NCBI RefSeq assembly: GCF_036365525.1
Contig: NC_090409.1
Span: 37,954,437-38,018,436, forward strand
Direction of reading: 5' to 3'
Length of the DNA stretch: 64,000 nt
Source of the DNA: Heterodontus francisci
Taxonomy: Eukaryota
Shown: piece after piece, positions 1 through 64,000 of the stretch
Layout: every line of letters starts with the position of its first letter
Numbering within the stretch: position 1 is the stretch's first letter
Translations under genes and position numbers: made by a program
Notes under the pieces: generated by a model
The model's database searches: none
What the model was told of the DNA's origin: nothing
The model's input: the letters and a program-made list of their open reading frames with translations, nothing else

Positions 1-360
1 GAAGGGTGGGACATTGGATAAAATGAGCCTTTGCGCAGTGGCCTCCAGGGGGTCCACTGGCAGAAAGGTCCCGCCCACGGTGAGCCCCTTGCTCAGAGCC
101 AGGGACACCGCCCGCTCGGTCTTCAGGAAAAACACTGCCTTCCCGTACATTTTAGAGGCTGCAACAATGGCCGAAGGGCCGACAACCTCGGCCATTGCTT
201 TCACGCATGCCTCGATAGTCATGTTCGGGTGGACGTAGCTCTTGACCCCATGCTTCGATGTTAATAAAGCAAACGGTGACGGGGCAACAGGTGCAGCTGC
301 AGCAGCTGCAGCAGCATATGAACGGGAAGGCCCCGCCACCGGCGAAGAGGGGCTTGCCAT
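1..360 (-). CDS. Tx1-clade (L1 superfamily) non-LTR retrotransposon ORF1, N-terminal part (runs off the window start)
   Basis: Open minus-strand frame from ATG at 360: MASPSSPVAGPSRSYAAAAAAAPVAPSPFALLTSKHGVKSYVHPNMTIEACVKAMAEVVGPSAIVAASKMYGKAVFFLKTERAVSLALSKGLTVGGTFLPVDPLEATAQRLILSNVPPF. The SYA, LT.KHGV, I..ASKM.G..V.FL and LSNVPPF motifs are typical of Tx1 ORF1. Confidence 0.8.
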   Translation of the reverse strand, partial: MASPSSPVAGPSRSYAAAAAAAAPVAPSPFALLTSKHGVKSYVHPNMTIEACVKAMAEVVGPSAIVAASKMYGKAVFFLKTERAVSLALSKGLTVGGTFLPVDPLEATAQRLILSNVPPF

Positions 361-1195
361 GGGGTCTAAGAGCTACGTCCACCCCCAAGAAACAAAACAA
401 ATTTACACAATTTTTAAAAAAAGCAAACTTTAAACAAGGTGGAGTGGGAGTAGAGGAGGATGGCGTAGGATGGTAAAGGAAAAGGGGAGGATAGGTGACT
501 GAGGCGACTGAGTGGAGGAAGGGAGAGAAAGGCTGAAAAGGATGTTTGTTCCAACTGCCAGTTGGAGCACCTTTATCACAATTAGTCCAAACTTGTTTGT
601 TGTCTTCCAGTTGGGGGAGGCTTCTTCGCCCGGGACGGCTGGAGCCGCCCGGTACTCTCCTCTTCTGATTTTAACAAGACAGTCTTCACCCGGGCAACTC
701 CAGCTGTCCCGAGCAGGCAGTTGGGGTGGGGAGGGAGCTCCCTGTGTGCAAACACCAATACAAACACAGGGGCCCTTACTGGATTTGGCTGCCCCACCCC
801 TGAGTCTTCAGGCCTCTTCTCCCTCCCCCAAACAGTTTAAACTTAATAGTCTTTCAGGTGCCCTGACACCCACCTCTCCAGAAAAATTGCAGCCTTCCTT
901 GATGGTTTCCCTCCACTCTGTATTCACCTTTCTCCAGTCTCTCTCCCCAGTTGCTGCAGTCTCCACTCTCCACTCTGTATTCACCTTTCTCCAGTCTCTC
1001 TCCCCAGTTGCTGCAGTCTCCACTCTGTATTCACCTTTCTCCAGTCTCTCTCCCCAGTTGCTGCTGTCTCCACTCTCCACTCTGTATCCACCTTTCTCCA
1101 GTTTCCTCTCTCCACTCTGCAGTTGCTGCAGCACAGGTGCAGCTGCTCCCCCTGATTGCTGGCAGGAAATGCTCCAAATTGCCCAGCCAATCCCA
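1..1195 (-). mobile_element. 5' portion (5'UTR + ORF1 start) of a Tx1-like retrotransposon
   Basis: ORF1 above, plus ~830 bp upstream containing ~47-54-bp tandem repeats (910-1110); the element ends at the 70-bp repeat. Confidence 0.7.
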
Positions 1196-1334
1196 GTGCT
1201 GTACCTGTCCTGGGAGTGTTTGATGGGGACAGTGTAGAGGGAGCTTTACTCTGTATCTAACCCCCGTTCTGTACCTGTCCTGGGAGTGTTTGATGGGGAC
1301 AGTGTAGAGGGAGCTTTACTCTGTATCTAACCCC
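1196..1334. repeat. Two copies of a ~70-bp repeat (gtgctgtacctgtcctgggagtgtttgatggggacagtgtagagggagctttactctgtatctaacccc); a third partial copy at 1950-1996
   Basis: Direct repeat read from sequence; gtacctgtcc at 1201 and 1271. Confidence 0.9.
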
Positions 1335-1949
1335 TTTTATTTTTATGTCGAGGGGGCCTTTATTCCTCAGGCCCCCTTTATATATTTTTTATGTCGAGGG
1401 GGCCTTTATTCCTCAGGCCCCCTTTATATACACACTTATATTTTTAAAATAACTTTATTAAAACCAGATAAATAAACAAAAGACGGGCGGCACAGTGGCG
1501 CAATGGTTAGCACCGCAGCCTCACAGCTCCAGGGACCCGGGTTCGATTCCGGGTACTGCCTGTGTGGAGTTTGCAAGTTCTCCCTGTGTCTGCGTGGGTT
1601 TTCTCCGGGTGCTCCGGTTTCCTCCTACAAGCCAAAAGACTTGCAGGTTGATAGGTTAATTGGCCATGATAAATTGTCACTAGTATAGGTAGGTGGTAGG
1701 GAAATATAGGGACAGGTGGGGATGTTTGGTTGGAATATGGGATTAGTGTAGGATTAGTATGGATGGGTGGTTGATGTTCGGCACAGACTCGGTGGGCCGA
1801 AGGGCCTGTTTCAGTGCTGTATCTCTAATCTAATCTAAAATGCCATTCTCGGCGTCGACAATGCACTCCAGTCCCTGCGGTGCCCACCGGTCGCGGAAGG
1901 CCTCAAGCGTACCGGCGGACACCGCATGCTCCTTTTCCAGGGACACCCG
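1335..1949 (-). mobile_element. 5'-truncated Tx1-like copy (ORF2 C-terminus + 3'UTR) interrupted by a SINE
   Basis: Minus-strand RVSLEKEHAVSAGTLEAFRDRWAPQGLECIVDAENGILD* resembles Tx1 ORF2 C-termini; duplicated GC hairpin and A-rich tail at 1335-1430. Confidence 0.65.
1484..1830 (+). mobile_element. tRNA-derived V-SINE (HE1-like)
   Basis: A-box/B-box head (ggcacagtggcgcaatggttagc...gggttcgattcc), V-domain-like tgtgtggagtttgca...ggtgctccggtttcctcc, and CR1-like tail gggccgaagggcctgtttc. Confidence 0.85.
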
Positions 1950-2828
1950 GTGCTGTACCTGTCCTGGGAGTGTTTGATGGGGACAGTGTAGAGGGAGTGT
2001 GATTCTCTTTGATGATGACACTAGCGTTGAAATGATTTTTGCAGCTGTAGAGATATCCCCAAATTTAATGAAAAACGAAATACCTTAGCAAAAAAAAAAG
2101 CGAATTGACACTGCGTGCCCAGTAATTGTGTGGGTGGGAAATGGTTAACCCTCAGAGAGGGGAACTGAGAGGGGTGTGACGGAAGGTCCATTAGCATTGG
2201 CTCTCGGTTATAGATCTCGGGATGCACTTTACAAAGTCCACAAGATGTTGTCGATCTGCTTGCATTCCCTTAGCAACACCCTGAGCACCTGACAGCAGCT
2301 CGCACCCTGAGTTATCTTTGCAATTCAGTGATTTTTTGTTTTAACGCACCGGTGGTTTAAAATGTTTGCTGTGGAGTTGAGTGATATCTGATAAGAGGGG
2401 CTGAGTGTTTCGAACACACACGCACCATTGATTTCACTAATCCCTGTGAACGCTCGACCACTTCAAATCAAGGCACAAGTTGTATGAAATCTGGATTTAT
2501 CATTCTTCACGCAGGAAGGGAAGGCAATGCTTTGCCTCTGAGTTGCAAAATATATTCTTTGCATATCTGTGGAGGTGACAGATGTGATTCTCCTCGTTAT
2601 TGTTTCCCCCTTCATAACCCCCTCTGCTGCCAATGTAATTGTCCGGATCAAACTGCATCTCACTGGTACCTGATTTCCTGTCAGCTTCCAGTTAAGATTG
2701 TGAACGCGAAAGTACAGCTGCAGCAATCTCAGGGGTCTTAAAGCAGGGACCTGGGGCAGAAGTTTGGGGGAAACAAACGGCGTTGCAAAGTGACCAAGCG
2801 AACGAAACGTTGGTTATCGACTAATTCA

Positions 2829-3154
2829 ATGGGGGCGGACAATCTGTTCATTGCTCTGGAGGTTGCACTTGCTATCAGTGTAATCAGCATTAACTTGCTG
2901 GTGTGCACAACTGTCTACTTACACCGGGAACTGAGGACGCTGACAAACTACCTGATCACCTGCCTAGCACTGGCCGATCTAAGTGTGGGGGCCCTGGCTG
3001 CACCCTGTTCCATCTTGCTCAGCCTGGACCTCTCCGTTTCTTTCTACGGTTGCCTTATGATTGCCTGTTGCCCGCTGGTCACCACCCAGTTCTCCGTCTT
3101 CGTGCTCCTGGCCATCGCGATCAATACCCACCTCAAAATCCGACAACCGAGCAG
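2829..3154 (+). CDS. Adenosine receptor-like coding exon 1 (TM1-TM3)
   Basis: ATG at 2829; donor AG|GTAAAC at 3154/3155. Confidence 0.88.
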
Positions 3155-6100
3155 GTAAACTGCCTTTTAAAGATTTTATTTCAACCTCGACTCGGACCGG
3201 GGCTCGACTGTCCCGCTCTCCGGAAACTCGCCTCCAAACTCTGCCGCCCTCCCCGCCGCGTCCGAACTCACACCGAGTAAACCTCTGGTTAGGCCCCAAT
3301 TGGAGTATTGCGTCCAGTTCTGGTCACCACACGTCAGGAAGGATGTGAGGGTCCTTGAGAGGGTGCAGAGGAGATTTACCAGAGTGGTTCCAGGGATGGG
3401 GGGTTTTAGTTACAAGGTTCAGTTGGAAAAGCTGGGGTTTGTTCTCCCCGGAACAAAGGAGATTGAGGGGAGATTTAATAGAAGTGGACAAGATTATGAC
3501 AGGCTTAGATAAGGTAGACAAAGAAAATGGTACAAGAACTAGGGGACACAGCTTGAACGCTATAGGCAGGGGGAATATGAGGAAGCACTTCTTTACACAG
3601 TGGATGATAATGACCGGGAACTCACTGCCCACAAGGGTGGTGGAAGCAGACACAATCACTGACTCTAAGAGGAAGTTGCATGGTCACCTAAGAGAAATAG
3701 ACTTGCAGGGCTACAGGGATCGAGCCGGGGAGTGGGACTGACAGGATAGCTCTGTGGAGAGCCCAGCACGGACTCGATGGGCTGAATGGCCATCCTCCAG
3801 GATGGTGTGTGACTTGGAGGGGAACTTGCAGGTGGTGGTGTTCCCATGCATCTGCTGCCCTTGTCCTTCTAGTTGGTAGAGGTCGCGGGTTTGGAAGGTG
3901 CTGTCTAAGGAGCCTTGGTGAGTTGCTGCAGTGCATCTTGTAGATGGTACACACTGCTGCCACTGTGCGTCGGTGGTGGAGGGAGTGAATGTTTGTGGAT
4001 GGGGTGCCAATCAAGCGGGCTGCTTTGTCCTGGATGGTGTCGAGCTTCTTGAGTGTTGTTGGAGCTGCACCCATCCAGGCAAGTGGAGAGTATTCCATCA
4101 CACTCCTGACTTGTGCCTTGTAGATGGTGGACAGGCTTTGGGGAGTCAGGAGGTGAGTTACTCACCGCAGGACTCCCACGGACATACGTTGAGCATCCTG
4201 ATATATACACACATTGAGCATTCCTCGAGACCCATACACAATGACCCTGGACGATCCATACAGTGAGGATCCAACAATGAGTCTTCTGAGGCATCATATG
4301 AGGGATTGGCATTGGAGGGTTTTGGTTGGGGTGAGGAAGATGCGTCAGAGAATGTGAGGCGCTGGGTATTGACATGCTGACTGGAAGTGGGCACTGGTTG
4401 GGCACTCACTGGGCACTGGGTGTGAGCTGGATTTGCATTCAATGAAAGAAAGAAAGGCTTGCATTTCTATAGCACCTTTCATCCCCTCAGGGCGTCCAAA
4501 AGCAGCCAATGAAGTACAATGAGCTCTGGCTTTGCTCTTTAAAACACTTTTGCTGTGAAAATTGCCATGTACACGTGCTGAGTGGTTTAACAAACTTCAC
4601 TATGTGGTGAAGATCAAGGGTCAGTGCTGGGACCACTGCTTTTTTGACATATATAAATGACTTGGATCTTGGAATACAGAGTAGAATCTCAAAATTTGCC
4701 GATGGCACCAAACTTGGAGGTGAGGATGATACCAATCAACTGCAACAGGACGTAGATAGGCTAGAGGAGTGGGCAGAGAGGTGGCAAATGGAGTTTAATA
4801 CTGACAAGTGTGAGGTAATGCATTTTGGCAGAAGGAATAGGGAGAGGCAATATAGACTGAATGGCACATTTCCAAAGAGTGGGCAGGAACAGAGGATCCT
4901 GGGGGTGCATGTGCATCGATCTTTGAAGGTGGCTGGACATATCGAGAGAGTGGTTAGTAAAGCATTTGGGATCTCGGGCTTCATAAATAGAGGCATTGAG
5001 TACAAAAGCAGGGGAGTTATGCTGAACCTTTATAAAGCTCCGGTTAGGCCCCCAACTAGAGGATTGCGTCCAGTTCTGGTCACCACACGTCAGGAAGGAT
5101 GTGAGGGTCCTTGAGAGGGTGCAGAGGAGATTTACCAGAATGGTTCCAGGGATGGGGGGTTTTAGTTACAAGGTTAGGTTGGAGAAGCTGGGGTAGTACT
5201 GTTTAGTATAAAGGAGATTGAGAGGAGATTTGAGAGAGGTGTGCAGGTTTATGACAGGCTTAGATAAGTTAGGCAAAGAAAAACTGTTCCCATTAACAAA
5301 TGGTACAAGGACGAGGAGACACAGATTGAAGGTTTTGGGCAAGAGATGCAGGGTGGGGGGGAACGTGAGAAAGAACTTGTTTACACAGCGAGTGGTAATG
5401 AGCTGGAACTCACTGCCTAGGAGGTGGAAGCGGAGATAGTCGATGACTCCAAGGGGACGTTGGATGGCCACCCGAGAGAAACAGACTTGCAGGGATAGGG
5501 GGACTGAGCTGGGGACTGACTGCACAGCTCCGCGGAGAGCTGGCATCGACTCGATGGGCCGAATGGCCTCCTTCTGTGCTGTAAATGACTCTATGACCAA
5601 GGGGGCCAGTTGGCAGAGGTCACATTTGCCAACCTCAGCTGGAAAACAGGCCAGTATTCAGGCGTGGGCAGGGAGAGATGGCGAATTGCCGGCTGAGCAG
5701 GGTAGCCAATTCTGATTGGGCGTGCTCCTGGAGGTTTTAGCTTAAAAACCACCCACCTCCAATTGCCCTGTGCAGTCAAACTGCTTTTCCTACTCCCCAC
5801 CCCACCAATCGCCAATATTTCTGTAACTAATAAACAGTTTTGGTCTCCTTACCTAGGGAAGGATATACTTATACTTTATGGGGAGACAGAAGTGTAGTGG
5901 TAATGTCAGTGAACAACTAAACCAGAGGACCAGGCTAATGCCCTGGGGACATGGGTTCAAATCCCACCAGGGCAGTTGGTAGAATTTAAATTCAATTAAT
6001 TAATAAAAATCTGGAATTGAAAGGTGCCATGAAACTATCATCAATTGTCACAAAAAAAAATCAGGTTCACGAGTGTCATTTAGGGAAGGAAATCTGCCGT

Positions 6101-7836
6101 CCTTCCCTGGTCTGGCCGACATGTGACTCCAGACCCACAGCAATGTGGTTGACCCTTAACTGACCTCTGAAATGGCCTCGCAAGACACTCAGTTGTCAAG
6201 GGCAGTTAGGGATGGGCAACAAATGCTGGCCTAGCCAGTGACGCCCACATCCCAAGAAAGAATAAATAAAAATGTCAGACAGTCAGTACTGAGGGAGTGC
6301 TGCACTGTCGGAGGGTCAGTACTGAGGGAGTGCTGCACTGATGGAGGGTCAGTACTGAGGGAGTGCTGCACTGATGGAGGGTCAGTACTGAGGGAGTGCT
6401 GCACTGATGGAGGGTCAGTACTGAGGGAGTGCTGCACTGTCGGAGGGTCAGTATTGAGGGAGTGCTGCACTGTCGGAGGGTCAGTACTGAGGGAGTGCTG
6501 CACTGTCAGAGGGTCAGTACTGAAGGAGTTCTGCACTGTCGGAGGGTCAGTACTGAGGGAGTGCTGCACTGTGGGAGGGTCAGTACTGAGGGAGTGCTGC
6601 ACTGTCGGAGGGTCAGTACTGAGGGAGTGCTGCACTGTGGGAGGGTCAGTACTGAGGGAGTGCTGAACTGTCGGAGGGTCAGTACTGAGGGAGTGCTGCA
6701 CTGTCGGAGGTGCCGTCTTTCAGATGAGACGTTAAACCGAGGCCCCCGTATGCTCTCTCAGGTGGGTGTAAAAGATCCCGTGGCAGACGAGCAGGGGTGA
6801 GTTCTCCTCGGTGTCCTGGGGACAATATTTATCCCTCAACCAACATCACTAAAAAAAAACCAGATGGTTTGGGTCATTATCACATTGCTGTTTGTGGGAT
6901 CTTGCTGTGCGCAAATTGGCTGCCGCTTTTCCTACATTACAGCAGTGACCACACTTCCAAAAAAAAGTACTTCATGGGCCATAAAGCGCTTTGCGGCGTT
7001 CTGAGGAGGAGAAAGGCGCTAGAGAAATGCAAGTCTCTTTTTTTTAAAATGAGCTTTGTCTGACCAGGAAGTGTTTCAGTGCCTTACAAACCTGCACCGT
7101 TTCATTTTATCATTCCTTCCCCCCCCCCAGGTACAGCATCCTGGTCACGAAGAAGCGGGTTACCATGGCGATCTGCCTCTGCTGGATCTCATCGTTGATC
7201 ATTGGCTTCACCCCGCTGATGGGATGGAACGGCTTTGAGTCTTTCGTCACTCCGACAGCCAACCTCACGGCCCCAGTCGAAAGAGCCATCCTGAGGCAAA
7301 AGATCTCTCTCCTGGGCTTCTTTCCTCGACCCTTTGCCATCCTGAATTCTGCCAATCGCAGCTGGCACACAGTGGGCCAGTGCTCATTCCGGGGTGTCAT
7401 CTCCACCACCTACATGGTCTACTTCATGTTTTTCTGCTGCACGCTCGTGCCCCTCTCGGTCATGTTTGGGATTTACACCGACTCGTTCAGGATTGTCCGC
7501 AGGTACTTCCACAGACAGCAGTTCCGGTCAGCCAAGAGGAGCGAGGTGCAGACTGCCAAGACCCTCCTGCTAATGGTCGGCATCTTCTTCTGCTGCTGGA
7601 TGCCGATTAACGTGGTTAACAGCCTGGCGTACTTCTGCCCGAGCTGCAGGCTGCCAACTTGGCTCTTCTATTTCGTCGTGATCCTCTCGCACCTGAACTC
7701 GCTCATCAACCCGATGGTGTACGCCCTGAGGAAGAAGGATTTCGGCACCGCTTTGAAAGCTGTCTTTGTCCGTTATGTGCTGTTCTGCATTTCCACGCCC
7801 AGAGTTGGCCCTGTGTTCCAGATTGCCAGACCATAG
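2829..7836 (+). CDS. Adenosine receptor-like class A GPCR, 2 exons: join(2829..3154,7131..7836), 343 aa
   Basis: Seven TM segments with LALADLSVG, TQ in TM3, PLMGWN, C.F..V, YMVYF, CWMP, LSH.NS..NPMVY. Phase-2 GT/AG intron inside P.R|Y..LVT, the canonical intron position of adenosine receptors. Subtype unclear. Confidence 0.88.
3280..3790 (+). mobile_element. CR1 LINE 3' fragment
   Basis: [10 protein letters not shown]...LERVQRRFT...RRLRGDLIEV...RTRGH motifs with frameshifts. Confidence 0.85.
3797..4175 (-). mobile_element. LINE 3' fragment (CR1/L2-group)
   Basis: [31 protein letters not shown]; same family at 40740-41550 (+). Confidence 0.75.
4617..5595 (+). mobile_element. CR1 LINE fragment (RT 3' half)
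   Basis: [16 protein letters not shown]...SKFADGTKLGG...WQMEFN..KC.VMHFG. Confidence 0.9.
5890..6270 (+). mobile_element. tRNA-related SINE with LINE-derived tail
   Basis: gtagtggtaatg...gggttcaaatccc head; the tail aagggcagttagggatgggcaacaaatgctggcc is shared with the LINE at 41480-41530. Confidence 0.7.
6282..6710 (+). repeat. 33-bp minisatellite (~13 units, gtactgagggagtgctgcactgtcggagggtca) amplified inside a DeuSINE
   Basis: Head-to-tail units with no spacers, continuing directly into SINE body sequence. Confidence 0.95.
6700..7045 (+). mobile_element. DeuSINE (SacSINE/AmnSINE-like central domain)
   Basis: ggaggtgccgtctttcagatgagacgttaaaccgagg...aaagatccc...ggtgtcctgg resembles the Deu-domain. 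Confidence 0.75.
7131..7836 (+). CDS. Adenosine receptor-like coding exon 2 (ICL2 to C-terminus)
   Basis: Polypyrimidine tract + CAG acceptor at 7130; R-YSILVTKKRV... through NPMVYALRKKDF; TAG ends at 7836; AATAAA at 8348-8353. Confidence 0.9.
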
Positions 7837-7983
7837 ACAGCTTCATGTGTCAGAGGTTGTGACTGCCGTGGAATCAAGTGGTGAATGTTGGAATGGGGTG
7901 GTTTGAGAGGGTGCTCCCCAAGGCAGCGTCCCAGCTAACACCCTTCATAAACTTGAGCTCATCCAAAACTCTACTCCCCGGGA

Positions 7984-8320
7984 CAGTGCGGCACTCCCTC
8001 AGTACTGACCCTCTGACAGTGCAGCACTCCCTCAGTACTGACCCTCTGACAGTGCAGCACTCCCTCAGTACTGACCCTCCGACAGTGCAGCACCCCCTCA
8101 GTACTGACCCTCCCACAGTGCAGCACTCCCTCAGTATTGACCCTCCAACAGTGCAGCACTCCCTCAGTACTGACCCTCTGGCAGTGCAGCACTCCCTCAG
8201 TACTGACCCTCTGGCAGTGCGGTGCTCCCTCCATACTGGCACTGTGAGTATCAGCCGAGATTCTGTGCTCAAGTTCCTGGAGTGGGACATGGACCCACAA
8301 CCTCCTGACTCAGAGTGATT
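7984..8320 (-). repeat. Inverted 33-bp minisatellite (~7 units) plus SINE remnant in the GPCR 3'UTR
   Basis: Reverse complement of the 6282-6710 unit. Confidence 0.9.
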
Positions 8321-8578
8321 CTCACTGTACCATGGCAGGCAGTCGAAAATAAAGGCAATTTAAAAATAATCTGCAGAAATTCCTCCTTGTTTTTGATTGT
8401 CCAATAACTGAAAAATGAATGGTGTGCTTGAAATTGATAATCATTCCATATAAAATGTAATCAGCCATTATTAAGTTATGATATCTGTGATACATTTCAT
8501 TGATGTACCTGTGAGAATAAATTAAGTAAGTCGAACTTTGTGGTATTTTAATGCAATTTAATGCCTGTATGCTATCAA

Positions 8579-9467
8579 TGTTACAACCAGGCAAGAAAGG
8601 GGTCTAGGGTTCCCTCTCAGCCTTCACCTGGTCTTACCGTAACAGGGTTTAATTTTACACACCCCTTTTTTTCGCTCCCCCTTAGTTCACTAACATCCAA
8701 TTATAAGGCAAAGAAACTAACCAAACAGGTTTTCTTAGGTTTAAAGAAAAAATTGTGAACTTTATTAAACTTAAACTCTAATTTGGTTAACGCCTACGGA
8801 TACACGACATGCCCACGCTAGCATGCATACGCGATACAGCCATGCAGATAGAGACAGAAAAGAGCAGAAGAAATAAAGTGGCAAAGTTTGAGGCTAATAT
8901 CTGAAGATGGTTTTGGTTACTATTCTTCGAGCTCGCTGTAGAGTCCTTGATTGTAGGTAGGTCTTGCTTTTCGTTGGGGCCCAGTATTCTTCTTGAACCT
9001 TCTTTGATGTAGGAGACTTTTCTCTCCTGAAGTTCATGTGTCCTCATTGGGTCCAGAGGCTTGTGAGAAAGAGATGGGAGCAGACAGGAGAGGTCATCTC
9101 ACTCCAGGAGCAAACAATATTTCTAAGTTCAAAAACTCTGTGGCTAGTTCAAAAAACTCTGCGCCAGCCAGTTAGTCATGTGACCAGCTGGTTTAACCAG
9201 TCCTGACTTTTGTGGCTTGTATCACCTTAGCACTCTCTGGAATGCTCTTCCTTACACCTTCAATATCTGGTGATCAAAATCCATTGTAGGTTGAATGTGT
9301 CAGGGAATGGTCCTTTTGTCTCCACAAGCACTGTCTGTTAGTATGCAAATGTTTTTCAGCTAAGTGTCTGGCAGCCTTTGTAACAGGCCTTCTCTTCATC
9401 CCGGCAAATTTAAAATCAACGTTCATGCGACAAATTTAATATGCCTCATTCTTGGGCCTGCATGACA
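8579..9467. mobile_element. Solo LTR-like element (TG...CA); related copy in opposite orientation at 35714-36541
   Basis: TGTTAC...CATGACA termini; extensive similarity between the two copies. Confidence 0.65.
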
Positions 9468-9854
9468 ACAATACCTTTAAAATAGAAAAATGCTCCAAGG
9501 AAATTTATATGAAAGTGAAGTATGGATATTAAAGATCCCACGGTAAGATTTGGAAGAAAAGCAGGGAAGTTCTCCTCAGTGCTCTGGACCGATATTTATC
9601 CCTCAATCAACATGACCATTCAACAGCTCCGTGGGAGTACCTTGAGCAGATGGGCTGCAGTGGTGCAAGAAGGCAGCTCACCACCAACTTCTCAAGGGGG
9701 CAATTATGGGTTGGGTAATAAATGCTGGCCCAGCCAGTGATGTCCACATACCATGAATGAGTGGTAAAAGAAAATTGCGTTCATCACATTACTACAACAC
9801 CGTGTATTTATATAGCACCTTCACCGTGATAAAAGGCTTGGTACAAATGTAAAT

Positions 9855-10110
9855 CGTTGTCAGAAAGCCGTTGTCGTTGGAAAGTTGTTGGCTGAAAGAA
9901 GGTTGTCGTTGGGGGAAAAAAGTTGTTGGAAATAAAATTGTCGGAAAGTTGTCGTCAGAAGCTGTCGGGGAAGTCGTCCGAAATAAAGTTGTTGCCGGTA
10001 AAAAAAAATAAAGTTGTTGATAGAAAGTTGTTGTTGTATCGAAAGTTGTTGTTAAAAATAAAGTCACTATTGATCAAAAGTTGTTGTTGTTGTTGTTGTT
10101 GTTGTTGTTG
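9855..10110. repeat. GTT/GTC-rich low-complexity tract ending in (TTG)10
   Basis: Read directly. Confidence 0.85.
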
Positions 10111-10169
10111 CCTGATCATTCCCTTTACCAGAATGGCTTCCCCTCACCACTCGGTTCTTCCGCAGCCCC

Positions 10170-10500
10170 TTGCGTCCTTTACAAAGATGGCCGTCCCATT
10201 TGTTTACGCCGCCCTCCCGCCACCGCTCATTGGCGGTGACGCTATGGCTTTACCAAGATGGCGAACATAACTCCGCCCCCCCCTCCTTCCTGGCCGTTCC
10301 ACTTTCGCGCCTTTACAAAGAAGGCGGCGATGACGTTTCTCCCCCCCCCCCCCCCACCTTCCCGGCGCCGCACCGCCTCCTTTACCCACGCTCAGCCAAT
10401 CGGCTCCGATCGGGATCTCGCGAGAGTGTGACGCACGGCGGGAATTGGTGGCCCTGTGAAATGCGGGCGGGCGGCCCCGTGCCGGTCTTTTCCTCCCCGG
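10170..10500 (+). promoter_or_regulatory. RPS19: RPS19 CpG-island promoter with YY1-like sites, CCAAT box, TCTCGCGAGA palindrome and TCT/5'TOP initiator
   Basis: AAGATGGC at ~10184 and ~10255; CCAAT at 10396-10400; TCTCGCGAGA at 10416-10425; pyrimidine tract tCttttcctcccc starting 10486-10487. Confidence 0.8.
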
Positions 10501-10519
10501 ACGGCGCGCAGGAGGCACG
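10487..10519 (+). other. RPS19: RPS19 non-coding exon 1 (5'TOP)
   Basis: TOP tract followed by donor CACG|GTGAGG; the ATG opens exon 2, as in mammalian RPS19. Confidence 0.72.
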
Positions 10520-10812
10520 GTGAGGGAAGGCGGAGGGAGTGGAGGGCGAGGGGAGGGGAGGCAAGCCGGCCGGTCCTCCCTCCCCCCCCCCCCCCGCAAC
10601 ATCGGGCTCGGCTCTGTGATCGGTCCCGGAGCTTCGGGGCGCCGCCTGTGGGGGAGCGTGGTCCGGCCGGAGCGAGGCCCGGGTCTGTTGGGGGGGGGGA
10701 AAGGCCTGGTTATAAAGGCTGAAGGAGTCGAGACTTCTGGAGAGGAGGCCCCGCAGTCCGAGCAGCCGAATGACCTCGTCCGGCTCTTGTTATGGTTTTG
10801 TTGGGGTTTTGT

Positions 10813-12850
10813 TCAGGAACTGGGGTAGAAGGGGGGGGTCTGTAAGGAACGGGTAGAAGGGGGGGGGTCTGTAAGGAACTGGGGTAGAAGGGGGGGGTCT
10901 GTAAGGAACTGGGGTAGAAGGGGGGGGTCTGTAAGGAACTGGGGTAGAAGGGGGGTCTGTAAGGAACTGGGGTAGAAGGGGGGTCTGTAAGGAACTGGGG
11001 TAGAAGGGGGGGGGTCTGTAAGGAACTGGGGTAGAAGGGGGGGGGTCTGTAAGGAACTGGGGTAGAAGGGGGGGGTCTGTAAGGAACTGGGGTAGAAGGG
11101 GGGGTCTGTAAGGAACTGGGGTAGAAGGGGGGGTCTGTAAGGAACTGGGGTAGAAGGGGGGTCTGTAAGGAACTGGGGTAGAAGGGGGGGTCTGTAAGGA
11201 ACTGGGGTAGAAGGGGGGGGTCTGTAAGGAACTGGGGTAGAAGGGGGGGTCTGTAAAGAACTGGGGTAGAAGGGGGGGTCTGTAAGGAACTGGGGTAGAA
11301 GGGGGGGTCTGTAGGGAACTGGGGTAGAAGGGGGGGTCTGTAAGGAACTGGGGTAGAAGGGGGGGTCTGTAAGGAACTGGGGTAGAAGGGGGGGTCTGTA
11401 AGGAACTGGGGTAGAAGGGGGGGTCTGTAAGGAACTGGGGTAGAAGGGGGGGGTCTGTAAGGAACTGGGGTAGAAGGGGGGGTCTGTAAGGAACTGGGGT
11501 AGAAGGGGGGGTCTGTAAGGAACTGGGGTAGAAGGGGGGGTCTGTAAGGAACTGGGGTAGAAGGGGGGGGTCTGTAAGGAACTGGGGTAGAAGGGGGGTC
11601 TGTAAGGAACTGGGGTAGAAGGGGGGTCTGTAAGGAACTGGGGTAGAAGGGGGGGGGGTCTGTAAGGAACTGGGGTAGAAGGGGGGGGTCTGTAAGGAAC
11701 TGGGGTAGAAGGGGGGGGTCTGTAAGGAACTGGGGTAGAAGGGGGGGTCTGTAAGGAACTGGGGTAGAAGGGGGGGTCTGTAAGGAACTGGGGTAGAAGG
11801 GGGGGGTCTGTAAGGAACTGGGGTAGAAGGGGGGGGTCTGTAAGGAACTGGGGTAGAAGGGGGGGTCTGTAAGGAACTGGGGTAGAAGGGGGGGTCTGTA
11901 AAGAACTGGGGTAGAAGGGGGGGTCTGTAAGGAACTGGGGTAGAAGGGGGGGTCTGTAGGGAACTGGGGTAGAAGGGGGGGTCTGTAAGGAACTGGGGTA
12001 GAAGGGGGGGTCTGTAAGGAACTGGGGTAGAAGGGGGGGTCTGTAAGGAACTGGGGTAGAAGGGGGGGTCTGTAAGGAACTGGGGTAGAAGGGGGGGGTC
12101 TGTAAGGAACTGGGGTAGAAGGGGGGGTCTGTAAGGAACTGGGGTAGAAGGGGGGGTCTGTAAGGAACTGGGGTAGAAGGGGGGGTCTGTAAGGAACTGG
12201 GGTAGAAGGGGGGGTCTGTAAGGAACTGGGGTAGAAGGGGGGTCTGGAAGGAACTGGGGTAGAAGGGGGGGGTCTGTAAGCAACTGGGGTAGAAGGGGGG
12301 GTCTGTAAGGAACTGGGGTAGAAGGGGGGGTCTGTAAGGAACTGGGGTAGAAGGGGGGGGGTCTGTAAGGAACTGGGGTAGAAGGGGGGGTCTGTAAGGA
12401 ACTGGGGTAGAAGGGGGGGTCTGTAAGGAACTGGGGTAGAAGGGGGGGTCTGTAAGGAACTGGGGTAGAAGGGGGGGTCTGTAAGGAACTGGGGTAGAAG
12501 GGGGGGTCTGTAAGGAACTGGGGTAGAAGGGGGGGGTCTGTAAGGAACTGGGGTAGAAGGGGTGAGGGGGGGGTCTGTAAGGAACTGGGGTAGAAGGAGT
12601 GAGGGGGGGTCTGTAAGGAACTGGGGTAGAAGGGGGGTCTGTAAGGAACTGGGGTAGAAGGGGTGAGGGGGGGCTCTGTAAGGAACTGGGGTAGAAGGGG
12701 TGAGGGAGGGGTTTGTCAGGAACTGGGGTGAGGGGGGGTTTTGTCAGGAACTGGGGTAGAAGGGGTGAGGGAGGGGTTTGTCAGGAACTGGGGTGAGGGG
12801 GGGTTTTGTCAGGAACTGGGGTAGAAGGGGCTCTGTAGGGAGTTGGGGTA
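10813..12850 (+). repeat. G-rich ~29-32-bp minisatellite (tctgtaaggaactggggtagaag(g)n), roughly 65-70 units, in RPS19 intron 1
   Basis: Read directly; it explains the spurious 497-aa minus-strand ORF. Confidence 0.97.
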
Positions 12851-13855
12851 TAGAGGGTGGGGGGTATGTAGATGTATGGGGGAGGTACATGGATTATGCA
12901 AAAAATGAACAAGTAAAAACCCTTTGATTAACCAGCCTATTGCACACAACAATGTGTATATACAAACAGACACACTCTGCATCCCTTCTGAAACAATATG
13001 ATCTCTCGGAAGCGGCTATAAAAAACCCCAGAGAGATCTATATGGTACCAAAGGTGTCCTTGTGAGCAGAAAAAGAGCAATCCAGACCAGTCTCTTGACC
13101 CTGTAGGTTACGATATCTCTAGGGCATATCCAAGTATGTGGGTTTCTGCTTCCATCGGCCTTTCAGGCAGCGAGTTCCAGACACCCCACCGGCCTCTGGG
13201 TGAATAAAATTACACTCCCTGGAGGAAAACAAAATCTAGAAAGTTCTCTCACTCATCTAGGTGGTTGAAGCCAGTCCAGGGGATCACGCTGCCTTTGTTG
13301 TGTAACTGTCTTTAGTGTTGGGTGATGTGTCCTTCCTGAGGAACACAAGCCTCCTTGTCTAATGACTGACTATGAAAACAAAGATGGTTGACTGAGATTT
13401 GACCAAGGGCAGAGTAGTATGTCTCATCGTGGAAACAATTGTCCTTCATCGGCTCCAACATCCTATTGCTTCATGTCGTTGCTCATACCTTTAGTGTATG
13501 AAGGGGGTCTGCCATTCAGCAGCAAGCAGGACTTTGAGAGTGTGCTGGGCTGCGCATGCGATGCTGTAAATGAAGAGGGATATTTCAGATGCTCTATTGG
13601 CTGTCCTTCATCGCCTGCTCGCAGCTGGGGAAACTGTCTATGGTTCTGCCAGCACAGCCTGCACTGTGTGCCCAGAGACCTGATGAATGTGCAAGTGCCA
13701 TTTTGAGCCCTGCAGTGGGATTCCAGAACCGACCTTTCGTTGCAGATGTAACTCTTTTAAATGCAGTAGAATTGATGTGGACAAATGATGGCCAGTTCTG
13801 CTTCGGGTTTTGCCGTAAAATTGCATTTCACTCACTTTGTGTTTCGTTTCCTCAG

Positions 13856-13926
13856 ATGCCTGGTGTAACAGTGAAAGACGTGAATCAGCAGGAGTTTGTT
13901 CGAGCTCTTGGAGCTTTTCTAAAGAA
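13856..13926 (+). CDS. RPS19: RPS19 coding exon 1
   Basis: ctcag|ATG...AAG AA|gtatgt. Confidence 0.97.
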
Positions 13927-16900
13927 GTATGTATTAAATGTTTCCAGTTGGGTTTAAAGGAGGCGTTCAGAATACCCTATACAATGTTTCATCTGTATCC
14001 CGCTCAATTCATGCATCTTATTTCTAAATATTCATTGTTTGAGCTCTAATACGGTGTAAATCAGTTACCTGCACTAAACTTCAGTTCATCCCAAACTCTG
14101 CCGTCTGCATCCTAACTGGCACCAAGTCCTGTTGAGCCCTGTTGCTTGTTGGCCTATATTAGCTGCTGGTCCAGCAATTAAAGAATTTTAACATTTGCAT
14201 CATTGTGTTCGAATCCTTCCGCGGCCTCATTCCTCCCTCTCTCTGACCTCCTGCAGCTCTTCACTGTTCTGGCCTGGGCCCTAAGCTGTGGAATATCCTG
14301 TGTTGCCTCACCTAATATCTCCTCATTTGGCTCGGTGTCTTGACTTTATTTTTCTGGTAACGCTCTGGTGAAGTTCCTTGGGACGCTATCTTCAGATCAG
14401 CGTGTATTCAACACACAAATGAAAACAAAGTATCAGGTGTTGATTTACTCTTAACCAAAAAAAAAAACTTGTCTTCACGCTCCGAGCCAGTGGGCAGGCA
14501 ATGAACTGCGCTAGGCCTCTTAATGTTTTGAAACGGGTCTCTGGGTTTTGTGTTCAAGGCTAGTGTTATTTATAAGTGAGGAGTAAGCAGAGATTTGCAG
14601 GGACTGCTTACTGTAGGAGATATCTGTGGTGTTTGTACAGATTTTCCACTGGTATGGATTCCAGGGGGATTTTCACATTCATCTGTGTTTACAGGTCTGG
14701 CAAATTAAAGGTACCTGATTGGGTGGACACAGTGAAGCTGGGCAAACACAAAGAACTGGCTCCTTATGATGATAACTGGTTCTATACCCGAGCTGGTGAG
14801 TGGAATTAACACTGTACTCTTCCTGTTGTTTTAAAGCTGTCCATATAACCTATGAAGGCAGATAGGCTCAGTCCGTTCGTACACAGCTTGGTTGTGAAGG
14901 GTCTACCACTGGTTATTCTCTACACCTTTTCAAGGGCCCCCCCCCTCCAATTATCTGGTCTTGCCGAAGCCAGAACTGGACACTGCACTTGAATTCAATA
15001 GCAACATATTACGGATGCTGGAAATCAGAAAGTGCTGCAAATGCTCCAGTCTGGCAGCATCCGTGGAGAGAGAGAGAGAAAAACAGCTAACATTTCAGGC
15101 TGCTAAATCAGTTCTGATCAAGGATCATTGAGCTGAAACGTTAACTGTTTTTCTCTCCACACATGTTGCCAGCATTTGTAACGTTTGATCAGAGCGTGAC
15201 TTTCAATTGGCTTGTGCTCTACTCCAGCTGTTATTTAGGAGTCAGAATGATGGTGCCGATTTCTGTTGTGTTTCCCTCTGTCCACAGATGCTGCCAGACC
15301 TGCTGAGCGTTTGCCGTTACTTTGTTTTTCTTTCAGTATGTTGCGTTTGATTTCTAATTGATTTCCAGTTGAAGCCTGGAGTCTTTTGCTGACGACTGCC
15401 CCCACTCTCTTCGGTTAGAACTGAAGGTGCCAGCTTTGCTCAGTTGCCGATGCTTTCTCCCAAGACAGAAGATCTTGGGGCCAAGCCCATAATCTTCGCT
15501 GGCAACTCCAGTGCATTACTGAGGGTGCTGTCTTTCAGATAAAACATTGGGTCACTTGAATATTTGGGAGAGGCAAAGGTCCCAGGGCATTTCTTTTAAT
15601 TAAAGATGTCCTGGTCAACATTGCTAATGGTGACGTCTTTGACAGGTTTTTGGGGAACTTTCTCCACTCCCGCTAATCATCTACCAAAAGCTCTGGCGTT
15701 TCCAGTCTCTGGTGCTTTCTGGCCTCGCCCCTGGTTTTTGCCCATTATCTTAAATTGTGTCCCTCTGGTTACTGACCCTCCTACCTCTGGAAACAGTTTC
15801 TCCTTATTTACTCCAAGAAACCACCTCACTATTTTGAACGCCTCGATTAAATCTCACCTTAACCGTCTCTGCCCTAGGGAGAGCAGTCCCAGCACACGCG
15901 CACAATGGTATCGCATCTTCAGTATGTGACAGAACATCAGAGCCTGTGGAGTACTTTGTCACATTTGACTGGTGACAGTCCTCAGATGGTTTGCTGCCAG
16001 CATTGATCCCTAAGGTAGTTTTGGTGGGACTTGGACAGGGCGTTGGAGGAGCTTCCGGCTGCTTCTATTGTTCCGGGCGACACAGCTGGGGTCTCAGCAG
16101 CACCATATTCAATGCCACACTCCCTCAGTACCAAACTGGAGCTTTTACCAACGTGAGTGCTCGGCCCCGCTGAGAAAGCCAAATGCGATCAACTGAACCA
16201 AGCTGGTCGTGCACGTGCAGGGTTGGGAGGTTGGACACTTGTGATAAGAGACTGTCCTAATTATCCCTCTTGCTTGCTTCAGCCTCCACAGTCCGTCACT
16301 TGTACCTACGGGGTGGTGTTGGAGTGGGCGCCATGACCAAGATTTACGGCGGCCGTCAGCGGAACGGCGTGAAGCCCAGCCATTTCAGCCGGGGCTCCAA
16401 ATCTGTCGCCAGGAAGGTGCTGCAGGCTCTCGAAGGGCTAAAGATGGTCGAGAAGGATCCCAACGGGTAAGAGAACAATGTTAAATGTGTTCACCCTGTG
16501 CATGGTTGTGCCTTTCCACCGGGCAGGACTTGGTGAAAACACCTTGCCCTGACTACTTGAATAAATGATTGCTAAGTTCGAAGGGTTGAGATCCACTGAG
16601 CTTTTGCTCAGCTGCATTCCATTGAATGTACAGCACCGAAACAAGCCATTTGACCCGACTAGTCCTCATGTCAGTGTTTATGCTCCGCACAGGCCTCCTC
16701 CCACTCCCTCTTCATCTCACCCTATTAGCATATTCAGTATGGCTTCTGGTGTACAATTTTATGGGCCACTTTATGATTAACATCTCCTTTCGGGAGGCAG
16801 CTCTCTGTTTTTAACATAAACTCCTTGCTTTTCAACTTTATCCCTTTTGGGAGTGAAACCCCAAGTGTGTTTTTTTTTAATGGCTTCCTCAGTCTGTCAA

Positions 16901-19900
16901 TACGTTTAGTTGTTTATCTATCTACCCACGGAATTGTTAGTGCAGAAGGAGGCCATTCATCCCATTGTATCCATACTGGCTCTCTGAAAGAGCAATTCCC
17001 TCAGTTCCATTCCCCAGTCACCTTCCTGTAACCCTGCACATTCATTCTTTTCACATAATTGTCAAATTGCTTTTTGAATGCCTGCATTGAATCTGCCTCC
17101 ACCGCTTTCTCAGGCAGTGCATTCCAGACCTGCATGAAAAAGTTTTTCCTCATGTCACTTTAGCTTCTGTTACCAAATACTTTAAATCTGTGCCCTCTGG
17201 TTCTCGATCCTTTCATTAGTGGGAAACTGTTCCTACTCCTTACTCTGTCCAGACCCCTCATAATTTTGAATACCTGTATCAAATTACCTCTCAGCCTTCT
17301 CTGCTCCAAGGAAAACAGTCCTATCTTCTCCAAACTATCTTTATAACTGAAATTCCTCATCCCTGGAACCATTCTCATGAATATTTTCTGTACTCTCTCC
17401 AATGCCCTTGCGTCTTTCCTAAAGTGCGGGGCCCAGAACTGGATGCCGTACTCCTGTTGAGGCCAAACTAGTGTCTTGTACGAGTTCAACATAACTTCCT
17501 GCTCTTGTACTCTATGCCCCGATTAATAAAGCCCAGGACACACTATGCTTTATTAACTGCTCTCTCAACCTGTCCTGCCACCACCTTCCTACCAAAATGA
17601 ATTACTTCACATTTCTCTGCATTGAACTTCATCTGCCACCTGTCTGCCCATTCCACCAACTTGTTTGTCCTTTTGAAGTTCTACACTATCCACAGTTCAT
17701 AATGCTTCCAAGTTTCATATCATCTGCAAACTTTGAAATTGTGTCCTGTACACCAAGGTGTAGGTCATTTTTATTTTTATATATATATATATATAATCAG
17801 GAAAAGCAAAGGTCCCAAACACTGATCCCTGGGGAACTCCACTACAGACCTTCCTGAAGCCCGAAAACATCCATTAACCAATACTCTCTGTTTCCTGTCA
17901 CTCAGCCAATTTCGTATCCATGTTGCTACCATCCTCATTCCAGGAGCTACAAGTTTGCTCACAAGTCTGTTGTGTGGCACTGTATCAAAGTGCCTTTTGA
18001 AAGTTAGTTAAACATTGTTTTCCCTTAAGAAATCTACGCTGGCTTTCCGTATTTTCTAGAAGTTTTGCCAGCACCGAAATCGAAATGATTGGTCTGCAGT
18101 TGTTCGGCTTATCTTTACACCTTTTTTTTGAACAAGGGTATAATGTTTGCAATTCTCCAGTCCTCTGGCACCGCTCCTGAGTCTAAGGAGGACTGAAAAA
18201 GTCCCCCAATATAACTACCCTATAATTTTTGCACTTCTCTGTAATTTCCTTGCAAATTTCTTCCTCCGCGTCCTTCCCACTAGCTGGTGGCCTATAGCCG
18301 ACGTCGAGCAGTGTAATGCGCCTTTTTTTTGTTCCTTAGCTGTAGCCAAATTAGATTCTGTCCTCAACCACTCTGGGACATAATCTTTTCTCCAGCACTG
18401 CAATCCTCTCCTTAATCAATACTGCCACCCATCCCCCTTCTTTCCCTTTCCTATCTTTCCTGAACAGCTTGCATCCAGGAATATTTAACACCCAGTCCTG
18501 CCCTCCTTTGAGCCGGTCTCTGTTCGAGCCACAACATCTTATTTCCACATGTCAATCTTCACCTGTACCTCACCATTCTTAATAACCGCACTCTGCATTC
18601 ACAGACATGCGCATTAACCCTGATTCAGACTTTATTATTTTCTTACTATTCCCTACTCTCGTGCTGTCTATCTCCCCCAGTATTCTGTGCACCTTGGTAT
18701 GCCACTCTGATACTTGCTTCTGGTTCCCACACCCCTGACAAGTTACCAGTTTTGCTTCCCTCTAATCTGAGCTCCCTCTCAGGTTCCTATCCCCCTGACA
18801 ATTTAGTTTAAACCCCACTAGCCAGTCTCCCTGTGAGGATATTCGTCCCAGTCCTGCTAAGATACAGCCCGTCCATCAAATGCAGGCCCCACCTACCCCA
18901 GAACCGGTCCCAATGTCTCAAATCTGATGCCCTCCCTCCTACACCAGTTCTCCAGCCAGGTATTCAATCGAGCCCTTGCCAGACTGGGCACAGTGGGTGG
19001 TGAGTGACTGGCGGCAGAGTTTACAGGGGTGTAAGGTAGGAGGCTGGCTAAGACAGTGTTTGAAATTATCAAGACTAGATGGACCCATTACTTGGGAGTC
19101 ACGGGGAAAGCTGGATTGTTTGGTTTGGGGAAGGATTGCTAAGTGACTGGCTAGATGCAGGCATAATGGAATTTTTTTTTAAAACTGACATGTCACTGCA
19201 GGAAAGATGTGCAAACTGTGCAAAGATTAATCCCAGGGTGACTGGTGGAAAAGAACATAAATCTGAAGTTTGACCTTGGCTGCAGGAATGATGCTGGTTG
19301 CTAAGATCTGCATCGCGTGCCGCTTCTGTCCAAAATACTTCCACAAAAAAAATCCCCAGATTTGTCAAAAGGAGACATTCCTCATTTGTTTAACCTGTTC
19401 AACCTCAATGCATAAATGAATAGACTGTCATTCGAGTGGGGGGAAACCCCTAGAACCTGGCGTCATACTGGACTGTGATGGGCATTCCCCACGCCTGCTG
19501 TGACTGCGTCATTGGCTCTGCTGATTTACTTACTTTAGGATGTACTACAGTCTTTTCTTGATTAACGATGATGGTGTAACTTCAGTGAGTTTGCTGAATC
19601 AGCTGCATTTTTTTGTGTGGGTGCCCGTGTGCGGTCTGAAAATCCGCTCGGTTTCTCATGGAATCTTCTCGGTGACCATCGCCACAGCAAGCCTTTCTCT
19701 TGTGTGTGAAGTCTGGAATTTCTCAGCTCAGTGCAGCGATCGGCATTTGTGATTATGATTTTTGAGATTTTCTGTGCAGTTTGGTTGCAGAATGCCATTT
19801 GTGGCTTTCAGCCTGGGTTCCTGCATCTGTGATCTGCAAAATGGTGTTTCCGTAAATCTTTTTTTTTAGTATCTAGGATTATATTCCAGGTGTGAAGAAC

Positions 19901-20267
19901 CACAGAATTATGGCTGCAGAAATTATAAAGTAAACAAATACTTGAGTCCAAAGCGGAGTAACTTGACATCACACAGAATTTTTAATAATGGCTTTTTAAT
20001 GCATTTATTTCCTTGCTACAGTGGCCGCAGACTGACTCCACAGGGGCAGAGAGACTTAGACCGAATTGCTGGACAGGTGAGAATAACTTTGATGGTTTTG
20101 AGTTTGTGTAAACGGTTCTCAAGCCATTTAAGACAAATTGTGAGGATTGGGCAGTATAAGCAGGAGCTAGAACGTCGAAGAGTGTGTTTGTGACCAATTT
20201 GCTGTAGCAGACTGGAAAATCCTGCCTTTTTCTTTTGCAGGTTGCAGCAGCAAGCAAGAAACATTGA
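13856..20267 (+). CDS. RPS19: 40S ribosomal protein S19 (eS19): join(13856..13926,14695..14795,16283..16466,20022..20076,20241..20267), 145 aa
   Basis: [145 protein letters not shown]. All introns GT-AG; exon sizes 71/101/184/55/27; AATAAA at 20293-20298. Confidence 0.98.
14695..14795 (+). CDS. RPS19: RPS19 coding exon 2
   Basis: tacag|G TCT GGC...GCT G|gtgagt. Confidence 0.97.
15000..15345 (+). mobile_element. Penelope-like terminal-repeat remnant with degenerate hammerhead motif
   Basis: Inverted ctggcagcatc/gatgctgccag repeats around cagttCTGATCA...GAAACGTTaactg. Confidence 0.55.
16283..16466 (+). CDS. RPS19: RPS19 coding exon 3
   Basis: ttcag|CC TCC ACA...AAC GG|gtaaga. Confidence 0.97.
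16930..18950 (-). mobile_element. Degraded, internally deleted CR1 LINE in an RPS19 intron
   Basis: Minus-strand CR1 ORF2 pieces ([28 protein letters not shown]) and endonuclease-region fragments. Confidence 0.85.
20022..20076 (+). CDS. RPS19: RPS19 coding exon 4
   Basis: tacag|T GGC CGC...GGA CAG|gtgaga. Confidence 0.97.
20241..20267 (+). CDS. RPS19: RPS19 coding exon 5 (VAAASKKH*)
   Basis: tgcag|GTT GCA...CAT TGA; AATAAA at 20293. Confidence 0.95.
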   Translation, partial: VAAASKKH

Positions 20268-20479
20268 ATGTGTGTGTCATATTTTGGAGAATAATAAAAG
20301 CCTTTAGTTCTAACTGCTGTGTTGGGTGTGTTTATTCCAATCTTCAGCCAGCTGTTGGGGTCGATAGAGGCTTCTGTCATGTCTTTTGTAGATCATTGCT
20401 CGGTCATTCTCTGTAAAATGTAACTGAGGCTGCGCGTTTCCAGGTAAGTGATGACATTCCGAACCATTGCACAAAGACA

Positions 20480-22090
20480 GTTCAGAAGGAGGATCTTTTG
20501 AAGAGCAATCCAATTAGTTCCGCTCTTTTCCTGTATTCCTGCAAGACTTTTCTTCAAGCATTTATTCAATTCCCCTTTTGAAAGATATTGAATCTGTATC
20601 CATCACCCTATCAGGTAATGCATTCCAAATCCTAATCATTTGTTTAAAAAAACATGCTGCCTTGAATCGACCCTTTAGCTATTGGAAGCAGTTTATTTTT
20701 ATTCACTTTCTAAACACTTCATGACTTGAACATCTCAACCAAATCTCCCCGCCCCCCCCCGGTCTTCTCTTAAGTAGAATTGTCCCAGTCTATCGACTTA
20801 ACTAGTTGCTTTTAAAGTCGCTTACTGTCCTCACTGTTCACTACACTTCCAATTTAGTATCCTCTAAATTTTGAAATTGTCATGTAATTTCCTCATTGAT
20901 GTATATCAAAAACAGCAGTGGTCCTTGTACTGAACCCTGGGGAATGTCTGTTTACCTCCCTCCAGTCTAGTCATTTACTACGATTGTCTTCTATCCTTTA
21001 GGTTTGTAACCATGCTGCTACTGCCCCTTTTATCCCACAGATTTCAGTTTTGCTAGCAACCCCAATAAGTGACACTTCATAATATGCCTTTTGAAAGTCC
21101 ATCTACATAATGCTATCTTAGGATTTAGAAAACCTATTCATGACTTTGCAAACAAAATTTCCTCTGAACCTTCTCTGCTTCCCTAAGGAGAACAACCCCA
21201 GCTTCTCCAATCTCTCCACACGACCAGTCTCTCATCCCTGGTACCATTCCAGTAAATACTTTCTGTGCTAGTCACAACAGCACAACAGAAAAAGACCCAT
21301 GACAATTGTAAATTTCATAATGGTAGAGAATATCGAAATTACAGAACTCCCAAAAAAGAGAGTTAAAGACGGTAGGAAAATAGATCAGAGGCCAACACAA
21401 AATGGAACCCAAAAGTCTTGTATAAACAAATGATAAAAGTGTAGTCAGGTGTAGGAAGCCATTAGAGACTAAAAGATGAGGGCATGGTTTGAATGAGTGC
21501 TATGCATATGTGTTGACCAAAGAGGATGTAGCTGCCAATGAAGCAGTAAAGGTGAAGCCACTACCAATAGTAAACCAGTCAGCCTAACATCAGTGGTGAG
21601 GAAACTATTTTAGAAACAATAATCCAGAACAAAATTAATCAGCATTTGGACTAATGAATGAAAGCCAGTGTAGGAAAGTAACTCGTATTTGTCTAAATTC
21701 TTGGATCCAGTGTGCATGGACTTACAAAGGCTTGTGACAAAGTATCGTGTAATAGGTTTCATTAGCATTAAAGCCCATGAAATTGAGAGACAGTGGCAGC
21801 ATAGATCCAACATCAGACTACAGATAGAAAGCAGAGTCTTTATTTTATTTAGAGATACAGCCCTGAAACAGGCCCTTGGGCCCACCGAGTCTGTGCCGAC
21901 CAACAACCACCCATTTACACTAATCCTACATTAACCCCATATTCTCTACCACATCCCCACCATTCTCAGACAGTGAGGGACAGGTTACAGTGGCGTTCCC
22001 CCTCGGGTTGGTATAAGACCACTGCTCTTGTGATGTATTAAAGACCTGGACTTTAATATACAGCACATTTTTAACTTTGCAGATGATGCA
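20480..22090. mobile_element. Old CR1 fragments in both orientations plus a partial SINE (21840-21965, -)
   Basis: Degenerate CR1 nucleotide motifs; SINE tail in reverse orientation. Confidence 0.6.
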
Positions 22091-23844
22091 TCAATAGGCC
22101 AACGTTACTCCAAAGACATTAGTCCACGAATACTTTTGAGGCAATTAATGAAAACCACTGGAGTTCTGTTGGAGCAAACAATTTGGTAATTAATGATTTT
22201 TCATCAGACATTCCAGTATAAATTGAAATATAATTCTTAAAATAATCATTTCCTCAAACTCCCCACCAATAATGGAATTCTGAGTGAGGTGACGTGACTT
22301 GTAACCAAGTGAAACTTGTGCTGTTGCTCTGAATTTTGTTGGGTGTTTCTTTGCCACAAGTACACACCTGTCGTGTTTTGAGTGTTTCCAAGATTGCGTT
22401 AGCATCAGTGGCATCTGATTCCTTTGGGTTATGTTTACACACTCCGTTTATTCAACACTGGTGTTCCAGGACCCCGGGTATGGCCAGGATGCCAACTGAT
22501 TTTATTTGGTTGTATTCAGTGAATTTAAAGCAGTGGTCAAATGCTCGACCTAAATCGCTCATGTTGCACTATCTTGGTTTAAAATTACACCAGAGCCCTG
22601 TGAGTTGCATTGATCTTGTGGAATTTATTTGGATGGTACATCCTTTCCTGCTGTTGTATTACACACGTCTCATCGCTTTAACACAGGCTCAGAATTACAA
22701 AGCATTATCTTGTGTCCTCGACCACTATCTGTAAGTGGTTCGAGGCAAAAATATATGAGCATTAAAAAAACAGCACAATGACGATAAATCAGATAAGACG
22801 ACTGCTTATTTAATAATGCTCAAAATACTGACCAACATAGATTTTACTTGGACAATGTAGATGCAGATCAGTTTGTTTGGAATTAAATGCAATACAGATG
22901 AAAGCACATTTTGTCTGTCTAGCCTGTGTCAAATATATTACATGTTTCAACTCTTCAATTTTAAAATCAAATTCAGCTTAAAATTTTGTCAACATTTAAT
23001 TAAAATTGGAAAACTACAGTAATGGCATTTTACTGATCGTCTGTTGAAGAAATCTCATGGTAAATAATGAAATGTGCATGTGGGGAACAGGTGTATGAGA
23101 AAATAATAGAAATCGTAGAAAATGTACAACACAGAAGGAGGCCATTTGGCCCATCGTGTTCATGCCAAGTTGATAAAGAGCTACGCAGCTTGATCCCACC
23201 TTCCTGCACTGGGTCCGTAGGCCTCCAGCTCACAGATTTTAAGGTAGACATTCAAGTGCTTTTTATATAACTGCGAGTAGTGAGTCCATAGGACTGAATA
23301 GTTTATCACTTGCGGCAACAATCAAAGTGATTATATTTTCAATTGCTATTTTTATTACCAATGTATATTTTGGGATGGGCACCTTTACTGACGTAGGTGC
23401 AACCTGACAGCATCAATCCCAGTGACCTTTCACCATCAGAATAAAGGGGCTGTGACAGCTCAGTACGACAAACAATAACAGATTCAACACATTCTGCAGT
23501 TTATATCAGAGGGAACATTTTGAAATCCCACTCTGAAGATACAATTTCAGGGTGAGATTTGCGGCTATGTTGCAGTCTAAGGTCAGACATTAGACTGCAA
23601 CAACATAGCCCCAAATCTCCAAACGTCACTGGGTGTGAGGAATCATGGAACTTACCCTTATATTCCATCACTATCCACACAAAAATATCCAGAGTGAAAG
23701 GTTAAAAGACAACAATAATGTTTCAGATAACTAGTAATTATTCAAGGCCAGTCAAATAGAAAGAAATAGTCAAGTACTACAATTATAAATTGGTTACTGT
23801 TCATTATGTTTCAAAACATTTTCTCATGTAGCACTTTAAAGCTG

Positions 23845-24965
23845 CTAAATCTTCGCAGACATCCCCACAATGACAGAACAAGTGTGAGCTTTCAGCTGAT
23901 AGATATATGAAAATCTCTCTCCACATTCAGTACATTTATACGGCCTCTCTCCGTTGTGGATCCGCTGGTGTCTCCGGAGGTGGTCTGACACTGTGAAACC
24001 CATTCCACATTCAGTACATTCATATGGCCTCTCTCCGGTGTGGATCCGCTGGTGTTTATGGAGGTGCCATGAAACTCTGAAACTCTTTCCGCATTCAATA
24101 CATTTATATGGTCTCTCTCCTGTGTGGATCCGCTGGTGTACATGGAGGTGCCCTGACGCTGTGAAGCTCTTCCCACATTCAGTACATTTATATGGTCTCT
24201 CTCCTGTGTGGATCCGCTGGTGTATATGGAGGTGCCCTGACACTGTGAAACTCTTCCCACATTCAGTACATTTATACGGCCTCTCTCCTGTATGGATCCG
24301 CTGATGTATATGGAGGCTCCCTGACACTGTAAAACTCTTTCCACATTCAGTACATTTATACGGCCTCTCTCCTGTGTGGATCCGCTGGTGGTTCTTGAGG
24401 CTCCTTAACACAGAGAAACACTTTCCACATTCAGTACATTTATATGGCCTCTCTCCTGTGTGGATCTGCTGGTGGTTCTTGAGGCTCCTTAACACAGAGA
24501 AACATTTTCCACATTCAGTACATTTATGTGGCGTCTCTCCTGTGTGGATCCACTTGTAGTTATGGAAGTTCTCTGTCTGTGTGAAACTCTTTCCACATTC
24601 AGTACATTTATATGGCCTCTCTCCTGTGTGGATCCACTTGTAGTTATGGAAGTTCTCTGTCTGTGTGAAATTCTTTGCACATTCAGTACATTTATACTGC
24701 CTCTCTCCCATGTGGATGTGCTGCCGTAGGTGATGATTACCTGATTTTATAAATTTCCTCTCCTGGACAGATTGTGTGAACGAACCCTGCTCATTTTTAT
24801 GTTGCAAAACATTTTTTTTCCTGGAAGGAAAAGATTGTCCTGCTGAAATTTGTCTACAGGATTCAGGATGTCTTCTGATGTGCTTCTGAAGAAAATCTGA
24901 AGTGGTAAATGCAACATTGCAATAAGGGCAAGGATGACACTCATCTCGACGCACCTGTTGCCTTG
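23845..24965 (-). CDS. PRDM9: PRDM9 last exon: post-SET finger + 10-unit C2H2 zinc-finger array
   Basis: ctccag|CA AGG CAA CAG GTG...; 84-bp repeats of CTECGKxF.....[13 protein letters not shown]; AATAAA (minus strand) at 23351-23356. Confidence 0.95.
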
Positions 24966-27900
24966 CTGGAGAAAGAAGAAGGAAAATTGTCAGTGAAATG
25001 AAGCATTGAGAAATTTCTTTAGGAAGTACAATTTGTGGTTATTTCCAGGGCTCTTAGGATGTTAATTTTGTGCATTGATATCTTCCTCTTGTAAAAGAAT
25101 TGCAATATCATCAATAGGGCATTGCATATTTAAAGAATGCTATCACCAAATGTTTCAAGGTTCACGCATTCAGTCTCTGAACTCCTCCAAGGAACAATGG
25201 ACATATCAATACCCTTTCAGGAATTGTTACAAACCAGTGTAAAAATCAGCTTTGTTAAAACAGGGAAGAGGAAATTAAACAGCAAGTGTTAAATAAAAGA
25301 GTTGGGGAAATGTCTGGGAGTTACCAGTGACCTTGGCAGTGCAATGAGGTTCATTATTTCTTCAAAAATGCTCAGTTATTCAACTTGAGCTACTCCAAGT
25401 AAGTTTTCTAATAACATGAAGATACACAAAGTCATATAAAAAGTTTATAAAGTCTATACAAAGTTTATAAAAGCCATAAAAATGGATGTGGAGTGGGGGT
25501 CAATGTCTCAGCGTGGGTGGGGCTGGAACCCTGTTTCAATGGAGGTGTAGGGTTGGGGGGCAATGTCTCAGTGTGGGTGGAGCTGGAACCCTGTTTCAAT
25601 GGAGGTGTAGGGTTGTGGGGACAATGTCTCAGTGTGGGTTGGGCTGGAACCCTGTTTCAATGGAGGTATGGGGGCAAATGTGTTTTTGTCCTTTGTGACC
25701 CTAAGTACGATAACCTCTGTCAGCCTTGGCTCAGTAGTTAGCATTCTCACCTCCGAGGCTGTGGTTTCATGTCCCAATCTAGAGAGTTCTGTATGTGACC
25801 CAGGCTGACACTGCAGTGCTGTACCGAGGAGATGCTGCACTGTCAGAGGTGTCCTCTTTCAAACTGTGCTAAACTGTGTCCTTGTCTGCTTGCTATGATG
25901 GACAACAACAATCGCATAGCATAACAGTAAGAAGCGAAAGAGGATTCCCTGGTGTATTGGAAAACATTTATCCACCATCCAACACCACCAATTATCAGAC
26001 TAATTATCTCTTTGCTGTTGTTGGAACTTGCTGTGTGCAATCTGTGCTGTCCTATTTGCCTACGTATATCAGTGATTGCACTTCGAAATGTAATTCATTG
26101 GCTGTAAAGAGCTGTGGAACGCCACCAACACATCAAAAGCACATATAAGACTGCTGTTCTTTCTTCACCTGAAAAGGATTATTTTTAAGGGAGCTCTTCA
26201 GTTCCTATTCTCCTGTGGGTACAACCTTTATCTCAGAGACAACAGTGCTACCAAGCAAAGATAATTGATACACCAAAGAGTCACTGTAGCAGGATCAGGA
26301 AAGGGAACAGTTGCTGAATTCACCCTTTCCCCAGTCCAAGAGTACAAAGGGCAAATGAAACGCCTCACCTACTGTCCAGATAGGGATACTGTGACCCATT
26401 GAATCACATACAAAGCTTAGCTGCATCTCAAGCTTTCATCTGCTCTCTATACCCTATCACAACACAGAAGTCACACAATCAATTTATCACACAATCATAC
26501 AGCACAGGAGAAGGCTGTGCCAGCTCTTTGAAGAGCTTTCCTATCGCTACCACTCCTCCCCATAGCCCTACAATTTGTTTCTTTTTCAAGTAAATATCCA
26601 TCTTCAAAGTTATTATTGAAGCTGCTTCCACCACCCTTTCAGGCAGTGCACTGCACATCATAACAACTCACTGCCTGAAAAGATTTCTCCTCACCTCCCC
26701 TGACACTTTTGTCAATGATCTGTGTCTTCTGGATAACAAACCTCCTACCAGTGGAAAGAGTTTCTCCCTATCTGCTCTAACAAAATACTGCATAATTTTG
26801 ACACCTTTATTAAATCTCTCCTTAACCTTGGTGATACTAAAGAGAACAATCCCAGCTTCTTTAGACTCTATACACAACTGAAGTCCCTGTTATCATTCTG
26901 GTAAATCTCCTCGGCACGCTCTTCATGGCCTTGACGTCCTTTCTAACATGTGGTGTCCAGAACAGGACACAATACTCCAGCTGAGGCCTAAATAGTGTTT
27001 TACAAAATTTTACCATGACTTTCTTGTTTATGGAATCTATGCCTCTATTTTATGAAATCCAGGGTCCTTTATTAATTATTAAAAGCCTTATCAGCTTGCG
27101 CTGCCACCTTCAAAGATCTGAGTATATGAATCTCCAGGTCTCTGTTCTTACACCTGCTTTAAAATTAATTTACATTGCCTCTCCTCACACTTCTCTGCAT
27201 TAAATTACAGGCACTGTGTCTTCCCATTGCACCAGTCTATCTAAGTCTTCCTGACGTCTTCTACTCTGCTCTTCACTATTTACCACATTTCAATCCTTGT
27301 GTCAGCTACAAACATAGAAATGATGTTCCCTATACTCAAGTCCCAGTCAATAATATATATCAAAAAGAGCCGGGGTCCATTACTGACTGATGGGGGGGAT
27401 ACCTCTCTGCACTTACCCACCCACCACCCCCTGCTCAAAAAAATCTTATAAACAATCATTCCATTCAGCACTACTCTCTCCTTTCTGTCTCTTAACCAAT
27501 TTCGTGTCCATGCTACTACTGCCCTTTTAACCCCTGGACTTCAATTCTGCTAACAAGTCCATTATGTGACACTTTATCAGTCACCATAGATATTGTAACA
27601 GAAAACAAATGATTATTTCGCTAAAGTTCCCAATTTTGGTCAGAATCCTTACATTTTGGTTCTTGTTTTACCATCCACATTGCAGTCCATTTGATTCCAA
27701 GTTCCTTGGCATATTCATCACCATACCAGACCAGCAGCTCACACCGAGGAGGAACAGGCTTGCAGGTCCTGTAATAAATTTTGCCGCAGTGCTGAAAAGC
27801 TACAAGGTTCTGCTCCTCCTCCTTTCTGGCACAGTTAACAAATCTGGAACATAATGAGTAAATACTGAAGTGGCCAAATCTCAGTTTTAGTTGTTGTATG

Positions 27901-30900
27901 AATGCAGAATGAGAAACATAATAGTATAGTGTGTTAGAATGACAGGACTTGTCTCCAGAAATTGCCAAGTTTCAACTTTAAACACGCTGTCAGAAGGGAA
28001 CACTCAGTGGAGACCACTCACTTCAGTGTAGACACAAAAGATAATCGCCTTGACATTTCCAGGAAGGTGGAGAGGGCTTGTTGCCGAGGGGCAGAGTTGC
28101 CTGGAAATATGGGTTTCCCCTTTTCCAAGCTGTGCTGCTGATGCACCTGCTCTTCAAGAATACCAAGAATACGCTCACATCTTTGCAGCAAACCTTATGT
28201 CAGGCACCAAATCAACACATGTCAAGGAATAAGGGTACCCTGGAGGGATGTTTCCTTGGAACCCATCACTCTGCACAACACCCGTCATCTCCCAAAAAAG
28301 TCTTTCTGAACTATGTGCATGTTGCAATTGAAAGACTCTTGGGCCTCTGCTTTGCAAAACTAGACATGAGATGTGCACAGTAGTAGATCTAGGCTGTTTC
28401 TTTACAGATTGAGAGAAGGGGTCTGGCTGTTGAGTAGGAAATCCTGTGGCATCATGCTGTAGGCGAAGAGTGTAGAGGAGGGAGGGAGAGATTGTGAGCC
28501 GGGGTATTCGGTCCAGTTAGTCCGCAGAGACATGAATGGGTGAAGGGTGATCATTCAGGTCTGGGAGATTGGTTGGGAACCAGGCGCTCAAATTCCGACA
28601 ATATTATATCAGTCTTCCCTTACCTCATCCAATTTGATGTAGATTCATCCTTTGCATCAATGTATTCAAAATCCTTGTTGGCTTTACTGATCTGCAGAAA
28701 GGTATTTTGGTAAAAAGGACTGGATTAATAAAATTTTTTAACAATTAACGTTATCGCCCACTCAAGGACAGAGAAGGGAATCTATGAGTGGAGCCAGAGG
28801 AAATGGGCGAGGTGCTAAATGAGAACTTTGCATCAGTATTCACCAAAGAGAAGGACTTGGTGGATGATGAGCCTAGGGAAGGGAGTGTACATAGTCTCAG
28901 TCATCTCATTATCAAAAAGGAGGAGGTGTTGGGTGTCTTGCAAAACATTAAGGTAGATAAGTCCCCAGGGCCTGATGGGATCTACCCTAGAATACTGAGG
29001 GAGGCAAGGGAAGAAATTGCTGGGGCCTTGACAGAAATCTTTGCATCCTCATTGGCTACAGGTGAGGTCCCAGAGGACTGGAGAATAGCCAATGTTGTTC
29101 CTTTGTTTAAGAAGGATAGCAAGGATAATCCAGGAAATTATAGGCCGATGAGCCTTACATCAGTGGTAGGGAAACTATTAGAGAGGATTCTTCGGGACAG
29201 GATTTACTCCTATTTGGAAACAAACGAACTTATTAGCGAGAGACAGCATGATTTTGTGAAGGGGAGGTCGTGTCTCACTAATTTGATTGAGTTTTTTGAG
29301 GAAGTGACAAAGATGATTGATGAAGGAAGGATAGTGGATGTTATCTATATAGACTTCAGTAAAGCCTTTGACAAGGTCGCTCATGGCAGACTGGTACAAA
29401 AGGTGAAGTCACACGGGATCAGAGGTGAGCTGGCAAGATGGATACAGAACTGGCTCGGTCATAGAAGACAGAGGGTAGCAGTGGAAGGGTGCTTTTCTGA
29501 ATGGAGAGATGTGACTAGTGGTATTCCGCAGGGATCAGTGCTGGGACCTTTGCTCTTTGTAGTATATATAAATGATTTGGAGGAAAATGTAGCTGGTATG
29601 ATTAGTAAGTTTGCGGAGGTTGGTGGAGTTGCGGATAGTGATGAGGATTGTCAGAGGATACAGCAGGATATAGATCGGTTGGAGACTTGGGCGGAGAAAT
29701 GGCAGATGGAGTTTAATCCGGACAAATGTGAGGTAATGCATTTTGGAAGGTCTAATGCAGGTGGGAAGTATACAGTAAATGGCAGAACCCTTAGGAGTAC
29801 TGGCAGGCTGAGAGATCTGGGCGTACAGGTCCACAGGTCACTGAAAGTGGCAACGCAGGTGGATAAGGTAGTCAAGAAGGCATACGGCATGCTTGCCTTC
29901 ATCGGTCGGGGCATAGAGTATAAAAATTGGCAAGTCATGCTGCAGCTGTACAGAACTTTAGTTAGGCCACATTTAGAATATTGCGTGCAATTCTGGTCGC
30001 CACACTACCAGAAGGACATGGAGGCTTTGGAGAGGGTACAGAAGAGGTTTACCAGCATGTTGCCTGGTCTGGAGGGCATTAGCTATGAGGAGAGGTTGGA
30101 TAAACTCGGATTGTTTTCATTGGAACGACGGAGGTAGAGGGGCGACATGATAAAGGTTTACAAAGTTATGAGCGGCACGGACAGAGTGGATAGTCAGAAG
30201 CTTTTTCCCAGGGTGGAACAGTCAGTTACTAGGGGACATAGATTTAAGGTGAGAGGGGCAAAGTTTAGAGGGGATGTGCGAGGCAAGTTCTTTACACAGA
30301 GGGTGGTGGGTGCCTGGAACTTGCTGCCGGGGGAGATGGTGGAAGCAGGTACGATGGCGACATTTAAGAGGCATCTTGACAAATACATGAATAGGATGGG
30401 AATAGTGGGATACGGTCCCCGGAAGTGCAGAAGGTTTTAGTTTAGGCAAGCATCAAGTTTAGGCAAGGGCCGAATGGCCTGTTCCTGTGCTGTACTGTTC
30501 TTCTTTCTTTCTTTATCTTAGCCAGTGATCGAGCTTAACACAAATTGTAAGTGTCTAGTGCAGTGGGCTCCTACTTATTTTTAGTAAAAACTAACCATCC
30601 CCTTACGTGCTTTCTGTGGTTATACCTTTGCATCAGAGTGCCCAGATCAACTAATTGGCTAGAACTGAGATGATGTGGCATAGGAACTACAAAAATAGAA
30701 TAATGGTGCTGAACAGTTTCCGGAAAGCTCCTGAATCAAGTCAAAATGGCCATGCTCCCTGCCATGTTCTGATCTTTTCCACATATTCCAACCATCAGAA
30801 GCCTGCTTTGTTCTAAAAACACTCAATGTACCGATCCGCCAACTACAGACCCCTGATAGCCTCAACTCAGCCAAAGGCCAAAATATCCTGATCCCCAAAC

Positions 30901-33900
30901 AATCTACAATTCCGAATGCGTGCGAAGCCACTATCAACAACCTTAAATATTGTGAGCAGGGAAGAGATAGAGAACAGGGATGGGAGAGAGGGAGAAAGAA
31001 GAGGAATGAGAGGGAGAATAGAAGAGTAAAGGGGACAGATAGATCAATGTCTGGCTCACCTGCTGGATGGAAGGAATTCTATTGAGGAATTTTGCCAGAG
31101 GTTCTGTCTGCCAATGCTGCCCCTGGTGGGAGCAGGGGATTGGCAGAGTTTTAATATAAAGTTGAGGGTTTGGCGTGTCTGATTTAGACTCATAGAGTCA
31201 TAGAGTTATACAGCAAAGAAACAGGCCCTTCGGCCCATCGTGTCTGTGCCAGACATCAAGCACCTAACCATTCTCATCCCATTTTCCAGCACTTGGCCCG
31301 TAGCCTTGAATGCTATGGCGTTTCATGTGCTCATTTAAGTAATTCTTAAATGTTGTGAGGGTTACTGCCTCTACCACCGCTTCAGGCAATGCCTTCCAGA
31401 TTCCAAACACCCTCTGGGAGAAAAAATGTTTCCTCAAATCCCCCTAAACCTCCTGCCCCTTACCTTAAATCTATGCCCCCTGGTTATTGACCACTCTGTT
31501 AAGGGAAAAAGTTTCTTCCTATCTAACCTATCAATGCCCCTCATAATTTTGTATACCTCAGTCAGGTCCCCACTCGGCCTTCTCTGCTCGAAGGAAAACA
31601 ACCCTAGCCTTTTCAGTCTGTCTTCATAGCTGAACTGCTCCAGCCCAGGCAACATCCTGATAAATCTCTTCTGCTCCCTCTCCAGTGTCATCACATCCTA
31701 CAGTGTAGTGCCCAGAAATGTATACAGTACTCCAGCTGTGGCCTAACTAGCGTTTTATACAGCTCCATCATAACCTCCCTGCTCTTATATTCTATGCCTC
31801 AGCTAATGAAAGCAAGTATCCCATATGCCTTCCTAACCACCTTATCTACCTGTGCTGCTGCCTTCAGTGATCTATGGACAAGTACACCAAGGTCCCTCTG
31901 ACCCTCTGTACTTCCTAGGGCCCTACCATCCATTGTATATTCCCTTGCCTTGTTAGTCCTCCCAAAATGCATCACCTCACACATCTCAGGATTAAATTCC
32001 ATTTGCCTCTGCTCCATCCATCTTACCAGCCCATCTATATGGTCCTGTAATCTAAGGCTTTCCTCCTCACTATTAATGGCACCACCAATTTTTGTGCGAA
32101 TTTACTGATCATACCTCCTATCTTTGGCCTCCTTATCTCGAGAGACAATGGATAAGCACCTGGAGGTGGTCAGTGATGTGTGGAGCAGCGCTTGGAGTGG
32201 CTATAAAGGCCAATTCTAGAGTGACAGGCTCTTCCACAGGTGCTGCAGAAAAATTTGTTTGTCGGGGCTGTTACACAGTTGGCTCTCCCCTTGCGCTTCT
32301 GTCTTTTTTCCTGCCAACTGCTAAGTCTTTTCGACTCGCCACACTTTAGCTCCGCCTTTATGGCTGTCCGCCAGCTCTGGCGAACGCTGGCAACTGACTC
32401 CCACGACTTGTGATCAATGTCACAGGACTTCATGTCGCGTTTGCAGACGTCTTTAAAGTGGAGACATGGACGGCCAGTGGGTCGGATACCAGTGGCGAGC
32501 TCGCTGTACAATGTGTCTTTGGGGATCCTGCCATCTTCCATGCCGCTCACATGGCCAAGCCATCTCAAGCGCTGCTGACTCAGTAGTGTGTATAAGCTGG
32601 GAATGTTGGCTGTCTCGAGGACTTCTGTGTTGGAGATACGGTCCTGCCACCTGATGCCAAGTATTCTCCGGAGGCAGCAAAGATGGAATGAATTGAGACA
32701 TCGCTCTTGGCTGACATACGTTGTCCAGGCCTCGCTGCCATAGAGCAAGGTACTTAGGACACAGGCTTGATACACTCGGACTTTTGTGTTCCGTGTCAGT
32801 GCGCCATTTTCCCACACTCTCTTGGCCAGTCTGGACATAGCAGTGGAAGCCTTTCCCATGCGCTTGTTGATTTCTGCATCTAGGGACAGGTTACTGGTGA
32901 TAGTTAAGCCTAGGTAGGTGAACTCTTGAACCACTTCCAGAGCGTGGTCGCCAATATTGATGGATGGAGCATTTCTGACGTCAGAAATGCTCCATACCTC
33001 CTATATTTAGGTCTAAATCATTAATGAACACTACAAACAGCAAGGGTCCCAGTACCAATCCCTGCGGTACACCACTGGTCACAGGATTCCACTCACAAAA
33101 ACAACCCTCGACCATCACCCTCTGCCTCCTGCCACTAAGCCAATTTTGGATCCAATTTGCCAAATTGCCCTGGGTCCCATGGACTCTTACCTTCTTAACC
33201 AATCTCCTATGCAGGACCTTATCAAAAACCTTACTGAAGTCCATGTAGACTACATCAACTGCTTTACCCTCATCTACACATCTAGTCACTGCCTCGAAAA
33301 ATTCATCAAGTTAGTTAGACACCATCTCCCCCTGACAAAGCCATACTGACGATCCCTGATTAATCCGTGCCTCTCCAAGTGGAGATTAATCCTGTCCCTC
33401 AGAATTTTTTCCAATAGTTTCCCTACCACTCAGAAGAGGGAGAGGAGTTTTGTCTGTGTGAAGTGTGTGATTTTTCTCTCAACACTGACGCTATCAGCTT
33501 TGGGGAAGGAATTGTTAACTTGGATATATCTTTGGTCTGGGGGCGGTGCAGGGAGTGGTGGGGAGTTGGTGGCATGATTTTGAAATTATTTCTTCTGTCA
33601 TGACATTTGGTGGATTCTAGTCTGATAGAAGCTTGTTTGCTTTCTTGCTTCCTGTTGGTGATAATTCATGTTCGAGTAGTTCCATCGCTGCCGCCCAGAC
33701 CTACAATGAACACACTGAGGAATCCATTCTTCACTTGTGAACAATTCTGTCAGTTGGCAAGTTAGTTGAATACAAGAGGCATTACAGCGAAGCCTGATTC
33801 TGTCTTCAATGCTGTCTATTTACAGATAGGATTCACTGAGTAGCAACCAGGAATAGAAATGTTAAATAACTTTAAACTGTTACATTCAAATAAGTCCTGA

Positions 33901-36900
33901 CTTTTTAAAAAACAAATAACAAACTTGATAACTATGGTTGTCACTTACCACCCACGAATACCCACTGACAGCAGCAGCTTCTTCATTTGATGTTACTCCT
34001 TCATAGGGTCCAAAGTGAACACCTTTGGGAATAACCTTCCCTTCATTCCATACACCAAGACCAGCTTTTCGAATTTTTGAAGTCGCAATGCTGAGACCCT
34101 CTGGAAGGGTCAAACGTGCTCTGTCTGGTCGACTGAATTCGATAACCGTGTCCTCTATGAACACCGGAGGACCATGTACAGGGCATTCTTCAATAAAAAA
34201 TGTCTTGCAGTCTTCACAAACTATCACATAAGATATAAAACGAAAGATGGATCAGTGTCTCAGTTCACTCTACAGCTTTCAGGACTCAACACTGAATTCA
34301 ACACTTTCAGACCGTAAGCCATGCCCCCATTTTGACTCCTTTCCTTTGCATATATCAGCTTTAATCTTATTTTTCTTTTTTATTCTTGTTTTTTCTTCAA
34401 GATGGCAGCTGTCAATTACCCTGCCATTCACACCTCCTCTGCACACATTTTTTGTTTCTTTATTTGTCCCATTACCCTTTGGCTTGCTCTTTTGTCATTT
34501 AATGTCTCCCATCTTCCACCAGATCACAAACCTTCCCTTCTGTTCATTTTCCACCTTCCACCTTTTGACCTACTTAAAACCTATTAGATTTCTGACTTTT
34601 ACCAGTTCTGATGAAGGATCATTGACCTGAAAAGTTAACTCTTTTTCTCTCTCCACAAATGCTGCCAGACCCGCTGTGTATTTCCAACATTGTCTGTTTT
34701 TATTTCAGTTCATTATTCGGTGTTCATGAAGGTGAAGGAGGCTAGTACTGAGAAAGGATAGATTATCTGTCATAGATTTGATCTCCCCCATCGTTTGATT
34801 GCAATTCAGTCTGCACATACAAGTAGAATGTGATCTACTGTGATCTATCAGCTGCAGAAAACACCTGGGGCACCTTCCCTTTACGAAAATTACATCCAGT
34901 GCCAATCAGGCCTTCCCCTACTCTGTTATATACAAGGGTTTGTTCTGGGCGACATGTTCAGTTCTTTACACCAAGAAGGTAACACTGACCTCAAGGAACA
35001 GCAGCAATGCAAAAACTGGCAACAGTATCTCAAAGGCATGCTAAGATTATGAGTGGACAGCAAGAGAATTACTGTCCATGGAGGCTGAATTTCAAAGAAG
35101 CGTTAAGATCATACATGTAATAGACAATCGGACATTACTTCCTATAGGTTATACCTTCCTCATTATTTGAATGAAGTTATATTAATATAATGAAATATAG
35201 ATTAATGATCTACACCTTGGCATATAGGGCACAATCTCAAAATTTGTAGTTGATATGAAACTTGGAGAATAATGTTAACTTCAAAAGGACATAGATAGGT
35301 TAGTGGAATGGGTAGACAAGTGGCAGATGAAATTTAATGCAGAGAAGTGTGAACTGATTCATTTTGGTAGTAAGAATGCAGAGACAATATAAAATAAAAG
35401 GTTAAATTCGAAAGTGGGTGCAAGAACAGAGGGACCTAGGTGTATCTGTGCATAAGACATGATGGTGGAAGGACAGGTTGATAGAGTGGTTAATAAAGCA
35501 TAAAGCATCCGAAGCTTCATTATTAGGGGCATAGCGTACAAAAACACGGAAGTTCTGTTTAACATGTCTCAAACACTGGTTTGGCCTCAACTGAAGTATT
35601 GTTTGCCACAATTTAGGAAAGATGAGAAGGCATTAGAGACAGTGCAGGGAAAATTCACGAGAATGGTTCCAGGGATGAAGAACTTTAGTTACTGGATAGA
35701 TTGGAGAATACAGTGTCATGCAGGCCCCAACCTGCCAAGAATGAGGCACATTAATTTTGCCACATGGACATTAAATTTCAAATTGTTACTTGGAAAAAGA
35801 GAAAGTCTGTGACAAGGGTTGCCAGGCAACTAGCTGGGAAAACATTTTTTCATATTAACAGACAGTGCTTGTAGACAAAGGATCTATTCCCTGCTCCAAT
35901 TCAATCCACAAACAGACGTGGTCAGACCTGTTAGTCACATGACTAACTGGCTGTTGCAGAGTTTTGAACTGAGAGACTGACAAAAGGCAGAATGCTCCTG
36001 AATTGAAGAAAACCTCCTGTCTGTCTGTCTGCTCCCATCTCTTCCTCATGGAACTCCAAAACCCACGGAAGACACATGAACCCCAAGAGAGAAAGGTCTC
36101 CTGCAATGAACAAGGTTTAAGAAGAATACAGGGCCCCAACAAAAAGCAAGGTCTACCTACAATCAAGGACTCTGCTGTGAGCTCCAAGAACCGTGACAAC
36201 AACTCTTCGGATATTGCCTCAAACTTTTCCACTTTATTTTTCTTCTGCTCTTTTCTGTCTCTATCTGCATGTATCGCGTGTGCATGCTAGTGTGGGCAAG
36301 TCGTGTATCCATAGGCGTTAACTGAATTAGAGTTTAAGTTTAATAACATTTCACTTTTCTTCTTTAAACCTGTGAAAGCCTGTTGTGCTGGTTTCTTTGC
36401 CCTATAATTGGAAAGCGGTGAACAAGGATTCACCAAGGGGGAGCTAAAACACGATGTGGTTAAAAAATAAAACCCTGTTACAGTAAGACCAGGTGAAGGC
36501 TGAAAGGGACCCCTAGACCTCTTTCTCACCTGGTCCTAACATTGGGAATAAAACCAAAAAACGCTTCAAGTTCTGAAGAAAGGTCACTGACCCGAAATGT
36601 TAACGTTGCTTCTCTCTCCACAGATGCTGCCAGACCTGCTGAGTATTTCCAGCACTTATTTGGTTTTATTTCAGATTTCCAGCATCTGCAGTATTTTGCT
36701 TTTATTTTATTATATTGGAGAAGTTAGGACTGTTTTCTTTGGAGAAGATTGAGTGGAGATTTGATAGAGGTATTCAAAATCATGAGGGTTCTGGAGAGAG
36801 AACTGTTGCCACTGGTGGAAGGATCAAGAACAGGAGGACATAGATTTAAGGTAATTGGTAAAAGAAGCAATAGGGACATAAGAAAAAACTTTTTCACGCA

Positions 36901-39900
36901 GCCAGTGGTTGACATCTAAAATGCACTGCCTGAGAGTGTGGTGGTGGCAGGTTCAATTGAGGCATGTAACTCACTGTGGCATGCTCATGAATTTGCTATC
37001 TTGAGAGAAATAAATTGAACCTTACAGGAGCTAATGGATTCCAAGTGTCATGATCAACATGTCAGAGACAAAATAGGCAATAAATGCTGGCCTAGCCAGT
37101 GACATCCATATCCCATGAATGAATAAAACAAAATTGACACGCCAGCAAGGGACAATGCAATAGAAGGATGTGCTTCAGAAGACCCTTTCCTATATTGAGA
37201 TCTCAGGGCGTGTCTTCCTTCTACCTTACCCTGCAATATATATTGTGAGGGTACATGGAAACAGTCAAGTTTCACAAACCCTGAAGCAAGGACAAGATTA
37301 CAGGACAAGCACATCACATACAATTAAAGTATAACGCAGACATGGTGGGCAAAAGACCTCGATAAAATCCTGTAGCGTTTTGCTGGATACAAATTTTCTC
37401 TTATGCCACTAATATCTCTACCACCAGTTACTGGGTTTTCAAGAGCCATGCCACCAACTGGAATTTGAAAGGCCCCTGTGGCAAGTACCAGAAGAACCAA
37501 CACAATCTTCCAACGGGTCACTCTGCAAGGGGAGTCCAAAGCTCCGGAAACTGCACCATCCTTGGACAGGACAGACATTATGACTTTTTCATATTCATTC
37601 ATGGGATGAGGACTTCGCTGGCAAACATTTATTGCGCATCCCAAATTGCTCTTGAGAAAATGGTGCTGAGCCTGTATAAGATTTGCCACGATAGGGAAAT
37701 GAGCATTGTTCATCTCAGAATTGTCCCAGGATTCTTGAGCATTTTGTTTTCTCAATAAGGCCATGTGAACTATGTCTTGTGTATAACTTGTTTATAACTC
37801 TTGTCCACTCATCACAGTTGATTTTGCCTCTGCTGAGAGAATCCACTACATCACGTGACTCACCCACAAGGTGCTGGTAGGAAAGAGTTAAGACAATGGA
37901 CACAAGGAGAGGTCAGGGGCTTTTCATGCAGCAAATTATCAGAACTCAGAATGCCCTCCCAGTAACAGTGCTGGTCGCAGAATCCATCATAATTTATCAA
38001 AGGGAAGTCAATAGCTCTTTCAGAAAACCAACACAAGTGTACTGGGCCAAATGGCTTCCACATTTGGAATGTACGGAGGCAAACAGCCAGTGAATGAATC
38101 CTGCTGTAATACAACATAGAGCAAAATTCAGGGATAACTATGGAGGATGAAGGCCATTTGATGCAATGTCATTCATCCATCCAGAAAGATTACAGTACCC
38201 CCAACACCTCATTGCTATATGCCATTATTGCTCAGTACACATCTCCACCATCCCTTGTTTATTATTTGCAGTGTGGCAATAGTAAAATACTTAGTAATAA
38301 CCCCATTCTGTTTAAGTTTCACACATGTAAGCCACATTCCCACTTGCACATAAGCAGAATCAATTGTTTTCAGTAATTGAATGAATGCAATGAAATGCAT
38401 TGTCTAAAATAGACAAGGGACAGGTATTTCCCATAATCAGGGGCCATTCGTTTACAATTACGGAAAGTCCCAATCTATTTTATTACAAGATTTCAGAATT
38501 TTCATCAGTTGATTGGGGATAATAATCAGTGCCAGTTTGTTGGCAAACACAAGGCTGCACTCCTCTCCTCCCACTATGCCATGTTGTACTGCTCCACAAA
38601 TGCACTGGCCTACCAAGGACTGTGTCATCATATCAACCCTCCCAATAAATTCTTCTTGCCCTGAGGAAATGGATATATTACTTTGCACATACACAGGTAA
38701 TCATCATCACAAAGTTCCCTTTCTTCAGCGTAAACTTTTCTCTCTCTTTTTCTCAAACTGTATCTTCTACTTTCAGTCTCTTTGGTTGTTTCTTCATTTG
38801 CTGACTCCAAAACCTTTCCAGTACAGACAACTGTGGAATATATCAAAAAGATCATGAACAAAAAGTGAACCAATTAATTGTAATATTATCTCTTGCAATG
38901 TTTGTTTTTGCTTGAACAGTAGATGCTGAGGTATTTTCACAATACTGCAGGACATTGCTTTCGTCTGTCCTGAATGACTTCTGTAGTGGTCACACCATCA
39001 ACATAAAGTATCTCTTCCTAATTGCAATAACCTCAGTTATTCTAATAGAATTACTTCAATTGAATCCTTTAATTTCTGGACAAATACCTTTATTGGTTTT
39101 ACTTTCACAAGCCAAGGTACTTGTTTCTCTGTTGATCTTTTTAACTGAAACTGTCTCTTCCATAACTGAGGGAGTGTCCTCAGTGAAGCCCCTGAAACCT
39201 TTATCTTTATCTTCTTCTGAATGGGACACAATCGGTGATGAGGCTTTTTGCTTCTGAAATGCAGAATATAAGAGTAAAACTGTACCTCGTGACTCCTCAA
39301 TTGGAGAATATTGCTCAAGGAATTATGTACAACTTAAAGCATTTATCTATGTTTCCTCTCTATTAGTTTTTAAAGGATATTTAATAAACAAAGGTAACCA
39401 ACTACCCAAGTGGGAAAATGCAGTAATTCCCCAAGATAATGCACGTTTTTCAGATCGTTCCAATATTTGATACTGTACTTCTGCTTTGAGTTTGCTGATC
39501 ACAGCAAATGTGTAAAAACCCATTAGAAATAATCTCAGCACCATTTTGCAAGGATTTCCACTGATTGCTAACGAGTCATCACGGGCAGTATTTTCTGCTC
39601 TCCCCCTGTGGCGAGTTTGGAGGTGGGGAGGCCATTTAATTGGCCCACGGACATCCTTCTTGTCCCACCACCAATTGAGGCCGTTAAAGAGCAATTAATG
39701 CTCAATTATGGGTCTCTTCCCATGGGAGCTGGTATTAACCCAGCGGCTGGTGGAGCACGACATGCAAACCAGTGCAGGATTGCTCGTGGACTCCCTGGGG
39801 GTGTGGGGGGGGGGGGTGCAGGTGGTGGGGGGGGGGGTGCGGGGTCCCTCATTCAAACACATTAATTGCCTGATCGACGGATCCGGCATTTCAAAGGAGG

Positions 39901-42900
39901 TAGCCTGCTGAGAGCCACTCTCCTGCCCTTGCTGCCAACTCCCCCTACATCCCTCCTCAGATTGGCTGGCAGCTTTAAGTGGGCAAAACATCCTGTCCCC
40001 TGAGTTCTGATCCTGGGAAAGGCTTGCTGATGGCCTCTCAAGAGCCTGATTGGCTCGTCCCTTGGCAGGCCTTCCCCAAAGGAGGTAACTCAGGTCTCTC
40101 ACCAGCTATCCAGCCGGCTGCTGAGACCCCCGTCGCCTCCATAAAATTAAAATCTGGAAACGTGTGTGTCTGTGTACAGTAACCATTTCCAACAATGAAG
40201 AGCCTAAAACATGAAGAACAGCCATTGAGCAAATGTCGACAAGGCTGCCCATTAATTCAGCGCAGATGAAGGCAGCATCTCTACTTGTTAATCAATGCCT
40301 TTAGAAAAATGAGAAGAGGAGGAGTTTCAACACGTTATTTACTACTTCACCTTTCGTCTTCCCACACCACGAATCATCTTGAAAAGACAGGCAATATTCA
40401 ATAGTTTCCTAAAACTAACATTGAATTCCACCTGAGGTATACAAGCATTGGTAACACAGATCTTCATTCTGTTGAACATTGAATTAGCTTTCCTGACTTT
40501 AGCACATACACTCCGCCAGCTGTGTTTCTGAAGACTGTACACAGGAATTTACAAGGCAAAAACAAAATTAGAGATAAGGAATTAAGTGTATGAATCTGTA
40601 CCTATCAGATATCACGCTTGCTTTTCCTGTAATCTCCCGGCTTTCCTGAAGGAATTGAAGTACGGTTCTATAGGCACTAATTATCCTCCACTGCCTCGTC
40701 CATGCGTCTACACAGAAAATATTGGAAGGCAACTCAAGTCTCAGGAGACTTGGGCTGATAAGTGGCAAGTAACATTCGTGCCACCCAAGTTCCGGGCAAC
40801 GATCATCTCCAACAAGAGAGAATCTAACCATCTCTCCTTGACATTTAATGGCATTACCATCCCCGAATTCCCCACCACCAACATCCTTGGAGGATTACCA
40901 TTGAACAGTAACTTAACTTGACCAGCCAAATAAATATTGAGGCTACAAGAGTAGGTCAGAGGCTGGGAATTCTCCGGTGCATAACTCATCTCCTGCCTTG
41001 CCAAACCCTGTCCACCATCTACAAGGCACAAGCCAGGAGTATAATGGAATACTCCCCACTTTCTTGGATGAGTGCAGCTTCATCAGCACTTAAGAAGCTC
41101 GACACCATCCAGGACAAAGGCAGCCCGCTTGATCGGCACCCCATCCACCACCTTCAACATTCACTCCCTTCGCCACCGACACACAGTGGCAGCAGTTACC
41201 ATATATAAGATGCACTGCAGCAACTCGCCAAGGCTTCTTCAACAGCACCTCCTAAACCCGCGATCTGGACAACCTAGAAGGACAAGGGCAGCAGTAACAT
41301 GGGATCACCACTACCTGCAATTACCCCTCCAAGTCACACATCATCCTGCCTTGGACCTATATCACCGTTCCTTCACTGTCGCTGGGTCAAAAACCTAGAA
41401 CATCCTCCGTCAAAGCATTGTGGGTGTACCTACAACAGATGGACTGCAGCAGTTCAAGAAGACAGTTCACCAGCACCTTCCCAAGGGCAATTAGGGATGG
41501 GCAACAAATGCTGGCCTTGCCAATGACACCCACATCTCACTGAAGAATAAAAAATAGGCACCAAAGCACAGATTTATCATAGTTCTTTCCAAGAGTACTC
41601 ACACTTTTCCAGAAAAGCTCAAAATGTAGCAATCCAGAGCAGGGACCCTAGTTACAGCCTGGCCACTTTGAGAACTTAGTGCTGCAGCAGTGACCAAATG
41701 GATTTGTCTTTCTGAACCAGTTAGATTCACACTATGGAGCCTCATGGGAAACATAAAAAGTTTAAGTCCAAATTCTGATCAACTTGTAAATATTTCAAGC
41801 TGCTGCTATTCACAGTTTTTGGGATGCTGATTGAGTATTTATGCACAAACAACATTAAGAAGAGTTCACATACAAAACCTCCAGCTCGTTACATTCAAAT
41901 AGGACAAGTAAGCAAGTAAGAAATATTTGTACTAATAAGACCAAGTTACCGGGGACCATATGCTGCAAATTAAAAACAAAAATGGATTGCTGATAGTTTG
42001 AAATAAAGGCAGAGAATGCTGGAGGTGTGTAGCTGGTTAATTTGCATCTCAAAGAGTAAGACTTGTTCAAATGCTAACATAAAAGCAAAATACTGCGGAT
42101 GCTGGAAATCTGAAAAAAAAACAAGAAATGCTGGATTCACTCAGCAGGTCTGGCAGCATCTGTGGAAAGAGAAGCAGAGTTAACGTTTCGGGTCAGTGAC
42201 CCTTCTTCAAAGAAGGGTCACTGACCCGAAACGTTAACTCTGCTTCTCAAATGCTAACAGGTCTGCCATGATTATCGAACAGATTGTTTCCAGCTTGTCT
42301 AATAAGAATTTCTGTTCCCACTGAATTACCTTTCTGGTGTTCTCTTTCTTAGTCTCCTTGGTATCTTCATTCATAAAGAGAGACTTAAAGAATCTCACCT
42401 CTTAAGCAAAAAGAAATATGTCAGTATTGATTGAGGTAATCTCAGATTTCAATTTATTTATGTTAACAGCATGACAATTCTAAAAATATCAAGTTTATTC
42501 AGGCCCAATCAAGAACCAATACATCATGTAGATTGTCACACTCCAAGAAGTGCAGCGATGGAAATACAGAACCGAACTGGAGATATAAAAAAATTGGAAC
42601 AATTTTAAAGAGACTAGTACATGTGCTGTCAACAAAATGGAGAACAAGACACATGGCCCTCAGCATCTTTTGCACTCAAATCCACATCAGTGTTTATTAA
42701 AACTGAAAACCAATTAAGCACCATCTGCATGGAAATGCAACAGATTGGCAGCACAGTGGTTAGCACCGCAGCCTCACATCTCCAGTGACCCAGGTTCAGT
42801 TCTGGGTACTGCCTGTGTGGAGTTTGCAAGTTCTCCCTGTAACTGCGTGGGTTTCTACCAGGTGCTCTGGTTTCCTCCCACAGCCAAAGACTTGCAGGTT

Positions 42901-45900
42901 GATAGGTAAATTGGCCATTATAAATTGCCCCTAGTATAGGTAGGTAGTAGGGGATGTGGTAGGAATGTAGGATTGGTATAAATGGGTGGTTGATGGTCAG
43001 CACAGACTTGGTGGGCCAAAGGGCCTGTTTCAGTGTTGTATCTCTAAAGAAAATAAATAAATCACAACTGGATGTGAGCTAAACTCAAACACAATAAGAC
43101 ATGACCTTTTGCAGATTTCTCATCTCTGAATAACCTCCATTACATTGGAGTGTGAACCAGCCTCATCACCTCAAAATGGGGCCATCATCAAGGCCATTAT
43201 ACAGCCATGAAGCCACATGGGCAAAACCAACCCTTGTAAAAATTCACCATAAAAGGTAATTGTTTTGAGGAACAAAGGGAGTCTTTTCAGGGCAGCACTA
43301 GAGACATCAGTCTGGTCTGTCCTCAGCTCTCACAGCACAATAACAAAAAAGCCATTTTGAATTCCAGCAAGGCTAAAAGAGAAAGATCATTTCCAGTCAA
43401 CACAGTTGAACCTTGCTGAGACAAGTCTATAAAGTTAGCTACAGAGGAAACAAGGAAGTATCTTTGCAAAAATGACTTCTCTACTGGTGACAACTGGCCT
43501 AAGACATCAGCACAATCTTCAACCCAAAGTGAATCACCAGAAGACTGCAATAGCCCAACGATCACCAGACACCCAGCAAACAGGTCTGCAATCTCAAAAA
43601 TTCACCTTCCGAAGGGGATCCCACAGGTTATTCTTGAAACAACAGACTTTGACAACCTGAACTTTGAACACCTCTTACTCTGTAGTTTTCTATCTATCTT
43701 CTCTTGAAAGTGCATGTGGTATGCTGGCGTGAGTGGTGTTGTGATCATTTCCAGATTTGTTAAAAAATAGTTATCTTTGTTATACCTACGAGAAAACCTG
43801 TCTATTTATTTGGCAAAAAAAAATACAAGGGGTTAAAATACTAGTAACAAAAAGACTTGCTGTGATCAGTTGGGAGATGAACGGTGGGAACAAGCCATGC
43901 CATCACCCACCTGGCCATAACAAGATAAAAGATAGAAAGGTAAATGTACACAAATATAAGGTAACATGTGATCATACAATTTAGTTACCTTTCCAGCTCT
44001 TCAAAACTTCAAAGTAACTGCCTAATTACAAAAATGATGTACTAGCCACTAGCCAAACTGGTTATAATCAGGTTTTTGAAAAGAAGTACTTTTAATATTG
44101 CAACAAAGGAAGTACATCCAATTTACGTGGGGGTTCTTGGCAGGACGTTTAGGCATTCAATCCTCATCTGAGTCACAAGAGACACACAGGGTGGGTGCCC
44201 CATGTACACCTTGAGATAAATGGCACATCAAGTCCTGCAAATATTAAAATGACCAGTCTAGCACAAGGAAGAAGCCCTGCTGCTGATACTATACTTCAAC
44301 TTGGTGCATAGAGGAGTACACTGTCTTTCTCTAGTTCCACTTCTCTCCACAGGTCACAACATATATTTAAATGTGTACTCAATTATCAATACAGCCAATT
44401 ATATCTTCTATTTTTTATTTCAGAATAAACTCTACCAAAGAGGTTTCTTTAAACAACAAAATTATCAACTTATTATAAAACAAGACATATTCAGTCAAGA
44501 TACAAAACATTAACACACAGATTGAAAGATGAAAGTTCCCTTCTACCTTAGCCCAACATACTCACACAGACATAAACACACACCAGTTAAAAAAAAAGAC
44601 ATGTTCTCTGCAGATCTCTTTAAAAAAGACAAAAAAGAATACTTTGGCCAAATACTTGTTAATTCTTGAAGGAAAAGGAGAAAATATGGAATGATATCAG
44701 TTGTCCTTTTATTCTGGTGTCCCAAATATGCGTAGACGGCTGTCACTGGGATCATTCTAGAGAAGTTGTTTTCAGGCAGTGTTGAGGATTAATGTGACAG
44801 GCTTTCTAGGAGAAATGCGGTATCGTGTTTCAGCTTTCACACACTGGATTCGCAGGGTTTCTCAGACAGGTGGAGAAAATTAGCCCAACATACTCACACA
44901 GGCCTCTCGCAGGCTGACTCCCAACTGACTCAAAACAGTATTCAAAATGAAACCAACTCCTGACCACCATAAATCTTGACATGTCACTTCTCTGTAAACA
45001 ACTCCCATAGTCAGAAGGCACCTACTGTTTACTTAGCTGAAGACATGTGACTTCCAGTGACCTTTAAATAAAAAGGCAAGCATCCTTGGAATCACTTCAG
45101 TCTCAAATGAAGCCATCTCCACAATTCTAAAACACGAGTCCTCAAATAAATATTCAAAAATGGAAGCACTTTCACAATAAAGTTCACTACTACAAACATC
45201 CAGGCCTACACCTTTGAAAAGACGTTATTCCTGAGATGATTGAACAGGTTTCTGTAAACCATGAACTCTTACATCACGTTCAACTTGAATTGAATCCTAG
45301 TCTTTTTCTCTCCATGCTTGTGTATGAATGTGCATGTGAATGAGTGAGTGGGTGAACAAATTCGGTTTTACTGTTTAAATAAAATTTAACCTTCCTTTTT
45401 TTAAAAGCTACAAGAAAACCTGTCATTGTTCTGTTTATTTGACCTTAAAAACACTCAGGAACTAACTCACCATTTTTAAAAAAACACTATTACAGTCAGT
45501 TGGGAGGTGAGAAGTCAAAGTTACCCACACCACTAACCACCTGTCCATAATATCATCTTTCCATCTCTTCAAAACTTCAAAGTAACTGTCTCCTGACAAA
45601 AACTATGTACTGGCTACTGGCCAAATTGGTTGAAATCAGGTTTTTAAAAAAAGTACTTTTAATATTTCAACAAAGAAAACATATCCAGTTTACGTGGTTG
45701 GTTTTTTGCAAGAGGCTTAGGCGTCCAATCCTCATTTGAGTCGGAAGAAATATAAACACGGGGTCGGTGCTCCCTGCTACACTTTGACATGAATGGTACA
45801 TCCAACCCTGTGAAAATTAAAATATTCCAATCACCTGCAGTTAATAATTGCCTGCATTTAGCTTGGCTTCATTTACTGATGTAAATTATCTGTTGAATCG

Positions 45901-48224
45901 AACCATTTTAGAATAATATCAGATAAAAGCAATGCAGAGGGTCAGGGGTTAGGGGAAAGTCCAAAGGAAGGAGCTTTACATTTCTGACAGCTGATGGTCA
46001 CTCTCAGGACCGAGGGAAAGGAAGGTCATTGATGGCATCTGAGATGCAGAGTTCACCCGGCATGGACTCCATGGGCTGAATGGCCTCTTTCTGTACTGTA
46101 AATGACCCTATGACCTCCTGCAATCCTAAATTTACTATTTTTATTCTTCATTTAGTATTTCATGGTAGTCAATCTGTGGTTTTGCAAAGATAGTGAGGGA
46201 ACGCCACACAGGCACAATAGGAATTGTTCTTATGACACAAAAAAATATACGTGTGATAGTCAGGTGAGATCAGGACCATCTATGGTGTTCTCCACCTCAG
46301 ACAGGATTTTTTGCTTCAGCGGACCTGACACACACAAGGAGCGCTTATTGGGAAATTGTGAATCCTCAGTCTGTGATTTCACAACTGTTACATTTATATT
46401 CAGCGAATTGCAGGCTGGGGTTGCTGAATTTCCAGATATTCATTCCTAATGTGTGCTAGAAGTGGTGAAATGGAATATCCCGGCCATAATGTCAAACTAC
46501 ATGAGGAGAATATCTACTTGAGTGTAAATTGGAAGTATTGTATGCGAGTATGAACCAGAGAGGAAGAAATGTTGCAAGCAAGAAAATAACAGATTTGGAA
46601 CAAACCTATTGCAAGCAGGGTTTTGTAGTTTTGCTGCAGCTTCTTACAGTGGAATTCTACCCATTCGCTTAGTTCCGCCCATTCAGCATTGGAAAGATAC
46701 ATGGCAATCTCTTTAAGCTTCTCTAGAATCTGGAGAAATAAAATGAATGTCATTACTGATACATTTAGGTATTAGATCTGTAATCTTCAAAAGCTCGCAC
46801 TCTGCTGTGCTGTCAGATTTGCCAATCTTTTAAAAATTATCCTCTCCACTACTTGAATGGGCTGGCACAACCAGACATTATTGGCAGCCAATAATATCGT
46901 CGCACCATGATGTTGCAACGTCATGAAGGAAATTGTCTCCCAGGACCTTCTACAATTCGGGTTGGTGCGAATATGTTCCAGGGGATGCCTGGAAAGGCAA
47001 AAGATGCACTGCAGCAACTCCCTTCTTAACAGCACTGTGGGAGCACCTTCATCACACAGACTGCAGCAGTTCAAGAAGGGGGCACGTCCCCACCTTCTCA
47101 AGGGCAATTAGGGACGGGCAATTACTACTGGCTTACACAGCAAGGCCCACACTCATGAACTAAAATAAAAAGAACTAAATTGCTCAAAATGCTCCCACGC
47201 ACCATCCCGTTTCTAAATTATTCTTCCTCTCATTATCCACATACACTCAACATCATGCTGAAGTTTGGTCTGATACTTTCAAGGAACGCAGGAATAGGCC
47301 ATTGAGCAAGCTCGGTCATGTAGTTCACTTTGGCAGGGTCTACCCTTTGAATCTCATATCACTTAATATCCTTACAACCAATTTATTTATCCCTTTTAAA
47401 ACACCTGAATTAAATCTGCATCAACAGCCTCCTGTGGTAGCACGTTTTACAATCCCACAAAATTTAGCCTTAAGAAATTTTTTCCTGGGTTAACTTTCCA
47501 ACACCTTTTCTATTTCTAATAGATGACCCAATTACAGACCTCCCAATTAGAAATATATAAATCCAGGATATCATCCGTCTTGTCAATTTTGTTTTATTCA
47601 GGATGTGGATAATTCGGTCAGGACCATCCTTTATGTCCATCCATAATTGCCTTCAAAAGGGGGTGGACCTTCACTGTAAACTTCGATCAGATCATTCCTC
47701 ATCTGTAGGGAAGTTTGCTCAGTCTCTGATCTCAGCCTAAAGTCCTCAATGAAATAGAAAAGGCAAACCACAGCAGTACTTTAAATTAAATTGTAACTGC
47801 AAGACCTGAATCAAGCTGGTAAAAGAGAAGTTCAGAATTAACGTCACAGAAAGAAATGATTACCTGGATCGGGTAGTACAAACAAAAAAAACAAATATTA
47901 AATAATTTAAACAGATAGATATTGTAATAAAGACAACTTGCGTTTCTACTGGAAGGATCAGTTAGAGGGCTCAAATGGTCTCACTGATCAATATTAATAA
48001 TCATGATCCCATCAAATCATTGGGGAGCATACTCACTCCCTACTGACAATATTGTGACTGACCAGCTGAATCTTTCCTATCTCAAGTTGTGGAAAATAAA
48101 CTGACACAGCATTTCTTTTCTGGTTTCACCTTCAAATCTCCCATGATCTTACCTCGGATTTCCTCTGCTCAGACATAGCCTTTCCCTCTCCAGTATTTGT
48201 GCTGTCACTCTTAGTTTTACCCAT
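23845..48224 (-). CDS. PRDM9: Histone-lysine N-methyltransferase PRDM9, complete architecture: complement(join(23845..24965,27653..27843,28624..28691,33949..34220,38693..38830,39088..39253,42330..42400,45694..45807,46606..46729,48153..48224)), ~778 aa
   Basis: The ten exons join in frame (2337 nt) with GT-AG sites. Domains: KRAB ([17 protein letters not shown]...NYKTLLAIG), [14 protein letters not shown] ([14 protein letters not shown]...DDDYL), zinc knuckle ([17 protein letters not shown]), PR/SET ([44 protein letters not shown]), post-SET finger and tandem C2H2 array. The 124-, 272- and 68-bp exons match human PRDM9 exon sizes as I recall them. The two low-complexity middle exons and the first exon are less certain. 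Confidence 0.92.
25485..25680. repeat. ~59-60-bp tandem repeat x3 in the PRDM9 last intron
   Basis: caatgtctcagtgtgggtgg.gctggaaccctgtttcaatggaggt repeated. Confidence 0.85.
26480..27580 (-). mobile_element. Old CR1 fragment in the PRDM9 last intron
   Basis: Degenerate CR1 RT/3' motifs ([20 protein letters not shown]). Confidence 0.75.
27653..27843 (-). CDS. PRDM9: PRDM9 PR/SET exon (FVNCAR...[10 protein letters not shown])
   Basis: ttccag|A TTT GTT AAC TGT...AAA T|gtaagg. Confidence 0.96.
28624..28691 (-). CDS. PRDM9: PRDM9 68-bp PR/SET exon ([23 protein letters not shown])
   Basis: ctgcag|ATC AGT...ATG AG|gtaagg. Confidence 0.96.
28757..30505 (+). mobile_element. Relatively young 5'-truncated CR1 LINE (RT ORF 28788-30137), antisense in a PRDM9 intron
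   Basis: 449-aa RT frame ([30 protein letters not shown]); the FADD motif is deleted; in-frame stop at 30135-30137. Confidence 0.95.
31190..33430 (-). mobile_element. CR1 LINE fragment interrupted by an RTE element
   Basis: CR1 RT pieces on both sides of 32110-33004 are colinear. Confidence 0.88.
32122..32992 (-). mobile_element. RTE/BovB-like LINE 3' fragment with 12-bp target-site duplication
   Basis: 254-aa ORF FTYLG...[21 protein letters not shown]...[20 protein letters not shown], ending in a C..C...H zinc motif; TSD catacctcctat at 32110-32121 and 32993-33004. Confidence 0.92.
33949..34220 (-). CDS. PRDM9: PRDM9 272-bp exon (zinc knuckle + PR/SET N-half)
   Basis: gatag|TT TGT GAA GAC TGC...TGG GTG|gtaagt. 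Confidence 0.96.
34380..34710 (+). mobile_element. Penelope-like terminal remnant with hammerhead core
   Basis: agttCTGATGAaggatcattgacctGAAAagTTaact followed by the ccacaaatgctgccagacc tail shared with 15000-15345, 36560-36700 and 42080-42246. Confidence 0.55.
35200..36965 (+). mobile_element. CR1 fragment interrupted by a solo LTR (35714-36541) and a Penelope-like remnant (36560-36710)
   Basis: CR1 motifs resume at ~36715 after the insertions. Confidence 0.75.
38693..38830 (-). CDS. PRDM9: PRDM9 SSXRD exon
   Basis: ccacag|TT GTC TGT...[26 protein letters not shown]|gtatgt. Confidence 0.93.
39088..39253 (-). CDS. PRDM9: PRDM9 linker exon ([16 protein letters not shown]...)
   Basis: tttcag|AAG CAA...AAA G|gtattt; open, and phase 0->1 as required by the flanking exons. 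Confidence 0.7.
40740..41550 (+). mobile_element. LINE 3' fragment (same family as 3797-4175)
   Basis: WADKWQVTF...[20 protein letters not shown] motifs. Confidence 0.8.
42080..42246. mobile_element. Short Penelope-like insertion with a perfect 39-bp inverted repeat and 13-bp TSD
   Basis: Arms at 42169-42207 and 42210-42248; TSD tcaaatgctaaca at 42067-42079 and 42247-42259. Confidence 0.75.
42330..42400 (-). CDS. PRDM9: PRDM9 short linker exon ([23 protein letters not shown])
   Basis: cttaag|AG GTG...AGA AAG|gtaatt; phase 1->0 fits. Confidence 0.7.
42534..43922 (+). mobile_element. LTR-like element (TGTCAC...ATAACA) with a nested V-SINE (42747-43060)
   Basis: The start matches the LTR-like sequences at 60541 and 63352; TG...CA termini. 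Confidence 0.65.
44127..44234 (-). pseudogene. Degenerate duplicate of the PRDM9 post-KRAB exon
   Basis: Aligns to 45694-45807 with intact ag/gt ends but has indels and in-frame TGA codons. Confidence 0.85.
45694..45807 (-). CDS. PRDM9: PRDM9 post-KRAB exon ([38 protein letters not shown])
   Basis: Resembles human PRDM9 GL...PAFM...DSDEEWTP; phase 1->1. Confidence 0.9.
46606..46729 (-). CDS. PRDM9: PRDM9 KRAB exon (124 bp)
   Basis: ctccag|ATT CTA GAG AAG...GCA ATA G|gtttgt. Confidence 0.92.
48153..48224 (-). CDS. PRDM9: Probable PRDM9 first coding exon ([24 protein letters not shown])
   Basis: gggATGG Kozak context, 24 codons, strong phase-0 donor GAG|gtaaga. Confidence 0.7.
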
Positions 48225-48999
48225 CCCTTCCTGAGGTCAGGGAATCCTATTTACTCAATTTTTCACTCTAATTTTTGTGCCTTTATCTATCCTTCGGTCT
48301 TTTCAATGCTGAGGACCCGGAGTGTGGAATTTCTTCCCTTTTTCTGTAACCTCACAGGCTAAAATGAGGTTGACGCGCAGTTAAATACTTTACTTTTAGC
48401 AGCAATGTAGAATGTTTATGGTACTATTGTCTTTTCTTCTGACTTTCCCTCAGACTAACAGCACCTGAGGCACTTTCTCACTAAAAGTATTGGTGCCAGC
48501 TTGTGTTTCTCCTCAGGATATTTTTGTTCCTTTCCTTGACAGAAATAAGTTATCAAACAAATGTGTAAAATCTGAAACACAATTTATGAACAGAATTTAC
48601 CTTCTACCATTCAAGATAACAATGAATGGATTTATAAAAAAATCCTCACAATACAAAATTATTCGAAACTAATTTTCCTATTTTAGAAATCAGAACTAGA
48701 AATATTCTTTTTTGCATGGATTTACCATTTTTCTTTCCTCATCAATTTATCATTTAAAATTTTTTAAAGACCATCAATGAAACGTAACTTAAAATTATTA
48801 TAAGAAAATATTCGTTCAATTTCTGACTAGCAGTTTGTTGGAATGATGAAGTATTTTTTTTTTGTCGTCTGTTGTTATTCTGAGACTTTGAATTGTTGAG
48901 ATTTGAATAGTGACTGCAACTGCCCTGACATATTTGTTGCAGCTGCAACGTCTGAGTGTTTGATCTAAGAGTTTAAGATGAACTTCGATTTGTTTTGGC

Positions 49000-49300
49000 C
49001 GTCCGACGCAGCCGGTTAAAACTCCCCGCTTAGCCACACCCTCTCCCCGCTGCAACCTCCCGCTTTCTACCGAACGCCCGGCGACGCCGCCTCTATTTAT
49101 AGCATGGACCGCCGGCCAACGGCCGGCCGCGAGAAGGGTGGCACGTGACTCTCGCTCCGCCAATCAGAGCCCTGCCGTTGACGGTTGAGAGCCGGGCGCG
49201 AGGTGACCGCGCGGCCAGGCAGGCGGAGCACGCGCCCTTTCCACACAAAAAAAAAGGCGCCAAAACCCTCACAGTTCCACCAGGGTGACGGGGAAACACG
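49000..49300 (-). promoter_or_regulatory. PRDM9: Small CpG-rich promoter of PRDM9: TATA, E-box, CCAAT and MYB-like sites
   Basis: TATAAATA (minus) at 49094-49101; CACGTG at 49142-49147; CCAAT at 49160-49164; MYB-like hexamers at 49013, 49118, 49175 and 49182. Confidence 0.7.
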
Positions 49301-49391
49301 AGGGCTCAATGGGAAAGAAAAAAAAAGACAATCTTGACATTTTATTATGTCAGACTTTTGAAGTGTAGTCACTGTTGTAAAAGAGGAAATA

Positions 49392-49605
49392 CCAAAAGAC
49401 TTGCAGGTTGATAGGTTAATTGGCCATTATAAATTGCCCCTAGTGTAGGTAGGTGGTAGGGAAATATAGGGACAGGTGGGGATGTGGTAGGAATATGGGG
49501 ATTAGTGTAGGATTAGTATAAAATGGGTGGTTGATGGTCGGCACAGACTCGGTGAGCCAAAGGGCCTGTTTCAGTGCTGTATCTCTAAACAAACCTAAAC
49601 TAAAC
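49392..49605 (+). mobile_element. Partial V-SINE (3' half)
   Basis: Matches the 3' half of 1484-1830. Confidence 0.8.
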
Positions 49606-49619
49606 TACCCCATTATTGG

Positions 49620-52600
49620 CTGGCCCGAACTTTCACGAGGGTTAAAATAGGCTGAGTGTGTATGTATGTGTGTGAGTGCGTGGAATGTGGCAACTTGCAC
49701 ACTGCCATGTGGGAATATGATGTTCTTGCGATAACGAAGACCTGGCACAAAGAATGGCAGGACTGGGCATTAAATATTCCTGGATGCAGGGTGTCCTGGA
49801 AAGAAAGGAAGTGGGGGAAGAGGTGGCAGTATTGATTGAGGAGCACACTGCAGTGCTGGAGAGAGAGGATGTCCCAGAGGGGTCAAGGACAGGATATATT
49901 TGGCTAGAGCTGAGGAACCAAAAAGGGGCAATTACATTGCTCTGTGTAGTTTATAAGCCAACAACTAGTGGGAACGATGTAGAGGAAAACATTTGCAAAG
50001 AAAATTATAGAGAGGTGCAAGAATTATATTGTAGTTACAATGGGGGTCTGTAATTATTCGAATATAGACTGGGATAGTAATAGTGTAAAGAGCAGAGTGG
50101 GGCAAGAGTTCTTAGAGTATGTTCAGGAAAATTTTCTACAACAGTATATTTCCAGTCTAATGAAGATGGAGGTGGTTCCAGACCTGGGTCTTGGGAATAA
50201 GGTGGGCCAAGTGGATCAAGTATCAGTAGGGGAACATTTGGGGGACAGTGATCATTGTATCATAATGTTTAGATTGGCTATGGAAAAGGACAAGCAGCCT
50301 TACAGCTCCAGCAACCCGGGTTCAATTCTGGACACTGCCTGTGTGGAGTTTGCAAGTTCTCCCTGTGACCGCGTGGGTTTCCACCGGGTGCTCCGGTTTC
50401 CTCCCACAGCCAAAGACTTGCAGGTTGATAGGTAAATTGGCCATTATAAACTGCCCCTCACGTAGGTAGGTGGTAGGAGAATTGAGGGAAGGTGGGGATG
50501 TGGTAGGGAATATGGGATTAATGTGGGATTAGTATAAATGGGTGGTTGATGGTCGGCACAGACTTGGTGGGCCGAAGGGCCTGTTTCAGTACTGTATCTC
50601 TAAAATAAAATAAAAAATCCAGAGTAAGAATAATTAACTGGGGGAAAACCAAGCTAATGAGGTAAGAATGGATCTGGCCCAGATAAATCGGAAAAAAGAT
50701 TGGCAGGCAAAATGGTAACTGAAAAATGGGCTGCCTTTGAAGAAAAGATAGTTCGGGCAGAGTCAAGGCACATTCCCACGAAGGGGAAATGTAGGACTAA
50801 CAAATCCAGAGCTCCCTAGATGACAAAAGAGATAGAGATTAAGATGAAGAGGAAAAAGTGTGCTTATTCTAGATGTCAGATGGATAATACAACAGGGAAC
50901 CAGGCTGGATATACAAGGTTCAGATGGCAAGTGAAAAAGTAAATAAGAATCAATGAGAGTGTAAGAAAAGAGACTGGCAGCTAACATAAAAGGGAATCCA
51001 AAAGTCTTCCATTGGAGTTAAAAATAGTAAAAGGGTGGTGAAAGGAGGAGTGGAGCCGATTAGGGTCCGAAAAGCATGGAGGCAGAGATGTTAAATGAAT
51101 ATTTTGCATCTGTCTTTACCATGGAAGAAGATCATGATGAAAGAGGAGGTAATTCAGACATTTGAAGGGGTTAAAATTGATAAGGAGGAGGTATTGGATA
51201 GGCTGCCTTTATTAAAGTTGCTGAGGCACCAGGACCGGATGAGATACATCCAAGTGAGTGAAGTGATAATGGACATTGCGGAGACACTGGCCATAATTTT
51301 CCAGTCTTCCTTAGACTCAGGGATGGTGCCAGAAGACTGGAGAGTGACAAATGTTACACCCTTGTTCAAAAAAGTATGTAAAGATAAGCCCAGCAACTAC
51401 AGCCCAGTCAGTTTAACCTCAGTGGTAGGGAAGCTTCTTGAAATAATAATTTGGGACAAAATTAATAGTTACTTGGGCGAATGCAGGTTAATTGTGGAAA
51501 GCCAGCACGGAGTTGTTAAGGGCGAATGGTTTTTAATGAAATTGCTGGAGTTTTTTGATGAGGTAACAGAGAGGGTTGATGAGGATAATGCTGTTGCTGT
51601 GATGGACATAGTCTTCCAAAAAGCACTTGATAAAGTACCACCCAACAGACTCGTGAGCAAAGTTATAGTTCATGTAGTATAAGGGACAGTAGCCACATGA
51701 ATATGAAATTGGCTGAGTGACAGGAAACAGAGAGTACTGGTTAATGGATGTTTTTCGGACTGGAGGGAGGTTTGTGGTGGAGTTCCCCAGGAGTTAGTGT
51801 TAGGAACCTTACTCTTCCTGATCTATGTTAATTACCTTGAACCAGGTCCACAGAGTACAATTTCAAAATTTACAGATGATATAAAACTGGGAAGCATTGG
51901 GAAAAGTGAGGAGGAGAGTGTAGAACTTCAAAAGGACATTGGTCGGTGGAATGGGCGCGCAAGTGGCAGATAAATTTGATGCAGAGAAGTGTGAAGTGAT
52001 TCATTGTGTTAGGATAAATGCAGAGAGACAATATAAAATAAAGGGTACAATCCTAAAGGGGTGCAGATGTGCATAAATCATTGAAGGTGGCAGGACAGGT
52101 TGAGAGCACGGTTAATAAAGCATACAGTATCCTGGCCTTTATTAATAAGGGAATAGAGTACAAGAGCAAGGAATTTATGTTAAACCTGTATTAACCACTG
52201 GTTTGGCCTCAACTGGAGTATTGTGTCCAGTTCTGGGAGCCACACTTTAGTAAAGATGTGAAGCCATTAGATAGAGTGCAGGAAAGATTCACGAGAATGG
52301 TTCCAGGGATGAGGAACTTTAGTTACAGATGGGGAGAAACTGTTTCCACTGGTAGGAGGGTTGTTATCCAGAAGACACAGATAATTTACAAAAATATCAG
52401 AGAAGGCGAGAAGTCTTTTTACGCAGAGAGTTATGATGTGAGGTGCACTGCCTTAAAGGCTGGTGGAAGCAATTTCAATAATAACTTTGAAGACTGAGTT
52501 GGATATTTGCTTGAAAAGAAAGAAATTGTAGAGCTGTGGGGAGGAGTGGTAGTAATAGGATAGCTCTTCCAAGAGCTGGCACAGCCTTCTCCTGTGCTGA
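49620..52600 (+). mobile_element. Degraded near-full CR1 ORF2 with a nested V-SINE (50297-50615)
   Basis: Endonuclease (EHLGDSDH) through RT ([29 protein letters not shown]) to the 3' end, with many frameshifts. Confidence 0.88.
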
Positions 52601-54988
52601 ATGATTCTTTGCTAATTGATTGTGCGACTTTTGTGTTGTGACAGGGTAAGGAGGGCACATGAAAGCTTGAGGTGCAGCTAAGCTTTGTATATGATTCAAT
52701 GTATCCCTATCAGGACAGTAGGCGAGGCATTTCAGTTTTAGTACACTTGGACTGGGGAAAGGGTGAATTCAGCAAGTGTTCCCTTTCCTGATCCTGCTAC
52801 AGTGACTCTTTGGTGTATCAATTATCTTCGCTTGTTGTCACTGTCGTCTCTGAGATAAAGGTTGTATCCACAGGAGAATGGGAACTGAGGTCAGGAACTG
52901 CTCCCTTAAAAAATCATCCTGTTACTTTTCAACTTAAGAAAGAACAGCACTCCTATAAGTGCTTTTGATGTGTTGGTGGCGTTCCACAGCTCTTTACAGC
53001 CAATGAATTACATTTCGAAGTGCAATCACTGATATACGTAGGCAAATAGGACAGCACAGACTGCACACAGCAAGTTCCAACAACAGCAAAGAGATAATTG
53101 GTCTGATAATTGGTGGTGTTGGTTGGTGGATAAATGTTTTCCAATACAACAGGAAATCTCCTTTCCCTTCTTACTGTTGTGCCATGCGATTGTAGTCTAA
53201 ATTTTTTCCCAAAAATATTTTATTCATAAAAGTTTGTTTAAAAAAATAATACAACAGTTCAGAACAGTTCAAATTTGACATTTCAGAAAGTACAATCGTG
53301 ATCAGATTCCTTCGATACAGAACATGAGTTGCCTCACAACTCTTGCCATTCCATTTTATATGCAATGTACATTTGCATTGCAGAGCAAAAACATATTTTG
53401 GTGCCTACAGCCAGAGAGGTTTTACACAGGTTCCAGCCCCATAGTATACTATGGCAGGAGGGCCTTGCACAGTGAGCCTTTGCAACAGCTACCCTAAGCT
53501 TTAGTGCATCCCTCAGCACGTAGACCTGGATCTATCTTAAACAGACAAGGATACAGATTAGCCTGGTTTGAAAGATGGCACCTCTGACAGTGCAGCACGG
53601 CAATGTCAGCCTGGATTGCCTACACGACTCTCTGGAGTGGCACATGAACACGAGAATGCGAAGTCCTGAGCCAAGGCTGACAGAGGTTATCATACTTTGC
53701 GTCACAAAACACAATAATACTGCCACCCTGCACATTTGTTAGGTTTTTGCATATTGCCAACATTTTCTAACATCTATCTGCCCGTCAAGGCTGTGTTACG
53801 CACCCCCTCCCTCCCCCGCCATCCCTACTGAGGTATTTCCCTCATATCTCTTTTCAGGTAGTGTTACCCCCAATCACCACTGAGAGATTGTTCACCCACA
53901 CCTCCATTGACGCAGGGTAACAACCCCACTCCCACTGAGTCTTTGTTACACTCACAACTCCACTGAGTCAGAATTACAGCCCCACCTACACTATATCATT
54001 GTTCCTCTCCATACCTCCATTGATATAGTATTACACCCCCACCAACACTGAGCCATTTTCCCCCCCCTGCCTCCATTGAGACAGTGTTACACTCCTACCC
54101 ACACGAAGACATTGTTTCCCCCACGCCTCCATTGAGGCGATGTTACATTCCCCACCCCCCCCACCCCACACCTTCATTGAGACAGTGTTGCACCCCCTGT
54201 ACCCCAGCTGAAGCAAGTTTGCCCCAGTACCTCACTGAGGTAGTGTATCTTCCCACACCAGTGATTGAGGCTGTTCCCTGAAACTCCGAGACAGCTTATC
54301 CTGCCCACGAAGGTATTATTCTCCCACTGCTGTCAAGGCACTCTCCCATTTCCATCTCTTTCATTCTCTCTTCTATACATTCGACCAGTCATTCCCCTGT
54401 TCTCTGACCTTAATTAACTCGAGACTGCCCAATGTCAGGGAAAATCAACCACATAAAGTTATATATAATAAAGTTATATCCATTTTTATGGGTTTTATAA
54501 ATATATATGCTTTTGTGAATCTTCATTTTATTACAAAACTTACTTGGAGTAGCTCAAGCTGAATAATTGAGCATTTATGAAGAAATAATGAGGCTCATTG
54601 CACTGCTAAGGTAACTCCCAGACAGGTCCCCCACTCTTTTATTCAACAGATGCTGTTTAATTTCCTCTCCCCTGTTTTAACAAAGCTGGTTTTTACACTG
54701 GTTTATAACAATTCCTGAAAGGGTGATGATGTGTCCATTGATCCTTGGAGGAGTTCAGAGACTGAATCCATGAACCTTGAAACATTTGTTAGTACTGTTT
54801 TAAATATGCAATGCCCTATTGATGAGTTCTGCCTCCTCATCTCACCTCTTTTACCAGAGGAGGGTTTCAATTCACAATATGAACATCCTAAGAGCCCAGT
54901 TTAATACTGAAATAACTACAAATTGTACTTCCAATAGAAAATTCTAGATGTTTCATTACTCTGACAATTTTCCTTCTTCCATCTCCAG

Positions 54989-56076
54989 CAAATCAACAAA
55001 TGCATCAAGATGAGTGCCATCCTTGCCCTCATTGCAATGTTGCATTTATCACGTAAGATTTCCTTCAGAATCACATCAGAAGACATCCTGAATCCTGTGG
55101 ACAAAGTTCAGCAGGACAATCTTCATCCTCCAGGAAAAAGTTCTTTTGCAATTCAAAAATGAGCGGCGTTCGTTCACACAATCTGTCCAGCGGATAAAAT
55201 TTATAAAATCAGGTGATCACTACCTACGCCAGCGGATCCACACAAGAGAGAGGCCGTATAAATGTACTGAATGTGGAAAGAGTTTCACACAGACAGGGCA
55301 CCTCCAGAAACATCTGCGGATCCACACAGGAGTGAGGCCATATAAATGTACTGAATGTGAAAAGAGTTTCGCAGTATCAGGGAACCTCCAGAAACACCAG
55401 CGGATCCACACAGGAGAGAGGCCGTATAGATGTACTGAATGTGGAAAGAATTTCTCAGTGTCAGGCAGCCTCAATAATCACCAGTGGATCCACACAGGAG
55501 AGAGGCCGTATAAATGTACTGAATGTGGAAAGAGTTTCACACAGACAGGGCACCTCCAGAAACATCTGCGGATCCACACAGGAGTGTGGCCCTATAAATG
55601 TACTGAATGTGAAAGGTGTTTCACAATGTCATGGCACCTCCAGAGCAACCAGCAGATCCACACAAGAGAGAGGCTGTATGAATGTACTGAATGTGGAAAG
55701 AGTTTCTCAGTGTCTTGGAGCCTCCATGGACACCACTGGATTCACACAGGAGAGAGGCCGTATGAATGTACTGAATGTGGAAAGAGTTTCTCAGTGTCAG
55801 GGAGCCTCCATAATCACAAGCGAATCCACAAAGGAGAGAGGCTGTATCTTATGTACTGAATATGTAAAGAGCTTCACAAAATCAGGGAGCCTCCACAGAC
55901 ACCAGCAGATCCAGACAGGAGAGAGGCCATATAAATGTACTCAATGTGGAGAGAGTTTTTCTTATATCTATCAGCTGAAAGTTTGCATTTGCTTTGAAAC
56001 CTTTCATCATTGTGGGGAAGTTCTCAAGGATTCAATCGCTTTCAAAGTCCACATGAGGAAATGTTTTGAAACATAA
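54989..56076 (+). pseudogene. Orphan PRDM9-type zinc-finger exon (9 tandem units), pseudogenised
   Basis: Acceptor ctccag|CA retained; in-frame TAA at 55054-55056; frameshifts near 55145 and 55850; I found no PR/SET exons upstream on +. Confidence 0.9.
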
Positions 56077-57071
56077 TGAAGAGAATAGTAACCAATTCAT
56101 AATTTCACTCTGCTTGAATATTTCATTCTATTTGAATAGCCTTGAATAGTTATCTCAAACATTGCTATTATTTAGACTTTTAACCTTTCACTCTTTATGA
56201 TATTTTTGTGTGGATAATGATGGAGTATAAGGGTAAATTCCAGGATTCCTCATGTCCCGTGTGGGTTGGAGATTTGGGGCTATGTTGTTGTCGCCCAGTG
56301 TCTGATCCACTCACCCTGAAATTGTATCTTCGGACTGGCATTTCAAAATATTCCTTCTGATACAAACTGCAGAATGTGTTTAATCTCTGTGTCGCAGGCC
56401 CTTTGTTCTGATGGTGAAAGGCTGCTGGGATGAATGCTGTCTTGATGCAGTCAGGTTGCGTCTGCATCAGTAAAGGTGCCATAATGTATGGTGTTAATAA
56501 ATATAGTGACTGAAACTACAACCACTTTGATGCCGCAAGTGACGAAGATGATTCTGTCCTGTGGACTCACTACTCCAGTTACTTTTCTCAAACACCTGCT
56601 CCCCAAGATACCTTTCATTGTTTGGCATGAGATTTCTTCAACAGATGATCAGTAAAATGCTGCTGTTAGAGATTTCAAAGCTGAAGGAAGTGTCGACAAA
56701 AGTTCAAGCACAAGCTGGATTTGAAAATTGAAAAGTTGAATGTATTCCAATGTGTAATTAACTTGATGCAGGCTAGTCATGCTGAAATGTGCTTTAAGTT
56801 GTATGAATCTGTATTGTATTTAAGAATTTGCAAACTGATCTGTGTCTACATTGTCCAAGTAAAATCTGCGCTGATGTTCAACATTATTGGAATGTTATTA
56901 AACAAGAAAATTGTGGTCTGATTGTCATTGAGCAGTTTTTTAAAAAAATGCTCATATATTTTAGCCTCTATCTGGTCATCGATAGCTTCTGATGGCATAA
57001 GATTGTAAGTCTGAGCCTGTTTTAAAGTGACGAAACCGTGTGTAATACAACAACAGGAAAGGATAAACCAT

Positions 57072-58426
57072 AGAGTCAGAGAGCCACTTATGGCACAGAA
57101 GGAGGCCATTCGGTCCATTGAGTCCATGCCGACTCTCCATGGAGCTATGCAGTCCGTCTCACTCCTGGCCGCTTCCCCATAGCCCTGCAAGTCTCTGTCT
57201 CTGAGGTGGCTGTCCGACTTGCTCTTGAAGACATTGATAATCTTCGGTTCCACCACCCATGTGGTTGGCGAGTAAAAAAGTGCTTCCTTATATTCCCCCT
57301 GAATCCTTTGCCCAAAACTTTCAATCTGTGTCCCCTTGCCTTTGTGTCATTTGTTAATGGGAACAGTATTTCCTTGTCTAACGTTTCTAAGGCTGTCATA
57401 ATATTGTATACTTCTACTAAATCTCACCTCAATTTCCTTTGTTCAAAGGAGAACAAAACCAGCTATTCCAATCTTAGCTTTCAACGAAAATCCTCCAGCC
57501 CTGGAACCATTCTGGTAAATTTCCTCTGCACCCTCTCAAGGCCCCTCATATCCTTCCTGAATTATGGTGAGTATAATAATCAAGTTGGGGTGTAACCAGA
57601 GCTTTATAAAGGTTCAGCATAACTTCCTTGCTTCTATACCTCTATTTGTGAAGCCCAAGACCCCATATGCTTTACTCACCACTCTTTCAATCTGTCCTGC
57701 CATCTTCATGTACATGCATCCCTCTGCTCCTGCACACTCTTTGGAAATGTGCCATTATGTATATATTGTTTCTCCCTATTCCTTCTACCTGAATACATCA
57801 CCTCACACTTGTCGGTATTAAATTCCATCTTCTACCTGTCTGCCCATTCCAGTAGCCCGTGTCCTCTTGCAAGCAATTCGTATCATCCTCACTATTTGCC
57901 ACACCTCCAAGTTTTGCGCCTTCAGCAAATTTTGAGATTCTACTCCTTATTCCAAAATCCAAGTCATTTTTTATATAGCAAAGAAAAGTAGTGGCCCCAG
58001 CACTGACCTTTGGGGAACACCACTGGCTACCATCCTCCAGTCTGAAAAACAACCATTTAATACAACTCACTGTTCTCTGTCCTCAAATCAATCTTTTATC
58101 CAATTGGTCACTGACTCTCCTATTCCATGAGTCTTAATTTTGTTAATCAGTCTTTAATTTGGTACTTTGTCAAATTATTTCTTAAAATCCATATTGCCAA
58201 CATCCACTGCATTCCCTGCATCAAGAATCTCTGTTACTTCATCAAAACAATCAGTTAGATCGGTCAAGCACAATCTGTCTTTTACAAGTCCATGTTGGAT
58301 ATTCTTAATTAATTCAAACCCCTCTAAGTTTGTGTTGATATTTTCCTTAATTATTGTTTCAAAAACCTTGCCCATCACTAGTGTTTAACTGGCCTGTTGT
58401 TGCTAGGATTGTCCTTACACCCTTTG
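57072..58426 (-). mobile_element. CR1 LINE inserted into the duplicated 3' flank
   Basis: CR1 RT motifs on the minus strand; homology to the PRDM9 flank stops at ccat (57068-57071) and resumes at ccat (58427-58430). Confidence 0.88.
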
Positions 58427-59409
58427 CCATCTGGATAAATTCGGAAAGATCAGTGCAACTCATGGGCTTCTGATGTAATTTTAAACTAAAAGTGAGATCT
58501 GAGTGAATGATTTAGGTCAGGCATTCGACTCACTGCTGTAAGTTTGCGAATACAATCAAAGTCAGCAGTTGGCATCAGTGGTCAAACCTGGGTCCAGGAA
58601 CACCACTCCTTAAATACCGACAGTGCTGAGTGAGTGGAAGGTGTAAGCATTAGAGCCCAGAAGAATCAAATGCCACCAGCACAAAATCAACACTGTAACC
58701 CAAGCTCGGAAATTCCCATATGCGATAGGTGATTTTTCATGCCAAATAAATGCTGAACAAAATTCAAAGGAACAGTGAATGTTTCACTCTGTTCCAATTT
58801 GCATACACCTCACCCCAAGTAACATTGGCTGGAAGTTTGAGAAATCCATTATCAAAATCCTGCTGGCCATCTACCATCTTTGTTGTTGGAGAAGAGAAAA
58901 ACAAATGAAGAGCAGCTGAGTAGAAAACAAAACATGGAAGTCTGAAACAAAAACAGAAAATTCTGGAAATACAAAGCTGCCCAGTCGACAACTGTACGTA
59001 GAAATAATAGGTAAATTGCTTAAATTTTCCTTTGTCACACCTGATGTGTTAACAGACTGACTGGAAGGCTAAATACTGGCAACATGAAATAAATTTGATG
59101 GGGTGGAAGCCAGTGAATTTTACAACCACCTTATTAATGTATTGTCAATTTATCATTGTGCTCAGCTCTCCACATGTATACAAAGGATTTTTCTCATCTC
59201 ATCTCCTGATCTAGATTGGCCCTTTACCCATTAACCCCAGACCAGTTTAAGTTAGTAAATGTGTATGAGAACATGGAGTTGGGATAGGATCTGGCACATC
59301 AGTGATGCCACTACAGCAGATTAGCCAGCTGAGTGTTAAGAATAGCCATTTGGGAAAGGTATTGAAGGATTTCCAGAACTTGAGGAGCACTAACCCAGTC
59401 ATGAATCAG

Positions 59410-60210
59410 CAACAACACAAACCTGCATTTATATACTGCCTTTAAGTGAGTAAAATGTCTTCAGGTGCTTCATGTTATTAGACACTATTTGGCACTTAGC
59501 CATGTAAGGAGATATTAGGACAGATGATCAAAACCTTGGTTAAAGAGGTAGGTTTTATAGCGTGTCTCAAAGAAGGAGAGAAAGATGGGGAAGTTTCGGG
59601 AGCGTATTCCAGAGTTTTGGGCCTTGACTGCTGAAGGCAAATGGACGAAGGGAATTAGGGGTACAGGAGAGGTCAGAATTGGAGGACTGCTGAGTCCTCA
59701 GCTGTTAGTTGGGCTGGAGGAGATTACAGTGAAAGGGAAAGGCAAGGCCCATGAAACGATTGGTGCACAAAGATGAGAATTTTTAAATTGAGGTTTTGCT
59801 GGACCGGTGCCAATGTAAGTGGGTAAGCACGAGGGTGACAGTTGAATGGGACTTGGTACGATTCAGGAAATGGCAGCAGAGTTTTGGATGCGAAGGGTGG
59901 AAGATGAGAGTCTGTCTGGGAGAGCCTTGGAATAGTCAAGTCTGGATGTGACAAAAGCATGGACTTTTCAGCAGCAGACGGGCTGAGGTTGGCGTGGAGA
60001 CAGCTAACGTTACAGAGCTTGAAGTAACCTTGGTGATGGAGCGGATATGTGGTCAGAAGCTCAATTCAGGTACAACTCAAACACTGAGGTTGAGAACAGT
60101 CTGGTTAAGCCTCAGACAACGGCCAGAGAGGAGGATTGATTTGGCCAGGGAACAATATTTGGCGGGTACTGCAAACAGTAGTTTTGATCTTCCCTATATT
60201 TAATTGGAGG
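59410..60210 (-). mobile_element. Old L2-like LINE fragment
   Basis: Degenerate L2-type 3' ORF2 sequence (e.g. NLKILIFVHQSFHG). Confidence 0.55.
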
Positions 60211-60540
60211 AACATTATGCTCATTATTTTGTATCTCTTCAATGTCTATCTGGAGGAAGAATTAACATTCAGTTGAGCAAACTTACTTTGGTTAATCTAC
60301 CTAAACCTTATATTTGCTTACCATCTTAATTATAATGGGTCAGGTTCAACATTGACACTGTCACTTCCTTCTGTTGCTGCTATTACAGTTTCAACCTCAC
60401 CAGCTGTTCCTTCAGGTAAAGGAAATGCACAAGTGGCACATTGGTCAATTTGGAAGGCAATTACAGAGATGTGCAAGAATTATAGAGTAGTTACAATGAG
60501 GGACTTTAATTATCCTAATATAGACCAGGATACTAATAGC

Positions 60541-63500
60541 TGTCACGCTTGTGGGAAGTGCAGCGATGGAACTACTAAAATAAACTGTAGAGTTATTAGA
60601 AAAGCATTTAAAAGACTGGTACATTTGCCTTCAGCAAGATGGAGGGCAAAGTCACATGATACCCCATTCTCCTGCACTGAAATACCCATTTGTGTCTGCT
60701 AGAACTAAAACTCATTAACCCCGTTGAGACACTCAAGACTAGTGTTAAAACTTAATGAGGAGGAGGTTGAGTCTTATTTTATCTCCTTGGAGATAATAGC
60801 TACTAGACTAAACTGGTGAAAAGAACATTGGACTATACTCCTGGAAGGCCGAATTGGTAGGTAGGATTCGCAAAATGCTTTCTGTGGTGTCAGAAGAGAG
60901 TTCTTCTGACTATGAACAAACCAAAAGGCAATTCTAAATGCCTATGAGTTGGTACACAAAGCCTACTGACAGAAATTTTAAAACACTAGGAAAAGACCTG
61001 CCCAGACTGAACAGGAGGAAGGTTTGTAGTGGAGTTCCCCAGGGGCCAGTGTTGGGACCCTTGCTTTTCCTGATATATTAATGACCTAGATTTCACGTAC
61101 AGGGCACAATTTCAACGTTTGCAGATGATACAAAACTTGGAAGCATTGTGAACTGTGAGGAAGATTGTGCAGAGCTCCAAAAAGACACAGACAATTTGAT
61201 GGAATGGGCAGACCAGTGACAAATGAAGTTCAAGGCAGAAGAATCTGGAGTGATTCATTTTGGTAGGAAGAACAAGGAGAGACAATATAAAATAAAGGGA
61301 GCATAGGGACCTGGGTGTCTTTGTGCATAAGTCATTGAAGGTGGCAGGACAGGTTGAGAGAGCGGTTAATAAAGCATACAGTATCCCGGGCTTTATTAAT
61401 AGGAGCATAGAGTACAAGAGCAACAAAGTTATGTCGAACTTGAATAAGACACTAGTTCGGCCCCAGCTGGAGAACTGCATCCAGTTCTGGGGGCCGCAAT
61501 TTAGGAAAGACACGAGGCCATTGGAGAAAGTACGGAAAAGATTTACGGGAATGGTTCCAGGGATGAGGAACTTTAGTTATGAAGATAGACTGGAGAAGTT
61601 AGCACTGTTTTCCTTGGAGAAGAGAAGGCTAAGAGGTGATTTGATAGAGGTATTCAAAATCATGAGGGGTCTAGACAGACTAGATAGAGAGAAACTGTTC
61701 CCAATCATGAAAGGGCCGACAAGGGGAAGCATAGATTTAAAGTATTTGGTAAGAGATGCAAAAAGTGGCAGGATGAAATACTGTTTCATGCAGAGAGGTT
61801 AAGGTTTGGAATGCACTGCCAGAGAGTGTGGTGGAGGAAGATTCAACTGAAGCATTCAAAAGGGAAATAGACAGGAAATAATTTGAAAAGGAAGAATATA
61901 CAGGGTTACGGGGAGAAGGAGGGGGAATAGAACGGAGTGAATTGCTCTTTTGGAGAGCCAGTGCAGACACAATGGGCCAAATGGCCTCCTTCAGCACTGT
62001 AACAATTCTGTGATTCTGTGACTTTTATTGAATTTGAAGGAATTAAACATATGGCTTTCGATCGCTGGATATGATCTCTCAAATTAGACCTCTTATATGA
62101 AAATTCGAGAGAGGTCATTCGATTTGAAGAATTTACAAATAGCATTCCAATTCAAAAATAAGACCTCATTTTGAGGAGCAATTACAAGGGTGAGCCAAGC
62201 TGTCACCATGGCAGATGACTGTGAGCTTACTCATAAACCGTTTTCACAGTGAAAATCCTTCCATAATAATTCCCAAAGGTTCGGAAAGGACAGAAAGTGG
62301 GAAAGTGATGCGAGTCGGGGTGCTAGCAACAGGGAAACAAAAGGTGAGAATGCAAGAAGCTCTCCACCAGTAAGGAAAGAAAATTCAAAGGGCAGGAATA
62401 TTTTTCACACACCTATGTATTCCCATTGCTGGAAAGCAGGGGCATGTGAAAGCGGACTGCTGAAAGTTAAAGGGGAAGCCTTTTGTCGGAGTTCACAAAA
62501 CCAGCCTAGAAATGGGTGCCCAAGCAGGCAGTAATGCAGACAATGCTGCCCCAACCACGGCAATGAACCCCTTTAAGAATATCATCGTAGGTGCAGTACA
62601 GGTAGAGAGAATTCTTGAAGAATACTTAATTCTTTATGCTGGGTAAAAGAATGATCTTCCCACCAGACAGCTCACTAAAAGGGAAGGTTCTGGTAAAAGG
62701 GATTGAGGGACAATACATGTCTGAATCCCTGTATTGGGTCCACTTGCAGTGTTACCTTGCTTCTGGACCGGTTACTGTAGGGATACATGTGGCTGGAATA
62801 GGCTTGCTACTCGGCAATGATTTGGCTGGGGGTAAGGTGGTAACAGCCCCAGTGATCTTAGGCCCCCACAGTGACCCACAGAGGAGGAGTGGACAGTAGA
62901 TCACCAAATTGTAGTTCCCCCTAAATATTGTGGAGAGACTGATTTTAAGAATGGGAGAATCATGTGTTTCCTGGGAATGTGTGGGCTCTACCATAAATTT
63001 TTTCCCAAATTCAGCACCTTACCTGGTCCCTTAACAGGCCAGCTATTAAAAGTGCAAAAATCTTGCGGTCAGAGCCATGCCAGCTAGCATTTGAAAAGTT
63101 GAAGGCAATCTGAGCAAATGACCCAGTATTGGCAGCCCCAAATTTTAACAAACCTTTACAGATGGTGGAGTGATGTTGGAGTTGGCACGGTGTTACTCCA
63201 AGATGTTGATTCAGGTTTTGACAGACCAATTTGTTATTTTTCCCAAAAAAAACTAAACAAGCATTAAAGGAAATCTTTCCATCAAAACAAGAAACAAACA
63301 TCAACAAAAAATGAAATCCTAGGCATTTCATTTTTTCCTTTTTGGGGGAGGTGTCATGCTCATGGGAAATGTAGCAATGGAAATACCAAAATAAACTGGA
63401 GAGTTATTTAAAAAAAACAACTATTTAAAAGTCTGAAATACTGGCCTTCAGCAAAATGGAAGACAGTCACATGGCACCTACCATCCCCTGCACTGAAATA

Positions 63501-64000
63501 CGCATTCATGTCTGCTGGAACTAAAACACATTAACCCCATCTGCATTGAAATTGTACATGGGCGTGAGATATCCACAAAAGTGAGCTAAAACAAAGGAAC
63601 TCACAGGTGCTCTGTCTCCGTTGACTACCATAAAGTGTGAAAATACCTCATCTTATCAAAATGGGCTGCAGTCAGAAGTTATTCTATAGCTGCTCAGGAA
63701 CAAAAACCTAAGCTGCAAGTTAAATTAACACTTAATCAGGTTTACCTTTAAAGGCAACCTTTTTGGAAGACATCAGAACATCAGGACATCAGCCAGAAAT
63801 CTCCAGCCGCAGAGGGAACATCAAAAAGCCATTTTTAACTCTAGCACAAGGCTGAGAGAGAGATCAATTTCAGCTGAGACAGTTGAACCCTGCTGAGATG
63901 ACTTTGCAACCAACCACAGCAGAGAAATAGAGGGTGACTTTTAAACAACTCCTCCACCTGTGAAAACTGAACTAAGAAATACCAGCACCATCTTCAAACT
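60541..64000 (+). mobile_element. Degraded Ty3/Gypsy-type LTR retrotransposon: LTR-like start at 60541, gag and pol remnants, second LTR from 63352
   Basis: Gag-like SSDYEQTKKAILNAYELV.KAY*QKF; zinc-knuckle remnant ~62415-62480; RT/RNase H connector AFEKLKAI*ANDPVLAAPNFNKP; repeated TGTCA.GCT LTR starts. Confidence 0.7.
61013..62017 (+). mobile_element. CR1 fragment nested in the Gypsy gag
   Basis: [19 protein letters not shown]...FADDTKLG...[15 protein letters not shown] motifs. Confidence 0.9.

Follow-up and report, generated by a model that had tools for sequence, protein, structure and literature searches.

Donation of sequence into an expressed gene is exemplified by the chicken immunoglobulin V pseudogenes and by trypanosome VSG, which draw on many donors, move sequence only towards the expressed gene and rely on dedicated machinery. 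With regard to PRDM9, the portions of the accounts compared here describe salmonids with copies consisting of the zinc finger (ZF) exon only and with tandem a and b copies of PRDM9-alpha blurred by ectopic conversion (PMC11703093), PRDM7 and other disrupted PRDM9 paralogs, several per genome, in ruminants, horse and primates (PMC4874674, PMC6714232), and birth and death of cnidarian Prdm9, with many truncated paralogs, some of them old and some in tandem on one scaffold, and with usually one copy persisting as a full-length gene (bioRxiv 10.64898/2026.09.07.749791). The literature surveyed, in which subscription journals are thinly covered, holds no report of a paralog giving fingers to PRDM9 and none on the cluster described here.

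The window analysed comprises 64,000 nucleotides from Heterodontus francisci (contig NC_090409.1, positions 37,954,437 to 38,018,436, forward strand), and all coordinates refer to it. Three PRDM9 copies are present at the locus: gene A, which is inverted, cassette C in the middle, and gene B, which has the orientation of C and lies beyond the window end. Gene A (23,848-48,224, minus strand) is a 10-exon paralog with a divergent KRAB domain, a SET domain, nine heterogeneous fingers and a frameshifted tail. Cassette C (52,326-57,070, plus strand) is a 3'-only copy with a stop and frameshifts that, as delimited by blastn to A and B, consists of the 3' part of the last intron, the finger exon and the 3' flank. 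Gene B, a complete PRDM9 about 10 kb downstream of C and its direct partner, occupies window-equivalent positions 67,699-86,335 (plus strand; exon 1 at G000:C39:38022135, loci L008-L010); sitting outside the window, it was overlooked by the first-pass annotation. In agreement with that annotation, blastn placed C (52,326-57,070 and 58,427-58,852) head-to-head with the A side (22,242-26,774) at a distance of 25.5 kb, the approximately 25 kb originally given, and tblastn revealed neither KRAB nor SET exons on the plus strand between the first exon of gene A and the cassette. The two homologous stretches of C are separated by a LINE-like insertion (57,071-58,426). The view that last intron, finger exon and 3' flank had all been copied holds for exon and flank; of the ~2.7-kb intron, just the final ~1.8 kb is common to the copies. 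Likewise, C is homologous to its supposed template A, but between 54,480 and 55,230 it shares 92% identity with B and 83% with A. Only two PRDM9 SET exons exceed 90% identity in the genome (G000), each with a complete exon set, and a spare one for C was not found there. Beyond the cluster, one 655-bp fragment resides on another contig, and one cassette is present at the locus, both counts being lower bounds. The 3' flanks of the copies are 16-20% apart, a divergence by which the PRDM9 copies of the cluster are judged to be old.

Gene A had been taken for the active, canonical gene, an assignment that did not hold. Its KRAB exon (46,605-46,729, minus strand) remains below threshold in Pfam (13.9 bits, E=0.041, cut-off 20.4), two of its fingers lack the first His, and its array has a backbone distance of 12.9% and a DNA-contact diversity share of 0.25 (positions -1, 3, 6) or 0.35 (-1, 2, 3, 6), so that A fails as canonical PRDM9 with respect to both an intact KRAB domain and a homogenised array. 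In gene B, KRAB is intact (31.5 bits, E=1.4e-7), the PR domain is recognised with E=1.7e-50, and the array is homogenised, with a backbone distance of 0.8%, one silent site, 0-8 differences per 79 bases between units and a contact share of 0.64; the shares of both genes are unranked among other zinc-finger genes. Three catalytic tyrosine motifs, which we take to correspond to Y276/Y341/Y357, are present in A and B. The array criterion combines homogenisation with concentration of diversity at DNA-contact residues and uses the statistic from PMC5519329. SSXRD stays under the cut-off of 23 in A (14.7 bits) as well as in B (15.9 bits), and weak SSXRD scores also occur in whale shark (PMC5519329). 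By the criteria tested, B alone among the cluster copies ranks as probably canonical, C failing for its missing upstream KRAB, SSXRD and SET exons, its stop and its frameshifts. The intact KRAB and the homogenised array predict that B is likely the hotspot-directing gene, and the shark thus likely possesses a canonical, fast-evolving PRDM9, although the database model of B ends before its fingers. The KRAB of A groups with divergent KRABs of other sharks (branch support 99/97, A being a long branch), a type also found in basking shark and sawshark proteins, whereas the SET domains of A and B group together (86/94). This discordance marks the cluster as one under long concerted evolution, and there appears to be a divergent-KRAB paralog lineage common to distant sharks, the SET domain of which is homogenised within this species.

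Cassette C starts with an out-of-register join of two LINE remnants, presumably of the CR1 type, at a common 5-base word (52,326-52,330, plus strand), which probably marks a past deletion or partial duplication. Its broken last exon (54,989-56,076, plus strand) follows an acceptor AG at 54,987-88 and keeps a conserved tail up to a TAA at 56,074-76. The premature stop reported at 55,054 was confirmed as a TAA (55,054-56), and both reported frameshifts are real: the one near 55,850 is a 1-bp insertion at 55,849/50, while the one placed near 55,145 is a 1-bp deletion in an A-run at 55,135-39, about 10 bp away. The finger units C1-C8 (55,263-55,935, plus strand) precede a terminal degenerate unit. 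C1 and C4 have 89 identical bases in common, and three zinc ligands are gone, namely the first His of C5 and the second Cys and second His of C8. Seven consecutive units do share one open frame (C1-C7), and the helices previously listed for both arrays are correct throughout.

The suggestion that the cassette has exchanged DNA with PRDM9 copies found support, the inverted partner A included. An A-C tract (52,962-53,145, plus strand) contains 3 differences in 176 columns vs. 43 in 410 adjoining ones, with 102 identical bases running (permutation p=1e-4). A B-C tract (54,705-55,215, plus strand) spans the intron end and the exon start with 11 differences in 481 columns (permutation p<=2e-4), and an A-B tract in the last intron (26,564-26,709, minus strand) consists of 146 identical bases, with 0 differences in 133 columns. 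A second A-B identity of 177 bases crosses the last SET exon (27,624-27,800). The background divergence amounts to 9-20%, permutation gave p<=2e-4 across tracts, and none of the three significant tracts falls within the fingers. Judged from these alignments, ectopic gene conversion among A, B and C is real, and the A-B tract without differences argues for recent exchange in the cluster. The assumption that inverted orientation renders such exchange safe does not extend to B, which lies 30 kb from C in direct-repeat arrangement; an unequal crossover between C and B would delete the first nine exons of B. All six changes assigned by three-way comparison within the exonic stretch of the B-C tract fall in C (five substitutions and one deletion, none B-specific). 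When a fourth fragment serves as reference, C joins A in the tail (8 sites vs. 4 and 1), a weak signal by which the B-like tract in C looks like an overlay. C is likely a recipient of sequence and not a donor. Block distances gave no reading of transfer direction, homolog searches with the A N-terminus and the B linker yielded no close congener proteins for polarising changes, and a direction derived from three sequences without orthologs is provisional.

We consider it quite probable that C, a broken 3'-only PRDM9 copy, is a neutrally decaying remnant that swaps short patches with A and B by ordinary ectopic conversion and acts, in all likelihood, mostly as recipient. The cassette would have lost its front end at the join between the LINE remnants, meiotic repair involving copies at distances of 25-30 kb would have overwritten parts of it with B and A sequence, and such refreshing, unit copying within the array and descent from a former gene may together have held the 84-bp register. 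The finger backbones of C carry 6 silent and 18 replacement changes, the neutral expectation being 20-27% silent, and by this measure they evolve like neutral DNA, without constraint; nine of the 24 changes are common to A vs. 6.1 expected (P=0.044), in line with exchange. Simulations with 30-50 substitutions left seven units free of stops in 9-22% of cases, and the open frame of C1-C7 was therefore rejected as a sign of preservation (P 0.09-0.22). C1-C7 contain no indels vs. 5.6-6.2 expected from the flank rate (P(0)=0.002-0.004, P(<=1)=0.015-0.024), such that the array is kept better than plain decay predicts.

The idea that C gives fingers to PRDM9 is not supported in its original form, since A lacks the marks of a hotspot copy, the significant tracts avoid the fingers and B contains none of the 24 backbone changes of C. 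Redirected to B, it would state that C, and perhaps A, store old modules whose copying into B changes hotspots faster than point mutation, which we regard as unlikely. Besides the exchange among all three copies and the indel deficit of the C array, it is the LQK helix end that speaks for such a reservoir: found in three of eight C units and two of seven B units, it occurs in none of the nine A units and in none of the 138 fingers examined in 20 further proteins of sharks and rays. Within this set it is thus restricted to B and C, between which it plausibly passed in either direction. In addition, C2 and B4 share 52 identical bases and A4-A5 and B share 73, and for every multi-base helix module of B, a counterpart exists in one of the other two arrays. 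The indel deficit, the LQK end and the C2/B4 identity are at the same time the observations that fit least with C as a decaying recipient. On the other hand, none of the 24 backbone changes of C, the six silent ones included, is present in any B unit of the one assembled allele, the C backbones are free of constraint, and the only candidate polymorphic tract, described below, points into C. Helix parts common to the arrays are old and recur across sharks and rays (the B1 helix is identical at 7/7 positions in skate proteins), for which reason the construction of fingers from shared parts was dropped as evidence for exchange, and with units 0-8/79 bases apart, shuffling inside B accounts for its array. 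Two of the proposed checks gave results. Fingers are not closer between A and C (nearest 14%, mean 18%) than non-finger DNA (9-20%). A tree of 24 units, built from the first 79 of their 84 bases and without the terminal units A10, C9 and B8, did not separate by locus, but its labels are more clustered than in shuffles (0/200), and with 13 of 20 inner branches open it can neither prove nor exclude intermixing. The broader notion of a slow finger library, in which the retired arrays C and A would return modules such as LQK to B and thereby recycle specificities across loci, appears equally doubtful.

Somewhat less credible still is the reverse proposal, according to which exchange is over, C is a dead remnant, the tracts are historical and hybrid contigs are graph chimeras. 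At the listed sites of 54,776-55,165 the X5 and X7 contigs carry C-type letters, and they carry B-type letters at seven of seven listed diagnostic sites in 55,220-55,245 (plus strand), where the assembled letters partly match A, which makes the B letters look like intruders. The latter stretch is a candidate for either a segregating B-to-C tract or an assembly-graph chimera. The switch sits within a 54-bp block common to B and C, which exceeds the 31-letter index words in length, and a chimera is therefore possible; DNA-run contigs also merge the B and C paths there, and the B-C tract already holds its 11 differences. However, the same switch appears in two separately assembled runs at full contig depth (64.3/64.3 and 13.8/13.8), and the A-B tract is free of differences. 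Blanks in X5/X7 cover (the 5' part and end of the last exon of B; C 52,701-52,867) carry no weight, nor does run X9 (organism B), with almost no cover of C-unique parts. The runs used for the shark itself stem from a single sample.

It is very unlikely that C is kept through transcription, whether within an antisense or non-coding RNA or through a short product made of fingers only. The label "silent" given to the cassette is nevertheless doubtful: X5 and X7 contigs, which show spliced joints elsewhere, equal C letter for letter across most of 53,350-57,118, without substitutions at 53,350-53,795, 53,823-54,146 and 55,769-57,118 (X5) and 55,769-57,117 (X7), the X5 contig lacks the 55,849 insertion, and in B a spliced antisense transcript runs across the corresponding flank. 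Against this stand the earliest in-frame ATG of the finger frame, which lies inside C5 (55,626), the neutral rate of replacement changes and the nature of the contigs, which give neither strand nor level; that X5-X8 are RNA is a tool's guess, no RNA run being listed on record.

A crossover in the shared intron that inverts ~26.8-52.3 kb and joins the first nine exons of A to the finger exon of C is geometrically possible as had been suggested, and inverted repeats with one exchanged tract, together with a C that resembles A in the far intron and B close to the exon, a pattern that an ancient crossover might leave, agree with it, but such a switch is highly improbable, as the product would combine the sub-threshold KRAB of A with a stop ahead of the fingers and the repeats are 9-13% diverged. 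A misassembled gene of which C would form the tail can practically be dismissed: the 52,326 junction is unbridged among the contigs listed, but 244 kb of assembly contain no N, contigs from DNA runs reproduce C-specific sequence without a difference over as much as 995 bp, and the search of G000 revealed no further PRDM9 SET exon.

For specialists, the locus provides a likely canonical PRDM9 that is cut off in its database model and an apparent divergent-KRAB paralog lineage. Were transfer into B true, models of hotspot turnover would gain a new source of PRDM9 alleles, and the private sites that set the three arrays apart are numerous enough for a direct test.

Compared with the immunoglobulin V and VSG systems, the cluster likewise features a partial copy near an expressed gene and exchange of sequence. 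Unlike them, it has a single remnant, its tracts spare the variable region, and the assembled B allele contains no donor-private change; in place of a library of many donors there are one cassette and one fragment, both lower bounds. As regards one-way donation, the hints point into C, while LQK may have passed in either direction; as regards donor preservation, C displays a neutral replacement rate and lost ligands, yet fewer indels than its flank. C resembles the ZF-exon-only remnants of salmonids in keeping the ZF exon without KRAB, SSXRD and SET, in a genome that also has a full-length copy and in which neighbouring copies show ectopic conversion. The shark differs in that its tracts are mapped to the base and the remnant is flanked by an inverted partner on one side and a direct one on the other, and the compared text of the salmonid account proposes no donor role (PMC11703093). 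As in PRDM7-type paralogs, 84-bp units are retained and disruptive mutations affect the finger exon, while in the compared parts of these reports the bovine paralogs, unlike C, are on other chromosomes than the main gene and conversion tracts with PRDM9 are unmapped (PMC4874674, PMC6714232). In cnidarians, as far as the compared account extends, several full-length copies coexist (bioRxiv 10.64898/2026.09.07.749791), whereas in the shark only B qualifies by the criteria tested. The cluster is a well-resolved shark case of the known birth, death and ectopic conversion of PRDM9.

Self-comparison by blastn bore out the inverted homology to the active-gene side reported in the first-pass annotation (52,326-58,852 vs. 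22,242-26,774, 67-87% identity); the 84-bp arrays occupy 23,915-24,717 and 55,229-55,958. The broken 3'-only PRDM9 copy (cassette C, 52,326-57,070, plus strand) carries the stop at 55,054, both frameshifts (55,135-39 and 55,849/50), an open frame through finger units C1-C7 and all quoted helices just as described; in addition, zinc ligands are gone, namely the first His in C5 as well as one Cys and one His in C8. In the database the nearest proteins are PRDM9s of sharks, and the best match (99% identical) is labelled Heterodontus francisci. C is a real feature and not an assembly invention, because contigs from DNA runs match C-specific sequence with zero differences, none of those listed bridging its 5' junction. 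Elsewhere in the window, two exon-like open frames (2,742-3,155 and 7,048-7,833, plus strand) presumably resemble exons of an adenosine-receptor-like GPCR, and an exon at ~13,880-13,954 (plus strand), which we take to resemble ribosomal protein S19, is preceded by a 2-kb minisatellite of 29-bp units (10,815-12,870).

A genome search with the first SET exon returned two matches above 90%, one in the minus-strand paralog A and the second 14 kb past the window end, while five remaining matches are PR/SET-like exons of 39-46% identity (L003-L007 on contigs C14 and C41), three of them within ~175 kb on C14. The cassette's intron end plus exon start matched three places, namely C itself, a downstream copy (92% identical) and A (83%). 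By tblastn on the 244-kb neighbourhood two 10-exon genes were recognized, A (48,224-23,848, minus strand) and B (window-equivalent 67,699-86,335, plus strand), with C lying between them and oriented like B. Judged from sequence features, B is likely the hotspot-directing copy because its KRAB scores as intact (31.5 bits vs. 13.9 for A, cut-off 20.4), its seven fingers are diverse at contact positions in an array with a single silent backbone difference, and it has kept the tail conserved in other sharks, which is in a shifted frame in C and frameshifted in A. Positions -1, 3 and 6 account for 64% of the amino-acid diversity in B (7 fingers), 25% in A (9) and 24% in C (8), calculated according to PMC5519329, section 25, with terminal units excluded and values unranked against other genes. 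C had thus been compared with A, the wrong partner; B, the likely hotspot-directing copy, resides outside the window. The database model matching B exons (P0003) stops before the finger array, although in the genome the last exon stays open through seven fingers and the conserved tail (L010:1331-2335, window-equivalent 85,331-86,335). This may lead to B being wrongly counted as a PRDM9 that lacks fingers; alternatively, a splice form without them may exist.

The three copies carry mosaic tracts. Outside the arrays, 649 three-way polymorphic sites were analysed and yielded one significant tract per pair (p<=2e-4, 10,000 permutations): A equals B over C-equivalent 52,394-52,532 (0/133 differences), A and C differ at 3 of 176 positions in 52,962-53,145, and B and C at 11 of 481 in 54,705-55,215; all pairs are 16-20% diverged in the 3' flank. 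Between A and B, exon divergence amounts to 27% for KRAB and 0.5% for the last SET exon. The KRAB of A, a long branch, clusters with divergent KRABs of basking shark and sawshark proteins (support 99/97), and A clusters with B when SET domains are compared (86/94). Given these discordant divergences and groupings together with the tracts, the cluster looks old and under concerted evolution, with C participating. The A KRAB (46,605-46,729, minus strand) groups with a fragment from basking shark and with a KRAB lying inside a sawshark gene model (P0063, P0068); possibly, sharks have a second PRDM9 lineage, old and conserved, whose SET domain is homogenised within species. Sawshark, skate and basking shark also contain several PRDM9 copies or SET-less pieces (P0068-P0070, P0073, P0010, P0011, P0014, P0063), which in skate and in basking shark lie largely on contigs that share a single length within the species, and partial copies seem common among sharks and rays. 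A, B and C each have a 56-60 bp minisatellite in their last intron (53,878-54,211 and 25,481-25,674 in the window), which has apparently been homogenised separately in each.

Where the B-C tract lies in the exon, all five assigned substitutions and the deletion fall in C. With a further fragment as fourth sequence, tail sites pair C with A (8 vs. 4 and 1), so that the B-like tract in C looks, on this weak sign, like a later overlay. This fragment (L029, G000:C18 ~73,728,790-73,729,450, minus strand), a ~655-bp PRDM9 piece within a LINE-like element, contains 1.5 fingers with a WAGSLHI helix, the tail and 3' flank, and is likely a captured transcript fragment keeping an older finger type. At the listed diagnostic sites in 54,776-55,165, contigs from sequencing runs X5 and X7 carry the C letters, and at 7/7 listed in 55,220-55,245 those of B. 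Since the switch sits within a stretch of 54 bp that B and C share, it represents either a second C haplotype with an incoming B tract, which we somewhat favour, or a graph chimera. The 55,849 insertion is absent from X5 and present in runs X1 and X7, so this frameshift is likely polymorphic. No sign of C-to-B transfer was found in the one B allele compared.

X5 and X7 share a minus-strand GT-AG joint in the B 3' flank and have loose ends mapping to distant exons, and are therefore likely RNA; as their contigs span most of C (53,350-57,118), C is likely transcribed. No ATG precedes C5 in the finger frame. Cassette-matching X5 contigs start, at 53,350, inside a cassette-specific repeat insertion (~53,197-53,540). 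Both runs also contain a spliced antisense transcript across B (L009-L010, window-equivalent 79,732-79,761, 86,561-86,734, 86,848-86,927 and 87,391 onward, minus strand), and X9, a run of another organism, has a similar joint.

Our account, in which we have reasonable confidence as a whole, is that C would stem from a duplicate whose front was lost at a LINE-LINE join, that double-strand breaks repaired from another copy, 25-30 kb away, would lead to patches of C being overwritten, and that unit-to-unit copying may continue inside the array, C1 and C4 sharing 89 identical bases. The absence of indels in C1-C7, where the flank rate predicts ~6 (P(<=1) 0.015-0.024), speaks against plain decay; the flank count includes any period of C as a gene, and flank DNA may slip more easily. 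Backbone change in C is neutral-like, with 24 distinct changes (6 silent, 18 replacement; neutral prediction 20-27% silent); the array of A has 21 changes (9 silent, 12 replacement).

That C instead supplies fingers to PRDM9, as first proposed, we regard as unlikely. The suggested tree of finger units could be built and stayed mostly without resolution. Nearest-unit distances from C are 11.7% to B and 14.1% to A, the latter within the 9-20% of non-finger DNA, and the expected excess of finger over flank similarity between A and C did not appear. The "shared parts" of the helices do not indicate exchange, because they recur across 138 fingers taken from 20 further proteins of sharks and rays, the B1 helix exactly; the exception in this set is the ending LQK, confined to B and C. 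None of the 24 C backbone changes is present in the one B allele, and 9 occur in A, where 6.1 would be expected (P=0.044), weakly suggesting A-C kinship or exchange of old date. An inversion switch joining the 5' exons of A to the C array is very unlikely; its product would be truncated by the stop and carry a weak KRAB. C and B are direct repeats, and a crossover between them would therefore be predicted to delete the first nine exons of B.

Chicken Ig pseudogenes and trypanosome VSG are the donor-cassette systems for comparison; against these, C fails some tests and leaves others undecided. In the literature covered, which was incomplete, we found no report of this cluster or of a paralog donating fingers. 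Published studies mention recent duplications in cartilaginous fish (PMC5519329), birth-and-death of PRDM9 copies in cnidarians (10.64898/2026.09.07.749791), disrupted ruminant paralogs retaining 84-bp units (PMC4874674, PMC6714232) and, in salmonids, finger-exon-only copies as well as tandem copies that ectopic conversion has blurred (PMC11703093). C fits the salmonid type of finger-exon-only remnant and is a further instance of an already known type of PRDM9 remnant.
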